From a virus (Duplodnaviria > Caudoviricetes): DNA of 64,000 bases. Positions within the stretch are counted from its first letter, which is position 1, and the number at the start of each line of letters is the position of its first letter. This document shows positions 1 through 64,000 of this stretch, one piece after another. Where the stretch lies: IMG/VR virus record IMGVR_UViG_3300048852_000007, positions 1-64,000 of that record. The stretch is one strand, 5' to 3'. Below the pieces are notes generated by a model. That model ran no database searches and was not told where the DNA came from. It was given only the letters and a program-made list of their open reading frames with translations. The position numbers were made by a program, and so were the translations under genes.

Positions 1-2
1 TG

Positions 3-50
3 ATCCTGTATGGCAACCTCGCTGAAAAATACGGCGGCCTGGTCAACTGA
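3..50 (+). CDS. 3' end of a gene truncated by the window edge; probably the N4 gp37-like helicase (ILYGNLAEKYGGLVN*)
   Basis: Open frame from the edge to TGA at 48-50; position upstream of the gp38-like gene and DNA polymerase matches N4 gene order. Confidence 0.5.
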   Translation: MLYGNLAEKYGGLVN

Positions 51-64
51 GGGAGGGATGACTC

Positions 65-568
65 TTGAGTACACACAAGCTCATCACTGCCCTGACCGGG
101 CAGCTGTTTGAGGCTGAAGACCGCAGACTGAACGGGGTGATCGTCAGGCTGAACCAAGAGAATAAGCAGCTGACCGGCTCCCGGATCGACGGCTTCCTCT
201 ATCTGGGTCAGCTCTATATGCCCACTGGGGTCAACACCACGGTGGCAGACCGGCACCAGGCCAAGACTGCACTCCATAAATCTCTCATTGAGCCCATGGA
301 GAGGCACCTCAAGGACCGGAAAGCCGTGGCAGACGAGCGGCGGATCATCTCTCAGATGCTCCTTACCCTGCTCAGCCCCTGCCGAACGGCACAAGACATC
401 CGGGATACCCTGCCAGAGTGCCTGGTTAATTGTGTCTCTGGTCTGGTTTCCCAGCCTCGGACACGGGAAGCCGCTTACACCATCCAAGACAACCCCCGAG
501 CCATGCGTCAGTACGAGAAACTCCTGCCTAAGATGGAGGTCTACTCGGCTGCGCGGTTCCTCTACTGA
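65..568 (+). CDS. Conserved N4-like hypothetical protein (gp38-like position)
   Basis: TTG start with GGGAGGG RBS at 51-57; 167 aa; lies between helicase and DNA polymerase. Confidence 0.75.
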   Translation: MSTHKLITALTGQLFEAEDRRLNGVIVRLNQENKQLTGSRIDGFLYLGQLYMPTGVNTTVADRHQAKTALHKSLIEPMERHLKDRKAVADERRIISQMLLTLLSPCRTAQDIRDTLPECLVNCVSGLVSQPRTREAAYTIQDNPRAMRQYEKLLPKMEVYSAARFLY

Positions 569-582
569 ACCAAGGAACGCCT

Positions 583-804
583 ATGTCTGATCCTTCTGAC
601 TTGCCTTACGCTATAATGGCACGGGCTGACGAGATCTATGATCTCCTGAAGCGTGCGAATGAGGCGCTGCACAACGTCCCCTGTGTTGGCGATGTCTACG
701 ATCAGCAGCACTCTGATACCCACTTCGGCATGTCGCAGGAAATCTGTGAGATGATCGAAGACATCGACCAGGCTGCCGGCATTGAACATCCAGAGCCTCG
801 GTAA
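583..804 (+). CDS. Hypothetical protein, 73 aa
   Basis: AAGGA RBS within the junction motif at 566; its TAA overlaps the polymerase ATG. Confidence 0.7.
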   Translation: MSDPSDLPYAIMARADEIYDLLKRANEALHNVPCVGDVYDQQHSDTHFGMSQEICEMIEDIDQAAGIEHPEPR

Positions 805-3437
805 TGCGCTACCTGCACTTCTCTGCGGATGAGAAGCCGACCTATCCGGTCTGCTTCCTCGTCCCTAACATCAGAGCCGATGAGATCCGTAAGGCGTACC
901 TGGATCCCTACTCATTGGATCCAGAGGAGGTGCTGGTCATTGACCTGCACTACGCCGAGGGGAAGAAGAAGACCCCCATGGTGGAGATGAAGCAGTACAT
1001 CAGCGAGGAGCTGCTGCCTGTCTTCACCGATATGGGGGTGGAATACATCGCCGTAGCTGATGCGGAGTATTTCAAGGCCCTCACCAAGGCCGTGAAGGTG
1101 GATGCCAACCTCGGCTATGTGCTGCCCTGTGAGTTTGGGCCGCAGAAGGTCGTCTATGTCCCGAACTATCGGTCGATTTTCTATGACCCAGAAAAGGTGA
1201 CAGCGAAGATCTCCCAGGGGATCACCGCACTGAGCCAACACAGGACAGGGCAGTACGAGGCCCCAGGTACAGACATCCTGAAGTTCGAGGCGTACCCCCG
1301 GACTGAGGATGAGATAGACGTTTGGTTGGATCGTCTGCTGGAGATGGACTGTCCACTCTCCATTGACATTGAGACTTTCGACCTCAAAGCCCATAAGGCT
1401 GGCATTGCGACCATCAGCTTCAGCTGGTCGAAGCATGAGGGCATCGCCTTCCCAGTAGACTTCATGGAGACCGGGAACACTGAGGCCCCGTTCGGCTATC
1501 AGATGAAGAATGAGGCCGTTAGGAAGCTGCTTTGGAAGTTTTTCCAGAGGTTCCTGAGGAAAGCGGTCTATCACAACATCGCCTTCGATGCGTCTGTCTT
1601 GGTCTACCAGCTCTATATGGCAGACATCCTGGATACCGAAGGTCTCCTGGAAGGTATGGGTATCCTTCTAAGGGATTGGGACTGCACCAAGCTCATCGCC
1701 TACCTGGCGACCAACAGCTGCGCCGGTAACAAGCTCAGCCTGAAAGACCAGGCCCAGGAGTTCGCTGGGAATTACGCGATGGGTGAGGACATCAAGGACA
1801 TCACCCGGATCCCATTGGATCGGCTGCTCCGGTACAACCTCATTGATGCCTGCTCGACCTGGCATGTCCATGAGAAACACTGGGACACGGTGATCGAGGA
1901 CCAGCAGCTCGACATCTACGAGACGGTGTTCAAGCCTGCGACTCTCGACATCATCCAGATGCAGCTCACTGGCCTGCCGATAAACATGGAGCGGGTGAAA
2001 GAGGTCAAAGCTATCCTGGAGGCTGACGAACAAGCAGCTCTCCAGGGGATCCAGCAATCCCCTTTGGTTCAACGCTTCACCTACCACCTCAACGAGCAAT
2101 GGGTGGAGGAGAAGAACGCCACGCTGAAGAAGAAGAGGGTCACCCTGGCTGACGCCAAGGAGGTCTTCAATCCACGATCAGGTCCGCAGCTACAGGAGCT
2201 GCTCTATAAGACCCTACAGCTGCCGGTGCTCGACTACACTGACACCAAGCAGCCTTCTACAGGGGCTAAGACCCTCGCCAAACTGAAGCACCACACCTCT
2301 GATCCCGAGGTGCTGGATCTGTTAGAGAGTCTATCCGACTACTCAGCGGTAGCGATTCTGCTCAGCACCTTCATCCCGGCTTTCGAGGATGCGGTGCTTG
2401 GCCCAGATGGGCACCACTACCTTTGTGGTAACTTCAATCTGGGGGGTACGGTTTCGTGTCGGCTAAGCTCTTCCGATCCAAACCTACAGAACATTCCTGT
2501 TGGTGGTGAAGGAGAGAAAACCAAGAAGGGTCAGTACGGTAAGCTTATTAAGAGTTGTGTTGAGGCTCCTGAAGGTTGGCTCTTCGTAGGTCTGGACTAC
2601 GCCAGCCTGGAGGACAAAATCTCCGCCCTGACGACCAAGGACCCAAACAAGCTCAAGGTCTACACCGACGGGTATGATGGCCACTCTCTGCGGGCTCATG
2701 CCTATTTCGGGGATCAGATGCCCGACATCGACCCTAATTCGGTGGAGAGCATCAACTCGATCCAGAAAAAGTACAAGGAGCTACGACAGGACAGCAAGAC
2801 TCCGACCTTCCTCTTGACCTATGATGGCACCTACAAGGGGATGATGGAGCAATGTGGCTTCTCCATGGAGAAGGCCAAGGCCATTGAGGCCCGCTACCAT
2901 GATCTCTACGTCGTCAGCGACCAATGGAAGGCCGAGAAACTCGATCAGGCCAGTAAGGATGGTTATGTCACCGTGGCTTTCGGGCTGCGAGTGCGGACAC
3001 CACTTCTCAAACAGGTCATTCGAGGTACCAGTAAGACTCCCTATGAGGCGGAAGCCGAAGGGAGAACGGCTGGCAATGCTCTCGGGCAGAGTTGGTGCCT
3101 ACTTAATTCCCGTGCTGGCTCCGAGTTTATGGGCAAAGTCCGGAAGAGCGAGCACAGACTTTCCATCAGACCCTGCGCTCAGATTCATGACGCCCAATAC
3201 TATCTGGTGCGCGATGACGTGGGCGCCGTGGCCTACGTCAATGAACACCTCGTTCAAGCGGTCCAATGGAAGGATCATCCTGACATTGCCCATGATGAGG
3301 TGAAGCTTGGTGGTGAGGTAGGGATTTTCTGGCCCAACTGGACCACGGAGATCACCCTTCCCAACGGTGCTACCGAAGCCGACATCCCAGGAATCATTGA
3401 GAAAGACCTGGCTAAGCGTGAAATAGTGAAAGGTTGA
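804..3437 (+). CDS. Family A DNA polymerase (N4 gp39-like) with 3'-5' exonuclease
   Basis: Exo motifs DIETF, YHNIAFD, YNLIDA; Pol motifs RLSSSDPNLQNIP, GLDYASLE (A), RQDSKTPTFLLTY (B), QIHDAQY (C). Confidence 0.97.
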   Translation: MRYLHFSADEKPTYPVCFLVPNIRADEIRKAYLDPYSLDPEEVLVIDLHYAEGKKKTPMVEMKQYISEELLPVFTDMGVEYIAVADAEYFKALTKAVKVDANLGYVLPCEFGPQKVVYVPNYRSIFYDPEKVTAKISQGITALSQHRTGQYEAPGTDILKFEAYPRTEDEIDVWLDRLLEMDCPLSIDIETFDLKAHKAGIATISFSWSKHEGIAFPVDFMETGNTEAPFGYQMKNEAVRKLLWKFFQRFLRKAVYHNIAFDASVLVYQLYMADILDTEGLLEGMGILLRDWDCTKLIAYLATNSCAGNKLSLKDQAQEFAGNYAMGEDIKDITRIPLDRLLRYNLIDACSTWHVHEKHWDTVIEDQQLDIYETVFKPATLDIIQMQLTGLPINMERVKEVKAILEADEQAALQGIQQSPLVQRFTYHLNEQWVEEKNATLKKKRVTLADAKEVFNPRSGPQLQELLYKTLQLPVLDYTDTKQPSTGAKTLAKLKHHTSDPEVLDLLESLSDYSAVAILLSTFIPAFEDAVLGPDGHHYLCGNFNLGGTVSCRLSSSDPNLQNIPVGGEGEKTKKGQYGKLIKSCVEAPEGWLFVGLDYASLEDKISALTTKDPNKLKVYTDGYDGHSLRAHAYFGDQMPDIDPNSVESINSIQKKYKELRQDSKTPTFLLTYDGTYKGMMEQCGFSMEKAKAIEARYHDLYVVSDQWKAEKLDQASKDGYVTVAFGLRVRTPLLKQVIRGTSKTPYEAEAEGRTAGNALGQSWCLLNSRAGSEFMGKVRKSEHRLSIRPCAQIHDAQYYLVRDDVGAVAYVNEHLVQAVQWKDHPDIAHDEVKLGGEVGIFWPNWTTEITLPNGATEADIPGIIEKDLAKREIVKG

Positions 3438-3440
3438 GAG

Positions 3441-3812
3441 ATGACTCACACATTTGACAAGACCGTTCAACGCATCATCAGGGATGAGCAGAAGGCTACC
3501 ACTCAACAGCACTACTTCCTGGTCACCGGAGAGCTGGTGTTCCGGCGCACTGAAGATGAGGTTCCGAATGCCATCCGCATGAATGCGGTGGTGACGAGCA
3601 AGGATGGCCGGCTTGGAGTTGCCCAGATCGGCAAAGCCCAGCAGGCACTCCAGCTCCAGTTCCACAAGCGCATGGAGGATCCGACCATCCAGATCCTCGA
3701 TGTGGTAATCATGTCCCTGGTTCCGCTGGGAGTCTTCATACCGGAGGAGTTCCACGCTGCTCCGGCCGGGACTGAACTGCGGGAGATGAACCAAGGAGCT
3801 GGACATGCCTGA
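3441..3812 (+). CDS. Conserved N4-like hypothetical protein, 123 aa
   Basis: ORF directly after the polymerase; host-like codon usage; N4 gene order. Confidence 0.75.
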   Translation: MTHTFDKTVQRIIRDEQKATTQQHYFLVTGELVFRRTEDEVPNAIRMNAVVTSKDGRLGVAQIGKAQQALQLQFHKRMEDPTIQILDVVIMSLVPLGVFIPEEFHAAPAGTELREMNQGAGHA

Positions 3813-4029
3813 GTCTTCAGGCTGGCAGCCCATTGAGACAGCTCCACGAAACGGAACTGATGTTCTGTTGTGGGGGTATCTCCCTGGTTCCAGGAAGAGG
3901 CTTCGTCCTCCTTATGTCGGTGCAGCGCATCCGACCTGGGGACCGGGTTGGTATTCCTTTGATGAGCCGGACACCCAGAAGATCATCCCGGTCTACTGGA
4001 TGCCGATCGAGGAACCCCCACCGATTTAA
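3805..4029 (+). CDS. Small phage protein of the WQPIETAP (DUF551-like) type
   Basis: GWQPIETAPRNGT...YWMP motif pair; AAGGAG RBS at 3793-3798. Confidence 0.75.
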   Translation: MPESSGWQPIETAPRNGTDVLLWGYLPGSRKRLRPPYVGAAHPTWGPGWYSFDEPDTQKIIPVYWMPIEEPPPI

Positions 4030-4044
4030 CCGACGCCGTGCCTG

Positions 4045-4096
4045 ATGCGGGAGGGACCGCAGTTCTTTCTTGGGGCTGTGGTCCCTTTACCCGCAT
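4045..4096 (+). promoter_or_regulatory. Long intergenic hairpin abutting the RBS of the nuclease gene
   Basis: ATGCGGG-AGGGACCGCAG / CTGTGGTCCCT-TTA-CCCGCAT, 13-nt loop, followed directly by AGGAG. Confidence 0.55.
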
Positions 4097-4110
4097 AGGA
4101 GCTGACAGCG

Positions 4111-5088
4111 GTGATCACCAATACCTCGGACATCTCACTCGCCCTGGCGGTGTGGCTGCTCCACGACGAATACGACTACATCGACAAGCCCAACTACATC
4201 TCAGCCACCTCCCTGATGAAGCCGCTGCGGCACATCGTCCTGGCACCTCGGGTCGATAAGGCAGCCCAGCCACCGGATGTGGAGGAATTCATTGCCCGAG
4301 CCATGGGGCACTCCATTCATGACGCCATTGAGCGGGCCTGGACCAAGGGCCACTCCAGGGCACTCAAGCTTCTGGGTTATCCCAACAGCCTGATCGAGCG
4401 CATCAAGGTCAATCCCACGGATGAAGAGGTCCGGGGATCCAACAGCATCATCCCGATCTATCTCGAACAGCGGGCTTTCCGTGAGTTCAAGGGCTTCACC
4501 ATCGGGGGGAAGTTCGATCTGGTGACTGACGGTATCGTCCAGGACGCCAAATCCACTTCTGCTTTCACCTGGGTCAAGGGTGGCAAGGACGACGACTACC
4601 GCCTCCAGATGAGTCTCTACCGCTGGATCGACGCTGCCCAGCCGCTGCCGAAGATCACGGAGGACTACGGCCGGATCAACTTCATCTTCACGGATTGGCA
4701 AAAGGTCCAGGCCCGGACCAATCCGAAGTACCCCCAGAAGCGGGTTGAGCACAAAGAGATCCCTCTCCTTTCTCTTAAGGAAACGGAAACCTGGGTGGAG
4801 AATAAGCTTGCATTGATCCAGCGACACAAGGACACACCTGAGGCTCACCTCCCGGAATGTTCCGATGAAGAGCTATGGCGCAGTGATCCCGTGCATAAAT
4901 ACTATGCCGACCCGGCCAAGACATCTGGCCGTTCTACCCGGAATTTCGACAGCCTGGTTGAGGCCCGTACCTTTCAGGCTGAGAAGGGGAAGGGAACCGT
5001 GATTACGGTCCCTGGTGAACCAAAACGGTGCGCCTATTGCGAGGCGTTTAGCGTCTGTACGCAGAAAGACAGGTATTTTCCGACATGA
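4111..5088 (+). CDS. PD-(D/E)XK-family exonuclease (N4 gp42-like)
   Basis: GGKFDLV...QDAKSTS nuclease core; Y..QMSLY motif; C-terminal RCAYCEAFSVC Cys cluster. Confidence 0.85.
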   Translation: MITNTSDISLALAVWLLHDEYDYIDKPNYISATSLMKPLRHIVLAPRVDKAAQPPDVEEFIARAMGHSIHDAIERAWTKGHSRALKLLGYPNSLIERIKVNPTDEEVRGSNSIIPIYLEQRAFREFKGFTIGGKFDLVTDGIVQDAKSTSAFTWVKGGKDDDYRLQMSLYRWIDAAQPLPKITEDYGRINFIFTDWQKVQARTNPKYPQKRVEHKEIPLLSLKETETWVENKLALIQRHKDTPEAHLPECSDEELWRSDPVHKYYADPAKTSGRSTRNFDSLVEARTFQAEKGKGTVITVPGEPKRCAYCEAFSVCTQKDRYFPT

Positions 5089-7247
5089 TCGACTTGACAG
5101 GCGTAGAGCATCATCCGGTGATCGAGGAGATCGTGGATGTGCTGTGCAGCAAGACTGACAACACGGACAGAGGCTTCTTCCGGACAGAGATGGCCTATTA
5201 CCTCGGGAAGATGGCTTCCTGTATGCGGGCCACCGTCGTCACCGAGGATCGTGGGGAGAATCCGGTCAACATCTATGCCGTAGCCCTGGCCACTTCAGGC
5301 TATGGCAAGGGCCACTCCGTCAACATCATCGAAGATGGGTTGATGAAGGGGTTCAAGCGGCGGTTCATGCAGGACACCATGCCGGTCCTGTCGGACACCA
5401 ACTTCTGGGCCATCGCCAATGACCGGGCGCTGCGGAACAATTCCGATCCGCAGGAAGAGTACGACAAAGTGCTGAAGGAATACCGCTCTGCTGGTTCCTT
5501 CCCCTTCACCTTCGATGATGGGACGGTGGCTGCGGTCAAGCAGCTGCGCCAGAAACTGATTCTGGCGGGGGTGGGTGCCATCAATTTCCAGGTGGACGAG
5601 ATCGGATCCAATCTGGAGCGCAGCATGGAGATGCTCAACCTCTATCTGGAGCTCTATGACCAGGGGTTGGTGAAGAACAAGCTGATCAAGAACACCAACG
5701 ACAACCAGAGAGCCGAGGAGGTTGATGGTAAGACCCCCAGCAACATGCTCCTCTTCGGGACTCCTGCCAAACTCTTCGACGGTGGCAAGACAGAGGACGC
5801 ATTTTACTCTCTGCTGGAGACCGGCTATGCCCGTCGCTGCCTGTTCGGGTATGGCCAGAAGGATAAGCGCGTTCGGGGAACTCAGAGCCCGGCTGAAATC
5901 TACCAGCACCTGATCAATCCCAAGAACAACGCCGCTGTCACCAAGTGGGCCACCCACTTTGAGACTCTGGCAGATCCGGCCCGGTATGGTTGGCGGATGA
6001 ATGTCGAACAACCTGTCGCCATTCAGCTGCTGACCTATAAGATCGACTGCGAGAATCGGTCGGATGAGCTGCGAGAGTCTCAGACGATCCAGAAAGCTGA
6101 GCTGGAGCATCGCTACAACAAGGCGCTCAAGCTGGCCGGGGCTTATGCCTTCGTGGATGGCTCCAATGAGGTGGAGATGGACCACCTCATGCAGGCTATC
6201 CTGCTGGTGGAGGAGTCTGGGCAGTCTTTTCAGAAGATCCTGCACCGGGAGAAGCCACATGTCCGGCTAGGGAAGTACATCGCGGACATTGGGACCGAGG
6301 TGAACGACCACGACCTGATTGAGGCCCTGCCCTTTTACCCCAAGTCTCAGAATGTCCGTAACGACATGCTGAAGCTGGCTACCGCCTGGGGCTATACGAA
6401 CAACGTCATCATCAAGAAGCTCTTCGTTGATGGGATCGAGTTCTACAAGGGGGAGACTCTGAAGGTCACCGATCTCTCGAAGATCCGCATCTCCTACAGC
6501 GACCACTGGGCTTACAATTATGAGCCAGAGGAGGTGCCCTTCGATGCGCTGCACCAGCTGACCCAGGCACCGGGGATGCACTGGGCCAACCACCACTTCA
6601 AGCAGAACCATCGGGCCGAGGAGAATGTCCTCAGCGGCTTCAATCTGCTCGTGCTCGATGTGGATGGTGGGATCTCCTGCGACATGGCGCATGAGCTGCT
6701 GAAGGAGGTCAAGTTCATGACCTACACCACCAAGCGCAGCACACCGCAGGAGAACCGCTTCCGACTGCTCATCCCGACCAACTACGTCCTGGAGTTGGAC
6801 AAGGAAGAGTACAAGGAGCTGGTGAACGACGTGGTGACCTGGCTCCCCTTCAAGGCCAGTGTCGATGAGTCCTCCAATCAGCGGTCCAAGAAGTGGATGA
6901 CGTTCGAGGGGGGCACCTTCCACTACAATATGGATGGCGCCCTCTTTGACATCCTGCCCTTCATTCCGAAGACTAAGAAGAATGAGGACTATCATCAGGA
7001 GTTCAAGAAGGTCGAGAACCTCGACAATCTTGAGCGGTGGTTCGCTCAGCGCATCGCCAACGGCAACCGCAACAACAACATGATCAAGTTCGCCCTGGCT
7101 CTCGTGGACGGGGGATCGGACTTCCTCACCGTCTCTAGGCAGGTTCATGCCTTCAATAAGAAGCTGAACACGCCGATGGATGAGGAGGAGATCGACAATA
7201 CGATCCTGGTCACCGTGGCCAAGCGGTTCCAGAAGCACGCTGCCTAA
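5085..7247 (+). CDS. DNA primase/helicase-like protein (N4 gp43-like)
   Basis: N-terminal ATSGYGKG P-loop-like motif; C-terminal AEP-like VLDVDGG, YTTK, RFRL and a GNRNNNMIK PriCT-like tail. Confidence 0.88.
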   Translation: MIDLTGVEHHPVIEEIVDVLCSKTDNTDRGFFRTEMAYYLGKMASCMRATVVTEDRGENPVNIYAVALATSGYGKGHSVNIIEDGLMKGFKRRFMQDTMPVLSDTNFWAIANDRALRNNSDPQEEYDKVLKEYRSAGSFPFTFDDGTVAAVKQLRQKLILAGVGAINFQVDEIGSNLERSMEMLNLYLELYDQGLVKNKLIKNTNDNQRAEEVDGKTPSNMLLFGTPAKLFDGGKTEDAFYSLLETGYARRCLFGYGQKDKRVRGTQSPAEIYQHLINPKNNAAVTKWATHFETLADPARYGWRMNVEQPVAIQLLTYKIDCENRSDELRESQTIQKAELEHRYNKALKLAGAYAFVDGSNEVEMDHLMQAILLVEESGQSFQKILHREKPHVRLGKYIADIGTEVNDHDLIEALPFYPKSQNVRNDMLKLATAWGYTNNVIIKKLFVDGIEFYKGETLKVTDLSKIRISYSDHWAYNYEPEEVPFDALHQLTQAPGMHWANHHFKQNHRAEENVLSGFNLLVLDVDGGISCDMAHELLKEVKFMTYTTKRSTPQENRFRLLIPTNYVLELDKEEYKELVNDVVTWLPFKASVDESSNQRSKKWMTFEGGTFHYNMDGALFDILPFIPKTKKNEDYHQEFKKVENLDNLERWFAQRIANGNRNNNMIKFALALVDGGSDFLTVSRQVHAFNKKLNTPMDEEEIDNTILVTVAKRFQKHAA

Positions 7248-7252
7248 CCCTT

Positions 7253-7289
7253 AGGAGACCCCGAGCATTTTCTTGGTTCGGGGTCTCCT
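7253..7289 (+). promoter_or_regulatory. Perfect 12-bp intergenic hairpin with 13-nt loop
   Basis: AGGAGACCCCGA (7253-7264) / TCGGGGTCTCCT (7278-7289). Confidence 0.55.
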
Positions 7290-7308
7290 GGTCCGAATTG
7301 GAGAACAA

Positions 7309-7497
7309 ATGAAGATCACAGAAGCTCTGACTGATCAGATCACAGCTGAAGTAGCTATGAATAAGAAAGCTGTTGCTTTTCGGGATGCTGAAAAAGCCTA
7401 CAACGAGGCGCACCTGCGATACGTGGTTTGTAAGGATAAGGTGAAAGCTATTCTTAAAGCTGAGGAAGATCGTCTCTGGAAAATCCTTGATGTCTGA
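7309..7497 (+). CDS. Hypothetical coiled-coil protein, 62 aa
   Basis: ATG at 7309 after a GGAGA RBS; AT-richer codons than neighbours. Confidence 0.65.
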   Translation: MKITEALTDQITAEVAMNKKAVAFRDAEKAYNEAHLRYVVCKDKVKAILKAEEDRLWKILDV

Positions 7498-8230
7498 TAG
7501 CACTCCCGAGACCAACGACCAGCTTATTCTAGTCGTCGGCTACTCCGCTGCTGGCAAGAGTGCCAGCCTGCGGAACATCCGGAACCAAGAAGGATGGCTC
7601 TATCTGAACACGGAAGCAGGTAAGCGCCTTCCCTTCAGGAACAAGTTTCAAGCTCACCGCATTGAAGATCCCTTCCAGGTCCATGAAGCCTTCGACCATG
7701 GGACGGATAACCCAGAGGTCCAGGGTATCATCCTGGATTCCCTGACATTTCTCATGGATATGTACGAGACCCAGTACGTCCTGAATGCCGCCAACGGCAT
7801 GAAGGCTTGGAGTGAGTTTGCCACTTACTTCAAGGTGCTCATGCAGCAGAAGGTTACCCGCTTCGGCAAGCCCACCATCATCACCGCTCACGTCAAGGAC
7901 GAGCTCGACGAGAAGGCGATGGAGATCAAGACCAGTGTCCCCATCAAAGGGTCACTGAAGAACAACGGCGTAGAAGCCTACTTCTCCACTGTCGTCGCTG
8001 CCAAGCGCATGACGCTCAAAGACCTGGCTACCTATAGTTCTTCCCTCCTAAATATCTCGGAGGAAGATAAGGAGCTTGGATACAAGCATGTCTTCCAAAC
8101 TCGCCCAACCAAGACTACGGTTGGCGAACGGATTCGTTCACCCATGGGTCTCTTTGATAAGAACCAGACTTACATGGACAATGATTGCCAGATCCTTCTG
8201 GATCACCTGAACGAGTTCTACCGGAACTAG
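7490..8230 (+). CDS. AAA-family ATPase (N4 gp44-like)
   Basis: Walker A VVGYSAAGKS; Walker B IILDSLT; position upstream of SSB. Confidence 0.88.
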   Translation: MSDSTPETNDQLILVVGYSAAGKSASLRNIRNQEGWLYLNTEAGKRLPFRNKFQAHRIEDPFQVHEAFDHGTDNPEVQGIILDSLTFLMDMYETQYVLNAANGMKAWSEFATYFKVLMQQKVTRFGKPTIITAHVKDELDEKAMEIKTSVPIKGSLKNNGVEAYFSTVVAAKRMTLKDLATYSSSLLNISEEDKELGYKHVFQTRPTKTTVGERIRSPMGLFDKNQTYMDNDCQILLDHLNEFYRN

Positions 8231-8266
8231 CCTTCCCTATTTTTAACCACAACAGAGAGAGTACCT

Positions 8267-9037
8267 ATGAGCCTCTTCGGTAATCTGAAGAATGAGGGTC
8301 TGGAAGAGACCACCGATCGCATCGGTGGCTATCAGCCGTTCGAGACCGATGTCTACACCGGCCCGATCAAGATGATCTATGCCGGCGCCTCGGCCGGCGG
8401 TGCGCAGAATGTCACCGTGATTCTGGATCTCGGCGGCCGTGAGTACCGCGAGACCATCTACGTCACCAATAAGAAGGGTGAGAACTGGTTCCCGAACAAG
8501 GATGACCCGAAGAAGAAGGTCCCCCTGCCGGGCTTCACCACCGTCAATGACATCTGCCTCGCTGCCGGCGGCAAGGAGCTTGCTGACCTGGAGTGGGAAG
8601 ACAAGGTGGTGAAAATCTACGACGCCGAAGCCAAGAAGGAGATGCCGAAGTCGGTTCCGGTGGCCACTGAGCTGCTGGGTCAGGTTGTCTCCGTCGGCAT
8701 CGTCAAGGTGCTGGAGAATAAGTCCACCAAGCAGGGTGATGTGTTTGTCCCCACTGCTGAGACCCGGACGGTGAACACCATTGAGAAGGTGTTCAACACT
8801 GAGACCCGGATGACTGTGGTGGAAGCCCGCAACGGTGCCACTGAGGCGAAGTTCTGGGATGCCTGGCAGGCTCGGAACAAGGATCAGACCCGCGACAAGC
8901 GGACCATCAAGGACGGCCAGGCCGGTGCTCCGATGATGGGTCGTCCTGGTGCCAACCGGGCTCCGGCTGGTCCTCCGCAGGCTGGTGCTGCTGGCCAGAA
9001 CCAGCGCAAGAGCCTGTTCGGCAACAAGGCGGCCTGA
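8267..9037 (+). CDS. ssb: N4-type single-stranded DNA-binding protein (gp45-like)
   Basis: MSLF N-terminus; flexible Ala/Gly/Pro tail ending RKSLFG, typical of N4 SSBs; gene order. Confidence 0.88.
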   Translation: MSLFGNLKNEGLEETTDRIGGYQPFETDVYTGPIKMIYAGASAGGAQNVTVILDLGGREYRETIYVTNKKGENWFPNKDDPKKKVPLPGFTTVNDICLAAGGKELADLEWEDKVVKIYDAEAKKEMPKSVPVATELLGQVVSVGIVKVLENKSTKQGDVFVPTAETRTVNTIEKVFNTETRMTVVEARNGATEAKFWDAWQARNKDQTRDKRTIKDGQAGAPMMGRPGANRAPAGPPQAGAAGQNQRKSLFGNKAA

Positions 9038-9102
9038 TGCCTTATTTCTGGCTCTGGTTCTTCCTAGCCCTGAGCCTGGTTGCCTTGAACCAACTGCCAT
9101 AG
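9037..9102 (+). CDS. Candidate 21-aa hydrophobic micropeptide MPYFWLWFFLALSLVALNQLP
   Basis: TGATG overlap with the SSB stop; fills the intergenic gap exactly. Confidence 0.45.
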   Translation: MPYFWLWFFLALSLVALNQLP

Positions 9103-9109
9103 GTAGACC

Positions 9110-9667
9110 ATGAAGATCCCCGTAGTTGGCTTCGATCCCTCCCTGACTTCCTGGGGCATCGCTGAAAGCGAACTCGATCTGACTACGGGGTATCTTGATA
9201 CCCCTCGTCTGAGGGTTCTGGAACCAGAGAAGATCAAGACCAAGCAGGTCCGGCAGAACTCCACGGATCTCGATGTGGCAAAGCAGCTGGCAACAGCTGC
9301 TCTGTCCACGGCCAGATCCGCCAAAGCTGTCTTCGTGGAGGTTCCCGTTGGTTCCCAATCCGCCAGAGCCATGGCGTCCTATGGAATCTGTGTCGGAATC
9401 CTCGGTACCCTGATGGCCGAGGGTGTGCAGCTGATCGAGGTCACTGCAACCGAGGTTAAGAAAGCCTTAACCGGGAACAAACACGCAACCAAGGATCAGA
9501 TGATCACTGAAGCCCGGAAGCTCTACCCAGAAGCCAACTTTCCCATGTGGCGGGGAGAGGTTGCCTCCAAGGCTGAGCATGTGGCAGATGCCATTGGTGC
9601 GATCCACGCTGGAGTGGGCACACCGCTCTTCCAGAACCTCATGAAACTTTATAACCAGGAGACTTAA
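9110..9667 (+). CDS. RuvC-like Holliday junction resolvase (N4 gp46-like)
   Basis: VVGFDPSLTSWG, VFVEVP, EHVADAIG acidic catalytic motifs. Confidence 0.85.
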   Translation: MKIPVVGFDPSLTSWGIAESELDLTTGYLDTPRLRVLEPEKIKTKQVRQNSTDLDVAKQLATAALSTARSAKAVFVEVPVGSQSARAMASYGICVGILGTLMAEGVQLIEVTATEVKKALTGNKHATKDQMITEARKLYPEANFPMWRGEVASKAEHVADAIGAIHAGVGTPLFQNLMKLYNQET

Positions 9668-10204
9668 GTGCAGATCACGATCATCCAGGCTGAGATTGAA
9701 GAGGCCATCCGTAGCTGGATCGGCAGCCGCCTGAAGGTGGCAGAGGGAATGGAGACGACTATCGAGCTCCTGGCGACCCGTGGTGCCGAGGGCTTCAAGG
9801 CCATCATCGACATCAACCCGGCAGCCGATATGCCGACCCAGACCGCAACTGGCATCAATATGGCGACCAACAGCCAGCGCATTGTGCCGGCACGGTCTGA
9901 AGCCGAAGCTGCACAGCAGGTTGCTGAGGTTGCTCAGGCTGCCACTACGGTCAGCAGCATCTTCGGTGGCGCCAACCGTCCGGTTCGCACTGCTCAGGAT
10001 GTCCGCGAGATGATGGCGGCCGAAGCTGCGGCGGAAGAGAAGACCGACACTGTTGAGGCTCCCTTCGATACCGCTGTAGCCTCTGAGAACGTCCCTGTGA
10101 CGGAAGCTTCCGACACCAACGAGGATGAAGCTCCGGCTCAGTCCCCTCCCCCGTCCACCGCGAAGAGTCTCTTCAAGGGACTCCGTAAGCCGACCAACTC
10201 CTGA
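9668..10204 (+). CDS. Conserved N4-like hypothetical protein with acidic/Ala-rich linker
   Basis: GTG start abutting the upstream stop; folded-looking N-terminus, low-complexity middle, KSLFKGL tail. Confidence 0.75.
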   Translation: MQITIIQAEIEEAIRSWIGSRLKVAEGMETTIELLATRGAEGFKAIIDINPAADMPTQTATGINMATNSQRIVPARSEAEAAQQVAEVAQAATTVSSIFGGANRPVRTAQDVREMMAAEAAAEEKTDTVEAPFDTAVASENVPVTEASDTNEDEAPAQSPPPSTAKSLFKGLRKPTNS

Positions 10205-10404
10205 TGAGCTACGCCGGGATCCTCTTAGTGGGGGTTCTGGCCTTGATCGCGGTGCTGGTCGTCAGCGCGATCATCGTAGCCACAGCTCCCTACCTGGCTG
10301 CGGTCATAATAGTCACCTCCGTCTGCTGGTGGGCGTTCGGTAGGGACGACAAGCAGTTAGGCGAGAGTTCCAGTGCACCGACCAAAGTGGACCCAAGGGA
10401 GTAA
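10204..10404 (+). CDS. Small two-TM membrane protein
   Basis: TGATG overlap; two hydrophobic segments. Confidence 0.7.
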   Translation: MSYAGILLVGVLALIAVLVVSAIIVATAPYLAAVIIVTSVCWWAFGRDDKQLGESSSAPTKVDPRE

Positions 10405-10423
10405 ACCTCCCTGGGTCTTTTCT
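10390..10423 (+). terminator. Rho-independent terminator
   Basis: GACCCAAGGGAG-TAAAC-CTCCCTGGGTC followed by TTTTCT. Confidence 0.7.
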
Positions 10424-10429
10424 AATTTC

Positions 10430-10800
10430 AGAGTGTCTCGGTAGGAGCAGACCCCAGCGGGAAGGGGGACGGAGTAGTAAGGTGACAACCAGCTATCAAC
10501 CTGGTGGGTAACCTGAACCTAGCCGTAAACGGAGTGGCGGGAAGGGCTGATAATCCTGATGTGTCCACACCGGCCGGGCTTCATTACATTTCATGACAGA
10601 GCTTGAGATGCTTCGTCCCTTCCCGCGAGGGCAGCATCTCCAGAGGGTAGCCAGGATTAGCCTGGCTACCCTTTTCCAATCCCAGCCGGGGGGTAACACG
10701 GCCCAGCCAGAGATCTCCATGGAAGATCTTTGATCGCTGGTGACGGAAGCCGGGTCGGACCTCGGACACAGGGGTGACAGGCCGGAGAGACGGCCACCAA
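10430..10800 (+). ncRNA. Candidate large structured non-coding RNA of unknown family
   Basis: About 370 nt with no credible ORF, many stems, and loop-loop complementarity (see findings); strand inferred from flanking genes and terminators. Confidence 0.45.
10644..10676 (+). terminator. 12-bp hairpin with T tract (terminator, or internal stem of the ncRNA)
   Basis: AGGGTAGCCAGG-ATTAG-CCTGGCTACCCT-TTT. Confidence 0.6.
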
Positions 10801-10817
10801 TTCCACAGGAGTGCCCG

Positions 10818-11129
10818 ATGGGCTTCAACTCAGTGCTGGTCGTGCTGAACGATCGCCTCGATGAGATCGAACGTGATCCAGAGTTCGGAAAGAAAGTGGC
10901 TGATGCCATCCGAAGCCATGGATACCCACGATACCAGCGTTATGTGACAGGCCAGACCCAGGTTATCTCCGTCCACCATGCTGATACCCTGGCTGTGGTT
11001 GCTGTTGGTGGCAACACAGGAAGGATCATCGGTTACGGGCATTGGTCTCAGGATGATGAGTCTCTGATCCAACACCTGGAACGAGAGCGCAAACGCAAAG
11101 CGAAGGAAGCCAAGTCCAATGGCGTCTAA
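10818..11129 (+). CDS. Hypothetical protein, 103 aa
   Basis: CAGGAG RBS before ATG at 10818. Confidence 0.7.
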   Translation: MGFNSVLVVLNDRLDEIERDPEFGKKVADAIRSHGYPRYQRYVTGQTQVISVHHADTLAVVAVGGNTGRIIGYGHWSQDDESLIQHLERERKRKAKEAKSNGV

Positions 11130-11403
11130 GCGCATCAACGATCTGAAATCCCGAGTGGGGGATCTGGAGCGTCAGCTCCAGGAGGCTAAGAAGCGTCTTC
11201 ATCAGGCCCAACTTGAAGAAGCTGGTGTATCTGTGGGCGATGTGGTCGTCTTCAAAGGTGAAGAGTTTCGGGTAGCCTCCGTAGATCCGTCCCCTTACGG
11301 CAAAGCTTGGGTCAAAGGAAATCCGAAAAAGATGAACGGCACTTTTGGAAATGCCGTTCGTTCCCTTTATGCAGATTGGGAGAAGCTTTCCTCCCAACCT
11401 TAA
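11119..11403 (+). CDS. Hypothetical protein (coiled coil plus small beta domain)
   Basis: AAGGAAG RBS; overlaps the upstream stop; converges with the vRNAP gene. Confidence 0.7.
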   Translation: MASKRINDLKSRVGDLERQLQEAKKRLHQAQLEEAGVSVGDVVVFKGEEFRVASVDPSPYGKAWVKGNPKKMNGTFGNAVRSLYADWEKLSSQP

Positions 11404-11420
11404 GTTCCCGCCCTGCTGGC

Positions 11421-14400
11421 TTAGTGTGCCAGGTTGAGCCAAGGGTTCAGCCTGAAGGCACCGAAGCCCATACCTGGTCCGATGGAGTGGCCGAGTGTGC
11501 CCTCCAGACCCTTGGTGAAGAGGTTGTCGGTCAGAGGTGTACCGACACTCCCAAGGCCAGGCGGGCTTGGCAGCACATTGGCCAGTAGGGCATGGACCGG
11601 ATTGTTCCTGATCGTCGAGAGGGCGATCTTCGCAGCACGGATCTTGAAATGGTAGAACCAGAGAAGCCCATTGGCCTCCAGAGCCCCACGGAAGCGACCA
11701 GGGAGACGATCGTAGTTCACGAACTCCTCAGTGACTCGACCGAGAGCATACTTTTTAGGCTTCTTTTGGCGAACCGTGATGTCATCATAGATGATCGCCT
11801 TCGCCAGGAAGTCGCCGTACTCCACCGCTTTCTGCATACCCTGAAACAGGGCAGTGTCCTTAGTGACGAGAGCATACCGCCCAGCAGTACGGAGACTGTC
11901 CGGAAGTTTCTCGGTCAACCGCTCCATGTACTGATGCCAACGACCTTCCGAAAGTAGGATCTCGTCACGAGAGATGCCCACATCCGAGATCGAGCTGAAT
12001 TCACCAACCTCGATCAGCGGCCAGATCGACATACGCCGGTAGCTATCCTGGATCGACTGGATCTCAGCCTTGAGCTTACGGGACTGAACCACATCCTGAG
12101 CTGCCTCAGCAGCCCGAAGATCCGCCTCAGCCTCGATCTCCCGCAGCCTGCTCTTGGTGTAGGCGTGGATCTCGGCAGTCTTCTTCGGCAGACCCCGAGC
12201 AATGTCCATCAGAGGCACCCCTCGGCTCATCATCTGATAGATGTTGGAGACGAAGTTCGCTGCTGGAACCACCATAGACTTCACCACAATGAGCAGACGA
12301 GCATCCTTCACCACGTTCTGGATCGTCTTCTCGCTGTTCATCAGGTAGCGATACGCATCGTTGCCCATGACGCCAAGCGCAATGCGCTTCACCTGCTCCT
12401 GCTTGGCAGGAGTCCAATGGGAAATCCCCGTCCAGGCGTCACCTATCGAAGCATTCCGATAGCCCAGTGCATCGTTGAGCATATCTCGACGCACATAGAA
12501 TGCCTCCCCCCCAAAGACTGACCGGGCATGGTCCCGCACTTCCTTCGACATCAGAGAGACCGCATCCCTGAGCACGGGATCCAGACGCTTGGTGTCGAAG
12601 AGATCCACATACTGGGACTGGTTCCCCGAGCTGGCCTTCACGTCCTCTTGGTGCATGCTGTGGAGAGCGTCGATCAGCTTCTCATTGTAGATGCCCGCCT
12701 TGGCCTCTTCGACCTGGCGACCACGCCATACACCGATCATCTTGGCCAGGTGAGTATCCCGGTTCAGCCGATCGAGGTGAGCCGGATCCACACTCCGCTC
12801 AAAAGCCACCACCTCCCCAGTCTCGTTAAATACCGGCAGCAGATTTTCACGAGTACCGCCCTTCTCTTGATGCAACCTACGGTTGATTAGCGCAACCGAG
12901 GCCGGGTCCGCAATACGTCCAGCAACCAGCCCATCAGTAAAACCAGTGCTGGCTTCCACACCCGAAGCTGTGGCCCTGACATTCTGCATGATGCCCTGGT
13001 TGAAGGGACTGCGAGCCGAGACAGGAGCGAAGTAGTAGCTCTGCTTATTCTTGGACCCCTCCGCAGCAGATCCACCGTAATCACCCACCCGGACGTAGCT
13101 CTTCTCAACCAACTCTACGTAGCGGTCATCATCCGCCACGATCAGGCTTACCCCGTCCTGCTGGGTCGAAGGGATGTGCCCCTTGTAGTGGTTCAACCGA
13201 GCTCGCCCAGAAGCCGCCTTACGTTGCTCCTCGACTCGCTGGCCCACCAGGTAGGCCAAGGTGAACTCCATGCCCTGAGCCTCATCCTGGGCCAGGGAAG
13301 CCATGCTCTCCCGGTCCTGGGTGGAGAGGTTCTTCAGAGCATAGAGCGTCACCAGCTGATCCACGTCAGCGATGAAGTCCCGATCTGGACTGACTCTGCC
13401 CTTCTGGGTCCGCTCCCCGAGGAGACGCGAGACAGCCTCGGCATTGCGCAGCAGGTTCGAGCCAGGCTCACCCGTGCCCATGTAGTGGGCCAGTTGCTTG
13501 GCCTTACGCTGGAGCAGGCTCCAATGCGCCTGGTCCTTGCCCGATAGCGTGCTCTCCAGGCTACGAATGCTCCGATCCAGCTGGGTCTCATCCTCCAGAT
13601 GGGTGAGGATCTCGGCCGGGGTGAAGTGCCTGGCGAGAGCTGCCAGGTCCGTCTTGCCCATGCCTCGGAAGAGGGTGCTCCACTCAGCATCGGTCAGCTT
13701 GCGGGAGAACTTGCCAGCGATGATCGTCGGCAGGTGCTCACGGAACTGCTGCCGATCCTGCTGCACATCCGACCGGGTGCGCTTGATCAGGTCATAGACA
13801 TTCATGTTCGAGCTGGTCCGGCCAATGAGATCAACCACCAGCTCCCGGATGGGCTGAAGCCCCTTCACATTGTTCATCATCGTCATGACGCCTTGGGCCA
13901 CCTTCTCGGCCTGGTCCTCATTGACGATGGCAGCGGTGACCCGAGCCGAGGCAGCCAGCCCCTGGGTCAACTTGTTCTGGTGCTTGGCGTCCAGTCTCTC
14001 GGCTGCGCTCACACCCCTGGCGGCCAAGGCATTCAGACCATCGACGATGATCTGATTGGCTCGATCCACCAGCCCACCAACCGGGGATGCCAGCTGGTCG
14101 ATGAGGGTTTGCCGCTCCTGGCTCACCTCCTGGATCCGACGGGAGAGGGCATCCACCGCCTCCTGCACATTGGCTGCCTTGTCGATGCCGGAGATCCTCT
14201 GGGAGAGCGACTCCAGGGCGATATTGCCGGCATTCTCCAGCACCCCGTCCAACGTGTTCCAGCCCTGGAGCACGGTCTTAGGCAGGGCGATCTTGGCCAT
14301 GGCTGTCCGCATGGGATCGTTCACCATGGCCAGACCCAGGAACACCGGCAGCAGCGAGGAGCGACCAACCCCGTCCGTCTCGACGAGGAAGTTGCCCATC

Positions 14401-17400
14401 ACCGTGTCGAACTTCTCCTGCGCCTGGTAGCGGTCAGCCGGATCCAGACTATCAGGATCCGCCATGAAGTCCTCGACCTTGAGGGTCTTGGTCACATGGG
14501 CATAAAGGCTTTGGGCCATCGCCATGGAGTTGGGGTCGATAGCTGCTTCGGTGGCCAGAGCTGCTGTTACCGCCTGGAAGGTGGTCAGCTCCTGCGGCGT
14601 CATGGCGAAGCCATGGGAGACCACCGAGTTGACCAGCCGGCTGGCACCGAGGATAGCCAGGTCCACCTTGCCCTGCCGGTCGATCCGATCGACGGGGTTG
14701 GTGTTGAGGTAGTCCACCACCTGCTTGTCGAAGGTGGCGTTGATCTGGGCCAGGCGCTCACTGTCGCCATAGGCCGTGCTCATGAAGAGCGTGGCATCCC
14801 GCACCTGGCTCTGAAGTGAGGGCTGGCTGCGGACGATGATGCTGGTGTTGAACAGCAGGTTCGAGAGCATGTCGTCTTCAGGCTTCGAGACCTTGGCCCG
14901 ACCGAAGACGAGACGCTTGATCGCCTGGAAGACATCCTTGGCAAGCTGAACCAAGGGGGAAGCCTTGGTCTTGCTCATGGTCTCGGCCAGGTCTTTGTTG
15001 GCCAGGCCCCAAGCCATGAACTCGTTCAGAGCCGCAGCAGGACGACCACCGATCTGGTGTCCATGAATGGCACTCTTAGCAAAAGCGTAGGCATTGCTGT
15101 CGTCGTTCAGAGCCAGGAACTGATCCTGAAGCTGGAGCAAGCGACCAACCGCAAGCTCAGCTTCCTGGTCCTTCAAACGACCATCCAGCACAGCCTCCAC
15201 CTTCTCGTAGGTGGCTGCATGGATCAGCTCATGGACCAAAGTCTCCCTGGAGGGGGAGATCAGGTAGATCGTGCTTTCCCCCGGCACAGTGACACCCTTG
15301 GCGCCATGCACACGCATGGGAAGGGTTAGACCCTTCTCCTCTGCATAGTCAGACAGCTGCTCAACTGTGCCATAGATCACCCGGTAGTCCTTGGCAGCTC
15401 CAGTGCGATGGATCTGATCGAAGATCGTTTGCTGGGCAGGAGCTAGACCAAGCTTCTTGGCGATCTTGTTGATCGCCGTTGGGCTGAGGATCCGCACCTT
15501 CGACTTCGGATCCACCCGACCAAAGGTGAGCTTCTCCTTGGCCGGCTCAATGGCCGGCTTGGTTTTCACCGAAACCGGCTTCGTAGCTGGGGTTTCCGTC
15601 ACTGGCTTGGGTTTGGTGGCCGGCTCTTTTACCGGCGCAGAAGCCTGTTCCCGTCGCTCTGGGTCGATGTTGCTGCGACCGGGCTTTTCACCCAGGTTCA
15701 ACATCAGCTTGTCCAACTCTTCGAGGTAAAGCTTGTTCAGCTCCTCGCTGATTTCCTCCTCGTTGGTTCCCTGAAGCTCAATCCCCTTGTGCTCGTAGGG
15801 GGAGGAAGCCGCTGCCATCTGGTCGATGCTGTGAGACACCCGAGCAATCGCACTGTGACGGGCTTCAACCGAGATCCCTGCCCGGCGAAGTTCCTTATCC
15901 AGATCCTGGATAGCTGCGGCAACGGCACCGTAAGTGGGCTCCCGAATGCCCAAGGTCCGGCCAAGCTTATTCAACATCTCACCGGGGTAGTCAGCTGTCG
16001 GGAAGCTGGGAATGGACTCAGAGAAGGCGAGGGATACCGCCTGAATCGGGTTCCCCTGCCAGGCATCGAACACCGCCTGGTTCGCCTTACGGCTGGAGTC
16101 CTCCAGCTTATCGAGCGGGAAGTTCACACCGTCGAAGATCTTCAGCGAGCCAGTGGGAGCCCCCTTCATGGTGGCCAGGGTCTGCATCATCTGGCCGTCG
16201 CCAGTGCCAATGACCATCATCGGGATGCCTGCAACGCCAGCATCCGTAGGGCCATACACGAAACCGTTCGTACCGATGTGGCCAGTAAGAGACTTGCTCC
16301 ACTCGCTGGCATTCACGTCCGTGGACTGGGAACCAGCGATAAAGAAGCTCTGGCGTCCCGTCTCAACGAGGGGGAACCGCTTCAGCACGTCTGAGAGGAT
16401 GTCATCCCGCTCCTGTCGGGAGAGGCCGTCAGCCTTAGCTCGGGGATCCTGAGCAACCTTCTCTGCGATCTTGGCCCGCACTGCCTCGTTGAAGGTGTGC
16501 TGCTGGAAGATCGACTGGATCTGGGTGGCCTGCTGCACCAGCTTGGCAGACTCCATCAGCGGCTGGCCAATGGTCTGGGTGATGGCTTCCCGCAGCGGCT
16601 TCACAAAGAGATGCTGCATATTGGTGCGGAGGTTCGTCAGACGAGCCTTGTCCACCGTGAAGGTCTTCGCATCGAAGCCTTTCATGGGCTCAACATTCTC
16701 GCCCTGGCTCAACTCCAGCTTGCCCTTGCGACGGGCTACCACATTGGTGGTCAGCGCCTTGAACGCCTTGGAGAAGCGCACCAGCTTGGCCTCGGCCGAG
16801 GCCAGGTCCGTGGAGACACTGCCGAACATGGCTTCAGAGAAGGCCATCTTCGGATTCTCATCGAGCTTCGCCGCCACCTCGGACATGCGCTCATAGAGCT
16901 GCTCGATCATCGCGCTGGTCACCTTGCCAGCGATACCCTTCTCACCTGAGCCATAGATGGTGATGGTCAGGGGGTTCTTGGCGATGCCCCGGTTCATGAC
17001 CAGCTTGCCGTCCTGGATCTCGAAGTCCGGGAGGAAGAGATCCATGAGATCCTTCATCAGGTTCAGCTGTTCCTGAACCTGCGGGGAGTCGATCTCAGCC
17101 GTCAGCTTGGCGAACTCATCAGCCAGGTTGTCGGTGGTGGTCTGGTACATATCCTTGGTATCGTAGCCGTCACCATGCTGTTCGTTCATGGTCCTCGGAC
17201 CACGAAAGAACAGGCCACCCTTGGCCATACGATTCACCCATTCCTTGGTGAAGCGTCCGGAGGTCAGCAGCATCATGGCGTTGACCGGGCCATTGGTCAC
17301 ACCATCGGCTTCGACGTAGATCGAGGTGGTGAAGCTGCTGCGGTCCTGGGTCTCCTGAAGCCGGGCGTATTCAGCCACGGCATGGAGTGCCATCACCGTC

Positions 17401-20400
17401 AGATCGTTCTTAAGGCCCGACTTCATCACCTCAACCAGGCGAGGATCCACCTTGCCGGTGTTGTGGAAGTCCCGGAGCATCTCCACAGCCGGAGCCAGGG
17501 GACCAGAGAGAAGCTTGTCCAGATCCTTGCGAGCGGCATCGAGCTTCTTCTTGTGGACCTTCACGCCGAGAGCCTGTGCCAGACCGAGAGCAAACTTCCG
17601 GTAGTCCGTGCTGTTCTCGTTGCTCAGATCCAAGGTAGAGCGCGTGGGGAGAATAGCTTCACGCACCAGCTTGGTGCTCTGGGGGTTGTAGCGTCCCAGC
17701 ATCTGGAGACGACCCACCCGGTTCACATTGTAGGCGTAGTGGATGGGGAGCTGATCCTGTTCCACGCCAGCCTTTTCAGCCGCATGGCCGACCTCGGTCA
17801 CAAGATTGGTCAGATGGTGGAAAGCCGCAGAGATCGTGCGGTTCTGTCCATCAAGCGACGCAGCATGGTTCTTGTTCAGCACTCGGCCTTCAAGATTCCC
17901 CGCACCGAAGAGACCCAGCAGGTTGTCCAGTCCCAGAGCTTCGTAGAGCTTGACCATGGGGACATTCAGATAGTGCGGAGTCTCCTGCTCCTTGCGGATC
18001 ATCGCCTTCTGTTCAGGAGTGTTCCGCACAGCAGGGTTACGGAGCTGGGTTGCCGCAACCTTGGGCCGGGCATCACCGAAGTAAGTCACATCCTCTGGCT
18101 CAATCAGCACCATTTTCTCGATAGAGCTGGGAGACTTCAGGATCGGATCATCCTTCTCTCGCGCCTTGGCCTCATAGAAGTTGAGAGTCTTGGTCTCTCC
18201 CTGCGGCAGACCGTCCTCATCAGTGATCCTCACCGGAGAGAGGATCAGATCCCCGCTCTCCAGCAGAGCTTCCATCACCTCAGCAGCCATGGCTTCGGGG
18301 ATACCCTCAGCATAGCCATCGGGTACATCGGCATTGGTCTCCAGACCCCAGAACTGAAGGATCTTGTCGGCCAGAGTCCGCTTCGCCGTGACGGTGGGCA
18401 GACCCTTATTGGAGAGTTTCCCGATCAAGGTCTCCTCATCAATGATCTCATCCTCGGGGATGCCGGTCAGAGCTGAAGCCGCCTTCTTGTCGATCTGGGA
18501 TTCCCGCTGGTCAGCCGTCAGCAACCACTGAAGCCCGGCCAGGATCGCACCTTCCAGAAGTTCCTGGTTGTAGCGGAGCGTCTTGCCGTCTGGCTCAGTG
18601 ATGTTCAGCGGCTTGCCATCAGCAAAGCTGTTGGCGGGCTGGCCTGACAGGAATCGCTCCAGCAGAGGCTTGCCTGCGTTGTCACCAGTCTTTGGGGTGT
18701 TCGCCAGATACCTCTGAAGGCGAGCATCCATGATTTTGGCCAGGGTCTTACCCTGACGCAGGTAGCCACGGTACGCCTTGGCGATGTCGGTGTCCTCAGC
18801 AGCATCGACCGCCTTGATCGCATCATCAAGCGGGGTGTCAGTACCGATGGTGTGGGTCTTGGCTTCTTTCGGGAGCTTGAACGCCCGCTTGAACCAGTTG
18901 ACCACCTTGCTCCCTGGCTCAGAACCAATGAGCTTCGGGTAGGCCGCATCCATGCCCTGGAGTGGGGCTTCGGGTTTGACAAACGACACCTGCTCGGGAC
19001 GGAAGACAACAATCTCCTCGTACCGATGCTCAGGATCTGCAAACAGCAAGCCATCATAACCCCGAGCGACAAGATCATCCATCTCTGCCCTGGAGATAGA
19101 GGTGATGGTGATGCTGTCGTCGTCTTTAACCAGGTAGGGGTTGGTCAGGTTGACATAGAGCGGCACAATAGAGACACCGTTCTTCTCAGAGATCTTGCTC
19201 TGGTACTCAGAGAGAGTCAGCTTCTCGGCGCCCTGAGGAATATCAGCCCCAGCCACGGCAGCGGCATAAGAGATATTGCGTGTGGTGTAGAAGCCAATCT
19301 TCTTGTTGTTTATGGCACCGACATTGCCTTTCAACCAAAAATTGGCTCCAGAGTTTTCCCGCTCCGTTTGAATGTTCTTCAAGTCCTCTGGATTCTTGGT
19401 GGCGTGGTACACCTCACCTTGAATCACACTATCCTTGAAGGGGTTGTTCTGGTTACGAGGCTCGGCCTTGACCTTAGCCGGTTTAGCCTCGGCCGCAGCT
19501 TCCGTCGTTGCTTCCGCCGCCTGCGGCGTCGAAACCACCTCCGCTACCGCTGCGGCTTTGGGCTCTTCTTTCTTTGGTTCGGCCTTTGGCTTCGCCTCAG
19601 GCTTGTCTATCGCTTTTGCTTCTTTCTGAGAGGCAACAGGTTTTGTCTCTCCAGACCGCGAATCAACAGGCTTCGCTTCAGCCTTCGGCTTGGAGCCAGG
19701 ACGAACACGCTCACCCTTCTGAAATGCCTGGACCACTTTGTAAGGGTTGCCCTGGAGATCCTGGTTCAGAGTGGGAACCTGGATCTGCTCCCCATTCAGC
19801 GCCGGGAAGGCAATACGCAAACCCTCGTAGATCTCGGCCAGGCGCTGAGCTTCCAGCTGCACACGCTGAGCCAACTCAACTGAGCCAGCATTGTGAGGAT
19901 GTACAGCCAGGCCAGCCTTGTCCTGGTACCACTCCCGAGTCGTGGGGTTAAGCGCCTGGTAGGAAACATTCCTCCCACCACCCTGGGCGAAGTGCTGATT
20001 CAGTGCCCCGACCTTGTTCGCCATGTGCTGGACGAACTCGCCGAAGCCTTTGAGGTGGGACGCCGCCAGCTTGGTGTTACCTGCCCGCATGGCCTGGGCA
20101 ATGCGGTTGTAGTGCGCTACCGCCGAGAGCTTCGGAGCATTGGGATCCGGGTCCACCTGGATCTGGTCCGACACATCGTTCAGGAGACGCTTGTGACCCA
20201 GCGCCTTCTGCTCATCGCTGGCTTTCTTGGCGGCTTCCAGGATGGCCTTGGACGCCATGAGCGCCGAGCGTTGCGAGTCGGTAAGCTGGATGCGACCCTG
20301 CTCAGCGTGCATCAGGACCATGTTGGTCGCTTCAAGGTTCCCCTTGTGCGGCGCAATCTGGGCGATACCGACGATGTTCTGAGCTTGCTGCTGTCCCTCC

Positions 20401-22337
20401 GGTGTTGCCAGGCTTTCCGGAGTGATCGGCTTGGCTTGGACCTGAGCCTGGACCTCGGCAATCTGCTCCTGCATCCGAGCCAGAGCACGTTGAATCGCCG
20501 GGTTCTGCTGAAGCTGAGGGATCAGTGCATTGAACTGCCCGATGATCCGACCGGCCGGATGCTCATCCGAGATGGCTTCCAGCGCCGCTTCGTCACTGAA
20601 AACGACATCCTCGTACTGACCCAGGAGTTCATAGAGGGTCACTGCGGCGGCAATGGCGTCCGGAGATTTGGGGTCAACCTTGTTGACCACCTGAGCCAGG
20701 CGCTGCAAGGCTTCGACACGGTGCGTGGAACCAGAGAGAGCCTGACGTACCTGCTCCGGAAGCTGAGTGTTCTCATACATCGCCGGATCGAAGCGGCTGA
20801 CATTGAGGATCTTCTCGGCCAGAGCCGACACCGCAGGCTGAGCTTCCGGAGGCGCAGCTGCCACCGCCTCGGCAAGAGCGGCTTCGGTCTGGGGTGCATT
20901 GGCAGCAACCTCGGCACCGGCCCGCTGGATGACGCTATCGGCCACCGGAGAGGCAGCCTCATTCCTGGCACGGTTAGCTTCATGTCGTTGAGCCAGAGCA
21001 CCCAGCACAGTCCGTCCAGTGGCTTCCACCGAACCAAGGGCAGCACGACCAACCGCACCAGGTGCCTGGATGGCACCAGCAGTGCCAAGCCCGAAGAGCG
21101 CACCCGTGCCAGCTTGCTCACCCACACCTTCCGAGATCGTGCGGGTCTCATCGGCAAATTGCTGGGTGGCCAGGTTCTGCGCCACCTGGCCAGTGGCACC
21201 CTGGATACCTTCTTCCACTGGTTCGGTGACCAGGTTCCGGGCAGCCGTCCGTAGATTGGGCACTCGAAGCGGTGCTGCCTCAAATCGAGACACCAGACCA
21301 CCGGCAGCCATGGCAGCAGGGGCAGTGATGCCGGCCGCCATCAGACCAGCTCGTCCTGCTGCTCGGGTTCGTGCCTCTTCAGGGCTCAGACCTTGTTCAC
21401 GTAGCTCCCGGTAGTAGGGAGAGTTGGCTTCCAGCTGATCAAAACTCATCCCAGCGATCTCGGAAGCCGTCTGTTGGTAAGCACCACCGGCTTCCATACC
21501 GCCAATGGCCACAGACATCCCACTCGGAGCCCGGCTCAGTGCCGCAGAAGGCAGCGCAGCCCGACCGATAGCCGACAATCCTCGACCAATAGGTCCACCC
21601 GTCAGCAGAGAACCAACGCCCTGTGCCACACCGTCAGAGAGTGTGGTGGGATCAGCGATGGTATTGCCCACAGCGTCCAGAGCATCCCGGCCAAAGCGCC
21701 TCAGACCTGCGATGGTGCTGCCTTGGGTCCGGCTCTCTTCCTCGAAGCGAGCAGTGTTATCCCGGAAGTCCAGCTCGTTCTCGACACCAATGGCCCGACG
21801 GCGGTTCTGGAGAGTCGGGGACTGAGTACCCTGAACAAAGCGGGTGAAGCCCTGGAGACGGTTGGAGATTTCCACACCCAGTCGGTCGCTGATGGCACCA
21901 CCAGCCAGAGCAGCAATACCGCCGACCGAGTTGGCCACACCCAGGCCAACACCGGACACCAGATCCGAAGCAATCTCCTCATCGTTGCGGGTACCCCGAG
22001 TGTCCGAGCGGAAGTCCCGGATACCCTGGAGCTGTTGGCGAATGAGTCGGTTGCCCTCGTCGTCGCCATACCTTTCCCGGATCTGGTTCGGGGTGAGGGT
22101 GGCCAGCTCCGTCTCAAGCGGACCCATGGAAGCCCGTCCAGCACCAGTGGCCCGACCAGCGGCAAAGCGATAGGCGTCGGCATTCGTGAGGTCAGGAGCC
22201 CCCATGGCTCCACGCTTGGCTTCAGTGGCAGCAGTCACTCGCTGCTGCACGGCGACAGGGACAGGGGGCGGAAGAGCAACCGACTCTACAGAGGGGGTCT
22301 GCACGGCAGACTCAAGCAGGTCGTTGATAATCGCCAT
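11421..22337 (-). CDS. Virion-encapsidated RNA polymerase (N4 gp50-like), 3638 aa
   Basis: Size; T7-like motifs YVEADGVTNGP (A), RGIAKNPLTITIYGSG (B), LKIFDG (C); mini-vRNAP-like start GMDAAYPKLIG. Confidence 0.97.
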   Translation of the reverse strand: MAIINDLLESAVQTPSVESVALPPPVPVAVQQRVTAATEAKRGAMGAPDLTNADAYRFAAGRATGAGRASMGPLETELATLTPNQIRERYGDDEGNRLIRQQLQGIRDFRSDTRGTRNDEEIASDLVSGVGLGVANSVGGIAALAGGAISDRLGVEISNRLQGFTRFVQGTQSPTLQNRRRAIGVENELDFRDNTARFEEESRTQGSTIAGLRRFGRDALDAVGNTIADPTTLSDGVAQGVGSLLTGGPIGRGLSAIGRAALPSAALSRAPSGMSVAIGGMEAGGAYQQTASEIAGMSFDQLEANSPYYRELREQGLSPEEARTRAAGRAGLMAAGITAPAAMAAGGLVSRFEAAPLRVPNLRTAARNLVTEPVEEGIQGATGQVAQNLATQQFADETRTISEGVGEQAGTGALFGLGTAGAIQAPGAVGRAALGSVEATGRTVLGALAQRHEANRARNEAASPVADSVIQRAGAEVAANAPQTEAALAEAVAAAPPEAQPAVSALAEKILNVSRFDPAMYENTQLPEQVRQALSGSTHRVEALQRLAQVVNKVDPKSPDAIAAAVTLYELLGQYEDVVFSDEAALEAISDEHPAGRIIGQFNALIPQLQQNPAIQRALARMQEQIAEVQAQVQAKPITPESLATPEGQQQAQNIVGIAQIAPHKGNLEATNMVLMHAEQGRIQLTDSQRSALMASKAILEAAKKASDEQKALGHKRLLNDVSDQIQVDPDPNAPKLSAVAHYNRIAQAMRAGNTKLAASHLKGFGEFVQHMANKVGALNQHFAQGGGRNVSYQALNPTTREWYQDKAGLAVHPHNAGSVELAQRVQLEAQRLAEIYEGLRIAFPALNGEQIQVPTLNQDLQGNPYKVVQAFQKGERVRPGSKPKAEAKPVDSRSGETKPVASQKEAKAIDKPEAKPKAEPKKEEPKAAAVAEVVSTPQAAEATTEAAAEAKPAKVKAEPRNQNNPFKDSVIQGEVYHATKNPEDLKNIQTERENSGANFWLKGNVGAINNKKIGFYTTRNISYAAAVAGADIPQGAEKLTLSEYQSKISEKNGVSIVPLYVNLTNPYLVKDDDSITITSISRAEMDDLVARGYDGLLFADPEHRYEEIVVFRPEQVSFVKPEAPLQGMDAAYPKLIGSEPGSKVVNWFKRAFKLPKEAKTHTIGTDTPLDDAIKAVDAAEDTDIAKAYRGYLRQGKTLAKIMDARLQRYLANTPKTGDNAGKPLLERFLSGQPANSFADGKPLNITEPDGKTLRYNQELLEGAILAGLQWLLTADQRESQIDKKAASALTGIPEDEIIDEETLIGKLSNKGLPTVTAKRTLADKILQFWGLETNADVPDGYAEGIPEAMAAEVMEALLESGDLILSPVRITDEDGLPQGETKTLNFYEAKAREKDDPILKSPSSIEKMVLIEPEDVTYFGDARPKVAATQLRNPAVRNTPEQKAMIRKEQETPHYLNVPMVKLYEALGLDNLLGLFGAGNLEGRVLNKNHAASLDGQNRTISAAFHHLTNLVTEVGHAAEKAGVEQDQLPIHYAYNVNRVGRLQMLGRYNPQSTKLVREAILPTRSTLDLSNENSTDYRKFALGLAQALGVKVHKKKLDAARKDLDKLLSGPLAPAVEMLRDFHNTGKVDPRLVEVMKSGLKNDLTVMALHAVAEYARLQETQDRSSFTTSIYVEADGVTNGPVNAMMLLTSGRFTKEWVNRMAKGGLFFRGPRTMNEQHGDGYDTKDMYQTTTDNLADEFAKLTAEIDSPQVQEQLNLMKDLMDLFLPDFEIQDGKLVMNRGIAKNPLTITIYGSGEKGIAGKVTSAMIEQLYERMSEVAAKLDENPKMAFSEAMFGSVSTDLASAEAKLVRFSKAFKALTTNVVARRKGKLELSQGENVEPMKGFDAKTFTVDKARLTNLRTNMQHLFVKPLREAITQTIGQPLMESAKLVQQATQIQSIFQQHTFNEAVRAKIAEKVAQDPRAKADGLSRQERDDILSDVLKRFPLVETGRQSFFIAGSQSTDVNASEWSKSLTGHIGTNGFVYGPTDAGVAGIPMMVIGTGDGQMMQTLATMKGAPTGSLKIFDGVNFPLDKLEDSSRKANQAVFDAWQGNPIQAVSLAFSESIPSFPTADYPGEMLNKLGRTLGIREPTYGAVAAAIQDLDKELRRAGISVEARHSAIARVSHSIDQMAAASSPYEHKGIELQGTNEEEISEELNKLYLEELDKLMLNLGEKPGRSNIDPERREQASAPVKEPATKPKPVTETPATKPVSVKTKPAIEPAKEKLTFGRVDPKSKVRILSPTAINKIAKKLGLAPAQQTIFDQIHRTGAAKDYRVIYGTVEQLSDYAEEKGLTLPMRVHGAKGVTVPGESTIYLISPSRETLVHELIHAATYEKVEAVLDGRLKDQEAELAVGRLLQLQDQFLALNDDSNAYAFAKSAIHGHQIGGRPAAALNEFMAWGLANKDLAETMSKTKASPLVQLAKDVFQAIKRLVFGRAKVSKPEDDMLSNLLFNTSIIVRSQPSLQSQVRDATLFMSTAYGDSERLAQINATFDKQVVDYLNTNPVDRIDRQGKVDLAILGASRLVNSVVSHGFAMTPQELTTFQAVTAALATEAAIDPNSMAMAQSLYAHVTKTLKVEDFMADPDSLDPADRYQAQEKFDTVMGNFLVETDGVGRSSLLPVFLGLAMVNDPMRTAMAKIALPKTVLQGWNTLDGVLENAGNIALESLSQRISGIDKAANVQEAVDALSRRIQEVSQERQTLIDQLASPVGGLVDRANQIIVDGLNALAARGVSAAERLDAKHQNKLTQGLAASARVTAAIVNEDQAEKVAQGVMTMMNNVKGLQPIRELVVDLIGRTSSNMNVYDLIKRTRSDVQQDRQQFREHLPTIIAGKFSRKLTDAEWSTLFRGMGKTDLAALARHFTPAEILTHLEDETQLDRSIRSLESTLSGKDQAHWSLLQRKAKQLAHYMGTGEPGSNLLRNAEAVSRLLGERTQKGRVSPDRDFIADVDQLVTLYALKNLSTQDRESMASLAQDEAQGMEFTLAYLVGQRVEEQRKAASGRARLNHYKGHIPSTQQDGVSLIVADDDRYVELVEKSYVRVGDYGGSAAEGSKNKQSYYFAPVSARSPFNQGIMQNVRATASGVEASTGFTDGLVAGRIADPASVALINRRLHQEKGGTRENLLPVFNETGEVVAFERSVDPAHLDRLNRDTHLAKMIGVWRGRQVEEAKAGIYNEKLIDALHSMHQEDVKASSGNQSQYVDLFDTKRLDPVLRDAVSLMSKEVRDHARSVFGGEAFYVRRDMLNDALGYRNASIGDAWTGISHWTPAKQEQVKRIALGVMGNDAYRYLMNSEKTIQNVVKDARLLIVVKSMVVPAANFVSNIYQMMSRGVPLMDIARGLPKKTAEIHAYTKSRLREIEAEADLRAAEAAQDVVQSRKLKAEIQSIQDSYRRMSIWPLIEVGEFSSISDVGISRDEILLSEGRWHQYMERLTEKLPDSLRTAGRYALVTKDTALFQGMQKAVEYGDFLAKAIIYDDITVRQKKPKKYALGRVTEEFVNYDRLPGRFRGALEANGLLWFYHFKIRAAKIALSTIRNNPVHALLANVLPSPPGLGSVGTPLTDNLFTKGLEGTLGHSIGPGMGFGAFRLNPWLNLAH
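18975..19450 (-). other. ADP-ribosyltransferase-like (ART-PolyVal-type) domain embedded in the vRNAP, about aa 963-1121
   Basis: VYHAT ... GFYTT ... IVPLYVNLTNP ... GYDGLL ... YEEIVVFRPEQV signature; AT-richer than flanks. Confidence 0.7.
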
Positions 22338-22404
22338 TTTTACCCTCTGAGTCTTTAAGCTGCCGATGGTACGTCAGCGTATAGTCTATCAACTCGGGGG
22401 TATA

Positions 22405-22431
22405 AATAGAAATCCCCGCCGAAGCGGGGAT
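22405..22431 (-). terminator. Rho-independent terminator after the gp51-like gene
   Basis: On the minus strand ATCCCCGC-TTCG-GCGGGGAT-TTCTATTT. Confidence 0.75.
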
Positions 22432-22479
22432 CTCCTACAATTCTACTCTAAAACTACCAGTCTGTTTCTGAAGAGTTAA

Positions 22480-24780
22480 TCAGCGCCTAGGAGAAGACCC
22501 TTCGATCACGCTTTCGTAGTTACCCAGCAGTCGGTCAATCTGAGCCTGCAAAGCAGCCCGTTGCTCTTGCCGACGGGCATCCTGCTCACGCCACCGGGCG
22601 TAACCCTCTGGATCTGCTTGACGCTGCCTCAGGCTTGGAGGACGAGGGGCCTCTCTTTGCAGGGCACTCAAGGCACTGCGGGCTTCGTCGATCTGCTGTC
22701 CGATCTGTTCAGCCGCCGGAGGAACAGCAGGTGCAGCAGCGGAGGCCAGTGCAGCTGCCGCAGGTGTGCCAGTCCTGGTAGCAGTGGGAGTAGGAGCAGG
22801 CGTTCCAGTATCTAGAGCAGCCGGCGGCAGAGTAGTCTCACCAGGCTGAGCTACCGCTGTGGCTGCGGCATTGGCAGGCGCACTCCGACGAGGTTGCAGC
22901 GTAGCATCCTTCTGCTGCCGACCCAGGGCAGCTTCAAGACTGGCCTGAGCCAGACCAAGCTGAGCCCGATACCGGGGGATCAGGTTCGTCATCCCTCGAC
23001 GGGTTACCTCTGCCAGGTTGGCAGCTGCGGTCGTGTGAGCTTGCCTGGCAGATTCCAAAGCCGCAGCCTGAGCCTCCATAGTCTGGGCCTGCTCAGTGGC
23101 GTCGAAGGTGGTGCCCTGCTGCATGAGGGCAGCATCCCGACGCACTGCCTCGGTATTGGGAACCACAGAATAGCCGCCCAGGATCGTCGGCAGATTGCGA
23201 CGAATGAACCCTGCACCTTGCGGGTTGTTCTCCAGAAGCAAACCAGCACGAGCGGCATTGATCCCCGTGTTGGATCGGCCATCCGGACCTGGAGCCGTCA
23301 TGACATCCTGGAGATCATTAATCAGCCGCTCAATCGGAAGATTCTGATACACCGGGTTCTGCTTCAGCTTGGCAGCCACCTCACTGATGGTGGAGTTGTC
23401 CTGTCCCGCCGCAGCATAACGAGCCGTAATACCGTCTGCCCGTTCCTGCGTAAGACGCTCACCAATCTGACCGACGGCTTGGTTGGTTCGAGCACCAGCA
23501 CTGGCAACCTGGGTTCGCAGAGCCGTCAAGCTCTCAGGCGTAGCACCAACTTCACGCTGGGCAATCAGGGGGCGGATCTCCTCCCAGCTCATATTGGCAT
23601 AGCCGCCAACACCTCGATCCGGCAGAGCAGCCCAGGTCTGCGAGAGATTGCCGTTACGCCGCTCCTCGAAGATAGCCTTAGCAATTCTGTCCTGGTTCTC
23701 AGGCGAGAGGGGTTGGTTCCGCCAGTCCGAGCCAAGGACACGAGGGGCGAAGTCCGAGAGCGTGGCATGGTTGATCTGGAAAGCACCCACCGGACTGGCA
23801 CCCACTCGTGGCAGCAGCTGGGTCCGCTGGAAATCCACCACGTCGCCAATGTTCATGGTCGAAACCGGAGCCGGCGTCGCCGTGAAGCCATAGGCCACAT
23901 CGAAGGGGCTGCCAGCACGAGTACCAGCCGTACCAGGTGCCGAGGAGCCAGGGGCAGCAGTACGGGCACCGCGGTTCGCTGCGGTCGCTATAGCGCCAGA
24001 AGCCGGGGTTCCAGTGGTAGGTGCGGTTGCAGCCGTGGCTGGGGGGCTGAAGGCTCCTGCCCAACGACGGCCGATCTCTGCATCCACCAAGGAACGGGCA
24101 CCCGGCGACAAGGCTCGATACTCAGGGGTAGCCCGGAGGTTATAGGCATCCTCCACCAGCAGAGCTTCGTCCCCGAATCGCCCGATGAACCCAAGCGCAG
24201 TTTGGGTATCAGCGTCATTCCGGCGCTCATTGCCGAAGGTGAACCGCCCACGCTCCAGACTCAGAGTATCAGAATCAACACCGATCCGGCTTCGCTGGTT
24301 CTGGATCGTCTGCCCCTCATTGCCGAGCGCCATCTGGGTTAGACGAAGGGGGTTAGCTTCTCGATTGAAATCAATGTCCTGCTGAGAACGGGTGTTATTC
24401 TGCTCCATTCCTGTGAGCCGCAGAGGGTTAGCACGCTGGTCGAAGCTCAGCCGCTCCCGTGCCGTGGCCTGATCCAGGAGAACTGAACTACGGTTGTCGA
24501 GCGCTTGTAGGGTTCGAGGCGTAACCAAGGTGGGATCCAACCCCGCCATGACATCACCCCGAGCCAGGGCAGCCTGGTACTCGGCAGGGTCAGAGAACCT
24601 CTGGGCATTGCGCAGGGCAGCGTTGTCGGCTTGCTCCTGGCGGTAGGTCTGGAACTTGCCCAGGCCATCGCTCAGACCAGAGAAGGCCCGATCCAAGGAG
24701 TTGGCAGCGACGTTCAGGCCGGCAAGCGATCCCCGGAAATCCGGGGTATCGACATTCCGCCACGTCAGGGGAGGAGCCAT
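22480..24780 (-). CDS. Internal virion/ejection protein (N4 gp51-like) with a lysozyme-like domain
   Basis: MAPPLTWRNV N-terminus; GAFQINHATL...SPENQDRIA...TWAALP lysozyme-like motifs; adjacent to vRNAP. Confidence 0.8.
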   Translation of the reverse strand: MAPPLTWRNVDTPDFRGSLAGLNVAANSLDRAFSGLSDGLGKFQTYRQEQADNAALRNAQRFSDPAEYQAALARGDVMAGLDPTLVTPRTLQALDNRSSVLLDQATARERLSFDQRANPLRLTGMEQNNTRSQQDIDFNREANPLRLTQMALGNEGQTIQNQRSRIGVDSDTLSLERGRFTFGNERRNDADTQTALGFIGRFGDEALLVEDAYNLRATPEYRALSPGARSLVDAEIGRRWAGAFSPPATAATAPTTGTPASGAIATAANRGARTAAPGSSAPGTAGTRAGSPFDVAYGFTATPAPVSTMNIGDVVDFQRTQLLPRVGASPVGAFQINHATLSDFAPRVLGSDWRNQPLSPENQDRIAKAIFEERRNGNLSQTWAALPDRGVGGYANMSWEEIRPLIAQREVGATPESLTALRTQVASAGARTNQAVGQIGERLTQERADGITARYAAAGQDNSTISEVAAKLKQNPVYQNLPIERLINDLQDVMTAPGPDGRSNTGINAARAGLLLENNPQGAGFIRRNLPTILGGYSVVPNTEAVRRDAALMQQGTTFDATEQAQTMEAQAAALESARQAHTTAAANLAEVTRRGMTNLIPRYRAQLGLAQASLEAALGRQQKDATLQPRRSAPANAAATAVAQPGETTLPPAALDTGTPAPTPTATRTGTPAAAALASAAAPAVPPAAEQIGQQIDEARSALSALQREAPRPPSLRQRQADPEGYARWREQDARRQEQRAALQAQIDRLLGNYESVIEGSSPRR

Positions 24781-24794
24781 GATCCTGTATCCTC

Positions 24795-25247
24795 TCAGCG
24801 AGTCAGCTGATTGCGAGCGATGTAGTCTCGCTCCTCGGCTTCGCTCATACCGTTGACCTTGGCCCTGGCACCAATCCGATCCGTGAGAGCCGTGTTGTAG
24901 CTCTTGATCTGGTTCGTCAGGTTGGTGTCAGCGATCCTGCGGGTGAGGCCCAGCTGCTCTCGGGCCAGGTTATTGGCCTGGAAGGCATTCCAGATATTCC
25001 CGATAGCACCGAGGCCAGCCATACCGAGCTGTGCCGTACCAAGGTTCCAGCCAAAGCCTGAACCAGGGGCACCAGCACCATTGGGTCCAGGCATCCCACC
25101 CCAACTGATGTCCTGCCGACCGCTGGGATCCATCAGCGCATTGATGGGCTGAGCCCCAAAATCCATGATGCTGTTGGGTCGCTGGGTCACCATGCTGGGA
25201 CTGGAGCCAAAGAAGTTGGGGAACTCGAAAGCCATCACACTCTCCAT
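24795..25247 (-). CDS. Small virion structural/ejection protein (N4 gp52-like)
   Basis: Gly-rich hydrophobic segment followed by NQIKSYNTAL..R motif; gene order. Confidence 0.8.
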   Translation of the reverse strand: MESVMAFEFPNFFGSSPSMVTQRPNSIMDFGAQPINALMDPSGRQDISWGGMPGPNGAGAPGSGFGWNLGTAQLGMAGLGAIGNIWNAFQANNLAREQLGLTRRIADTNLTNQIKSYNTALTDRIGARAKVNGMSEAEERDYIARNQLTR

Positions 25248-27766
25248 CAGGTCGGGAGTTCGGTGCTGAGAGTGATCTCAGCGAAGTTGGTCACCATACT
25301 CAGAGACATCTCAGCCACCTCACTCCCCGTCATCAGGGTCCGGCTGAAGAAGCTATCGGGTGGCTCGAAGATGTTCGTCTGGGACGAGTCCGTCAGAGCC
25401 AAGGGATTCAGTATCTGAAAGCCTGACCCCAGAACCTCATCATACTTGGCGGCTATGGCTTCAGATTGGGCAGTATAATCGGCCAACACGGCCTGTGTCT
25501 TGCCCATGACATCTTGAGCTTCGGCTTTCATATAGTCCGCATAACCATTACCGGCTGCCACGGTCAGCTTGAGGATGTTCTCTGCCCGAGTGAGCTGGGA
25601 GAAGGAGGAAGAAAGATTCCCCGAACCAAGAGAAGCTCCCACTTGAAGTGCCACGACCGAGGCAATGACGGCAACGATGGCTCCAACCTTCTCCCCGAAG
25701 ATCGCTGTGGAGCCTGCTGAGATAATGGTGGTGAGAACCATCGCTGCCACGGCATTAGCGATAGCCCCAGCAATGATGGCAGCGACTCCTGTGTAACCTA
25801 GAGCTGCTCCAACTGCTGCATTGGCACCTAGAAGTCCAACAGAGCCAGCACCTGCACCACCAGTGACCACGGTGACGACGATGATCGCCACGATCAGCAG
25901 CACCTTGAACCAACCAGACTGGTACCACTTCTCTTTAACGATCTGGTAGCAGTTGAAGACGATGAAGCAGCACGCCGTACTCATCTGAGTGGCGTCCACA
26001 AGGTTCATCCTTCGGAAGATTTCCTCGTGGAGTGGGATCAGAAATCCAGACTCTTCTGGATCAACCAGGGCTTCAGCTCCGGAGATTACCACAGACCTGC
26101 CGCCATAGATGGTATTGCGGTGGCGTAGTCCACGGATGTCCAGAGTTCTCCAGGAGTCTTCGGTCACCTGCCAGTGGAGGAGAATGCTGTCGATGTCCTC
26201 TCCCGCCATGGAGATGAATCCACCCTCTCCAGTGAAGATGTCATAGATCGGAGACTCGACTTCCCCTACCTCGAACCAGAGTTCCCCCACCTTGGCATCA
26301 GGCTTCTTCAGACCGGAACCTACTGATTCCTCAATCGAGGACCAGGTGATCGCCATGTCGTAGTTGATGATGGGATTGCTGCTGCTGGCCACCCGAACGG
26401 TGTGCCGAGGCTGCTTGGGGTAATAGGGTCCGATTGGCTCCGGTGTCCCGAAGAGCGGGTTCCCCGGATCATACTGGGCATCGAACCAGGTCTGCCATTC
26501 GATGGCTCGCGCTTCTGCCGTCTCATAGGCTTCCCGCCAGGCCCGGAGGCTTTCACCCGTGAGATCCTGACCCTGCATGATCTCCTGGAAGAACTCATAG
26601 ACATAGCGCCGGCAAGCATTCTCCTTGACGTTCAGGGAGACACCGAAGGTCACATAGGCATAGTCGATGTCCCCGACAGACGGGTTCTCCTCCACCTTCC
26701 CCCGCAGATCATCGAAGCTGCTGCCCAGGGCTTTCTTGAGCGCCTTCTTCACCGAGGGGTAGAAGGCACTGTGGCTGCTCTCCGGGGTGATGAAGGTGTT
26801 GTCCAACCGCACGGGTATGAAGGGGAAATAATCCCCCGCACTCTCACTGGCCTGGAACAGCGCATCCAGATCGGCATTGCCGGTGCCCTGCTGGTAGATC
26901 AGCACCTGAAGGTTGGACCACGCCTTCACCACAATGTCCTGGGTGTCCACCCGGTAGCTCTTCTCGGTGACGGTGCTGGTGGCATCCTCCGTGGTCGTCC
27001 ACTGGAACATCACCTCCCGCACGGCATGGGTGCTGGCGGAACCAGTGGTTCCCCCGAGGTAGACATCCCGCTCCCAGATTTCCTGGAGCCTGGTGAAGCC
27101 AGGTGCAGGCACGGTGTTGGAGGTGCCCGTCAGCACCCACCCCGAGGTGCTGGGGAAGGGATCACTTGGATCCAGCTCAACCTCCGACCCAGTGACCGGA
27201 GGCGTTTCTTGGTTGGTGTCCACCAGATTGTAGGTGGCATAGAGGTACAACCCCACTGGATCGAAATCCGTCGGGGTGAAGCTCTCGATCGAGGTGTCTG
27301 CCAAAGTGACGGAGATCGTGTTGGTGTCTTCGTCGAAATCCGAGATGTAGTCGGTGTTGAGCTCGCTGGGATGGAAGGTCGCCATATAGCGATCGACCCA
27401 GAAGGTGTAATCCGGCACCCCGATCTCGGCCGTCTGAACCAGCACCTCTTGGCCTGGGTCATGAGGGATCAGCGCAGCCAGGGCATTGTTGTCCACCGTC
27501 TGGCTCAGGATCAGTGAGCCAGAAGGGATCCCCATATAGCTGGTGTAGCCGCTCGACCTGCCCCAACGCGGATAGGCCCGTAGCTTGATACCAGGGCCAT
27601 TCAGATAACTACGCCGAAGAGTCTCTGAGAGAGTCTCTCCGGTGGGAGTCAAGATCCCACCGATCAGCGTCGTCTTGAGATAATCGGGACGATCATTCTC
27701 ATCCCCGGCCAGGTTGTAGACGACCGAGGAGACACTCACAGACTTCTTGGTGCTGAAGACTCCCAC
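25247..27766 (-). CDS. Virion structural protein (N4 gp53-like), 839 aa
   Basis: VSSVVYNLAGD N-terminus; C-terminal KWYQSGWFK plus hydrophobic Gly/Ala region; gene order. Confidence 0.82.
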   Translation of the reverse strand: MGVFSTKKSVSVSSVVYNLAGDENDRPDYLKTTLIGGILTPTGETLSETLRRSYLNGPGIKLRAYPRWGRSSGYTSYMGIPSGSLILSQTVDNNALAALIPHDPGQEVLVQTAEIGVPDYTFWVDRYMATFHPSELNTDYISDFDEDTNTISVTLADTSIESFTPTDFDPVGLYLYATYNLVDTNQETPPVTGSEVELDPSDPFPSTSGWVLTGTSNTVPAPGFTRLQEIWERDVYLGGTTGSASTHAVREVMFQWTTTEDATSTVTEKSYRVDTQDIVVKAWSNLQVLIYQQGTGNADLDALFQASESAGDYFPFIPVRLDNTFITPESSHSAFYPSVKKALKKALGSSFDDLRGKVEENPSVGDIDYAYVTFGVSLNVKENACRRYVYEFFQEIMQGQDLTGESLRAWREAYETAEARAIEWQTWFDAQYDPGNPLFGTPEPIGPYYPKQPRHTVRVASSSNPIINYDMAITWSSIEESVGSGLKKPDAKVGELWFEVGEVESPIYDIFTGEGGFISMAGEDIDSILLHWQVTEDSWRTLDIRGLRHRNTIYGGRSVVISGAEALVDPEESGFLIPLHEEIFRRMNLVDATQMSTACCFIVFNCYQIVKEKWYQSGWFKVLLIVAIIVVTVVTGGAGAGSVGLLGANAAVGAALGYTGVAAIIAGAIANAVAAMVLTTIISAGSTAIFGEKVGAIVAVIASVVALQVGASLGSGNLSSSFSQLTRAENILKLTVAAGNGYADYMKAEAQDVMGKTQAVLADYTAQSEAIAAKYDEVLGSGFQILNPLALTDSSQTNIFEPPDSFFSRTLMTGSEVAEMSLSMVTNFAEITLSTELPT

Positions 27767-27768
27767 GA

Positions 27769-28734
27769 TCAGAGTCCGAGATCGGTCTTCAGACGGGTCA
27801 GCACGGTATCCAGACTGGCGTTGGTGAAGCCATCCGGGGGTTCGACACCCTCATCAATGGTCTTCTGAGTGAGCCAAGCATCGCTGAAGATCTTGCCGAT
27901 CTTCACCCGGCCATCCTTCTGATAGCTATCAATCTGCTGGGTGTAGAGATCCTTCTGCTTGCCCATCACACCCCGCACAGCTTGACCATCAATGCGGATG
28001 TCCAGCGTCTGAGCATGTTGCGCCTCAGCCTGCTCCTTCATCAACTGAACCTGAGCCGGCAGGACCGTGGAGATCTGGTACTCAGCAGCCTCTCGCTGCG
28101 CTTGAGCCGTTTGCAGTTGCTCAGGAAGCATCTGATTGAGGTTGAACGATGCGGTTTCCCGCTGGATCGTGGCCAGGGTCAGCTGCTCGGGCAGCACATT
28201 ATCCAGGGTGAACTTCAGCGTGCAGTATTGGACGCTCTCGGTGGAGAGCTTCAGCTTCGCATTGGCATACTCGGCTTTGGAGAGCAGCGCATCGAACTGG
28301 GATTTCGCCAGCTCAACCCTGGTGGTCTCAAGCTGTACCCGTCCGGTGACCGCAGCCACCTGCGCTTTTTGTGCCTCCCAGAACGCCTGCCCACGGTTCA
28401 GGACAAACTGGACCGAGCTGGCCATGGCAGCCTGGGTCAGCTCGATATACGCCTTGGTGTACTCGGCGCCTGTGATGCGACCCTTCTCGTACTCGACGGC
28501 AAGGTGAGCATTCACCGTCGCCATCAGAACATCGAAGGTGCCGGACCCACCGACGACCTTCGTCGTCAGATCCTCGTTCGATGGGTGAACGACGACCTTG
28601 TACATATCGTCGTCCAGGCCAGCGGGGACCTTGAAGAGCGCATTATCAAGATCGACGGTCGGGATCGTGAAGTTCAGCCCGGCAGTCAGAGATGTGAGCA
28701 GGGTATCAGCTTCGGTTTCGGCGCCACAACTCAT
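27769..28734 (-). CDS. Virion structural protein (N4 gp54-like)
   Basis: GSGTFDVLM..V..HL..EY..GRITG.EYTKAY motif; gene order. Confidence 0.82.
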   Translation of the reverse strand: MSCGAETEADTLLTSLTAGLNFTIPTVDLDNALFKVPAGLDDDMYKVVVHPSNEDLTTKVVGGSGTFDVLMATVNAHLAVEYEKGRITGAEYTKAYIELTQAAMASSVQFVLNRGQAFWEAQKAQVAAVTGRVQLETTRVELAKSQFDALLSKAEYANAKLKLSTESVQYCTLKFTLDNVLPEQLTLATIQRETASFNLNQMLPEQLQTAQAQREAAEYQISTVLPAQVQLMKEQAEAQHAQTLDIRIDGQAVRGVMGKQKDLYTQQIDSYQKDGRVKIGKIFSDAWLTQKTIDEGVEPPDGFTNASLDTVLTRLKTDLGL

Positions 28735-28756
28735 CGGGCTGGTCCTTCTAGCGAAT

Positions 28757-28795
28757 TGAAAAGGCCCACCGGCTCAACAAGGAACCTGGTGGGCC
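28757..28795 (-). terminator. Hairpin/terminator after the gp55-like gene
   Basis: GGCCCACC...GGTGGGCC stem with TTTTC tail on the minus strand; 13-nt loop. Confidence 0.55.
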
Positions 28796-28821
28796 ATATG
28801 GTCTTTGGAACTGTCTACGGG

Positions 28822-29427
28822 TCAGTCCCCAACGCTGCCTGCCGCAGCCTGGGCATTGGCCAGACGGGCAAGCTCTTCCTTGGAGAGCTGCGGCATCACC
28901 TCCAGGGCAAACTCCTTGGCCCAGGTCTGCTCCACATGCTCCCGGCCATTGCGCTTGGAGGTGCGGATGTTCAGGAACTTGCGGTTATCAAGGTACCGAT
29001 AGAGGCAGTAGGGGACATGGTAGCCGCTGTCCGTCACCTCGCCATACGGGACAAACTTCCGAACCGTACCAAGATACTCATTGGCCACGGTGATGATCTC
29101 ACCAGGGAGATCCTTCTTCTTTGGATCCAGATTGGTGATCCGCAACCGGACCAGCTTCATCTGCTTCTCCACCAGCATCTGGCGAAGACTGCGCTTCTTA
29201 GCCGGAGGCTGGGTCTCCCCTGCCAGGGGGTTCGCCTGCACAGGCTGCTCAGAGTTGGACTCGTCTTCGCCTTCCATCCGGGCCTGGACGCGTTCCCGAA
29301 GCTTGGCAAGGCTGATGTTGTTGGAAAACTCGATACCCATCATCCGAGCGCGCTGCTTCAGCAGGGCAAGCTCATCACCCTGGAGATTGGCAGACTGGTC
29401 TTCGGTCTGGGTCAGAACGTCGCTCAT
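28822..29427 (-). CDS. Conserved N4-like protein (gp55-like)
   Basis: LVRLRITNLDPKKKDLPGEIITVAN motif; directly downstream of the major capsid gene. Confidence 0.82.
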   Translation of the reverse strand: MSDVLTQTEDQSANLQGDELALLKQRARMMGIEFSNNISLAKLRERVQARMEGEDESNSEQPVQANPLAGETQPPAKKRSLRQMLVEKQMKLVRLRITNLDPKKKDLPGEIITVANEYLGTVRKFVPYGEVTDSGYHVPYCLYRYLDNRKFLNIRTSKRNGREHVEQTWAKEFALEVMPQLSKEELARLANAQAAAGSVGD

Positions 29428-29448
29428 GTTGGTTCCATATGCCTTGAG

Positions 29449-29475
29449 GAAAGAAGGGGAGGCCGAAGCCTCCCC
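29449..29475 (-). terminator. Rho-independent terminator after the major capsid gene
   Basis: On the minus strand GGGGAGGC-TTCG-GCCTCCCC-TTCTTT. Confidence 0.8.
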
Positions 29476-29482
29476 CGTTAGA

Positions 29483-30712
29483 TCAGACCGGGGCGACGGT
29501 CTTCACGACGGCAATGCGCTCAGGACGCTTGATCAGGATGCCGTAGTACCACTTGATCGAGCTGAAGCCGGTCTCACCGTAGGGATCATTGCGATCCGCG
29601 GTTTCCTTGCCCGGCATCTTGGTCATGACGTTGAACTTCACCGACTTGCCATCCGTCTGGAAGCCAATCGTGGTCCAGGAGTCGTCACCCAGCACCAGCA
29701 TCGGGAAGACATCGTACTTCTCGGTGCCGCCAACCGTGGTCGAACGGTAGCCGGGGTTGTCATCTACCGCAGCGCCAGCACCGGCCCAGCTCAGCATCTC
29801 CGGCACCTGCACGATGCGAAAAGCGTCGATGGTCCCGATCTCACCATTCAGCACCGTGCCAGCGTCAGCGTAGTGCTGCACCGCGATGAACGCCTTGTTG
29901 CCGAAGAGATCAGTCAGGCCCTTCAGCAGCGGCACCAGCTCGGAACCAACGAACATCACCCGAGCCGCCGGGATGGTCTTGGTGTCCACCAGGCGAGAGC
30001 CGGTGATCACCGTGGTCTGACGCGGCGTGCGGTTGTCGGTCAGAATCTGATCCAGACGCATCAGGTTCCGATAGGTGACGATGGAGGCCGGGATCTCCGG
30101 AACTTCACCAGCAGCCGGGGTAACCTCACCCGTGATCTCGTCAACGTCGGTAGCCGCACCGGCATAGAGCACCACACCCGCAGCGGCCAGCAGATCACGC
30201 TGGAGCACCGCTTCGGTCAGCTGCACCGCACCCGTCATCAGCTCACGGGAGAGGTGGTTCATCAGATCAGCGTCGGAGTCGAAATCCATCGCCTCCTTGG
30301 TGAACTCGGTGAAGAAGCCAAACTTGTGGATCGAGCCTTCACGCTCCAGACGGGTAAAGCCCACCCGGTTCACCCGACCACCATTCTCAGTCAGCGTCGG
30401 CAGCTTCGAGGTGATGGTGCCGATGTCCTTGGACGACCCATAGAGGTTGCCGTTGGCAATCGTCACACCCGAGGCGTCGATGCCCTGGTCGTTGACGTTG
30501 CGATCATCCAGAAGCGGGACGTACTCATAGACCTTGATGGTCTTGCCGAAATTTTTCGGCATGTTCGTCACCGAAGCCAGCGGCGAGAAATACTGCTCCT
30601 TGCGGGCAGTGATGATCGCGTTCTTCAGCCAGAAGAAAGTGTGCATCTGGTCGGAGCTGGCGCTGTCGATGGAGCTCTTGGAGCCATCGGCAGGAGCATT
30701 GTAGTTCAACAT
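29483..30712 (-). CDS. Major capsid protein (N4 gp56-like)
   Basis: 409 aa; MLNYNAP...EQYFSPLA...GRVNRVGF...[16 protein letters not shown], characteristic of N4-type capsid proteins. Confidence 0.95.
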
Positions 30713-30745
30713 TGTCCTAACTTTCCTTGAAGGGTCTCAACGGGA

Positions 30746-31939
30746 TCAGACCCGACCATTCATCTGCTTCAGGAAATCATCATCACTCATGGCGAGCGGG
30801 TTGATGACGGCCTTGGCAGTCTTGGGCGTGGTCCGAGTGGGGGAAGCCGCAATTGCCTTGTCGCTGTTCGAGACAGTCGGCTTGGGAGCCGCTACCCGAG
30901 TGGCGACAACAGTTGGCTGCGGTGCGGGAGGAGTGGATTTATCCACCAGATCGGCAAAGGCATTCGCCTCGACCAACTGGTCTCCTACGGTCTTGTAAGC
31001 CTGTAGGAAGGGAGTTTCCGGAGAGATCCGCCCCAGAGTTTTCTGCCGATCAATCTCAGCGGCGATGCGGTCATAGATGCCCACTTCTCGCTGCTGGTGG
31101 ATGATCTGCATGACCTCGGGGGAGCCCCACAGCACATCCTTGCTGGCTTGATCCCAGTCGGTGTTGATGACCTTCAGCGTCTCCGTCCCGGTCGGGTTGG
31201 ACTTCAGATCGTCCAGTGCCGTGCGGAACTTCGCTTCCTCATCAGTGACCCGGTGATTGCCTTCGCGGTAGGCTGGCTCAACAGAAGTGTCGATCTCCAT
31301 AGGGTCGATGCCGGAGTCCTTGATCAGCTTCTTGATCGCCTCAGGATTCTTGTTCTGAAGGTCGATCAGGAACGAGAGCTTGCTCTCGTCCAGAAGCTGG
31401 TTGTTCTCCAGCATCAGGAGCACCTTCCGATGCGGGACAAGCGCCTGCATCTTCGCGGTGTAGTTCGCCCCCATCTGCATCAGCTGGATCGCTTCCGCAG
31501 GGGACTTCAGCTCGATCTGCTTACCGTTCGCTTTGAACGGGGCCATGATCTGCTTGTAGAAGCCTTCGTAGTCCGGCGCCTCAGTGGGCTTGGCTTCCTG
31601 GGTCTCACCCTGAGGCGGCTTAACCTGGTCACCGGGAGCCGCAGTCTTAGGCTCCTCGGTCTTAGGTTCGGTCGTCTCGGGGGTGGTGGAACCAGGAAGA
31701 TCAGCCTTAGGCTCGTCCTCATTCGGCTGGGTCGTCGTATCCTCGGCAGAGGTCTCTGCCTCAGTGGTCGCTGCTACCGTCCCCTCAGCGGTGGAGTCTT
31801 CCCCATCACCTTCGACGGTAGCAGGCGTCTCTGTTGCCTGAATGTTCCCTTCAGTGGAAGCAGCTGCCCCCTCAGGGGCAGCCTCCGGAGCATTCTGCTT
31901 CAGGAAATCCTCATCGGACATGCCGAGGAAGTCGGACAT
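30746..31939 (-). CDS. N4 gp57-like protein (probable scaffold)
   Basis: MSDEDF repeated at both termini; acidic Thr/Glu/Pro linker; PFKANGK motif. Confidence 0.8.
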   Translation of the reverse strand: MSDFLGMSDEDFLKQNAPEAAPEGAAASTEGNIQATETPATVEGDGEDSTAEGTVAATTEAETSAEDTTTQPNEDEPKADLPGSTTPETTEPKTEEPKTAAPGDQVKPPQGETQEAKPTEAPDYEGFYKQIMAPFKANGKQIELKSPAEAIQLMQMGANYTAKMQALVPHRKVLLMLENNQLLDESKLSFLIDLQNKNPEAIKKLIKDSGIDPMEIDTSVEPAYREGNHRVTDEEAKFRTALDDLKSNPTGTETLKVINTDWDQASKDVLWGSPEVMQIIHQQREVGIYDRIAAEIDRQKTLGRISPETPFLQAYKTVGDQLVEANAFADLVDKSTPPAPQPTVVATRVAAPKPTVSNSDKAIAASPTRTTPKTAKAVINPLAMSDDDFLKQMNGRV

Positions 31940-32286
31940 TACCGAGCATCCTCTTCAGCACGGGCTTCTACGATGGCCTGATCCAGCTCAGGCATCCGGT
32001 TATCGGCGTACAGCCCCATCTGGCTGGTGACATGCAGAAACCGCAGCAGGTGACCAGAAGCCTGAGCCAGAGCCATGGCATCAGCTCGCTCTTCAGCCTT
32101 CAGCGCCGGATCGGCGGAAGCCTGGGCATAGCGAGCACACTCATCACGGCAGAAGGCTTCGAGGATCACCTTACGAAACTCATGATTCGCTTCCAGCTTG
32201 CGGGCCATTGCGGCAAGCTCGATCTGCGCCTTGTACTTGTCCTTCAGGTTCTCAAGCTCGACAGACTGGGAAATGACTTCAGACAT
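31939..32286 (-). CDS. N4 gp58-like hypothetical protein
   Basis: 115 aa; lies between portal and gp57. Confidence 0.78.
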   Translation of the reverse strand: MSEVISQSVELENLKDKYKAQIELAAMARKLEANHEFRKVILEAFCRDECARYAQASADPALKAEERADAMALAQASGHLLRFLHVTSQMGLYADNRMPELDQAIVEARAEEDAR

Positions 32287-32378
32287 TGCTGATTGGTCCT
32301 TGGTAGGCGAGAGGGTTGCTTCTACTTATCTCTACTAAAGTAGAGACTCTTCTACTCAGTAGGTAGAAGAGCACTACC

Positions 32379-34547
32379 TCATATAACTGCTTCCAGTCTA
32401 TCACTGAGTACGTTGAAACCAATAGCTTCTTCAACTTTAGGGCGCTTCTCACCCTCTTTGACTGGCTTGGTGAGGGCTTTGGTCACTTCCAGAGCCTGAT
32501 TACCTCGGCTCTGAGCCTGTTGTTTCTGCAACTCTCGGGCATGTGTCGTACCCGTCTCTTGCTCAACGAAGTTCAGATCCTGGATATCAGCCTTGGATTT
32601 GGCTTCCTGTGCCCTGGCCTGGTTCAGCTGTGCCTGGCTCTCCAGCTCCAACACCTCGGCCTGGAGCTTCCGCAGTTCGAGCTGCTTCATCTGCTCCACC
32701 AGGGGATCCGGCTGCGGTTTGAAGGTAGCGATCTTGTGGGCCAGAGCCGGCATCCGCTTGAGCTCGGCAATCTCGGCCATGATCAGCTGCGCCAGGTCCG
32801 GCATGTTGGGGCCGACCGTTTGCAGCATAAAGGCCATGTCCTGGGCCTTGGCGTTGTCCACCTCGACCGTGGAGATATCCACTTCCAGGTCGAAGTTGCC
32901 CTTGAGATCCTCCCGGAGCACTTCGACGAACTCAGTGTTGGTGACCCGGACCACCTCCTTGTCGGAGAGGAATTCGGCATTCATGGCGATGATCTTGCGG
33001 CCGATCTCCGTCATGCCCTTCGCCAGGCGACGGAGGATGGCCATCTCCCGCTTGGAGGCAGCGTCCAGCACACCTCGGATACCGGCCGCCACATCGCCAT
33101 AGGCTTCCCCGGAGACGCCACCAGAGAAGCTCTTCACGCCTGTCAGGGCCTCAGCCTCCTGGTTCTGGAGGTTCAGCATCAGGAGTGCGCTCTGCGGCAG
33201 CTCGGGATACTTGTGCTCGATGTGGCCATTGGCGGGATGGACACTCGGGTTGAACTCATAGTCCCGACCATCCTCGAACCGCCGACGGTTCAGCGGATCC
33301 AGCATCCCCTTGGCAAAGCCCTGCTGACCATTGGCCGACCGACCCAGCAGGTCGATCATGCCTCGGGTGACCGCACCCAGGATCTTCTGGTTGTCCTCCA
33401 GCAGCTCGGCATCAGGCTCGCCGTAGAGGTCCCGCTTCACCGGCAGGTAGGGAACCACCACAAAGGGCACTTCCTCGTCCGGGAAGGGATTCATCTCCAT
33501 GCGGATGATGACATCGCCGATCCAGGTAGCGACGAAGGGCACCAGCTTGCCGTTGCCCTCTACGTCGTAGAAACCCCAGTACTCGTAGGCCACCACTTTC
33601 TTGCGGGAAGGGTCGTTGAAATTGAACTCGACCGGGGTCTTGGTCTCATGGTTCGGCTCACTCATCGGAGTGTTGGCCTGCCAGTTGACCTTATCGAGGT
33701 TCTTGTAGCGTTTGCCCTCTTTCTTCAGCTCGGCCTGATAGGTCTCGAAGGAGACGATGACGAACATCGCCTTCGTCAGATCCCCCTCACAGGAGGGGTC
33801 GATGAAGACGTTCCTCGGGTTCATCACCCGAAGAGTGGGCTTGTTCTCGATAACCTTCTCGACGGTGACCTCTTGCTCACCCGTCTGCACCGCCACGGTG
33901 GCGACCTGGTTCTCCTCGTAGTAGGCCACCGCCTCCTTGAGAGCCGGAGGAGCCTTCTCCTCGAAGCCCCGGAGATTCTCTTGCTTCAGTGCCAAAGCCT
34001 GTTGGAGCTGCTCAGCCTGCTCGGGGGTAGTGACCTCAAAGTGGGTCCAGACCGGAGCCATCTCCTTGACCGGGACGGTGACCCGCTTCCAACCCACCTG
34101 GACGATGCTGGTGCCTTCATCCACGGTGGCCCGAACATAGTCGTCGATGAACTTCACCCGGTTGAGTTTGGTGCGGAACTGGTAGTTCAGGACCAGCTCA
34201 TTCTGCTTGGCTCCGGCCTCATCCTCGAAGGTGGTGGGGCTGACCTTGAAGAGCTTGTTGGAACCAAGGAAAGGCTCCGTCAGGGCCGAGTAACGCCACT
34301 CAGCCTGGCGACGAATGAGCTTGGGCTGGACGGAGGAACGCCCCTTGTTCTTGGGAGCAGCCGCACTTCCCCGAACCTGCATCAGGTCGTTCCAATGCTG
34401 GATCCGGGTAACCTGTGCCTGCTGGGCAGGTGTAGCCGCCTCCAGATCCTGCTTCAGTTGCTGGATCGAGGGCTCTTTCTTCCAGCTGGTCAGCTTCTGA
34501 GAGGACGCCTCACTTCGCTGAAACTGCATTCCGTCCATGTAAAGCAT
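32379..34547 (-). CDS. Portal protein (N4 gp59-like)
   Basis: [41 protein letters not shown] motifs; 722 aa. Confidence 0.93.
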
Positions 34548-34566
34548 TCCTCAAGTCGCGTTAAAG

Positions 34567-35247
34567 TTACCCTAGCGCAGAGAGGGCAGCTTTGTAGAGT
34601 TCTTTTCTTTCCTGAAGCCCAGCGTCACCACCGTTGATGATCTTGGTACAGGCGACGACATCACCACGACTGGCCGGAATCAGAAGATTATTGGTCCGCC
34701 AGAACCAGAGAGCCGAAGCAACAGCGCCTTGAGGGGTACGGACATAGGCCGCTGCTTCCTCGGGGGTCCTGCCAATGGCCTTACCGAACGCCGTGAAGTT
34801 GGCTCGGCCGGTGAGCTGGATCAGCCCACCACCCCGAAACACCCAGCCATCGTCGGTATCCACACCACGATTGCCCAGACGACCACCGTAGTAGAGGTTG
34901 GCGATCATCTTCTGGTCTGCCCGATGGAGGTAGACACCTCCACTGGTTCGGACATAGCCATAGGCTTCGGCCTGGGCGTTGGTGAAATACTTCCGCCGGT
35001 TGTCGGTCTTAAGGGCCTGGACCGAGTAATTCAGGTTCTCTGAGAGGGTGCTGAAGTGACTGCTCTCATGCGCCAACTGGCACACCAGCATGGCGATACC
35101 CTGCCTGCTGGTGATGGTGTTGAAGCTGTCCCCAGGGACGATCCGTGCTTCGTCCAGCAGGGGGGCATAGAGCCGGGCATTGATGTCATTGGCCCCCACT
35201 GCCCGAAGCAGGTCAGTGGAGATCCGGGCAGCCGGGAGGAAGATCAT
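34567..35247 (-). CDS. Endolysin, glycoside hydrolase family 19
   Basis: QLAHESSHF..L.ENLNYS, FRGGGLIQLTGR.NF, TKIINGG..G..ER; ATG chosen from the TGATG overlap. Confidence 0.9.
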   Translation of the reverse strand: MIFLPAARISTDLLRAVGANDINARLYAPLLDEARIVPGDSFNTITSRQGIAMLVCQLAHESSHFSTLSENLNYSVQALKTDNRRKYFTNAQAEAYGYVRTSGGVYLHRADQKMIANLYYGGRLGNRGVDTDDGWVFRGGGLIQLTGRANFTAFGKAIGRTPEEAAAYVRTPQGAVASALWFWRTNNLLIPASRGDVVACTKIINGGDAGLQERKELYKAALSALG

Positions 35248-35696
35248 CAGCGTCGCACCGACTGAGTGGCGACGCCGTTCCGCTTGTCCTGGCTCCGGAG
35301 CCAAGAGACACCCAGCATCGGTCCAATCAGACCAATGATGTCATCGAGGCCGAGATCAGGACGGGGAACCAGGCCACCAGCGGAGATGCAGGCATAGGCC
35401 CACAAGCCAATGCCCACGGCCGAGCCAATGCCGTAGTACATGAACAGCGACAGGCTACCGACCCAGATGATGGAAGGCCGGGCTCCTGCGACGAACCAGT
35501 GAGGGCTGGCAGCCTCGATCTTCGCCACATCGAGCTGGGCCTGGATCGGCGCCATGGTGGCTTCGAGCTCAGCCCGCATCTTGATAGCATCGGCATTGGC
35601 CCGGTCCTCAGGACGCGGCCAAAGGCGAGCCATGACGTTATCAATGACGCTGCTCACCGAAGAAGCCAGCGTCCCCATACCAGTAAGATCACTCAT
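35247..35696 (-). CDS. Holin-like membrane protein (3TM-holin type)
   Basis: EAAS.HWFVAGARP.IIW and MLGVSWLRS.DK.NGVA motifs; adjacent to the endolysin. Confidence 0.75.
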   Translation of the reverse strand: MSDLTGMGTLASSVSSVIDNVMARLWPRPEDRANADAIKMRAELEATMAPIQAQLDVAKIEAASPHWFVAGARPSIIWVGSLSLFMYYGIGSAVGIGLWAYACISAGGLVPRPDLGLDDIIGLIGPMLGVSWLRSQDKRNGVATQSVRR

Positions 35697-35719
35697 GCTG
35701 AGTCCTCTTCTTCAGTGCA

Positions 35720-36454
35720 TCAGGCGACGATGAAGCCCATGTACGGGCTGCCTGGCGCCCCCGTACCTGGGGCCAGGGACGGCAGTGCGGCCGGGAAGAA
35801 GCTGTTGGCGGCTGCATAAGTGAGAGCGGCGGTCAGCCGGGACGAACTGCCGCTAGTCGAGATTCCCGAGAACGTGGTCCCGCCCGTGTACCAGGCGAAG
35901 CCGCCGGCCTGGATAACGTTGTGCGCCCAAGTGCCGGGTTGGGCCGCACCGTTAAAGCAGGCCGTGGTGATGTACATACCAGGTGGAAGGGTCAGATTAG
36001 TTGAGAACAACCCATCCGCCGCCCCCACCGCCCCATTCATGTCGATGTCGTTGACGATCTCGGCCAGTTTGGCGCCTGCGAGCGAGTAGATCGCCATCTT
36101 GCCGCTGACGCCTGCGACGGCCGTGCCAATCCGCAGTGATAATCCTGAGATGGTCACAGGATGCAGGATCGACGTGTACTGAGCGTACAACGTATTCGCT
36201 GTAACAGCGGCATTGTTGATAAGCGACTGCGTAAGAAGCGGGCCGTACCGCCTACCACTGACATAACCAGGATGGCTCCGATCAGGAGCACCTTCATCCG
36301 CAAGCCGTTGAGCGATACTATCAATGCTCTCCAAAACATCCAGCTGCTTTCGAGCAGATCCTGTGATCATAAGTTCAACTCCGGCGAATGCGGCAAGTTT
36401 GGCTTCAATGTTCCCTAGAACATTGAGAAGGTTTTCAGCAGCAAGGTCAGGCAT
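35720..36454 (-). CDS. Hypothetical late protein, beta-rich C-terminus (possible tail accessory)
   Basis: 244-aa ORF with AGGGGA RBS in the late module. Confidence 0.7.
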   Translation of the reverse strand: MPDLAAENLLNVLGNIEAKLAAFAGVELMITGSARKQLDVLESIDSIAQRLADEGAPDRSHPGYVSGRRYGPLLTQSLINNAAVTANTLYAQYTSILHPVTISGLSLRIGTAVAGVSGKMAIYSLAGAKLAEIVNDIDMNGAVGAADGLFSTNLTLPPGMYITTACFNGAAQPGTWAHNVIQAGGFAWYTGGTTFSGISTSGSSSRLTAALTYAAANSFFPAALPSLAPGTGAPGSPYMGFIVA

Positions 36455-36472
36455 CTGTATTCCCCTGTTTGT

Positions 36473-36700
36473 TCAATGAGCAGGGTAGAATTTGGCGATC
36501 AGAGCACCGATGGCGCCGCTGATTGACACCAGAGTCATGACTGTCTTCCAACCACCCTTGGCTTGAGCCATGGCATCCCGCATTTCGCGGATCTGTCCGG
36601 CCATAGTGTCCAAGGTCTTGACCAGATTCTCCACTTCTCCTCTGAGATGCTTCACCTCAGTCTCAAGCTGGCCGAACTCACGCGCAGATATTTCAGCCAT
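36473..36700 (-). CDS. Small coiled-coil protein with a C-terminal TM (holin/antiholin-like)
   Basis: REFGQLE..V..L coiled coil; GGWKTVMTLVSISGAIGALI TM segment. Confidence 0.7.
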   Translation of the reverse strand: MAEISAREFGQLETEVKHLRGEVENLVKTLDTMAGQIREMRDAMAQAKGGWKTVMTLVSISGAIGALIAKFYPAH

Positions 36701-36881
36701 TGGTCGAACCTCAGGGATACCTCAGGGGAGGGGTGTATTTGGAACAGTGATAGAATAAAGCAGTCCTCTAAAGCCAGAGAGGGTGTTGCTTTGCATGATG
36801 TTTAGGAGGTGGTGGAACCAGTAACTGGTCTTCCACTACGACCCAAAGTTACCTCTATTGGGGTTAGTCCTTATTCAGAGA

Positions 36882-39053
36882 CTAACGCACCAACCATTCT
36901 TCGATACCTGGGGCGACTTCTCCCAGGAATACCCAGCGGTCTCCTCGGGGAGTGCCAGTACGAAGACGCAAGCGACCCAGCAAGCCGACCAAGCACCACT
37001 CGGGACGGTCCTCCCGTGAGGTGTAAGTCAGCTCGGGATCGAAGTCCGGGTTGAGTACCCGTTCTCCTGCTATGTCCAGAACCAGAGAACCGTAGACATC
37101 ACGGAGATACTTCCCCCGCCATTGCAGGGTATCTCCGCTACCAACCACGGCAGGCACGGCTGAGACTGCTCCAATCAGGGCAGTAGGGGGGTCACCCTCG
37201 ATTGCCAGACGGATCTTGCTGGATCCAGCAGACACCACCGGCAGACCCCGACGATCCTCTTCGGACGGATTGCCGTCCTCCCATTCCATCCATTCTGCGT
37301 AGTCGGCTCCTCCGCCGGTCCAAGCTCCATCACACCAGGCATTGCCATCCCCACGCAGCAGAAAGCTGTTGTTCGTGCCTGCATCAGTCTGGGCGTGCAG
37401 GTGGAGGAACCCGGTACTTGCAGCTCGGGTCGCCGTAGTCTGTATCAGATCCCCGGTGAACCCACTGTGCGTTGCTTCTACCTTATGAACGGTAACCGCC
37501 GCCTGGGGAGACGACGCACTCAACTCGTCGAAGACGCCATTGTCGTCCCGCATGAACAGCCGAGCACCTGCCCCATAGAAAGGCAGCGGAGCAGTGTTCT
37601 CAGTGTCGTAGCTGTCAATGCGATTCCGGTTGCTGGGTATGACCGCAACCTCGGTACCTTGGGCAATAACCCCACCAGCGCCGGGAGATAGCTGATAGAA
37701 CCTGTTGGCTCGGGCAGTCCGTAGGGCATCGACGCCAGCACACAGGACAACACCCACACCCGTACCACCGCCAAAGCGGAACAGCCGGGTATTCAGGAAG
37801 AGGTTGTTGTCAGCGTTGGAAAGCAGCAGTCCGGTGTTGAATTTGTAGAGCCCGAACACATCGTAGAACACATTGAAGCTGGTGTTCGCTTCCACCGGAA
37901 GAATCGCACCCTCCTGACCATCCAGGGTCAGAATCGTCCCGGCCGCAGTGCCAACTTGCTTTCCTTGGATCCAGAACCGGCAATGCTGGGTATCCCGAGC
38001 CTCCCCCAGCGTATCAATGACACCGACATAAACCCCATGAACCGCGGTGTCCTCGACGTAGACATCAAAATCACCATGGAAGCAGGATCGAACCTGAAGG
38101 CCCGTCCCTGCTCGGGTGGTTCCATTGCTACCCGTCAAGGCGATCCGCTTGACCGCAGCACCAGAAACCCGCTGACCCAGAACATTCGCATCTGGCTCGA
38201 CGGTGACCATGGTACCGCCATTGGCACCGCCCCAAAGGAACCTGGTGCAGAAATCGGAGGTGGCACTCAATGCGTCATGTTGATTGCCACCCGCTTCACC
38301 CAGCAATCGGACATTGGATTTACGAACACGCACACCACTGTTGAGCAGGTACGTCCCATGCCCGAACAGGAGGGTGCCACCGCCCCGTGCCTCAAGTGTG
38401 TTGATGGCTTGTTGGATAGCTGCTGCATCATCGACCAGGCCAGTACCGACTGCACCGAAATCACGAGCGTGCAGCGTATCGGCAAAGCGTGCGCTCAATA
38501 GACGAGATGTAGGGGTACCAGCGGCCGTCACAGAAGCCGCCGAGGCATTGCCTGTCAGCGTTGCCAGCGACGCATCCATCTCGTCGCTCAAAGCGTCCAG
38601 CCCATCATTGATAGAGGTCTGAAGCGATGAAGTCGCCGTCGAGATTTGAGAGTTTACATTCGTCTGGAGCGACGCCAGATCCGCATCTACACTGGTCTGA
38701 AGTGCCTCAAAGCTTGTCTGAAGAGAGTCAACCTCAACCTGAAGCGCGTCAATCTGAGTGTCCAGGCTTGTCTGGAGCGCAGTTGTTGCCTCCAGCAGCT
38801 CAGCATCCAGATAGGTCTGAAGCTCCGTTGTCAGCGCGTCTCCGATATAGGAGTGCAGGTCACTGACCTCGAACATCCCAGGATTCGAGCCCTTATAGCC
38901 AACCAGCTTGCTCGGAGCCGTGACAGGACCAAGGGAAGGTAGCTCTGATAGGAGCGTCGCAAAGGGATCAGGCGACACCATCTGGCTGGAATGCGTCTCC
39001 CATTGGTTTGTGGAGACGAATTCCTCGAAGGGCACGTAAGGCTGAATAGCCAT
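36882..39053 (-). CDS. Tailspike 1: coiled-coil stalk, beta-helix domain and C-terminal autocleaving chaperone (peptidase G2-like)
   Basis: HARDFGAVGTG..DDAAAIQ pectate-lyase-3-like start; ADYAEW...VVG...LNPDFDP...EDRPEW.LVGLLG tail. Confidence 0.85.
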   Translation of the reverse strand: MAIQPYVPFEEFVSTNQWETHSSQMVSPDPFATLLSELPSLGPVTAPSKLVGYKGSNPGMFEVSDLHSYIGDALTTELQTYLDAELLEATTALQTSLDTQIDALQVEVDSLQTSFEALQTSVDADLASLQTNVNSQISTATSSLQTSINDGLDALSDEMDASLATLTGNASAASVTAAGTPTSRLLSARFADTLHARDFGAVGTGLVDDAAAIQQAINTLEARGGGTLLFGHGTYLLNSGVRVRKSNVRLLGEAGGNQHDALSATSDFCTRFLWGGANGGTMVTVEPDANVLGQRVSGAAVKRIALTGSNGTTRAGTGLQVRSCFHGDFDVYVEDTAVHGVYVGVIDTLGEARDTQHCRFWIQGKQVGTAAGTILTLDGQEGAILPVEANTSFNVFYDVFGLYKFNTGLLLSNADNNLFLNTRLFRFGGGTGVGVVLCAGVDALRTARANRFYQLSPGAGGVIAQGTEVAVIPSNRNRIDSYDTENTAPLPFYGAGARLFMRDDNGVFDELSASSPQAAVTVHKVEATHSGFTGDLIQTTATRAASTGFLHLHAQTDAGTNNSFLLRGDGNAWCDGAWTGGGADYAEWMEWEDGNPSEEDRRGLPVVSAGSSKIRLAIEGDPPTALIGAVSAVPAVVGSGDTLQWRGKYLRDVYGSLVLDIAGERVLNPDFDPELTYTSREDRPEWCLVGLLGRLRLRTGTPRGDRWVFLGEVAPGIEEWLVR

Positions 39054-39085
39054 GACTCTTTATGCTCCGACACAAGAATTGGAGA

Positions 39086-41200
39086 TCATTTGGCTACCCA
39101 GCCGGTGGTCCCGGTCCCGCTCTCTTTGACGTAAAGGCACGTACCTGCGCCGCCGTCTGCACGACGGTACTGGCTACCTACAGGCGCAGCTACGACGCCT
39201 TCCGGTGAACCGTTCCCAGTAAAATCCATCACGAATCCTGTGGTGGTGCCGGTGACAGCGTGCGCAGTCGGCATCCCGAACCGCACATCCGCAGTGGTCA
39301 GATCAATGGAGGTGATCCGCTGGCTAAGGGCGATATGCGCCCAGGCGATGCCGTCCGCGCCCGTTACCGTGCCGGTAGTGTGCGTAGGTGGATTTGCGCA
39401 GGTACCCCCGGCATTAGTCACCTGATAGACGCGGTTATTCGAGTGGAACTTGAATGCGCCGTAGCCGACGCTCTGCCCGTTCGTCCAAAGAGAGACCTTG
39501 CGTGAGAATCCGCCTACCACATTGTTTGTGGCGGGGGATTGAGACCATAGATCAATGTGGTCATCATCGTAGATCGCGTTGTTGCCGCTACTCGTGCCGT
39601 CGCTAAATTTGGCGGTGGCATAGCGATAGATGCGGTTGCCCGAAATGAAGTTGCCGTTTGGCTCGGCGGACCCCAGATTGAGTACCGCGACGAACTCCCA
39701 ACTTACCCCATCAACGACAACGGTACCGCTGGTATGCGTTGGGGCCGTTGTCCCGGAAGTGCCGGCCGCTGTCGCCCGATAGACATTTGCGCCGTGGCGG
39801 ACGATATTACCCGTCGTGTAGGACGTGGCCGCAGCCCAGGCGCTGAAGTTGCTGGCATCAATGCGAATGCCATAATCCTGCGTCTTAACGTCTTGATCGT
39901 CGTCGCAGAGATTGCCGCAGATTGTATTGTTCTGCGCTGTGCCGCCGCTGGAGGCACCGATACCAATCCCAGAGCGGCGGATGGCTGCGCCGTCTGGATC
40001 ATACTCCCAGAATTCCGGGTTATGGACCTGACCATTGGAGATGCAGGAGTTCCCCGTGACGGTGTTCTCCCGGCCGAAAACGAAGATGCCGTGGTCGCGG
40101 TTTTTGTAGCTCGTGTTGCCGGTGACGACATTGGCCCAGCCGGTGATGCTGATGCCGTTGTCCCCGCACCCCTCAGCGTGATTGCCGATGATACGGTTAT
40201 GGTGGGCGGAGTAGTTGAGCCCGATCAGCTCAATCTGGTTCCGGTCACACCAATTGCCGATAATCAGGTTGCGGTGGGCGCCTTGCTCAAGGCCAACGCC
40301 GAAGCCGCCGGTCCAACTAAACTCGCAATCCTGCACCGTATTACGCGAGACATTGGCCCCGACGAGGCCGACGCCGCCTGCGAAGCCGTCCCGGAACCGA
40401 CAGCGGCGATATGCATTCCCCGTGCTGGTGCTGGTGATAAACAGGGTGGAGGACGCATAGAGAATGTCGCAGTCTTCTACCACGCAGTTCGTCGCGTTCT
40501 GCATGAGGACGGGACCGCCCCGCGTCGTCACACCATCTTTGTTGCCGTCAAGAATTAGTCCCCGAACACGAGCGCCTGTAACCCCGTTCATACGGAAGAT
40601 GCGACCATGGCCGGTGGCACGGATCGTCGGGCGGCCAATGCCAAAGACTTCCTGCCCCGTTGCCAGATCAACGAAGCTGGTCAGGATGTAGGGGGTTATT
40701 CGATACGGCACCATGACTGGACGGCCGGTAGCGAATGCCCGCTCAAACGCGATCTGGTCGTTGATCGCCCCCTCAGTCAGAAAATCCAAAACGCTCACAG
40801 GGTCGTCTTGACGAATTTTCGATGCCAGGACCCTGGTGACCGCTCCGGTTTCAGTCTGTGTGAAGGTTGTCCCTATAGCGGCCTCAGTCGCAGACGCAGC
40901 TGCCGCTGCCGCTTGTGTTGCCGCACTGGCCGCAGAGGTGGCAGCGGCATCCGCTGAAGTATCTGCTGCCGTAGCGGCAGCTGCGGCCTCGGCGGCCGAG
41001 TCCAACACTTCAGTAATGTTGCCCAGGTTCTCTGCTACCTCGACAATGGCCTCCATATTGTAGGTGAGATATTTCACCGCATCGAGGCTATCGGCCACCG
41101 TTTTGACAGCAGGGAAGGTCTTCCCGATCATACGGTCCACCAAAGGATCGTAACCCGCCAAGTAATCAGTCGATGGCCGCATACCCATGGTCAGACCCAC
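39086..41200 (-). CDS. Tailspike 2/appendage: N4-type anchor, beta-helix and two carbohydrate-binding-like repeats
   Basis: N-terminal DPLVDRMIG anchor; many (I/V)TGN-type beta-helix repeats; W....Y..G..V..G..VY repeats; GSPEGVVAAPVGS...YVKESG..GWVAK end. Confidence 0.85.
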   Translation of the reverse strand: MGLTMGMRPSTDYLAGYDPLVDRMIGKTFPAVKTVADSLDAVKYLTYNMEAIVEVAENLGNITEVLDSAAEAAAAATAADTSADAAATSAASAATQAAAAAASATEAAIGTTFTQTETGAVTRVLASKIRQDDPVSVLDFLTEGAINDQIAFERAFATGRPVMVPYRITPYILTSFVDLATGQEVFGIGRPTIRATGHGRIFRMNGVTGARVRGLILDGNKDGVTTRGGPVLMQNATNCVVEDCDILYASSTLFITSTSTGNAYRRCRFRDGFAGGVGLVGANVSRNTVQDCEFSWTGGFGVGLEQGAHRNLIIGNWCDRNQIELIGLNYSAHHNRIIGNHAEGCGDNGISITGWANVVTGNTSYKNRDHGIFVFGRENTVTGNSCISNGQVHNPEFWEYDPDGAAIRRSGIGIGASSGGTAQNNTICGNLCDDDQDVKTQDYGIRIDASNFSAWAAATSYTTGNIVRHGANVYRATAAGTSGTTAPTHTSGTVVVDGVSWEFVAVLNLGSAEPNGNFISGNRIYRYATAKFSDGTSSGNNAIYDDDHIDLWSQSPATNNVVGGFSRKVSLWTNGQSVGYGAFKFHSNNRVYQVTNAGGTCANPPTHTTGTVTGADGIAWAHIALSQRITSIDLTTADVRFGMPTAHAVTGTTTGFVMDFTGNGSPEGVVAAPVGSQYRRADGGAGTCLYVKESGTGTTGWVAK

Positions 41201-41901
41201 CCTCGCTTATGGAAACGAGCATTCGAGGTGGAAATACTGGTACTCACCAGATCCTTGTCTTCCACCTCTCTACAGACCGACTCAAAGGCAGCGTAGTGCG
41301 CAAGGGACTTGGCAGTGCTGTTGTCGGAACCAATGCTACCGTAGACTTTATAAGCGATGAAGTTGGTCAATGCTTCTAAAAGAATATCTGGTAGCTCAAT
41401 GGTTTCTTCCAATTCGCCCTGAATTTTGTCGTGCTTTGCCTGGTACATTACAGACAAAGCCATATCGTTCTTCGGATAGGGGACCTGGAGCAGGTTTGCC
41501 TGGGGGGTAAAGAGCGAGAGCGGCTGCTCATCATCATTCAAAGGCAGCTTACAGCCGTTGCTGTCATAGACCGTCAGGATCTTGATGATGTCCCCTTTGA
41601 AGGGCTCCCCAGGCATATCCAGCAGATACCGGATGTCTTCGTCATCGCTCCCCCCTACTGGAACATAGTTCACGGCAAAGCGGGGATTGAGATGGTAGAA
41701 GGTAATATGGTCATAGAGCTGGACCAGAATATCATCCTCCTTGAGGACGAATCTGGAATACAGCTTCAGCAGACCCTCGTTCAGATGATGAATAATCTTA
41801 GGCTGAGCGGCAGCAGTAATGGTGCCGTTACCTTCGTTGGACATGGAAAGATTGGACAGCTCCCCGAAGGATAGTGCCCGGAACAGGTCATTGACGTTCA
41901 C
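41191..41901 (-). CDS. Head-tail connector (N4 gp67-like)
   Basis: LSFGELSNL, LY.RF.LKE, YQAKH motifs; position next to terminase. Confidence 0.82.
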   Translation of the reverse strand: MNVNDLFRALSFGELSNLSMSNEGNGTITAAAQPKIIHHLNEGLLKLYSRFVLKEDDILVQLYDHITFYHLNPRFAVNYVPVGGSDDEDIRYLLDMPGEPFKGDIIKILTVYDSNGCKLPLNDDEQPLSLFTPQANLLQVPYPKNDMALSVMYQAKHDKIQGELEETIELPDILLEALTNFIAYKVYGSIGSDNSTAKSLAHYAAFESVCREVEDKDLVSTSISTSNARFHKRGWV

Positions 41902-42146
41902 GACACCCTCACCATCAGCACGGAGCCATTGCGATACAGGCCACCGACGGTCACGCCACCAGAGGCAGCTGCTGCGTCATTTGCATGGTTCGGAAGGGAG
42001 GCGAGCCCGGAGAAGTGCTCAGCCACAGTAACAATGGCCTCCATGTTGGAGGCCACGTACTTGATCTCATCCAGGTTCTCGGACACTTCCCGCACAACAG
42101 GGAAAGCGTTGCCGACCATCCTGTCCACCAGGGGTGCGTAACTCAT
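41898..42146 (-). CDS. 82-aa protein paralogous to the tailspike 2 N-terminal anchor
   Basis: PLVDRM.G..FP.V..V...LD..KY...NMEAIV.VAE shared with 39086-41200. Confidence 0.75.
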   Translation of the reverse strand: MSYAPLVDRMVGNAFPVVREVSENLDEIKYVASNMEAIVTVAEHFSGLASLPNHANDAAAASGGVTVGGLYRNGSVLMVRVS

Positions 42147-42153
42147 TGGATCC

Positions 42154-43743
42154 TCACACGATGTAGGAAGACAGACCGCTCTTCTCGGCTTCCGGTGTGT
42201 CTGCGTCCCACGGATCGGCTTCCTGAGTGACAGACGGTGCCGCCTCAGACGGTTTCCAGGGGGTCAGGTACCCAAGCATAGATATAGTATCGAGGAAGTC
42301 GTCCTTCCCCTTCAGACCGCTCATGGTCGCCAGACGGATCTGGCCCATGCAATGTCCCATAATAATAGAGTGTTTTATCTCCTCAGGGAAATACATCATT
42401 CCTGATTTGAACCAGGGAACAACCAGGTTGAGCCGGGTGAGCTTGTCCACGACTGGGCGAATGCCTGGTTCACCGCTCTTCTCGGAGCTGGCGAAGTTGA
42501 ACCAGATGTTCCGGTTCATCATCTCGCCCTGAAGCCACTTGATGTAGGACTGCTGCTGGCCAGTGACCTCGATGCCCACCTGCTGGGGCTTGTATTTTTG
42601 AACCAGACGGAAGAGATCATTCCAGGTCTTGTCGATGCCCTGGCGTTCGCAGATCCCATCCACCCAGAACCAGTGACCCAGGTGGTTATAGGCCCAGACC
42701 GAGATCACGCTGAAGTCTGCCGTGGTCTTGGTGGAGGTGGCGATGTCTGTAGTGATGTAGAAGTTAAAATTACCCATGTGCTGGAGCAGCTGCGCCCGTG
42801 AATACCAGCGAATCTCCGCGTCCTGGATCAGGCGCTCCTCTTCCGAGGTAATCCGCAGCATGAGTTCCTGGAAGAAGCCGGCAAGCTTGCCTGTCTTCAC
42901 AGCCATGTCATACTGCTCTTGGACGTAATCAAAGGAGAAGCGGTCTTCCCATGCGCCCACAAACTCTTCTCTATTACATGGAAATCGTTCACAGACTGGC
43001 CAGACGTTTACGTCCCAAGCCCCGCTCTCGACCGCTTCGATGAGGATGTCTTCTTTTGAGAAGGGCGTGCCGTTGAAGATAACCTTACGGCGCGTCGGAT
43101 CGAGGGCATGGTTTACCCCCTTGTAGACCGTATCCTTGATAGCGAGCATGGCGGCTTTACTCTTGGAGTCGTCATCGCTCACCAGATCGTCCAGAATGGC
43201 AATCACCGGACGCTTACCAAAGATCTTGGTGCCACGCAGTCCAGTCTTGGCACCGAACATCTTAACACCCAGACGATTCCCTTCTTTACCAATGAACTCC
43301 ATATAGTTGTCCGTGAAGGACGCCTCTGGAATCCATTGCTGTAGGAACTCGCTGTTGTTGTAGCGGAACTCAATGTTCTTCCGGGCAGACTTAACGCCGT
43401 TCTCCATGGAGTCGGAGACGTAGATCATCCCCTCAATCTTCCCGAAGTCCGGGATATGGCCGAACATCGCCACGAAGAGGGTGAAGTATTCCATGAAGAG
43501 CGTGGTCTTCGCCGCTCCACGGAAGCAGAGATTGGCAATGTAGGAACCAGGTGAGATCACCTTGTCCAGCATCTTCAGATGGACAGGGGGAGTCTTATGG
43601 CTCTCTCCCTCCTTGCCGTTCACCAGCTTGATGAAGTTCATGAAGGTGAGGGCGAACTCACTCGGCAGGTAGTCCGGGGAGTTGAGCTCGGCATAGCTGA
43701 CCTGGTTCAGCCACTCATCCAGCTCCTGCTTAATGAGCGTCAC
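42154..43743 (-). CDS. terL: Terminase large subunit (N4 gp68-like)
   Basis: Walker A FRGAAKTT; Walker B IAILDDL; nuclease motifs ITTDIATS and DDFLDTIS. Confidence 0.95.
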   Translation of the reverse strand: MTLIKQELDEWLNQVSYAELNSPDYLPSEFALTFMNFIKLVNGKEGESHKTPPVHLKMLDKVISPGSYIANLCFRGAAKTTLFMEYFTLFVAMFGHIPDFGKIEGMIYVSDSMENGVKSARKNIEFRYNNSEFLQQWIPEASFTDNYMEFIGKEGNRLGVKMFGAKTGLRGTKIFGKRPVIAILDDLVSDDDSKSKAAMLAIKDTVYKGVNHALDPTRRKVIFNGTPFSKEDILIEAVESGAWDVNVWPVCERFPCNREEFVGAWEDRFSFDYVQEQYDMAVKTGKLAGFFQELMLRITSEEERLIQDAEIRWYSRAQLLQHMGNFNFYITTDIATSTKTTADFSVISVWAYNHLGHWFWVDGICERQGIDKTWNDLFRLVQKYKPQQVGIEVTGQQQSYIKWLQGEMMNRNIWFNFASSEKSGEPGIRPVVDKLTRLNLVVPWFKSGMMYFPEEIKHSIIMGHCMGQIRLATMSGLKGKDDFLDTISMLGYLTPWKPSEAAPSVTQEADPWDADTPEAEKSGLSSYIV

Positions 43744-44428
43744 TGGTCACATCCTCAGACACCACATCAATGATCCTCTGGGCGGCAATCTCCTTCGGAG
43801 AGGCCCCTCCCTGGATGGCCTGGCGCTGTCCCTGAGCCAGCTGGGTCAGGAGGGTCTTCAGCTCGTTCATGCCGGAGGTCTCCCGCATGTCGATGTTCAC
43901 CAGAGGCCCGGCTTCCTTCGGCTTGCCGAGGTGGGTGAGGATCGAGTTGGCGGCATCGGAGCGGACCTTCTCGCTGTTGGCGTTCAGCATGAGGTCGGCC
44001 TGGGTGTTGAGCGCCTTCTGGTAGAGATCCTGGTTCAGGACCCAAGAGGGAACCAGGGACTGCTCCAGGATCATGTTCACCAGCTTGCCTCGGGCATATG
44101 CCGCGACATATGCGCTGATGTCCTTGGTGGTGGTGCCCTTGGCAACCAGAGCCTGGTACCGCTGCGGGAAGGTGCGGATATAGGCGTCCTGGTTCGACAT
44201 CCCCATCAGCTTGAAGCTGACGTAGGTGACAGCGTGCAGGTAGTCCTCGGTCTTGAACTTCCCGTCCCGGAGCACACCCGAGTAGGAGAGGAAGTTCGAG
44301 CGTACCTGCTCAGCGATGAGAGGGTCCGAGACGATGTTGTTGATCTGGTCGGTCAGAGCCTGGGTCGCCGCCACCTTCAGATTGGCAGGCAACGCCTTCT
44401 CGACCATCTCACGCGATAGCATCTTCAA
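43730..44428 (-). CDS. N4 gp69-like protein (probable small terminase)
   Basis: GKFKTEDYLHAV.YVS.KLMG, SEKVRSDAANS motifs; directly upstream of terL. Confidence 0.82.
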   Translation of the reverse strand: MKMLSREMVEKALPANLKVAATQALTDQINNIVSDPLIAEQVRSNFLSYSGVLRDGKFKTEDYLHAVTYVSFKLMGMSNQDAYIRTFPQRYQALVAKGTTTKDISAYVAAYARGKLVNMILEQSLVPSWVLNQDLYQKALNTQADLMLNANSEKVRSDAANSILTHLGKPKEAGPLVNIDMRETSGMNELKTLLTQLAQGQRQAIQGGASPKEIAAQRIIDVVSEDVTSDAH

Positions 44429-44829
44429 CGCCCTCGGTTCGGTGTCACAGGGGGCGGCAGCAACACGCCATTCGGCTCGACCCGTCGGAAATAGTCCTGG
44501 AGCTCCTCAAGGGACTGCCAGTGCAGATTCGCCGGACCTGGGAGGAAATGGTCTCGACCATCTTGCTGGGACCATTGACCACCCAGCATCCCGTCTCGGC
44601 CGTGGTACTGGCTCTGATCAGAGAAGGTTGGGTGATTGGGCTTCTTGAAGGTGTCAGGGAAATGCCCTCGACCGTCTCCGGTCAGACCCTGGCTCCAGGC
44701 TCCGCGCATGTCATAGTCATACATATCCCGGAGACGGTTGTTCTCCGTCGCCCACTTCTGGAACGCTGCTTCCCGATCTGGGTCGAGCTGCGTGTTGAAG
44801 TGCTCAGAGAGGTCACGAGGGTCAGCCAT
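44425..44829 (-). CDS. Hypothetical phage protein (DYDMRGAW / FKKPNHPTFS motif family)
   Basis: ATG at 44829; ATGA overlap with the gp69-like gene. Confidence 0.7.
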   Translation of the reverse strand: MADPRDLSEHFNTQLDPDREAAFQKWATENNRLRDMYDYDMRGAWSQGLTGDGRGHFPDTFKKPNHPTFSDQSQYHGRDGMLGGQWSQQDGRDHFLPGPANLHWQSLEELQDYFRRVEPNGVLLPPPVTPNRGR

Positions 44830-44831
44830 GA

Positions 44832-45050
44832 TCAGTGGGTCTTCTGCTGTAGCGAGCTCAGGGCAAGGATGACCAGGACACAATCAGCAATCGCGTCGTT
44901 GTAGACCTCCTCCTCAAGCTCCTCAGGATTCATCAGGGCTTCTTCGGCGCAGGCTTCTGCCGCGTCATGCTTCCCCCGCTCGTAGCCATGAGCGCAGCCA
45001 AGGCGGTACGCCTCAGCCTCTTCAGGCGTCATGCTGACAACCTTAATCAT
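44832..45050 (-). CDS. Hypothetical protein, 72 aa
   Basis: ATGA overlap with the upstream gene. Confidence 0.65.
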   Translation of the reverse strand: MIKVVSMTPEEAEAYRLGCAHGYERGKHDAAEACAEEALMNPEELEEEVYNDAIADCVLVILALSSLQQKTH

Positions 45051-45238
45051 CGGGAAGCCACCTGCTGCTCGATGCATTCGGCGTGGACAACGACATAGCC
45101 CTCAGGGATCCAGCCCCTGGACCAGATCACCGCCTCAGGGCAGCTGCGAGCCTGGATCTTCAGGTTCTCGCAGTCATCCCCAAGCTGGCCGTTCTCGACG
45201 TTGCAGACGATCAGGGACAGCAGAACCAGGAAGGTCAT
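45047..45238 (-). CDS. Small secreted/membrane Cys-containing protein, 63 aa
   Basis: Hydrophobic N-terminus, four Cys; ATGA overlaps at both ends. Confidence 0.65.
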   Translation of the reverse strand: MTFLVLLSLIVCNVENGQLGDDCENLKIQARSCPEAVIWSRGWIPEGYVVVHAECIEQQVASR

Positions 45239-45426
45239 GCCGGCGGCTCCATGGTGCGGATGGTGTCGGCAATAACCTGCGCCGTGTTGTTCACGGCTGG
45301 CGTGTTGCTGCCCGTCCAAGATATGGCACGGGCGATAGCCCTCTCCCTCGCCTGCTCGAAGCCCTCTGCCAGGCCCTTGCGACAAGCCTCAGCCTCCCCC
45401 ATCGTCATGCTGCTGGTGTCGATCAT
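45235..45426 (-). CDS. Hypothetical protein, 63 aa
   Basis: ATGA overlaps at both ends. Confidence 0.65.
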   Translation of the reverse strand: MIDTSSMTMGEAEACRKGLAEGFEQARERAIARAISWTGSNTPAVNNTAQVIADTIRTMEPPA

Positions 45427-45587
45427 CGGACGTTCTCCAGGGTCTTCCAGCCGGACGGCTCTTCTTTCTTCTTCGTGAAATCCACATGGATGACGTTGTG
45501 GTCCTCGAAGACAAGCTTGGCTTTGGTGAGATCGAAGCTCAGCTTCTCACTGGCTCGACGGATCTCGGACTGCTCCCGTCTAGCCAT
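45423..45587 (-). CDS. Hypothetical protein, 54 aa (NVIHVDF motif)
   Basis: GGGAGAAGG RBS; overlaps both neighbours. Confidence 0.6.
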   Translation of the reverse strand: MARREQSEIRRASEKLSFDLTKAKLVFEDHNVIHVDFTKKKEEPSGWKTLENVR

Positions 45588-46020
45588 TGCTGGCGCCCTT
45601 CTCCCGAAGCATGAGCTCAAGGCGAGCCAGAGCATTCCAAGCTTCGTGCGCTGCATGAAGCAGGTTGCTGTCTGGGTCATGAGTCTCGCCCATCGCCTCG
45701 TAGAGCATGTGACGGCTACGGGCGTCGGAGTACCGCTCGATCCCGTTCGGCACACTCATCCAACCGTTCGGCGTGTACTTCTTCGCACCGAAGGTTCCGA
45801 CCTTGGCAACCTCCATTAGGGCACGAGCAAAGCCTCCCAGAACCAGGGAGACCATCGGCTTGCCGGCATCCAGCTTGGCACCGGGGGAGTGTGCGTCGAT
45901 GCCGTTCGGATCTTTCTCCACGGCAGTAGGCTTCTGTGATGCCAACTGGCGCTTGATCTCTGCGATAGTTTCAGCAGACGGGGACGGCGTGAAGGGGAGC
46001 TGATCGACGATGTGATTCAT
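45580..46020 (-). CDS. dATP/dGTP diphosphohydrolase-like protein (DUF5664 family)
   Basis: GAKLDAGK...V..FGAKKY..NGW...RY.DA..RH...DPDS.L.H.AH.AWNAL signature. Confidence 0.85.
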   Translation of the reverse strand: MNHIVDQLPFTPSPSAETIAEIKRQLASQKPTAVEKDPNGIDAHSPGAKLDAGKPMVSLVLGGFARALMEVAKVGTFGAKKYTPNGWMSVPNGIERYSDARSRHMLYEAMGETHDPDSNLLHAAHEAWNALARLELMLREKGASNG

Positions 46021-46427
46021 TGACGGCCACCATTCGGGAGGGTGCGCAGCATCCGAGTGACGCCACGGGTTTCTTGACGGGAGAGGATCCGGGATTCCGG
46101 GAGATCGGTGCAGCTCAGCAGGAAAGTGCCGAAGCCTGGGTCACGTCCGACTTCCAGCACCCGCTGCCCGCGCAGAAGGAAGTGCTCGACTTCCATGGCT
46201 ACGCCGGAACCAATGAGACCACCGGGGAAGGGGAGAAAGACGCAGCCATCACAGGCAGGCAGCACCCGATCCAGGAAGTAATCCATACCATCCTTGGCAT
46301 AGCCTTCCTGATGGTGCGGTTGGTTCGGGTTCTCGATGGTGAGCCCAAAGCGTTGCAGAGCTTCGACCAGCTTCTCCTCGAAGCCTGTGCCGTAGTCCGA
46401 GATCGGATGTGCGAAGTAGTAGCTCAT
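46017..46427 (-). CDS. Nucleoside 2-deoxyribosyltransferase-like (flavodoxin/TIR-like fold) protein
   Basis: YFAHP...NP...D.....CDG.VF......GSGVAMEV pattern. Confidence 0.6.
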   Translation of the reverse strand: MSYYFAHPISDYGTGFEEKLVEALQRFGLTIENPNQPHHQEGYAKDGMDYFLDRVLPACDGCVFLPFPGGLIGSGVAMEVEHFLLRGQRVLEVGRDPGFGTFLLSCTDLPESRILSRQETRGVTRMLRTLPNGGRQ

Positions 46428-46519
46428 TCACCCATCCTCCCAAGCGCTAGAGCGATACCGATCGTGACCACAAGGCTGATGGCTCCGTAGCCAAGCAGGA
46501 GCCAGACAACGGCGTTCAT
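46424..46519 (-). CDS. 31-aa single-TM peptide MNAVVWLLLGYGAISLVVTIGIALALGRMGE
   Basis: ATGA overlaps at both ends; GAAGGTGGA RBS. Confidence 0.6.
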   Translation of the reverse strand: MNAVVWLLLGYGAISLVVTIGIALALGRMGE

Positions 46520-46650
46520 GCTTCCACCTTCTCGGTTTGCTTGGTGGCGTTGGCAGCGGCGATGTAGTGGGCGATGATCATTTCCCGCCAAGCTGCTCGG
46601 CCCTTCTCATAGACATCCTGCCTCGGCTCTTGCTTTGCGTGCTCGGTCAT
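46516..46650 (-). CDS. Hypothetical protein, 44 aa
   Basis: ATGA overlaps at both ends. Confidence 0.55.
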   Translation of the reverse strand: MTEHAKQEPRQDVYEKGRAAWREMIIAHYIAAANATKQTEKVEA

Positions 46651-47885
46651 GCGGCACCGCGCAGGTGCGAGCGGGCCAGGACGTTCACCCTGGTGCGGCT
46701 CTCTTCACCTTCGTCGTAGTGGTAGGTGATGGCCTGGACGGAGTGACCGGAGCGCCAGCCACCATTGGTGGCGTAGGCATCCCGAGAGGCGAGAGTCTGA
46801 AAGCTCTCGACCCGGACACCGGCCTTCTCGACCGCACGCTCATGATGGATGTGCGCGGTGAAGAAAGCCCGGTACTCGGTGTTCCCCCAATCCTTCGCAC
46901 GATCACAGGCCATCATGCCGGGCAGCTCACCCTGCTTGATGGTATGGCCGTGAGTGGCGCCCCAGAGATTCTTACCGAAGCGCCGGTACCAGGCGAGGGA
47001 AGGGGAGGTGTAGACGCTGACCCGCTCGTGCTTCCGGTAGTAGAGCTGGAGCGCCACCCGCAGGGCTACGGCCACCTCCGGATCATGATTACCGGGGAGC
47101 ATGACTACCTCGACCTGCTCATGCTTCTGGAGCATGAAGTCGATGATCTCCAGCAGCAGATCAGCGCCGGCTTCCAGCACCTGCGGGAAGCGACCATCCA
47201 CATCGAGCTGGTGGCCAGACGCTGGGGTGACATTCTTCTGGTCGTTGGCGTGCAGGAAGTCGCCAAGGTTCAGCAGGGTGGCGGTCTTGCTGGGCGGGGC
47301 TTTGGAGATGAGCGAGCGATAGGCAGCCCGAGCACGAGCTATCGCAATTCCTACATCGTAGTCGTCGCCGGTCTCTCGCCCCCAGCTGTACATCCCGAGG
47401 TGTAGGTCAGCGAGCGGGTAGATCGTGTGGGTGTCAGCGTCCGAGTAGTCCGGGGCCTGAACCAGAGGAGCCAGGCCCTCGAACCGCTCAAAGGCCGACT
47501 GCAACGCCTCGACCAGGCCCTGACCCAGGGCACCATCACGGGTCTTGGTCCACTTGAGGACCAGACGGCCCTCAGCGTCGGTAGCGAAGCTCTCACCCTT
47601 AATAAGGTGACCAGGCAGCGGCTGGTACACCTCACCAGGTGCCGAGGCCATGGTGATCGACTGACCCTTGAGGTCGCCGTGCTTGTCGTAGGAAGCCGAG
47701 TGCTTCTTGACGACAAAGCCCTGAGAAGGGGTGGTCACCGATGGTGGGGCCACAGCCGCAGTCTTCTCAAGGGACTTGGCCAGGCGACGCCGGAGGGTGC
47801 TCTCCGGGATACCCAGGGCACGGGCCGCAGCCCGCTTGGTCTCATGCGCCGCTATGGCGTCCTGGATCTCATCGAGGGTGGGCAT
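46647..47885 (-). CDS. N-terminal HTH plus calcineurin-like metallophosphoesterase
   Basis: KRAAARALGIPESTLRRRL HTH; ADLHLG, NLGDFLH, PGNHD, ATHGH, AHIH phosphoesterase motifs. Confidence 0.85.
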   Translation of the reverse strand: MPTLDEIQDAIAAHETKRAAARALGIPESTLRRRLAKSLEKTAAVAPPSVTTPSQGFVVKKHSASYDKHGDLKGQSITMASAPGEVYQPLPGHLIKGESFATDAEGRLVLKWTKTRDGALGQGLVEALQSAFERFEGLAPLVQAPDYSDADTHTIYPLADLHLGMYSWGRETGDDYDVGIAIARARAAYRSLISKAPPSKTATLLNLGDFLHANDQKNVTPASGHQLDVDGRFPQVLEAGADLLLEIIDFMLQKHEQVEVVMLPGNHDPEVAVALRVALQLYYRKHERVSVYTSPSLAWYRRFGKNLWGATHGHTIKQGELPGMMACDRAKDWGNTEYRAFFTAHIHHERAVEKAGVRVESFQTLASRDAYATNGGWRSGHSVQAITYHYDEGEESRTRVNVLARSHLRGAA

Positions 47886-48037
47886 CACTGCTTGGCCTCA
47901 CGACCGTAGGCCCGGAGCCAGAAGACATTGGCTCTCTCTTGGACGGCTTGCGCTTCGGCATGGCGTCCCTGGGAGCCAAGGAGGGCGACCTCCGCGAAGA
48001 GCTCCTGTGCCTGGTTCCAGGCTTCTGGGTCGCGCAT
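47885..48037 (-). CDS. Hypothetical protein, 50 aa
   Basis: TGATG overlaps at both ends. Confidence 0.55.
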   Translation of the reverse strand: MRDPEAWNQAQELFAEVALLGSQGRHAEAQAVQERANVFWLRAYGREAKQ

Positions 48038-48615
48038 CAGGACTTCGCCTTCTCGGCACGGTCGATGCGGCGGCCGAGGTCACAGGCGTAGCTGTTCATC
48101 GCCTGGGCCTGGCAGCGCAGATCCTTCTGATCGGCGGGCAGGACGTAGCTGAAAGCCGGGGTCTTCATGAAAGCCACCAGCTTCGACAGCTTGGCGATCA
48201 GTTGATCCCGTTCCTGCTTGGCGCGATCGAGCCAGGTGAGGGCGGCAGCCTTCTCAGCCTGGTGGAGCTTGGTCCGCAGCTCGTAGCCCAGCAGCGACCA
48301 GATCTTGTTGATGGCATCCTGCCGAGCGATTCGCTGGCCGATGTCCTGCTTGTAGTTCGCTGGGTCAGCACAGGCGCTCTGGCCGGTGACCGTGAAGCCG
48401 TTCTTCAGAACCAGGACGCAGAAGGTGAGGAGGCCCAGGGCCTCGATGCTTTTCGGAACTTCCCAGTTCTCTTGGTACTGGCCGTTGCCCCCGGATCCAT
48501 GGGCGCCGTCAAGAGCAGTGAAGTAGTGCTCCGAGGCGATAGTATTCTCGACTTCCTCTAAAGTAACTCGCGTTCCGAGCTTGCGTTCCTCTAACTCATG
48601 TTCAGTAACGGTCAC
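48037..48615 (-). CDS. Phage gp49/gp66-family protein with an extra C-terminal helical domain
   Basis: LTFCVLVLKNGFTVTGQSAC.DPANY...IG..IAR..A..KIW.LLGYEL signature. Confidence 0.82.
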   Translation of the reverse strand: MTVTEHELEERKLGTRVTLEEVENTIASEHYFTALDGAHGSGGNGQYQENWEVPKSIEALGLLTFCVLVLKNGFTVTGQSACADPANYKQDIGQRIARQDAINKIWSLLGYELRTKLHQAEKAAALTWLDRAKQERDQLIAKLSKLVAFMKTPAFSYVLPADQKDLRCQAQAMNSYACDLGRRIDRAEKAKS

Positions 48616-48686
48616 GGTCGTGTCCCTATCGGATCGTCTAGTTACCCTTTAGGGTTAATATCGCCAACGCGACATACAATTTATGA

Positions 48687-48714
48687 TTGACAAGGAACCG
48701 TCTCGTATTAGATA
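48687..48714 (+). promoter_or_regulatory. Possible host sigma70-type promoter in an AT-rich divergent region
   Basis: Perfect TTGACA at 48687-48692; weak -10 (TAGATA) 16 nt downstream. Confidence 0.4.
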
Positions 48715-48715
48715 T

Positions 48716-48900
48716 GAGGGTACGCCTGGATGGCGTGTGTGCCCGACCCCAGCGGATAGTGGGGAAATAACTTCCGCAGCTGATGGATTCGCGCTCCGGG
48801 ATCTGAATCAGCCGCAGACCTGACTGCGCTATCAAAGGGAAGGCTTTGAAAATCAAAGCAGGGGGGAGGGAGTCTGGCCGCTCTCTCCCCCTTCTTCTTT
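48716..48900 (+). ncRNA. Candidate structured sRNA of about 185 nt
   Basis: Three stems between a TTGACA promoter candidate and a terminator; no ORF. Confidence 0.35.
48862..48900 (+). terminator. Rho-independent terminator
   Basis: GGGGGAGGGAG / CTCTCTCCCCC followed by TTCTTCTTT. Confidence 0.65.
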
Positions 48901-49180
48901 GTCTACAATTCCCTACATCACGAAATTGTTCTCAAACTTGGATCTAGTTTGGGGTTGTGTATCGCAGCGTAACTGCGGCATCTTGCGCGCGTTGGATCGC
49001 TGCTGATGAGAACGCTCCCGGCCAGGGGACTCCCCTCAGAGAGCAGCATCTGGCTGAGGCCGTCGATGTAGGTCGCCGTCCCCGCCGCTGGGTGAAAAGC
49101 CCCCGGAACCTTTCGAAAGCCCTCGATCTCCCCGTCGGAGGTCGGGGGTTTTCTCGTATTTGAGCCAAGGAGGCATATCC

Positions 49181-49468
49181 ATGCCGGTGACCAAAGTCAC
49201 CATCAACGGCATCCCATTCTCCCTGAGCGACACCCTCAAGCGCGATCTGAGCGATGCCCTGCTGCTTGAGGTTCGTCGGTTTGCCCAGATCGCCGTTACT
49301 TATGTTGACGAGGATCCCCTGACGGGCTCCACCATTGACCGCAGCCATATAAGAGAAGCCGCTATCTTCGACGGTCTGATGTCCCAGCTCATGCACGGCG
49401 CCCTCTGGGGCTACAGCACCGCCGAGGCTGAGGCCCGTTGGGCGGATGCTCTGCACCTGGCTCGCTGA
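49181..49468 (+). CDS. Hypothetical protein, 95 aa
   Basis: TGAGCCAAGGAGG RBS before ATG at 49181. Confidence 0.72.
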   Translation: MPVTKVTINGIPFSLSDTLKRDLSDALLLEVRRFAQIAVTYVDEDPLTGSTIDRSHIREAAIFDGLMSQLMHGALWGYSTAEAEARWADALHLAR

Positions 49469-49487
49469 ACCAAGGAGACCCCATCCC

Positions 49488-49700
49488 GTGGCCATGATGC
49501 TAGGTAATCTCTATGAGGCCCTGGTCTCGGGTAACGTGCCGCAAGACAAGGCCCAGAAGGCGGCCGAGGAGGTCGCCAGCTACGAGAACCGGATCGCCAA
49601 GGTGGAGGCTGACTTGAGCACCCTCAAATGGATGGTCGGCACGAACATCGGCTTGACCCTCATCGTCATCGGCAAGCTCTTCCTGAGCTCAACCACCTGA
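49488..49700 (+). CDS. Small coiled-coil plus C-terminal TM protein (DUF1640/CCDC90-like)
   Basis: LYEAL...AQKAAEEVA...DLSTLKWMVGTNIGLT pattern. Confidence 0.7.
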   Translation: MAMMLGNLYEALVSGNVPQDKAQKAAEEVASYENRIAKVEADLSTLKWMVGTNIGLTLIVIGKLFLSSTT

Positions 49701-49721
49701 ACCAAGGAGGTTCACACCCCC

Positions 49722-50066
49722 ATGCGTGGGCAGATGCTCATCATATCCCCGGATCCAGGGACAGCTCCTCGCCTGGTGGCTCTGGACCGTGCCCCCGAGC
49801 TTGCAGAACTCAAGGACGCCTTAGGCGGCGGTTACCTCGAAGCGATCCCCGGCTTCGACAACATCATCCAGGATGGGCTGATCCGTCCCTGCCTGGCGCT
49901 CTGCAATGAGGAGGGCAAGCTCCAGGAGCTGCCCATCAACCACCAGGCCCAGACCCTCTGGGTCAATGCCCTTGCCCGCAGGCATGGAACCAGTGACCCT
50001 CGGGACATCCTGGTTGGCCCGGTGGTGATCCTCTCAGGGGATAAGGAGTTCATGGCCGAGCTATAA
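49722..50066 (+). CDS. DUF3846-like protein
   Basis: L..ALGGGYLEAI...CNEEGKL..LPIN..A...DILVGPVVI signature. Confidence 0.78.
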   Translation: MRGQMLIISPDPGTAPRLVALDRAPELAELKDALGGGYLEAIPGFDNIIQDGLIRPCLALCNEEGKLQELPINHQAQTLWVNALARRHGTSDPRDILVGPVVILSGDKEFMAEL

Positions 50067-50069
50067 AGG

Positions 50070-50530
50070 AGAGGTGACTTGCCCTCCCTCAACCTGAGGG
50101 CGTATGTACCCCCCCAGCTCCTAGAGCGGCGTGCCTAAGCCCACCCATCTCGGCCTCCAGAGGCAGATACCCCCAGGGGAAATCTCTCTTTCTTAAAAAG
50201 AAGAAGAGGTAACGGGAGAGGCTGTCTTGAGAATGGGATGAACCCATCCTCAAGAGGATCCTATGGCTCCGCACAACTCCAATTAGAATCAACGACTTAT
50301 AGGCAGATCCGGGTGGATCACGTCAAGGATTCTCCTCAAAGAAACCTGCATATATGCCCAGATTCTCAGCATATTTTTGAGGAAGGTCTGGGAGAAATTG
50401 ATGGAGATGTACGAGAGCAGTTTGGTTCACCGTTACACTCTACACCGAGACTACCCCCCCGGCATTGATCTCTACACCATTACACCTACCCCCATCTTAC
50501 ACTCTACACCTGTTGTGTTGGCTCTAAGCC
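50070..50530. other. Non-coding palindrome/repeat-rich region, probable genome terminus (collapsed direct terminal repeat)
   Basis: About 460 bp without credible ORFs, directly upstream of the first vRNAP promoter and gp1; N4 has terminal repeats of similar size. Confidence 0.5.
50433..50510 (+). repeat. CTACACC repeat cluster
   Basis: TTACACTCTACACC at 50433-50446 and 50497-50510; CTCTACACC at 50470; TTACACCTAC at 50480. Confidence 0.75.
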
Positions 50531-50531
50531 T

Positions 50532-50554
50532 GGTGCTCCGCACCTTGTAGGAGG
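50532..50554 (+). promoter_or_regulatory. vRNAP early hairpin promoter 1
   Basis: GGTGC-TCC-GCACC-TTGT-AGG: 5-bp stem, 3-nt loop, 4-nt spacer as in N4 early promoters; upstream of gp1. Confidence 0.85.
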
Positions 50555-50601
50555 TCTGTGTCCTCCTTCTCTTTGGCTCAACCCTATCGGAGTTCAAGAC
50601 A

Positions 50602-50946
50602 ATGGCCGTAGCTACCGCTCGTATGACCGTTGGTTCCCTCTTCGCCACTGTTGGTACCGCTGCTAATGCCGTTACCTCGGTGTTGGACACCACTGTTCGC
50701 AGTGTTTCTATGCTGGACCGCTATGTCCGTGATGCCCAAGAGCGTCAGGATGCCCGTTCCACCGTGGATATGGACTCATTCACCGAGCAACTCCGGGACG
50801 AGAAGTCTATGGAAGAGGCTATGCGCAAGAAGCAAGTGCTGGATTTCACTTCCCAGTCTGAAATTAACCAGCAGCTCTATGCTGCCGCCTATGACCGTAT
50901 CGGCAGGCTGCTCGACTCCCGTAAGAAGGCTGCTCCGTCCGCTTAG
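50602..50946 (+). CDS. N4 gp1-like early protein
   Basis: ARMTVGSLFATV...ANAVTSV...SV.MLD pattern; first gene after promoter 1. Confidence 0.75.
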   Translation: MAVATARMTVGSLFATVGTAANAVTSVLDTTVRSVSMLDRYVRDAQERQDARSTVDMDSFTEQLRDEKSMEEAMRKKQVLDFTSQSEINQQLYAAAYDRIGRLLDSRKKAAPSA

Positions 50947-51008
50947 TCTCTAACTCCCTCAGCTCACCATCATGGTGACTGGGGGAGACTCCCCTTCGGG
51001 GAGGGGAG

Positions 51009-51062
51009 ACTGTGGATAGGCAGACACTCTGGATAGATAGACTTCCACTCTGGATAGGCAGA
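51009..51062 (+). repeat. Three 16-bp direct repeats ACT(G/C)TGGATAG(G/A)(C/T)AGA
   Basis: Copies at 51009-51024, 51026-51041 and 51047-51062. Confidence 0.8.
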
Positions 51063-51084
51063 GAGACGCTCCGCGTCTCATAGA
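51063..51084 (+). promoter_or_regulatory. vRNAP early hairpin promoter 2
   Basis: GAGACGC-TCC-GCGTCTC, 7-bp stem with TCC loop. Confidence 0.8.
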
Positions 51085-51270
51085 GAGTGGGATGGTGGAG
51101 GAGAGTGATGGGAGAGTCTAACTCTCCATCATCTCTATTCCCTCAATTTGGATGTTGAGCCTGTCTCCATCCATTTCCCATCATCCTCCAATCCTAAACT
51201 CTCCCGAAATCCTATCCACCCATGGAGAGGATGCTCATTCCCTCCAACACAAGTCGAAAGGACTCAACTC

Positions 51271-51546
51271 ATGGCACTCGAAGCTGTGGCCAAGATCCAG
51301 ATCTGGAACTCTCCACTGCCGGTCAAGTCGATCGAGGTGGTCTTCATCTACCGCTACGGCATGACCAAGGAGGAGTGCAGGGCTGCTGCTGTACAGTCCC
51401 TCACAGATGTCCTCAGACCTGTGGAAGTAACCGACTGGTCGGATGTCATCACCTACGAACTCAGCAATGAGATCCAGGTGCTCAACACCTTCAATGGTGA
51501 CGAGATGACCATCCGCTTCAATGGGCCGGCTCAGATCCGGCTCTAA
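51271..51546 (+). CDS. Early hypothetical protein, 91 aa
   Basis: AAAGGA RBS before ATG at 51271. Confidence 0.7.
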   Translation: MALEAVAKIQIWNSPLPVKSIEVVFIYRYGMTKEECRAAAVQSLTDVLRPVEVTDWSDVITYELSNEIQVLNTFNGDEMTIRFNGPAQIRL

Positions 51547-51569
51547 CAACCTGAACCAAGGAGACCATC

Positions 51570-51776
51570 ATGGTTCCCAAGTTCTTCAAGGATGCTGATC
51601 ACTATCGTCAGTGGCAACTCCACTGCATCCATACCGATGGCATGAGTCACGCCATTGGTGAGGAGCCGTCTCGTGCAGACGAGATCACGGATCCTGAGTT
51701 CCGTCAGCACTACGAGCAAGGCTATCGGGACGGCCAGGGGTATCTGGCTGAAGAGGCTGCTGAATACGCCGAGTAA
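51570..51776 (+). CDS. Early hypothetical protein, 68 aa
   Basis: Junction-motif RBS at 51552. Confidence 0.72.
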   Translation: MVPKFFKDADHYRQWQLHCIHTDGMSHAIGEEPSRADEITDPEFRQHYEQGYRDGQGYLAEEAAEYAE

Positions 51777-51805
51777 TCCCTTCAACCTCAACTCAGGAGA
51801 CCATC

Positions 51806-51994
51806 ATGGCTGTGACGTTCGAGAGCATGTTCGACAAGGCTGATGACTTTGAAGAATGGGGTATCCCTATCGAGGATAACACGCTGTCAGTCCAGCTGAT
51901 CATCCTTGAAGAGTATCGCGCCGAGTATTCGGACGACCCTAGCTGGAATAGGGATCACCTCACCGTCTGCCAACAGATAGCAGCTGGCTGCTAA
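51806..51994 (+). CDS. Early acidic hypothetical protein, 62 aa
   Basis: CAGGAG RBS. Confidence 0.7.
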   Translation: MAVTFESMFDKADDFEEWGIPIEDNTLSVQLIILEEYRAEYSDDPSWNRDHLTVCQQIAAGC

Positions 51995-52037
51995 TCTTTA
52001 GTAATCCCTTCAACCTCGATGACAAGGAGCAACTATC

Positions 52038-52109
52038 ATGCGTCGTCGTATCTCTCCCCAGCTGCGTCGTATTCTTGAGTCTCTGGTCGTTCATTCTGGG
52101 AAGGATTGA
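52038..52109 (+). CDS. Candidate 23-aa Arg-rich peptide MRRRISPQLRRILESLVVHSGKD
   Basis: Strong AAGGAG RBS with no other start to serve. Confidence 0.45.
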   Translation: MRRRISPQLRRILESLVVHSGKD

Positions 52110-52113
52110 GCCA

Positions 52114-52293
52114 ATGGAGTTCGACCCAGAGGAATGCTTCCCAGTCTCGATCGCTATCACTTCCAATATCACTCGGAACTTTATCCGAGTGTGCTGGGGG
52201 ATCACTGACGATCAGATCGAGTCTTACTTGTCCCAAGGCATGACCTTGCAGGACATTGACGACCTTTACCGTATTGAGCGGGCACAAGACTAA
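52114..52293 (+). CDS. Early hypothetical protein, 59 aa
   Basis: GGAAGGA upstream; TAATG overlap with the next ORF. Confidence 0.6.
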   Translation: MEFDPEECFPVSIAITSNITRNFIRVCWGITDDQIESYLSQGMTLQDIDDLYRIERAQD

Positions 52294-52403
52294 TGCCCCT
52301 CATGCGCTGGTTTATCCAGCTGATGCTCACTGGTTCCAGGAGGGACCAGTGCAGCTTCAACCTGAAGCGTCGATATGTGGTCCGCTTCAATGACCGCTCT
52401 TAG
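52293..52403 (+). CDS. Candidate 36-aa peptide
   Basis: TAATG overlap with the upstream stop. Confidence 0.4.
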   Translation: MPLMRWFIQLMLTGSRRDQCSFNLKRRYVVRFNDRS

Positions 52404-52407
52404 CCCT

Positions 52408-52494
52408 ATGAGGCTCGAAGACATGCTCGATGCCCTGATGCTGATCGCTCTGGCCACGGCTGTGATCTTCGCCTGGCTGTGGCTAACCACCTGA
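52408..52494 (+). CDS. Candidate 28-aa TM peptide MRLEDMLDALMLIALATAVIFAWLWLTT
   Basis: Hydrophobic helix filling the gap; weak RBS. Confidence 0.4.
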   Translation: MRLEDMLDALMLIALATAVIFAWLWLTT

Positions 52495-52519
52495 TCCCAT
52501 TGAACCAAGGAGAAAGACT

Positions 52520-52675
52520 GTGAGCCCACGAGAAATAATCGTGGCTGCACTTCGTCGTATGAAGCAAGCCGGCGAAAGCCATGAAATGGCTGCACGGTGG
52601 ATCATGGAAGATCTCACCAAGGCTGGCTTCTCTGTGGTGTCGGTCCCGTTGAACCAACAGGAGAACAGATCATGA
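52520..52675 (+). CDS. Early hypothetical protein, 51 aa
   Basis: Junction-motif RBS at 52501; GTG start; ATGA overlap downstream. Confidence 0.62.
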   Translation: MSPREIIVAALRRMKQAGESHEMAARWIMEDLTKAGFSVVSVPLNQQENRS

Positions 52676-52941
52676 ACATTTTGACTGCTATGGAGCTTTC
52701 TCAGGGGATCCTGACAGGCTTCACAGAGCTGCTCTTGGCCGATGTCCGCAGCCTTGATCAGGACCGGCCCAAGGCTGATCCCATTCCAGGGGCCAGCCTA
52801 CCTCGCTTCGACAGCGATGAGGCGATCCAGGCTTTCTGTGCTCAGAACTACCTCGATGACCCAGAGATTGACCCTCAGGGCAGGATCTATGCCTGGTCCG
52901 AGTATGAGGATCGCTACATCCAGATCGGCTGGATTAAGTAA
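52672..52941 (+). CDS. Early hypothetical protein, 89 aa
   Basis: CAGGAG RBS; ATG at 52672. Confidence 0.68.
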   Translation: MNILTAMELSQGILTGFTELLLADVRSLDQDRPKADPIPGASLPRFDSDEAIQAFCAQNYLDDPEIDPQGRIYAWSEYEDRYIQIGWIK

Positions 52942-52967
52942 TCCAATCTGAACCAAGGAGATCAACT

Positions 52968-53159
52968 ATGGCTCGTGAAGACATCAAATGTGCTCTGACC
53001 GAGCCTATGCTGGTCGAGCACTTCATGGATGGTGTTGAAGACGCCAGAAGGGATCAAACAGTAGTTCCCGTCTGGTATATGGACAATGATCGTGACCTAA
53101 ACCCGTATCAGAAAGCATACGCCGAGGGATTCACATCCGTAGTCCGTGGCGAGAACTGA
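52968..53159 (+). CDS. Early hypothetical protein, 63 aa
   Basis: Junction-motif RBS at 52949. Confidence 0.7.
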   Translation: MAREDIKCALTEPMLVEHFMDGVEDARRDQTVVPVWYMDNDRDLNPYQKAYAEGFTSVVRGEN

Positions 53160-53175
53160 ACCAAGGAGGAATACC

Positions 53176-53394
53176 ATGCACCACAAGTACAGCCTGGAGG
53201 AGCTTCGGCTCCTCTGGAAGGCGGTGAACACTCAGATGCAAGAGATTCGCCGTACTGAACAGCACTTTACCACAGGCTCTTATACAAAGAGCGTGGGTCC
53301 ATGGATGGATCTCATCCACAAGATCCATGACGAAGTGCTGGTGATTGAGAATAACCAAGCCTGCGAGCAGGCTCATGAGGCAGCCTTTACTTAG
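53176..53394 (+). CDS. Early hypothetical protein, 72 aa
   Basis: Junction-motif RBS at 53157. Confidence 0.7.
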   Translation: MHHKYSLEELRLLWKAVNTQMQEIRRTEQHFTTGSYTKSVGPWMDLIHKIHDEVLVIENNQACEQAHEAAFT

Positions 53395-53403
53395 TCATCT
53401 CTT

Positions 53404-53426
53404 GGCACTCCGTGCCTTGTAGGAGG
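53404..53426 (+). promoter_or_regulatory. vRNAP early hairpin promoter 3
   Basis: GGCAC-TCC-GTGCC-TTGT-AGGAGG; shares CCTTGTAGGAGG with promoter 1; upstream of gp2. Confidence 0.85.
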
Positions 53427-53530
53427 GTTCTAAGAGAGCCCTCTTGGTTTCTTCTCATCTTGTTTTTTGGTTGCTCCATGCTGGAGCGAATCCCCTATCC
53501 CTCAACCTGAACAATCTAGGAGCTAATACC

Positions 53531-53950
53531 ATGGCGCTTACCTTCAATGAGACCTTCCCGGTTCGTGGCGGCAACCAGGCTGCCAAGAAGGACCAGACTC
53601 CGGCCGTCTATTGGCTGAACATCGGCTACCAGACCGAGGTGCAGACCGAAGAGGGCACCACCGAGGTTCGTTTTGTCAGCCTGCCACTGGGTATCCCGCT
53701 GGACACTCAGGAGCTGCTGAAGACCAACTCTCGCAATGAGAGCTTTGCCCAGTTCCAGGCGGCTCGGAATGACCTGCACGCTCAGATCATGGATCTGGCC
53801 AAGGGTCTGGAGCCGGGTGAAGAGACCATCCTGGCGCTCGATCCGAAGAATGGCCTGGCCATCCAGCTGCGTCGGGTGAACGAAGCCACTGCGGCTGTCG
53901 TCGATCCGGCGGCCAATCCGTTCGCTCGCAAGCTGAAGCTGGCGGCCTAA
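53531..53950 (+). CDS. N4 gp2-like ssDNA-binding coactivator of RNAP II
   Basis: WLNIGY...RFVSLPLGIPLD...FQAARNDL...LEPGE...IQLRRV signature. Confidence 0.88.
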   Translation: MALTFNETFPVRGGNQAAKKDQTPAVYWLNIGYQTEVQTEEGTTEVRFVSLPLGIPLDTQELLKTNSRNESFAQFQAARNDLHAQIMDLAKGLEPGEETILALDPKNGLAIQLRRVNEATAAVVDPAANPFARKLKLAA

Positions 53951-53960
53951 GCCTGAACCA

Positions 53961-53995
53961 AGGGGAGGAAGGCACTGATCTTCCTCCCTTTTCTT
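53961..53995 (+). terminator. Rho-independent terminator
   Basis: GGGAGGAAG / CTTCCTCCC followed by TTTTCTT. Confidence 0.75.
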
Positions 53996-54021
53996 GTACT
54001 CAAACCGAGGGACCACAGACC

Positions 54022-54318
54022 ATGCGCTTCAAGATCACCTTCCAGACCGAGTACAAGATCAACGCCATCAAGGCCGTGCGTAATGTCGCCACGGACTTCA
54101 ACATCGAGGTCCTCAAGGGCCTCCGTGAGGCGAAGACTGCGGTCGAGAATGGCTTGATTGTCGATTTCGACGACCTCAACCGGATGCTGAACCTGATCTC
54201 CCACAGCTTCCGGGATGGTGCCCCTGACAAGGCGCTCAGCTTCAATGTCGAGCCCTGTTTTGAACTGACGATGCCGGTGGTGATGCCGAAGCTGCCAACG
54301 GTCGCCACTGTCTACTGA
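54022..54318 (+). CDS. Early protein with a ribosomal L7/L12 C-terminal-domain-like motif
   Basis: KINAIKAVR...GLREAKTAVE, compared with KVAVIKAVR..GLKEAKDLVE of bL12. Confidence 0.7.
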   Translation: MRFKITFQTEYKINAIKAVRNVATDFNIEVLKGLREAKTAVENGLIVDFDDLNRMLNLISHSFRDGAPDKALSFNVEPCFELTMPVVMPKLPTVATVY

Positions 54319-54324
54319 ACCAGT

Positions 54325-54365
54325 AGGAGGAATCCCCAGTTAATGGGGATTCCTCCTTTTTAATT
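54325..54365 (+). terminator. Rho-independent terminator
   Basis: Perfect 14-bp stem AGGAGGAATCCCCA / TGGGGATTCCTCCT followed by TTTT. Confidence 0.85.
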
Positions 54366-54465
54366 TGAACGATAGTCAACACAACTCCTACTCAACCTAA
54401 ATACTAAAAGTAGGATTCAGGATAAATTTGGCGAAATAGAACCTAAGACCTGAGGAGCCAAGAAT

Positions 54466-54774
54466 ATGGGTACCAAACACACGCCTGGACCGTGGGAAGT
54501 GGATGATGACGGAGAGGTATCCAGTCAGAACGTAGTCGTCGCCAAGGTATTCCAATGGGACGATTTCCCATGTCTTGAAGAGCACATGGAGGCCGTTCAA
54601 AGAGAGTGCGAGGCCAATGCCCGCTTGATCGCTGCTGCACCTGAGCTGCTGGCAGCTCTCCATGAGCTGGACGCCATGTACCAGCGAATTGCTCCTGACG
54701 ATCCTGAGGGTCTTCATCCCGATCTGCACCCGGCATGGAAGGCGTGCAAGGCCGCCATAGCCAAAGCTACCTGA
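54466..54774 (+). CDS. Phage protein of the HTPGPW...ANARLIAAAPELL family
   Basis: Both motifs present. Confidence 0.78.
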   Translation: MGTKHTPGPWEVDDDGEVSSQNVVVAKVFQWDDFPCLEEHMEAVQRECEANARLIAAAPELLAALHELDAMYQRIAPDDPEGLHPDLHPAWKACKAAIAKAT

Positions 54775-54810
54775 TCATCCAATCCCACACCCAAAGAAGG
54801 AGCTAGAACC

Positions 54811-55371
54811 ATGGGTAACACCCTGATCTATGCCGGTATCGGCAGTCGTGAGACGCCTGATTTCTTCTGTTCCATCATGAAGAGCATTGCCCGGCAGCTG
54901 GCACCCAGATGGGTTCTGCGCTCAGGCTTTGCTGATGGGGCTGATATGGCCTTCTGCCGTGGTGCTGATGAAGCCCAGGGTGAGATGGAGATCTATGTGC
55001 CCTGGGCTGGCTTCAATGGGGCACCCACGGATGATGACCGGATCATCGTCCCAGAGTGGACCAATGAGATCTTCACCCTAGCTGCGAAGCATCACCCTGC
55101 CTGGCACCGATGCTCAAGCGGAGCCAGAAAGCTCCATGCCAGGAATGGCTGCCAGGTGCTGGGACGTAGCCTCCTGGAGCCAGCGCATATGGTGATCTGC
55201 TGGACTCCTGAAGGGAAGGGGAATGGCGGCACTGGCCAGGCCATCCGCATTGCCAATGAGTACGAGATCCCTGTCTTTGACCTGGCTATCCCAGGCATGG
55301 ATCGGAAGCTCTGTGAGTTCGTCGAGCGTATGGAGCGCCTCGAAGCCGGTGAGTGGGAGATGGCAGCATGA
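54811..55371 (+). CDS. DprA/SMF-like SLOG Rossmann-fold protein
   Basis: YAGIGSRETP, LRSG.A.GAD.AF, CWTP.G...GGTGQAIRIA. Confidence 0.82.
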   Translation: MGNTLIYAGIGSRETPDFFCSIMKSIARQLAPRWVLRSGFADGADMAFCRGADEAQGEMEIYVPWAGFNGAPTDDDRIIVPEWTNEIFTLAAKHHPAWHRCSSGARKLHARNGCQVLGRSLLEPAHMVICWTPEGKGNGGTGQAIRIANEYEIPVFDLAIPGMDRKLCEFVERMERLEAGEWEMAA

Positions 55372-55586
55372 GTGCGGCAGAGATCACGCAGGAGCTGGAC
55401 TTCACGAAACGGCTGATGGCTGCTGTCTGGATGGTTGGCAACATGGACACAGAGCAGGACAAGGCCGCTTGGTGGGCAAACTTTGAGCCACTCTGGAATG
55501 AGGTGGCGCAAGACCCTCACGTGCAGGAGTACGCGGATGCGGCTTTCGCCGCAGCACACGCCGCCCTCTCCCAGGAAGTCGAGTGA
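55368..55586 (+). CDS. Hypothetical protein, 72 aa
   Basis: ATGA overlap with the upstream gene. Confidence 0.65.
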   Translation: MSAAEITQELDFTKRLMAAVWMVGNMDTEQDKAAWWANFEPLWNEVAQDPHVQEYADAAFAAAHAALSQEVE

Positions 55587-55978
55587 TGAATGACCTCATC
55601 AAGCGGCTTGAGACTGTGACAGGGCCGGATCGGGCGCTGGATGGCGAGATCTGGCGCGAGGTGAATGGGTGGCCGATCGAGGCAGGGTTCGAGTTCGGCT
55701 CTGGTATCTGGCATCGGCAAGATCCCAAGGATCTGTGCGCTTATGAGGCACCACCTTTGTTCACCTCCAGCATCGACGACGCGATGACGCTGGTGCCGGA
55801 GGGGTGGCTTTGGACAGTGGCAACCTACTGGTGCGATGGCAGCGCAAAGCCGCCTTACTTTGCAGATTGTGCCCCAAGCGCCCTTCGAGATGGCTCGGAT
55901 GTCGAGGTGTCGCAAGCTTGGGCCGCCATTCCCGCCCTAGCCCTTTGCATCGCTGCCCTGAAGGCACGAGCAGTATGA
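55586..55978 (+). CDS. Phage hypothetical protein (GPDRALD...FTSSIDDAMTLVP...ALALCIAAL family)
   Basis: Recurrent alphaproteobacterial-phage motif; TGATG overlap. Confidence 0.72.
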   Translation: MNDLIKRLETVTGPDRALDGEIWREVNGWPIEAGFEFGSGIWHRQDPKDLCAYEAPPLFTSSIDDAMTLVPEGWLWTVATYWCDGSAKPPYFADCAPSALRDGSDVEVSQAWAAIPALALCIAALKARAV

Positions 55979-56184
55979 AACCCCGCTTCAAGGACGGTGC
56001 TCGTGTGAAGATGCTTGGTGAGCCTAAGCCTATCGGTGCAGGCGTCACCAGGCGCTTCGATGCAGGCACTGTCCTGCGAAGTGAAGCCTCAGACTACCCA
56101 TTCGAGGTGGTCGTGGTTCAGTGGGATGGAGAGACTGATCCTCTATATGCCTGGGCTCTCGACTTGGAGCCGGCCGAAGCTTAA
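55975..56184 (+). CDS. Small SH3/KOW-like hypothetical protein, 69 aa
   Basis: RF..G.RV...GTV...V.VQWDG pattern; ATGA overlap. Confidence 0.62.
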   Translation: MKPRFKDGARVKMLGEPKPIGAGVTRRFDAGTVLRSEASDYPFEVVVVQWDGETDPLYAWALDLEPAEA

Positions 56185-56209
56185 CCAACCCACCGTTCAG
56201 TGCTGAACC

Positions 56210-56243
56210 AAGGGAGAGAGCATCCAGCTCTCTCCCTTTTCTA
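56210..56243 (+). terminator. Rho-independent terminator
   Basis: AAGGGAGAGAGC-ATCCA-GCTCTCTCCCTT followed by TTCT. Confidence 0.82.
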
Positions 56244-56265
56244 ATTCCAAGGGGAGATAGTCACC

Positions 56266-56394
56266 ATGGTGATCGGCATCTCACTGCTCATCAGTGCAGT
56301 GCTCGTTGGTCTGATGGTTGGGCTCATGCAGTGGCGCATCCATTGTGAGAACAAGGCTTACCGTGAACGCTTGAAGGAGTTGGATCAACCATGA
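56266..56394 (+). CDS. 42-aa single-TM peptide
   Basis: GGGGAG RBS; ATGA overlap with the next gene. Confidence 0.62.
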   Translation: MVIGISLLISAVLVGLMVGLMQWRIHCENKAYRERLKELDQP

Positions 56395-56654
56395 GGACCA
56401 TCGTTCTCCGCAATGGCACGAACTTCACGCCATCCGAGGAGACCAAGACTGAATTCCGCAGCACCATTGGCTATCTGACCCAGTGGCAGCTGTCCACACA
56501 CCTCTATGGTCATGTGGAGCTGAGCATCCACAGCAATGGGGATATGGCTGCGGCTTATTGGACCAGCATCGAGGATGATGTGCTTTCTCTGGCTCCGAAA
56601 GCCTTCCTCTTCGCTGAGCGTCGTGAGGACGGCAGCTATCGTCTACGGTCTTAA
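56391..56654 (+). CDS. Hypothetical protein, 87 aa
   Basis: AAGGAG RBS. Confidence 0.7.
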   Translation: MRTIVLRNGTNFTPSEETKTEFRSTIGYLTQWQLSTHLYGHVELSIHSNGDMAAAYWTSIEDDVLSLAPKAFLFAERREDGSYRLRS

Positions 56655-56666
56655 AGGGACACTGTA

Positions 56667-57050
56667 ATGAGTAAGGTGGTCTTCGTCTTCGCCACTAACG
56701 AACGTGGCATCCATGATTCGGGTATCGCCAGAATTGCTTACGATCTGCATGGTGCCCGCATGAAGTTTAGCTACGGACACATGGGCAACAGCTTCGCTAT
56801 TCCCTTCTTGGCTCAAAATCTGACACCTCTGCCCCATCACAGAATCAGTCAATACGTCCAAGGTTTTCTGGCCTATGCCCATGGCCATCCTGAGCTGACG
56901 TTTAAGGTCACTCAGATCGGACATGAACTTGGACGCGAAGAGGAAGAGGCTATCGCACGCCTCTTCGCTGCTGCTCCACAAAACTGCACCTTTAATGTGA
57001 GCTGGAAGCCGTTTCTGGGTGCTGGATACCACTACTGGTCTGCGACCTGA
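56667..57050 (+). CDS. Phage macro-like/YspA-associated protein (VFVFGSN..G.HG.G family, diverged motif)
   Basis: VFVFATNERGIHDSGIARIA...GNSFAIP...F..YA..HPELTF.VT.IG pattern. Confidence 0.65.
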   Translation: MSKVVFVFATNERGIHDSGIARIAYDLHGARMKFSYGHMGNSFAIPFLAQNLTPLPHHRISQYVQGFLAYAHGHPELTFKVTQIGHELGREEEEAIARLFAAAPQNCTFNVSWKPFLGAGYHYWSAT

Positions 57051-57065
57051 ACCAAGGAGATCACC

Positions 57066-57452
57066 GTGACCGAGACACTTGATGCGCTCCCTTTCAAGAT
57101 GGAGCGTCCCTTCCACCGTGAAGACTATCAGAATGGTAGGTTGACCATCTGCTTCACCGATGCTGCGCACCTGACTGACAGCTGGAACTTCGCCAGGAAG
57201 CACGGACGTGGTGCAGACTTCGCTCTTGCCATGATGCAGCTCATCAGTGTGGCACTTGGAGCCACTCTGCCGCAGCGTGAGTGTGTATGGCCGGATGGGG
57301 ACGTGAGTCCTGCCAAACCTGGCACAGACCACAAGATCACCATCAGCCCTGACAGCCATACCGCTCCCAGCTTCTTATGGCAGGAGGAGAAGGGCATGGT
57401 CGGTGGTCTGATCTGGCATCACCGTAGTGGTGATTGGTCCATTCACACATGA
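57066..57452 (+). CDS. DUF4120-like protein
   Basis: PSF.W......GGLIWH....WSIHT C-terminus. Confidence 0.6.
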   Translation: MTETLDALPFKMERPFHREDYQNGRLTICFTDAAHLTDSWNFARKHGRGADFALAMMQLISVALGATLPQRECVWPDGDVSPAKPGTDHKITISPDSHTAPSFLWQEEKGMVGGLIWHHRSGDWSIHT

Positions 57453-57802
57453 CCTACGCCGAGCTCGACGCAAGAGACGTTCTCAAAGCCTGTGATCTCT
57501 ACTTTGAGCGCCACAAACGCCGCATTGATGGAGATCGAGAGAGCTTCATCGAGACCTACACCAAACCTAGATCAGGGCTTCTGGCTCGGATCTTTGGCAA
57601 GGGAATGACCAGAGAAGAGGCTTCGCACCTCTGGGAAACCGAACATGCGTGGATCTCCGAAATCACCGGAGGTCTTGAGGCCCAGCGCATGAAGAATGTC
57701 AGGGAGCTGGCTCGCTTCGCGGCGACACAGCGTATTCCGGTCAATGTCTCAAGCGATGACTTCATTTCCCTGAGAACACACCTGTGGAGTCTCCACAGCT
57801 GA
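57449..57802 (+). CDS. Hypothetical protein, 117 aa
   Basis: ATGA overlap with the upstream gene. Confidence 0.68.
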   Translation: MTYAELDARDVLKACDLYFERHKRRIDGDRESFIETYTKPRSGLLARIFGKGMTREEASHLWETEHAWISEITGGLEAQRMKNVRELARFAATQRIPVNVSSDDFISLRTHLWSLHS

Positions 57803-57816
57803 ACCAAGGAGCAAGC

Positions 57817-58650
57817 ATGTCGGACACTACCGAGACACAAACCAAGCTGGTTGCCAAGCAAATCGAACTTGAGAAGCTTTATAGCAAGAACCAGCTCATC
57901 CCTCGGATCCGAGCTGAGTTCCAGAACTGTCCTAACTTCGATTTCTCAGCCTATTTCATCGAGAAGGGGATCCCCATTCCCTTCGGTTTTGACTTCCTGG
58001 TTCAGATGGCCATCCACAAGCGGGCCAATCTCTCGACCATGGTAGGGCTGCTCTACCACCACTTCGGCAATGGCCAGACCACAGCGGACATGCTCAAGCG
58101 GGCCTGTGAGGCTGACCTGGCTGACTGGAGCCCGGAGCTGAAGCTCTTCGTGGTGAAGTTCGAGATCAGTGCTGATGTCCAGGAGGAGCTGGATCGTTTC
58201 CAGTTTCCCTTGCCCATGGTGGTGGAGCCTAAGCCCATCCGAACCAACAGGGATACCGGCTACTTCATGGGTGGTGGCTCAGTGATCCTGAAGCAGAACC
58301 ACCATGAGGAGGATGTCTGCCTGGATCACCTGAACAGGCTGAACCAGGTGCGCTTCACCATCAACGAAGAGGTGGTGAAGATGGTGAAGAACAAGTGGAA
58401 GAACCTGGACCGACCCAAAGAGGGAGAGACCAGGGAAGAGTATGAGCGCAGGAAGAAGGCGTTCTGCAAGTATGACCGGACAGCAAAGGATGTGATGAAG
58501 GTGCTCATGGAGCACTCTGATCATTTCCACCTCACTCACAAATACGACAAGAGAGGCCGCACATACTGTGTCGGCTATCAAGTTAACTATCAAGGCAATG
58601 AGTGGAACAAGGCTGTGATCGAGTTTTCGAATAAGGAGGTAATCGAATGA
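57817..58650 (+). CDS. RNA polymerase II subunit 1 (N4 gp15-like)
   Basis: QIELEKLYSKNQ; FPLPMVV.P; THKYDKRGRTYC.GYQVNYQG. Confidence 0.93.
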   Translation: MSDTTETQTKLVAKQIELEKLYSKNQLIPRIRAEFQNCPNFDFSAYFIEKGIPIPFGFDFLVQMAIHKRANLSTMVGLLYHHFGNGQTTADMLKRACEADLADWSPELKLFVVKFEISADVQEELDRFQFPLPMVVEPKPIRTNRDTGYFMGGGSVILKQNHHEEDVCLDHLNRLNQVRFTINEEVVKMVKNKWKNLDRPKEGETREEYERRKKAFCKYDRTAKDVMKVLMEHSDHFHLTHKYDKRGRTYCVGYQVNYQGNEWNKAVIEFSNKEVIE

Positions 58651-58823
58651 TCAGCGTAACTGAACTGAAGACTTGGATGGCAACCTTGGAGGACACCAGT
58701 TCCGTTGCCATTGACGATGGTGGCTTGACACTAGTGGAGTTGAACATCTTCAACGAAGAAACCGGAGCCTATTTGGAAATTGGTGGGCTTCCACTGAAAG
58801 AAGATGAGGAGATCGCTCCGTGA
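58647..58823 (+). CDS. Acidic hypothetical protein, 58 aa
   Basis: AAGGAGG RBS; overlaps both neighbours. Confidence 0.65.
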   Translation: MISVTELKTWMATLEDTSSVAIDDGGLTLVELNIFNEETGAYLEIGGLPLKEDEEIAP

Positions 58824-59053
58824 TCTGGGTTCTTGTTATCCTGGCTCTCAACCTACCGTTGGGAACCATCCCCAGAGGGGACATCGCAGGTATCGTTCAC
58901 CTGTCGAATGAGGAGTGCCAGGCTGAGCGTGTCAGGCTGGATCGCTACCTGAAGGAGCAGGGTGCAGTGCTCAACGTGATCTGCATCGCTGCTGATAACA
59001 CCCCTGCACCTGCTCATCAGCCAACGAGTAATGGTTCGAGGCGGCGTAGCTGA
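58820..59053 (+). CDS. Small signal-peptide protein with two Cys
   Basis: Hydrophobic N-terminus; GTGA overlap. Confidence 0.62.
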   Translation: MIWVLVILALNLPLGTIPRGDIAGIVHLSNEECQAERVRLDRYLKEQGAVLNVICIAADNTPAPAHQPTSNGSRRRS

Positions 59054-59068
59054 ACAAAGGAGAAAGAC

Positions 59069-59278
59069 ATGCCTAAGTTCAAGGTGACCATCAACCAGCT
59101 CCGGTGGGAAACGGCGTCAGAGATTATAGAGGCCGATACCGCCGAAGAGGCAGAAGACAAGATGCACACCCTCAATGAGAGCGGTGAACTCGCAGACTGG
59201 GACACAGGAGATGTCTTTGTCGATGATACAGGCATCGTTGCTTCCCCTGAAATCTATGCCGAGCCTGTAGAAGACTGA
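59069..59278 (+). CDS. Acidic hypothetical protein, 69 aa
   Basis: TGAACAAAGGAG junction RBS. Confidence 0.7.
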   Translation: MPKFKVTINQLRWETASEIIEADTAEEAEDKMHTLNESGELADWDTGDVFVDDTGIVASPEIYAEPVED

Positions 59279-59309
59279 ACCAATCCCACCCAACGCAAGG
59301 AGCAACTCG

Positions 59310-60551
59310 ATGCAGACGTTCACGGGAAAGCAGTACCTCCAGATCGACATCGCTGGAAACTTCAACAGTGCCTTAGACAAGATCAGTTGGGATGAGCGTC
59401 TGGTTTGGTTCGAGGAGCACAAAGACCACCTGTACGATCTCCTGCCTCAAGCAGAGAAACCAGCACTCTATTTCGCTGGCCTTGAAGCATGGGAAGCGGT
59501 GCAGCGTAGTGAACCCATCGGCTATCCGATCTCTCTCGATGCCACAGCTTCGGGCTTGCAAATCCTGGCTTGCCTAACAGGCGATCGTTCAGCTGCTGAG
59601 ATCTGTAATGTGGTGAACACGGGCAACCGTGAGGATGCTTACACCCACATTTGGCAGACCTTGCAAACCAAGGTGGGTGCAGCGGTCCAGGTAACCCGGC
59701 AGCAAGCCAAGGATGCCTGTGTCCCTGCCTTCTATGGTTCCAAAGCGAAACCCAAGGAGATCTTCGGAGAAGCACTCCTGACTAAGTTCGAGGAGACGAT
59801 GGGAGAGTTGACTCCGGCCTGCTGGGAGCTGAACCAGGCATTCCTGGCCATCTGGGATCCGGATGCCCTCTCCAATGACTGGGTGCTGCCGGACAATTTC
59901 CATGTGAAGTGCAAGGTCATGAACCAGGTGACCGAGAGTGTGCAGTTCCTGAACGAGCCCTTCGATATCCACCGCAAGGTCAATGCCCCGACCAAGGAGG
60001 GAAGGTCTCTGGGAGCCAATGTCACCCACTCTCTGGATGGGATGATCGTCCGGGAGATGGTGCGTCGGTGCAGCTATGAACCAAGCACAGTAAGTCGCAT
60101 TCGCAGCCTGCTGGATGCGATGGCAGAGCAGAGACTCGACACGTCCAAGATCGTAAGCACGGCTAACAACGCAGCACAGGACGATGCTGACGCCCGCATG
60201 GTACGGATCCTCTGGGATCACTATCACGCCTCGGGTTATCTCTCTGCCCGCATTCTGGATCACTTGAAACTATCGAATATCTTGATCGTAGATCCCTATG
60301 TGATCCGCGAGCTGATCGACAGCCTCCCCGAGAAACCCTTCCAGATCATCTCGGTGCATGACTGCTTCAGGTGCCTGCCCAGCTACGGCAATGACCTGCG
60401 AGCCCAGTACAATCGCCAGCTCTATGAAATCGCCAGATCCAACCTGCTGAGCTTCATCCTGAGCCAGCTGGTGGGACGTACCGTGAAGATCGGTAAGCTC
60501 GATTCGAGTTTGGCGAATGACATCCTGGATAGCGACTACGCCCTCAGCTGA
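59310..60551 (+). CDS. RNA polymerase II subunit 2 (N4 gp16-like)
   Basis: YLQIDIA; ISLDATASGLQI (motif A); AKDACVPAFYGS (B); ISVHDCF (C). Confidence 0.95.
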   Translation: MQTFTGKQYLQIDIAGNFNSALDKISWDERLVWFEEHKDHLYDLLPQAEKPALYFAGLEAWEAVQRSEPIGYPISLDATASGLQILACLTGDRSAAEICNVVNTGNREDAYTHIWQTLQTKVGAAVQVTRQQAKDACVPAFYGSKAKPKEIFGEALLTKFEETMGELTPACWELNQAFLAIWDPDALSNDWVLPDNFHVKCKVMNQVTESVQFLNEPFDIHRKVNAPTKEGRSLGANVTHSLDGMIVREMVRRCSYEPSTVSRIRSLLDAMAEQRLDTSKIVSTANNAAQDDADARMVRILWDHYHASGYLSARILDHLKLSNILIVDPYVIRELIDSLPEKPFQIISVHDCFRCLPSYGNDLRAQYNRQLYEIARSNLLSFILSQLVGRTVKIGKLDSSLANDILDSDYALS

Positions 60552-60563
60552 ACCAAGGAGAAG

Positions 60564-60962
60564 ATGATGATTCTTGACCCTGAACTTGAATACAAACCCG
60601 CTGCAACCATGCAAGAGGGAAAAGATTATCTACGTTGGCTCCCTACTGTGGTTGTGAGTCGTGCGGGTGATCCAGTAGAGGTCACTGTAGTTTCTTGTAA
60701 GAAATTCTCTCGTCAAGAGGATGCGACTGAAGAGGCTCGTGAATACCTGGCTGGCATATTCGCAGAAGAACGTACTCGTTATCAGAAGCTGGCTAAGGCA
60801 GCTCCCTCCATGCTCCAGCTCCTGGAGTGCATTGAGGAAGCCTGGGGAGAGACCCTGGATAGCGACAAGGACATCGACTACTTCGATGTAGCCCGCTGGG
60901 TCTTTGATACCCTCATGCCGGAGGTCCGCAAAGAGATTGCCAAGGCTAAGGGAGAGTCATGA
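60564..60962 (+). CDS. Hypothetical protein, 132 aa (C-terminal AAP..L..L...IAKAKG motif)
   Basis: Junction-motif RBS at 60549. Confidence 0.7.
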   Translation: MMILDPELEYKPAATMQEGKDYLRWLPTVVVSRAGDPVEVTVVSCKKFSRQEDATEEAREYLAGIFAEERTRYQKLAKAAPSMLQLLECIEEAWGETLDSDKDIDYFDVARWVFDTLMPEVRKEIAKAKGES

Positions 60963-61024
60963 TCGCTGTCTGGATCCTCTTCATAGCCCTAGGGATCACT
61001 CGTCCATGGAAGACAGAAGTATGA
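60959..61024 (+). CDS. Candidate 21-aa hydrophobic micropeptide MIAVWILFIALGITRPWKTEV
   Basis: ATGA overlaps at both ends; GGGAGAG RBS. Confidence 0.55.
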   Translation: MIAVWILFIALGITRPWKTEV

Positions 61025-61278
61025 CTGAAATTATCCTATCAGCTGATCCTGCCTGGTTCGGTGCTAAAGGAGACGGCATCACTGACGACACCCAGGCCAT
61101 GCAGGACACCATTCAATGGCTCCTGGCTCGGGGAGGCGGAACTCTGGACGGCTCCTGGCGCACATACAAAGTGTCTAAGCATCCCTTGAAATGGCCAGGA
61201 GACCGTTCGGTGATGATAACTCACTGCCAATTTGAAGTGGAGGAGATTGAAGGTAATCAGGATCCTTCCTCTAACTAA
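61021..61278 (+). CDS. 85-aa stand-alone fragment resembling the first rung of a pectate-lyase-3/tailspike beta-helix
   Basis: WFGAKGDGITDDTQAMQ..I......GGGTL......Y.V motif. Confidence 0.7.
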   Translation: MTEIILSADPAWFGAKGDGITDDTQAMQDTIQWLLARGGGTLDGSWRTYKVSKHPLKWPGDRSVMITHCQFEVEEIEGNQDPSSN

Positions 61279-61369
61279 TGACGTTGTAGATACCGTCCTC
61301 CTCTTACGATAAAAGTTACAAGCTGTCCTTTCCGGACAGTTTGTTTCTTTGAGGAAGGATAGTCAACCC

Positions 61370-61858
61370 ATGGCTACATATCAGGTTGCCTGGAATGCCA
61401 CGACCAAAGCGGCCACCGTTCAGGCCAATGGGGATGCTCTCCCCGGTGGTTCCACCAAAGTAGGGACGTTCGTCTATACCCCGACTTCAGGGGTTTATGG
61501 CGCAACCACCCCGCAGGTGCTCTACCACTACGTCCGTGATGTCCTGTATGCGGTCGATGTGGAGGATATGCAGAGCCTGACGATCGCAGAGGACACTGCT
61601 TATGTGGCCCTGAGTTCGATCGTCATTGCTCCTGGCACGGTCAGCATCGCTGTGGCGGCGACCCAGCAGCTCACCATCACCCCGACACCGGCTGATGCCA
61701 GCAACACTGCGGTGGCCTGGACCACCAGTGATGCGACCAAGGCCACTGTCAGCGCCTCGGGCCTGGTCACGGGTGTGGCTGCTGGTTCGGCCACGATCAC
61801 CGCCACTTCGGTGGATGGTGCGAAGGTTGCGACCCGGACTGTCACCGTTACCGCTTAA
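61370..61858 (+). CDS. Ig-like (Big_2) capsid decoration protein (N4 gp17-like)
   Basis: QLTITPTPADASN.AV.WTTSD..KATVS.SGLVTGVA.GSATIT.TS.DG; located downstream of RNAP2 as in N4. Confidence 0.85.
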   Translation: MATYQVAWNATTKAATVQANGDALPGGSTKVGTFVYTPTSGVYGATTPQVLYHYVRDVLYAVDVEDMQSLTIAEDTAYVALSSIVIAPGTVSIAVAATQQLTITPTPADASNTAVAWTTSDATKATVSASGLVTGVAAGSATITATSVDGAKVATRTVTVTA

Positions 61859-61876
61859 GCCTCTGATTAACCAATC

Positions 61877-61916
61877 GGCCGGCTCCCCTGGATAAGGGAA
61901 GCCGGCCTTCTTTTTT
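61877..61916 (+). terminator. Rho-independent terminator
   Basis: GGCCGGCT.CCC / GGG.AGCCGGCC followed by TTCTTTTTT. Confidence 0.82.
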
Positions 61917-61939
61917 CTTGAACCAAGGAGCCCACCTCA

Positions 61940-62908
61940 ATGCCGAGCCTGCTTGAAGCCAATCCCGTCTATAAGCCGTTCCACTACCCATGGTGCTACG
62001 ACGCCTGGCTGACCCAACAGAAGAGTCACTGGCTGCCTGAGGAGGTACCTCTCTCCGAAGACGTGAAGGATTGGCAAGGCAAGCTCACTGAATCTGAGAA
62101 GAACCTGCTGACCCAGATCTTCCGATTCTTCACCCAGGCTGATGTGGAAGTGGGTGATTGCTACATGACCAAGTACAGTGCGGTGTTCAAGCCCACTGAG
62201 GTCAAGATGATGCTGGCAGCTTTCTCGAATATCGAGACAGTCCACATCGCTGCCTATTCGCATCTACTGGATACCATTGGCATCCCTGAAGCTGAATACG
62301 CTGCCTTCCTCAAGTATGCTGAGATGAAGGCGAAGTATGACTACATGCACAGCTTCACGGTCGAGAATAAGCACGAGATTGCCAAGACCATGGCAGCCTT
62401 CGGTGCCTTCACCGAAGGGCTCCAGCTCTTCGCCTCCTTCGCCATCCTGATGAACTTCCCCAGGTTCAATAAGATGAAGGGGATGGGTCAGATCGTCACC
62501 TGGTCGGTGCGGGACGAGACCCTGCACTGCAATTCCATGATCAAGCTCTTCCGGACCTTCATCCAGGAGAACCCTGAGATCTGGACGGAGCGACTCCGGG
62601 CTGAGATCTACCTGGTCTGTGCCACCATGGTCGAGCATGAGGACGCCTTCATCGACCTGGCCTTTGAGATGGGTGACATCGAGGGTCTGTCTGCACAGGA
62701 TACCAAGACCTACATCCGGTTCATCGCTGATCGCCGGCTGGAGCAGCTGGGCCTGGAGACGATGTTCAACTCGGCTGACAAGCATCCTCTCCCTTGGCTC
62801 GATGAGATGCTCAACGCGGTTGAGCATCAGAACTTCTTCGAGGGACGGGCCACGGAGTACAGCAAGGCCAGCACTGAGGGCAGTTGGGAAGAGGTGTGGG
62901 CAGCCTGA
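61940..62908 (+). CDS. nrdB: Ribonucleotide reductase class I beta subunit
   Basis: WLPEEVPLSED; FFTQADVEV; ETVHIAAY (radical Tyr); FTEGLQLFASF; WSVRDETLH iron ligands. Confidence 0.95.
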   Translation: MPSLLEANPVYKPFHYPWCYDAWLTQQKSHWLPEEVPLSEDVKDWQGKLTESEKNLLTQIFRFFTQADVEVGDCYMTKYSAVFKPTEVKMMLAAFSNIETVHIAAYSHLLDTIGIPEAEYAAFLKYAEMKAKYDYMHSFTVENKHEIAKTMAAFGAFTEGLQLFASFAILMNFPRFNKMKGMGQIVTWSVRDETLHCNSMIKLFRTFIQENPEIWTERLRAEIYLVCATMVEHEDAFIDLAFEMGDIEGLSAQDTKTYIRFIADRRLEQLGLETMFNSADKHPLPWLDEMLNAVEHQNFFEGRATEYSKASTEGSWEEVWAA

Positions 62909-62981
62909 CCATTACGTCAGACCCCCCTGATTGGTTTTCTGGGTTGAGGTAGCTTAGAGAGGCCGGGTTAGGGGACCTCTG

Positions 62982-63269
62982 ATGCCAACCGACGACGACG
63001 ATAACCAGATCACCATCCACTCCGTCACCATCACGCCAGACATGGTGGACGCCGAGGCCAAGCGATTCGCCATGAGGAGCGGGGGTATCCTCCTCATGGC
63101 AATGGCTGAGAAGAACATCACCGAGGATCAGCTGGCGCACATGCTCAATGTGCCCAAGCGGCAGATCCGTCAGCTCCTCCTAGGAGAGAGACACCAGGCT
63201 TACCTGCCTTTGGCAGCTCTCTGCCTGGCTCTAGGGATCCGGATGGATCTCCGAACCAATATGACCTGA
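62982..63269 (+). CDS. Cro/CI-type HTH DNA-binding protein
   Basis: NITEDQLAHMLNVPKRQIRQLLLG...LAALCLALG pattern. Confidence 0.72.
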   Translation: MPTDDDDNQITIHSVTITPDMVDAEAKRFAMRSGGILLMAMAEKNITEDQLAHMLNVPKRQIRQLLLGERHQAYLPLAALCLALGIRMDLRTNMT

Positions 63270-63283
63270 CCACCTAGCATAAT

Positions 63284-63364
63284 CTGTCCCGACGCCTCTC
63301 ATTGAAGCGCACCACGCTCCCTGAAATGACAGGGTAGACCTGCTGGACGCGGCAGGACGGACAG
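63284..63364 (+). ncRNA. Candidate small multi-branch RNA
   Basis: Closing stem CTGTCC/GGACAG with two internal hairpins; terminator just downstream. Confidence 0.3.
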
Positions 63365-63394
63365 CTTTCTTCTAAACTACCGATCAAACCAACC

Positions 63395-63424
63395 AGGCCG
63401 GTCTCGAAAGAGGCCGGCCTTTTT
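63395..63424 (+). terminator. Rho-independent terminator
   Basis: AGGCCGGTCTC-GAAA-GAGGCCGGCCT followed by TTTT. Confidence 0.82.
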
Positions 63425-63448
63425 CATGCCTGAACCAAGGAGCACACA

Positions 63449-63679
63449 ATGACCCCGGATGAAGTGCGCAAGATCCGAGAAGAGTACGCAGAGACCATGC
63501 AGCTCGCTGGTGAGCTGCGAGAGAGTGCCGAGAAGGTCCGTACAGGCTCGATGGTGTACGGCGGCCTTTTTGGCCGCTTTCTTCTTTGGTTCGCCAACTT
63601 CGCTGATCGCAAGGCCGATGAGAAGGAAGCCCAGTCTCGTGAGCGGGTCAGGAAGACCTATCCGGGCTGGAATCCCTGA
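63449..63679 (+). CDS. Hypothetical protein, 76 aa
   Basis: Junction-motif RBS at 63431. Confidence 0.7.
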   Translation: MTPDEVRKIREEYAETMQLAGELRESAEKVRTGSMVYGGLFGRFLLWFANFADRKADEKEAQSRERVRKTYPGWNP

Positions 63680-63708
63680 TCTCAATCTGAACTAAGGAGC
63701 AATACTCA

Positions 63709-63897
63709 ATGCCGCTGTACGAAGTCGATGTGCTTGAGACCTGTGTGGCTCACAAGCTGTACCTGGTCATAGCCGACAACCCACGGCACGCCAGGGAGAT
63801 GGCGGAAATCGGGAATACTTTCAAGGAAGAGTACATCGCAGACATGGGCGTCACTGATCGCCAACTCATGGACAGCGTGAAGGAGATCGAGCGGTGA
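63709..63897 (+). CDS. Hypothetical protein, 62 aa
   Basis: TGAACTAAGGAG RBS. Confidence 0.7.
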   Translation: MPLYEVDVLETCVAHKLYLVIADNPRHAREMAEIGNTFKEEYIADMGVTDRQLMDSVKEIER

Positions 63898-64000
63898 GCG
63901 GTTCCACCAATCTCTACCGAGCCAGTCCCCGTAAGATCCGCAAGCACATCACTCGCTGCTTCTTCTCTGGTCTGGTTCCTTTTGTGAAGAGCAGCCCTGG
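63894..64000 (+). CDS. 5' end of a probable N4 gp24-like AAA ATPase (truncated by window)
   Basis: GTGA overlap; frame reads ...SGLVPFVKSSP(G), the lead-in to a Walker A motif. Confidence 0.6.
   Translation, partial: MSGSTNLYRASPRKIRKHITRCFFSGLVPFVKSSP

Follow-up and report, generated by a model that had tools for sequence, protein, structure and literature searches.

A gene-free gap in an uncultured N4-like phage as a candidate small-RNA locus

What, if anything, is made from a gene-free stretch of some 400 nt that follows the replication genes of an N4-like phage? The stretch lies in the window analysed here, which is the first 64 kb (64,000 nt) of a 75.9-kb IMG/VR virus record (IMGVR_UViG_3300048852_000007) from an N4-like (Schitoviridae) phage. 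A first-pass annotation had proposed that it encodes a single functional RNA of ~370 nt, held together by kissing hairpin loops.

Position and coding status of the gap

The gap marks the end of a rightward block of replication genes. Its neighbourhood is laid out as follows.

5085–7247, + strand: primase, in the rightward block upstream of the gap
7487–8230, + strand: Sak4, in the same block
8267–9037, + strand: N4-type SSB, in the same block
9110–9667, + strand: gp46/RuvC-like gene, in the same block
9668–10204, + strand: p178, after the gp46/RuvC-like gene
10204–10404, + strand: p66, a small membrane protein from the ORF list, the final gene ahead of the gap
10405–10817: gene-free gap of ~413–414 nt between p66 and p103
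10807–10811, + strand: ribosome-binding site (RBS) of p103, AGGAG
10818–11129, + strand: p103, a mobile small gene matching PHROG 7147
11119–11403, + strand: p94, the last rightward gene
11334–11359: terminator hairpin from the terminator scan, facing the vRNAP gene
11421–22337, − strand: virion RNA polymerase (vRNAP, 3638 aa), convergent to p94

The translation of p66 is hydrophobic in its N-terminal half and matches PHROG 19025; relatives carry a gene of ~53 aa in its place. Brucella and Caulobacter phages have homologues of p103, as do unrelated metagenome contigs; these homologues begin at the same methionine, and none has a gap-like sequence upstream. Together p103 and p94 form an acquired gene pair, foreign and mobile.

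The gap itself is non-coding. Codon-usage log-odds over 10400–10750 were at or below about 0 in all six frames, as compared with 0.33 ± 0.14 for true frames, and every + strand frame across the gap is broken by at least 5 stops. No Pfam or PHROG family matched the small ORFs of the gap or its six frames read through stops, and tblastx against the loci of relatives detected no gene remnant. The description of the region as a gene-free block following a terminator is therefore accurate, the six-frame coding tests being negative and a weak terminator (t1, see below) preceding it.

Known RNA families were equally absent, in line with the first reading, which could not match the region to tRNA, tmRNA, RNase P, SRP or intron cores. 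Rfam at the gathering score gave no match in the whole 64 kb, and the gap matched none of the curated families for RNase P, tmRNA, SRP, 6S, introns, pRNA or riboswitches. When the threshold was relaxed to E ≤ 10 for positions 10200–11000, no tRNA appeared, and the best E-values (6 to 9) belonged to small-RNA families of eukaryotes and archaea, namely miRNA precursors and a snoRNA, and represent noise. ARAGORN called no tRNA or tmRNA gene, with or without the -ps option; lowering its thresholds to 80% and 70% yielded just noise calls on the opposite strand. Taking as a tRNA either a cloverleaf (Rfam RF00005) of at least 29 bits or an ARAGORN call, the gap contains none, and at E ≤ 1 none was found in the entire 75.9-kb genome. 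Two other classes were considered and rejected. A 6S-like RNA lacks an Rfam match, and the predicted fold is multi-branched, not rod-like; as to a MITE, the phage has no second copy and, by eye, no target-site duplication. A CRISPR-repeat mimic (RNA anti-CRISPR) was also considered; the repeats in the gap are just 10 nt long.

Repeats, terminators and predicted folding

All of the stems and repeats listed in the first-pass annotation are present in the sequence. They are given here together with the elements that emerged from folding and from the terminator scan; all lie on the + strand.

10396–10422 (hairpin 10396–10412), + strand: t1, a weak intrinsic terminator from the terminator scan, with a 6-bp stem AGGGAG/CTCCCT
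10440–10474, + strand: 5′ arm of the predicted helix P1, holding X1 and pairing with 10611–10641
10452–10455/10464–10467, + strand: CCCC/GGGG stem
10457–10466, + strand: X1, GCGGGAAGGG, first direct copy
10481–10513 (core 10488–10492/10501–10505), + strand: internal hairpin with core ACCAG/CTGGT and an 8-nt loop, in every predicted fold
10537–10546, + strand: X2, GCGGGAAGGG, second direct copy
10605–10640 (arms 10605–10612/10633–10640), + strand: H3, a local hairpin, GAGATGCT/AGCATCTC, with X′ in its loop
10611–10641, + strand: 3′ arm of P1, holding X′
10617–10626, + strand: X′, CCCTTCCCGC, the inverted complement of GCGGGAAGGG
10644–10676 (arms 10644–10655/10661–10672), + strand: t2, a perfect 12-bp hairpin with a 5-nt loop, then TTT CC AAT
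10703–10740, + strand: hairpin/palindrome CCAGC..AGATCT..AGATCT..GCTGG in the putative p103 leader, from sequence and folds
10780–10784/10791–10795, + strand: hairpin GGCCG/CGGCC, 12 nt 5′ of the RBS, from sequence and folds

The most distinctive of these are the three 10-mers. X1, X2 and X′ follow one another at intervals of exactly 80 and 80 nt, leaving a 70-nt, tRNA-sized spacer between each neighbouring pair. Dinucleotide shuffling of the gap produced a 10-mer present at least three times on either strand in 38 of 20,000 trials, and no 414-nt window elsewhere in the 64 kb has one; the triple 10-mer is thus non-random, and its 80/80 spacing comes in addition to that. An RNA model does not account for this phasing, which counts against an RNA reading. 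X2 offers X′ an alternative partner, enclosing 70 nt. Between the gap and the remainder of the phage, the only repeats in common are chance 11–12-mers: no gap motif recurs elsewhere in the phage beyond chance, and there is no shared promoter motif.

Two terminator-like hairpins bracket the repeats. In t1 the p66 stop codon lies in the loop and the tail is the T-run TCTTTTCT; this GC-rich hairpin with a directly adjoining U-run is an intrinsic terminator by the usual definition, and its tail sequence CTTTTCTAATT recurs after the terminator at 56210–56238. The t2 hairpin formed with a pair probability of 1.0 in all contexts. Its U-run of only 3–4 U is below the rule of the terminator scan, which left t2 unlisted because the T-run is too short. 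In build, t2 resembles the called + strand terminators at 56210 and 54325, with their 12–14-bp stems, 5-nt loops and TTTT..AAT tails, and it is probably a terminator and the putative 3′ end of an RNA unit; the short T-run counts against reading the upstream segment as such a unit. The earlier proposal of a single ~370-nt RNA is not supported by this arrangement, since the terminator-like hairpin at 10644–10672 separates a unit of at most ~270 nt from a leader of ~140 nt.

Promoters are less evident. No σ70 consensus site scoring at least 9/12 was found in the gap, which again counts against an RNA reading; the best σ70-like sites, at 8/12, are TAAACG-N17-GATAAT (10526–10554) and TCCACA-N15-TACATT (10564–10590). 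N4-type vRNAP hairpin promoters consist of a 5–7-bp stem and a 3-nt loop, and the phage's own elements of this type, GGTGC-TCC-GCACC at 50532, 51065 and 53404, have 5-bp stems and TCC loops. The gap holds none.

Predicted folding favours an RNA read from the + strand. For the whole gap, z was −2.36 (+ strand) and −1.29 (− strand), and for segment 10440–10680 the values against shuffles were −4.75 and −2.89. Measured against other windows of the same phage by GC-regressed minimum free energy (MFE), 10440–10643 ranks only 143rd of 1063, and windows that include the 12-bp hairpin reach rank 9 of 1063; only such windows enter the top ten. Stability is therefore ordinary for this well-folding genome unless the 12-bp hairpin is included, and the phrase "packed with stems" used of the region is true, if unremarkable by the standard of this genome. 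Taken together, the shuffles and the genome background indicate that three features are non-random, namely the 10-mers with their phasing, the long stretch of inverted complementarity and the strong 12-bp hairpin, with no general excess of structure.

In the MFE and centroid folds of 10440–10680, the long inverted complementarity takes the form of P1, a predicted helix of 27 pairs that is imperfect and interrupted by several internal loops. The first five X1:X′ pairs had probabilities of ~1.0. As a duplex, the two arms reach −45.9 kcal/mol on the + strand and −39.5 kcal/mol on the − strand, and 1 of 2000 shuffled arm sets matched the P1 duplex energy. P1 is predicted to enclose the ACCAG/CTGGT hairpin, a weak arm containing X2 and a small 3′ hairpin. 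Its rival is H3, and the two are mutually exclusive: H3 has a probability of ~0.9 in the 413-nt context and of ~0 in the terminated transcript. In terminated transcripts, forcing H3 cost 12–14 kcal/mol, and forcing the X2:X′ helix gave structures ~10–13 kcal/mol above the MFE. Because H3 wins in the full-length context and P1 in the terminated one, the fold is not robust and thermodynamics alone cannot fix it; such dependence of a modelled fold on the chosen ends counts against the RNA reading.

These calculations bear directly on the kissing loops. The 6-bp complementarity between the loops, GCGGGA and TCCCGC, is present in the sequence. The hairpins that would display them, on the other hand, have a probability of ~0 in the terminated transcript, where they are replaced by the 27-pair P1. 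As for a switch between two partners, the duplicate of X1 exists as X2, and its pairing with X′ carries the cost given above.

The corresponding locus in related phages

Direct homologues of the gap were sought in several collections. Blastn against INPHARED phages (including LUZ7) and PLSDB plasmids, blastn and nhmmer against 26 N4-like IMG/VR loci found via the RuvC-like gene, and blastn against that set enlarged by 7 p103-homologue loci (IMG/VR, JGI metagenomes) recovered no homologue of the gap, and an exact 36-mer from it had no match in IMG/VR. Searching with the pattern of phased 10-mers returned sequences that were rejected as unrelated: a 77-nt tandem repeat in a viral contig without an N4-type primase, and, in four bacterial MAGs, tandem repeats of 83–95 nt with a CCCCTTCCCGC..GCGGGAAGGGG palindrome. 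Among 5.8 billion proteins, p178 has no homologue closer than one of 42% identity, and with so distant a best match no close relative of the phage is on record. The absence of homologues counts against the RNA reading.

The position of the gap is informative. Gene order here is primase, Sak4, SSB, gp46/RuvC-like gene, p178, p66, gap, p103, p94 and, on the − strand, vRNAP. That of phage LUZ7 is Sak4, SSB, gp66, gp46-like, gp68, gp69, a gap of ~400 nt, gp70–72 and, on the opposite strand, vRNAP. In LUZ7 the gap between orf69 and orf70 is late and heavily transcribed into non-coding RNAs of <250 nt, sRNA1–3 (Putzeys et al. 2022, PMC9163698), two of which share a start site and end at different terminators (PMC9163698). 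This small-RNA hotspot is the closest known case. Both gaps are syntenic, ~400 nt long and free of ORFs, with internal terminator hairpins and long-range inverted repeats, and the present gap occupies just the LUZ7-type position between a gp46-like block and a convergent vRNAP gene. They differ in that blastn and nhmmer find no sequence similarity between them, and in that the LUZ7 RNAs were observed experimentally whereas any RNA from the present gap is putative. LUZ7 also has what we read as a good σ70-like promoter sequence, TTGACT-N17-CATAGT, where the best sites in our gap remain below 9/12.

Other N4-like phages use the same slot for tRNAs. Coliphage N4 has four tRNA genes there, and tRNAs lie in the slot, on the same strand, in 10 of the 26 metagenomic relatives (loci L006, L014, L016, L018–L021 and L024–L026). 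The gap shares slot and strand with this Schitoviridae tRNA cluster and differs from it in showing no tRNA or tRNA-like signal. Among the 26 relatives the slot measures between 0.5 and 4 kb and its contents are unrelated. It is, even so, enriched in one kind of architecture. N4-like loci totalling 222 kb contain 24 perfect inverted repeats (arms of at least 10 nt, 40–90 nt apart), of which 19 fell in the slot, which makes up 24% of the bases (p = 2e-8, in a count that ignores kinship of the loci and the distinction between coding and non-coding sequence). Several of these repeats enclose tRNA-like cores. The gap, with a 10-bp repeat that encloses 70 nt and a helix of 27 pairs, fits this long-stem module architecture.

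One such module, labelled 'tRNA-Undet' in a few records (N4 32941–33037), is conserved across Enquatrovirinae and Humphriesvirinae, and extends even to T4-like Yersinia phages. Its closing helix of ~25 bp covaries, 15 of its 35 pairs showing compensatory changes over 8 sequences, which indicates that long closing helices are a real RNA-level feature of the slot. A covariance model (R1) built from the module in 8 phages scored its own members at 126–134 bits; applied to 10300–10900 with filters off, it gave a best score of 9 bits, on the t2 hairpin only. The module of the gap is like 'tRNA-Undet' in being closed by a long helix in the same slot, and unlike it in having no T-arm and no match to the covariance model. 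It has, in other words, the architecture and address of the slot without belonging to this family.

Competing explanations and the preferred reading

The gap is truly non-coding and lies where relatives keep tRNA genes or small RNAs, and it therefore probably makes a small folded RNA. In the reading that we prefer, and to which we give even chances of being right, the product is a lineage-specific small RNA or 3′-UTR element, followed by the leader of the next gene. The main competitor, possible though on balance doubtful, is that the gap is punctuation only: t1 and t2 would insulate the replication operon from p103/p94 and limit antisense read-through into the late genes, the remainder would be the p103 leader, no discrete functional RNA would exist and the repeats would be incidental. 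The listing of t1 by the terminator scan, the likeness of t2 to other terminators of the phage, the mobile and foreign nature of the p103 module and the unexceptional overall stability of the gap for this genome are all in keeping with it, as is the report that middle transcripts of LUZ7 and LIT1 read antisense into late genes (PMC9163698). Two terminators, however, need only ~60 nt and not 270, a phased triple 10-mer combined with a 27-pair helix is improbable by chance, and related phages use the slot for RNA genes. Alternatively, the gap might consist of decayed tRNAs or tRNA-like modules, or be a recombination scar in a hypervariable region, with no present function. Relatives do carry degenerate tRNA-like modules inside inverted repeats, and both the tRNA-sized spacers between neighbouring 10-mers and the variable length and unrelated contents of the slot would suit such a remnant; we nevertheless judge it unlikely, as no tRNA signal appears at Rfam E ≤ 10 or with ARAGORN -ps, and three identical 10-mers amid unrelated sequence point to constraint or recent origin rather than decay.

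The remaining alternatives are less probable still. Equal spacing, which RNA models leave unexplained, would be natural in a DNA element whose three 10-bp protein sites, two in direct and one in inverted orientation, have successive centres exactly 80 bp apart and serve as an operator, a looping site or part of an origin, and the end of a replication gene block would suit it. This seems very unlikely to us given that there are just three sites and no AT-rich unwinding element or iteron array, that 80 bp does not correspond to an integral number of helical turns, that no DNA-binding domain was found in p66, p103 or p94, and that predicted folding favours one RNA strand. A degraded protein-coding gene is extremely improbable. 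It could draw on frame 0, which is open from 10593 to 11129 but for one TGA at 10731–10733 and has a codon score closer to zero than the other frames, and on a 137-aa ORF on the − strand; against it stand the stops in each + strand frame (at least 5), the empty six-frame Pfam/PHROG and tblastx searches and the start methionine that p103 homologues share. Just as hard to credit is the ~370-nt RNA with kissing loops, switching partners or joining molecules hand in hand as packaging RNAs do. Its loops are complementary and a duplicated partner exists, yet both small hairpins give up their bases to the long helix in the terminated transcript, no Rfam family matches, a terminator-like hairpin splits the gap, and the neighbours are replication genes and small uncharacterised genes with nothing tied to packaging. 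Complementary loops are the sole feature in common with the pRNA of phi29, from which the gap differs in its lack of an Rfam match, its non-packaging setting and its strong preference for an intramolecular helix; the analogy with packaging or oligomerising RNAs accordingly finds no support. The broader proposal of a functional non-coding RNA is partly supported, by the non-coding status of the gap, the absence of a known family, the predicted + strand bias and the position in an RNA slot.

Returning to the lineage-specific RNA that we favour, the gap may well be the form that the Schitoviridae RNA slot takes in this lineage, an assignment that we rate at even odds, and would then comprise a + strand RNA no longer than ~270 nt and, after it, a leader of ~140 nt. 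Transcription would enter ~10413–10676 by read-through of the weak t1 or from a weak promoter, and would stop at the strong t2 hairpin, leaving a small stable RNA or a long 3′-UTR. The RNA is predicted to fold as a closed domain, with two or three hairpins inside P1 and the terminator hairpin directly next to it; X2, the duplicate 10-mer, may provide a weaker alternative pairing, helped by proximity. The acquired p103/p94 pair would have its leader, and perhaps also its promoter, in the last ~140 nt (10677–10817).

RNase III cuts stalks of this general kind at the intergenic R sites of T7 and in the sequences flanking 16S and 23S rRNA. The predicted P1 resembles them in that flanking inverted sequences form a helix of at least 20 bp that encloses or ends an RNA within a long phage transcript, and differs in its several internal loops. 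By analogy, it may be long enough to act as an RNase III-type stalk for excising or stabilising an RNA. A bolder version, which we think quite unlikely, would make the gap the source of a new lineage-specific RNA of ~200–240 nt in the tRNA slot, with a closing helix that switches between X1 and X2, excised by its stalk from the middle transcript and with a trans effect on either the host or the middle-to-late switch.

As an orphan sequence from an uncultured phage, the gap has small immediate value taken alone. If a stable RNA is made from it, it would be a second case beside LUZ7, and an unrelated one, of a non-tRNA small RNA in the tRNA slot. If so, and together with the enrichment of long stems there, this would suggest that the Schitoviridae have a general 'RNA cassette' site, at which tRNAs, tRNA-like RNAs and small RNAs are swapped between lineages.

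Long-stem modules and a conserved RNA in the slot

Closed long-stem modules, defined as perfect inverted repeats with arms of at least 10 nt lying 40–90 nt apart, are strongly concentrated in one slot of N4-like phages, the one that separates the gp46/RuvC-like gene from the end of the convergent vRNAP gene. Across 222 kb of N4-like loci, counted without regard to the relatedness of the loci or to coding status, 19 of the 24 perfect inverted repeats fell within the slot, which makes up 24% of the bases (p = 2e-8). tRNA-like cores often lie beside these modules or are enclosed by them.

Long-stem modules in the slot
L037 (phage N4), 8710-8789, 8942-9038 and 9134-9217
L036 (LUZ7), 14633-15005
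Other relatives, slot regions of L004, L008, L014, L016, L018-L020 and L026

A conserved RNA of ~100 nt, labelled 'tRNA-Undet' in a few records, combines a T-arm-like hairpin with a closing helix of ~25 bp, and is found in Enquatrovirinae, Humphriesvirinae and the T4-like Yersinia phages TG1 and phiR1-RT.

Occurrences of the conserved ~100-nt RNA
L037 (phage N4), 8942-9038, equivalent to NC_008720 32941-33037
L017, 6339-6454
L056-L061

Among eight sequences, compensatory changes were present at 15 of the 35 predicted pairs. An Rfam search of L017 (E <= 1) returned no match for this RNA, and a covariance model built from eight phages (R1) gave weak matches at L021 5707-5785 and L019 5820-5912.

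tRNA genes and a tRNA-like sequence

Whereas N4 and many of its relatives carry tRNA genes, the phage studied here has none: the Rfam tRNA model (E <= 1) found no tRNA gene in its whole 75.9-kb genome. Separately, a tRNA-like sequence was observed in one comparison locus (L004, 5053-5152), with an identical copy in another (L005, 3159-3258). It has a 7-bp acceptor stem, a T-arm (GGTTCGACTCC), a 3′ ACCA end and a shortened anticodon arm, and is enclosed by an inverted repeat of 12–15 nt; it was called neither by ARAGORN nor by Rfam at E <= 1.

Stable regions and candidate promoters in the window

After GC correction, the two most stable 204-nt segments of the + strand were 50940-51143 (z -4.0) and 11400-11603 (z -3.8). 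The former overlaps the likely vRNAP-type promoter region, where CTCTGGATAG motifs are repeated. The latter, which has a terminator hairpin (11334-11359) just upstream, begins at the p94 3′ end and extends into the vRNAP gene at its 3′ end. Perfect hairpins with a 5-bp stem and a TCC loop numbered three in the window versus ~1.3 expected by chance, and two of the three are followed by TTGTAGGAGG. They probably represent the phage's early promoters for vRNAP.

TCC-loop hairpins with perfect 5-bp stems
50532-50544, + strand, GGTGCtccGCACC
51065-51077, + strand, GACGCtccGCGTC
53404-53416, + strand, GGCACtccGTGCC

Unrelated tandem repeats, and p103

The pattern search also met an intergenic 77-nt tandem repeat of ~4.5 near-perfect copies, each with GCGGGAAGGGG, in a 73-kb viral contig (IMGVR_UViG_3300037110_000161; L051, 960-1290). 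No N4-type primase was found in that contig, and the repeat is unrelated to the non-coding gap upstream of p103. Further arrays, with periods of 33–95 nt and a CCCCTTCCCG..CGGGAAGGGG-type palindrome in each, come from MAGs labelled Armatimonadetes, Fimbriimonadaceae, Chloroflexia and delta proteobacterium. In appearance they resemble arrays of repetitive extragenic hairpins, and they were retrieved only because the search pattern suits such arrays.

Tandem repeats with periods of 33–95 nt
L052, 82-322
L053, 940-1475
L054, 2954-3144
L055, 5517-5727 and 6580-6733

The p103 leader contains an imperfect direct repeat, GGTGACGGAAGCCGG (10739-10753) and GGTGACAGGCCGG (10773-10785), 34 nt apart, which is a candidate promoter or operator. 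p103 itself (10818-11129) is a small gene that matches PHROG 7147. The gene has homologues in Brucella phages (Tb, Pr, R/C and others; ~42% identity) and Caulobacter phages, as well as in unrelated metagenome contigs from soil and other sources, with a different genomic context every time; p103 behaves like a mobile accessory gene.

Follow-up and report, generated by a model that had tools for sequence, protein, structure and literature searches.

The virion RNA polymerase (vRNAP) of this phage likely carries at aa ~957–1121 a folded ADP-ribosyltransferase (ART) of the ART-PolyVal family, which would form an extra bead in the linker of the polymerase and act as an injected early effector. We found the domain in the DNA of an uncultured, N4-like caudoviricete virus (IMG/VR record IMGVR_UViG_3300048852_000007, positions 1–64,000), and "the window" refers to that whole stretch of 64,000 nucleotides. 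The features of the window that bear on the domain are these:

11421..22337, minus strand: vRNAP gene (N4 gp50-like), 3638 aa, one open reading frame.
19470..19715, minus strand: low-complexity Lys/Pro/Glu/Ala linker, aa ~875–956, upstream of the ART (from the sequence and the N4 alignment).
18975..19469, minus strand: predicted ART-PolyVal ADP-ribosyltransferase domain, aa ~957–1121 (from Pfam PF18760, homologues, motif alignment and AF2).
19203..19250, minus strand: central helix, aa ~1030–1045, of a subfamily-specific insert of ~25 aa after strand 2, aa ~1030–1054 (ADIPQGAEKLTLSEYQSKISEKNG).
15738..18956, minus strand: polymerase core (mini-vRNAP equivalent), aa ~1128–2200 (from the N4 core-start alignment, Pfam and tblastn).
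15210..15248, minus strand: HExxH zincin-like motif LVHELIHAATYEK, aa 2364–2376, in the C-terminal domain (from sequence inspection).

The protein that carries the domain is an N4-type vRNAP. Pfam searches found the core domains of N4 gp50-type polymerases (PF21894, PF21769, PF21867, and PF21624; E = 2e-16 to 4.5e-70), including N4_RNAP_helical (E = 4.5e-70), vRNAP_dom, vRNAP_dom_2, and vRNAP_plug at aa 1442–2175, and the protein is colinear with the vRNAPs of N4, inbricus, and Pokkenvirus. When the core was used as a tblastn query, it was matched over 100% of its length in 181 phage records, with 44–45% identity to its counterparts in N4-like phages of Achromobacter, Pseudomonas, and Klebsiella and no more than 45% to any isolate. 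Judged from its sequence, the lineage is a deep-branching, non-roseophage schitovirus.

The preliminary description of this DNA had placed an ART-like domain between an Ala/Lys/Glu/Pro linker and the start of an N4-like polymerase core, and both neighbors are where it put them. In a MAFFT alignment, GMDAAYPKLIG lines up with N4 EGIDAVYPSLVG at N4 aa ~1005–1016, which is the start of the N4 polymerase core (the N4 cryo-EM model begins at residue 1007/1008; PMC13434306), and the core of the window vRNAP begins ~7 residues past the end of the ART domain. On the other side, the low-complexity sequence at aa ~875–960 aligns with the low-complexity linker that joins the N-terminal domain (NTD) to the RNAP in N4 (residues 907–1006; PMC13434306). 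At the position of the ART, N4 (~100 aa) and inbricus have nothing but low-complexity linker. We therefore read the ART segment as inserted, by comparison with N4 and with the vRNAPs of most Schitoviridae.

The segment at aa 963–1121 (nt 18975–19451) contains every string originally quoted for it (VYHAT, GFYTT, IVPLYVNLTNP, GYDGLLF, and YEEIVVFRPEQV, followed by GMDAAYPKLIG), and its assignment as an ART-PolyVal-type domain was borne out by profile, homology, and structure searches. The excised aa 940–1140 segment scores 31.2 bits against PF18760 (E = 4.5e-7), which is exactly the curated gathering cut-off of 31.2 bits, and the match spans model positions 42–130 only; the score is lower in the whole vRNAP (20.2 bits) and in a six-frame search of the genome (23.7 bits). 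A phmmer search of the domain against 1.84 billion proteins gave 38 matches, the best at E = 7e-20. Among the 15 of these that were scanned with Pfam, nine exceed the PF18760 cut-off, at 60–571 bits, three fall below it at ~17–18 bits (P0004, P0012, and P0003), and three have no significant PF18760 match, including P0011, which has no Pfam match of any kind. The homologues sit in proteins of 1,000–5,800 aa with up to 16 copies of the domain, and the setting of the window ART within a large multidomain N4-type vRNAP is as expected of ART-PolyVal, a family of big proteins that travel in virions or by conjugation. No match was found by phmmer among PDB sequences, no short stand-alone homologue (110–352 aa) by word search, and no close relative by a pattern scan of IMG/VR and GTDB genomes, while PHROGs gave marginal matches only, to unknown-function families.

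The key residues of the domain are H978, Y1017/T1019, N1066-P1067, and G1093-Y-D1095-G, with E1107-E1108 directly ahead of strand IVVF and P1114-x-Q1116 after it. In an alignment of 15 full-length domains, H978 (VYHAT), Y1017 (GFYTT), and E1108 (EE-IVVF) fall in conserved H, [Y/F], and [E/D] columns, and the third catalytic column is E or D in all 15; the original description of the family gives this residue, at strand 5, as D (Iyer et al. 2017; PMC5512222). The signature first proposed for the domain, H...T...E, is better written H-Y-[E/D]. One could argue that the domain is nevertheless inactive as an enzyme and is retained in the ejected polymerase only as a structural bead or for binding, in the role of a spacer or a docking site. 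Inactive copies of the family seem to exist, because the acidic strand-5 column is often neither E nor D across ~200 copies in tandem-array polyvalent proteins, and the PF18760 score of the window ART is marginal. However, H978, Y1017, and E1107/E1108 are all kept in the window and also in P0041 (another vRNAP), P0004, and P0012, no other segment of the window vRNAP is as conserved in P0041, which points to a function constrained by more than spacing, and N4 does well with a plain linker, so we regard a dead bead as very unlikely. The evidence supports membership in the ART-PolyVal family, in the H-Y-E class and with a catalytic triad that reads as intact, and the vRNAP linker ART is probably active. 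A literature search found no published activity for any ART-PolyVal family member, and we know of no ART-PolyVal domain with a known target. The phage genome contains no ADP-ribose eraser partner (Macro, NADAR, or ARH) at E ≤ 0.1.

The AF2 model of the domain (mean pLDDT 72, pTM 0.69) has predicted strands at aa 975–980, 1016–1019, and 1107–1111 and low-confidence loops at aa 996–1004, and the predicted structure is an ADP-ribosyltransferase fold. The top Foldseek matches are all tankyrase, exotoxin A, diphtheria toxin, or PARP. In VIA-align, the matches at Z ≥ 5 are ART-superfamily chains (PARP1, tankyrase, and PARP2 at 6.5, ParT at 5.7, NatT at 5.5, and MbcT at 5.3) except for a phage ejection protein, 9k3a_B (Z 6.1); these Z-scores are moderate (≤6.5), in a range that the search tool flags as possibly non-specific. 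The best structural matches, namely PARP1/2, tankyrase, diphtheria toxin, exotoxin A, and ParT (Z 5–6.5 over 111–133 aligned residues), are 8–19% identical to the window ART in sequence, and the solved H-Y-E ARTs have the YHGT and GFY-x-T motifs at the NAD+ site in common with its family. A profile of the family searched against solved structures gave weak matches to diphtheria toxin and cholix (E ≥ 0.079), and the diphtheria toxin match (E = 0.079) aligns the family YHGT and GFY motifs with YHGTK and GFYST of the toxin, which contain its H21 and Y54. What sets the window ART apart from the solved enzymes is a helical insert of 25 aa, the N-P and G-Y-D-G motifs of its family, and the lack of PARP regulatory or toxin translocation domains. 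The insert, which is predicted to be helical (block pLDDT 84–86), is found in the window and P0041 only and is absent from P0004, P0012, and P0011.

H-Y-E folds include NADases and NAD+ phosphorylases (MbcT, RES, and NatT) as well as DNA- and RNA-modifying enzymes (DarT), and two other activities have to be weighed against protein modification. In the first, the domain is a NAD+-consuming hydrolase or phosphorylase that lowers NAD+ locally or destroys NAD+-derived defense signals after injection. NAD+-degrading toxins of the same fold are matched at similar Z (NatT 5.5, MbcT 5.3, and an Xre-RES toxin complex 5.0), and Iyer et al. (2022) argue that the NAD+/ADPr domains of phages frequently act against soluble derivatives of ADPr. 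On the other hand, YH-x-T, GFY-x-T, and the E before strand 5 match transferases of the PARP/diphtheria-toxin type, the ~4 tethered copies per virion would deplete the cellular NAD+ pool poorly, and the family was placed with protein-modifying ARTs by Iyer et al. (2017), and we consider this activity unlikely. In the second, the domain ADP-ribosylates nucleic acid by a DarT- or PARP-like end modification, either of host DNA or RNA or of the phage's own ejected DNA end next to the polymerase. The ART would adjoin promoter DNA and nascent RNA, because it ends ~7 residues before the core, the H-Y-E ARTs include enzymes that modify DNA and RNA, and DarT is among the weaker fold matches (Z 2.9–3.4). 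But few fold matches are weaker than DarT and Tpt1, the describers of the family group it with protein-modifying clades, and we saw no nucleic-acid-binding motif in the domain, all of which makes this activity quite unlikely in our view.

We turn now to known systems that resemble the predicted protein-modifying ART. The fusion of such a domain to an N4-like vRNAP is not novel: it was a vRNAP, that of Roseovarius Plymouth podovirus 1 (RPP1), from which Iyer et al. (2017; PMC5512222) defined ART-PolyVal, and they predicted host-protein modification, grouped the family with protein-modifying ARTs, and used T4 Alt as a model of its action. All of the roseophage vRNAPs that we searched carry the ART fusion, so the fusion is conserved across them. 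Because this marine N4-like phage fusion was published in 2017, the window ART-vRNAP is a further example of a known strategy. The RPP1 vRNAP (CBX87992.1; other Rhodovirinae are alike) is of the same Pfam family and is the prototype of PF18760. In both proteins the ART follows the N-terminal domain and precedes the polymerase core (aa 1023–1096+ in RPP1), and in both it has an H / Y-or-F / acidic triad and is predicted to be an injected host-modifying enzyme. RPP1, however, has a zincin peptidase between the ART and the polymerase, whereas the window ART abuts the core directly, and the similarity between the two ARTs is barely detectable, at ≤26% over 65 aa. With the window ART domain as a tblastn query, no roseophage was matched.

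The parallel with T4 Alt that had been drawn earlier stands as a functional analogy: both Alt and, as predicted, the window ART are carried in the virion, enter with the DNA, and are able to act before phage gene expression. It does not extend to common membership of a clade, because Alt is a member of the R-S-E clade (Alt/VIP2) and the window domain is H-Y-E. We rejected membership in the T4 Alt/ModA/ModB group since the R-S-E motif is absent and H-Y-E stands instead, although an Alt-like way of working is possible, and no Alt-type Pfam family matched the ART piece even at E ≤ 10. Alt is also a free internal head protein while the window ART is covalently part of the polymerase, and the targets of Alt (such as the RNAP alpha subunit) are not transferable to the window ART.

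The domain was also noted at the outset for AT-richer DNA, and this is real, as its 50.5% GC is the lowest of any 477-nt segment of the vRNAP gene (mean 59.2%, SD 2.6%). As a sign of recent acquisition it is weak, however, and we rejected it as a strong sign of recent foreign DNA, because the third-position GC is near normal (64% versus 71% gene-wide, the 18th percentile). The dip thus mostly reflects an amino-acid composition rich in Asn, Lys, Ile, and Tyr rather than foreign codon usage.

The comparison with P0041 also bears on the history of the domain. The window and P0041 ARTs are 62–64% identical, whereas the remaining protein averages 24% (SD 6%, maximum 44%). In a roseophage control pair, no part is less conserved than the ART (23–29% versus 45% overall). 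An ART of 62–64% identity on a P0041 backbone of ~25% identity suggests cassette exchange, and the module is apparently mobile, a cassette with a close copy at the same site of an almost unrelated vRNAP. The window ART groups with P0041, P0004, P0012, and P0011 apart from other members (SH-aLRT 98), and it is a distinct, rare subfamily in a non-roseophage lineage, which is new here. A free tree splits the window-type and roseophage ART clades, but an AU test does not reject a joint clade (p = 0.69), and the constrained, joint-clade tree is 8.95 log-likelihood units above the quick free search.

How the ART would reach the cell can be modeled on N4. An N4 virion contains 4 ± 1 copies of the vRNAP, whose NTD binds membrane; the RNAP and C-terminal domain are proposed to refold in the cytoplasm while tethered by the linker, and the channel passes beads of up to ~250–300 aa (PMC13434306). 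From N4 and from DEV (PMC13434306, PMC11445570), we infer that virions of this phage contain the window vRNAP and eject it into the host cell. The ART, of the H-Y-E class and related to the PARP/diphtheria-toxin type, would add one more bead to the flexible linker between the membrane-binding N-terminal domain and the polymerase core, close to where the linker meets the core. By homology to N4, the whole vRNAP would be packaged in a few copies per virion, would be ejected through the tail and the cell envelope, and would refold, ART and polymerase together, on the cytoplasmic side. An injected and refolded vRNAP would thus bring the ART into the cell ahead of any phage gene expression. There it may draw on host NAD+ for the mono-ADP-ribosylation of a macromolecule of the host, which would most likely be a protein, and so serve as an early takeover or counter-defense effector while still tethered beside the polymerase. 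That its targets are host RNAP, nucleic acids, or defense proteins, as first suggested, is speculation.

The site that the ART occupies is filled differently in Pokkenviruses. The Pokkenvirus vRNAPs of Xanthomonas phage PB119 and Stenotrophomonas phage Piffle have a GNAT-like module of ~100 aa at the same site before the core, which is similar in size to the window ART but differs in fold and chemistry (acetyltransferase-like); its Pfam matches to GNAT are sub-threshold (E = 1.3e-4, 22.7 bits versus a cut-off of 27). It is possible, and we put it forward tentatively, that the schitovirus NTD-RNAP linker is a general cargo slot in which effector cassettes are swapped between distant phages, with an ART target that is possibly tied to the site of ejection or transcription. 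Such cassettes may include the window ART subfamily, the Pokkenvirus GNAT-like module, and the roseophage ART plus zincin, and the ART common to the window and P0041 would be a recent swap. The core-abutting ART subfamily might then have its target at the ejection or transcription site rather than be a generic host-protein modifier.

These findings are incremental and leave current understanding unchanged. They extend the ART-vRNAP fusion beyond marine roseophages, to a lineage of 57–60% GC; the isolates closest to it are phages of Proteobacteria, such as Achromobacter, Pseudomonas, Stenotrophomonas, and Xanthomonas. Injected enzymes are prime candidates for early takeover or counter-defense because they act before any phage gene is expressed, and because this ART is strongly conserved on a backbone that has diverged, the subfamily would be a suitable one with which to begin biochemical work. 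That one site holds an ART in some vRNAPs and a GNAT-like module in others supports a "beads-on-a-string" vRNAP, with a linker that tolerates extra small domains.

The virion RNA polymerase (vRNAP) of this phage is encoded by a single very long ORF, and four N4 vRNAP Pfam domains match its aa 1442-2175 (E 2e-16 to 4.5e-70).

11421-22337, minus strand: vRNAP ORF, 3638 aa

The source record is a complete virus genome of 75,892 bp (IMG/VR). Because no isolate exceeds 45% identity in the polymerase core, with top matches to Achromobacter, Pseudomonas, and Klebsiella N4-like phages, the phage is classed from its sequence as a deep-branching, uncultured schitovirus.

The preliminary description had assigned aa 963-1121 of this protein to an ADP-ribosyltransferase (ART) domain; these residues correspond exactly to nt 18975-19451, and each quoted string was found. 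When aa 940-1140 were excised (P0002) and scanned with Pfam, the sole match was ART-PolyVal (PF18760, E = 4.5e-7), whose 31.2 bits sit exactly on the curated cut-off of 31.2 bits; the score was 20.2 bits when the whole vRNAP was scanned. With the window ART as query, phmmer was run exhaustively over 1.84 billion representative proteins and returned 38 matches (lowest E = 7e-20). Fifteen of these 38 homologues were scanned with Pfam, and nine exceed the PF18760 cut-off (60-571 bits); P0004, P0012, and the fragment P0003 matched it below cut-off only, P0011 had no Pfam match, and the best match in P0027 lies at another copy than the one matched by the phmmer query. As shown below, an alignment of 15 full-length domains indicates that the window ART keeps all of the family motifs.

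V-Y-H978-A-T
G-F-Y1017-T-T
N1066-P1067
G1093-Y-D1095-G
E1107-E1108, directly before strand IVVF
P1114-x-Q1116

When the family profile was compared with solved structures, YHGT and GFY-x-T aligned with the diphtheria toxin segments YHGTK and GFYST (E = 0.079). These segments hold the toxin's catalytic H21 and Y54. The H/Y/acidic configuration of the window ART is the one given for ART-PolyVal by Iyer et al. 2017 (PMC5512222).

Many of the phmmer matches are very large polyvalent proteins in which ART-PolyVal is repeated in tandem up to 16 times, and 8-16 copies were seen in metagenomic proteins including P0006, P0014, P0022, and P0010. In about 200 tandem copies there is almost no variation in the G-Y-D-G, N-P, and F-x-P-x-Q-I-K-S-A motifs. 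At the acidic strand-5 position, by contrast, only 58 of 202 have E, so many array copies may lack catalytic activity, or the local HMM alignment may be shifted by one column at strand 5.

An AlphaFold2 model of the window ART, built from an input alignment of 12 sequences, has a mean pLDDT of 72 and a pTM of 0.69. The preliminary description had proposed a fold search, and this returned ART-fold matches: the top Foldseek matches were weak (E ~0.01, probability at most 0.93), and all are tankyrase, exotoxin A, diphtheria toxin, or PARP family chains. A Foldseek-independent structure search gave 22 chains at Z >= 5, and among those listed all but 9k3a_B belong to the ART superfamily (PARP1, tankyrase 1, and PARP2 at 6.5, ParT 5.7, NatT 5.5, MbcT 5.3, and diphtheria-toxin homologues). 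The Z-scores are moderate, but the match list is nearly uniform and the motifs agree with it, so we regard the modeled ART fold as secure. The one other chain, PDB 9k3a chain B of the cyanophage A4 pre-ejectosome, matched the model over residues ~1418-1603 (Z 6.1; 114 residues aligned at rmsd 5.9). ADP-ribosylation is not mentioned in the paper on A4 (PMC12002296). By this match the chain is a candidate for a T7-like ejection protein with an ART-like domain, which would merit interest.

The idea of an injected vRNAP carrying an ART thus stands as to the domain, supported by Pfam, motifs, and fold, but the fusion type was published in 2017: Iyer et al. (PMC5512222) described N4-like RNAPs with a fused NAD+-dependent ART domain and named that of the Roseovarius Plymouth podovirus 1 (RPP1) vRNAP the prototype of polyvalent-protein ARTs. 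RPP1 has ART-PolyVal at aa 1023-1096 and, after it, a zincin peptidase (1252-1387), and tblastn found the RPP1-type ART in the vRNAPs of all 17 roseophage records matched. The window vRNAP has a zincin-like motif of its own in the sequence of its C-terminal domain (CTD).

15210-15248, minus strand: HExxH zincin-like motif LVHELIHAATYEK, vRNAP aa 2364-2376

P0011, an 835-aa protein of the same ART subfamily as the window, carries HEMIHALT and aligns weakly and locally to this region; both motifs are consistent with the domain network linking ARTs and metallopeptidases that was described in 2017.

The window is a further case from a distinct subfamily and a non-roseophage lineage, as judged by sequence comparison. 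Its ART has at most 26% pairwise similarity over 65 aa to roseophage ARTs, and on our tree it forms one clade with P0041 (a vRNAP of 3471 aa), P0004, P0011, and P0012 (SH-aLRT 98), the roseophage ARTs forming a separate clade, also at 98. A joint window and roseophage clade was not rejected by the AU test (p = 0.69), and therefore both one and two acquisitions are compatible. In 50,697 phage records, tblastn found no schitovirus match to the window ART. The sole phage-record match was Limnohabitans phage DC33 (PQ492659.1, record 22242-31619), a 3,126-aa hypothetical protein on a 39-kb circular record classed as Inoviridae; its size and content are odd for an inovirus, and it looks like a polyvalent protein from a different kind of element.

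We aligned the first 1,700 residues of the window vRNAP with N4, Pseudomonas phage inbricus, two Pokkenviruses, and P0041. N4 and inbricus show only low-complexity linker at the place of the window ART, which is thus extra to them rather than an ordinary part of the protein. The domain ends ~7 residues upstream of GMDAAYPKLIG, whose suggested likeness to N4 holds, as it aligns with EGIDAVYPSLVG, where the polymerase core begins. In N4, residues 907-1006 are a ~100-aa low-complexity linker from the membrane-binding N-terminal domain to the RNAP; the virion holds 4 +/- 1 vRNAP copies, proposed to pass the tail as "beads on a string," and in this model the RNAP and the CTD regain their fold in the cytoplasm while the linker ties them to the membrane (Bellis et al. 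2026, PMC13434306). That paper does not mention ADP-ribosylation. By analogy with N4, we infer that the window ART is delivered into the host with the vRNAP, the 160-aa domain being one extra bead that would reach the cytoplasmic side beside the polymerase.

The window vRNAP and P0041 are 25.5% identical overall (160-aa windows: mean 24%, SD 6%, maximum outside the ART 44%), whereas their ARTs, which one colinear alignment places at the same site, are 62-64% identical. The control roseophage pair RPP1/DSS3phi2 shows the reverse pattern, with 45% overall and just 23-29% in the ART. Either the module was transferred between the window and P0041 lineages when their polymerases had long been separate, or unusually strong constraint acts on it, and both readings argue that it is functional. 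The vRNAPs of the Pokkenviruses PB119 and Piffle carry a ~100-aa GNAT-like module at the same linker position, whose Pfam acetyltransferase matches stay below threshold (best E = 1.3e-4; 22.7 bits, cut-off 27).

L002 (Xanthomonas virus PB119) 3700-4077: GNAT-like module, motif KKEGRGQGGARK, vRNAP aa ~950-1075; same region in L003 (Stenotrophomonas phage Piffle)

Because ART and GNAT-like modules occupy the same site, the linker may be a general cargo slot. In P0012, a very distant vRNAP-like protein of 3783 aa, the ART lies at aa 344-465, much closer to the N-terminus, and the cassette is therefore not bound to a single insertion site. P0012 lies on a 44-kb ENA contig and shares the CTD with the window vRNAP (E = 1e-20, with 20% identity across 1,173 aa); Pfam detected none of the N4 RNAP domains in it.

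The domain had also been described as AT-richer than its flanks. The dip is real, since at 50.5% GC the domain lies below every other 477-nt stretch of the gene (mean 59.2%, SD 2.6%), but its GC3 of 64% against 71% for the gene is only at the 18th percentile. The dip therefore comes mainly from amino-acid content, the domain being globular and rich in Asn, Lys, Ile, and Tyr, and it was ruled out as strong evidence of recent foreign origin.

Overall, the original observation is confirmed and its interpretation is supported in part. An inactive structural bead is unlikely because the H-Y-E triad is intact and the domain is conserved. The modeled fold does not separate transfer from NAD+ degradation, for which NatT, MbcT, and RES-type folds matched with similar Z, or from nucleic-acid modification, for which there are weak DarT matches. 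No ART-PolyVal member with activity was found in the literature searched, and a search of the phage genome found none of the ADP-ribose erasers Macro, NADAR, and ARH at E <= 0.1. T4 Alt, to which the domain had been likened, serves as a functional analogue but is a different ART type, being an R-S-E enzyme. The family's describers favored protein targets (Iyer et al. 2017, PMC5512222). The best-supported reading is an active injected mono-ADP-ribosyltransferase that, tethered beside the polymerase, would mono-ADP-ribosylate a host macromolecule early in infection.
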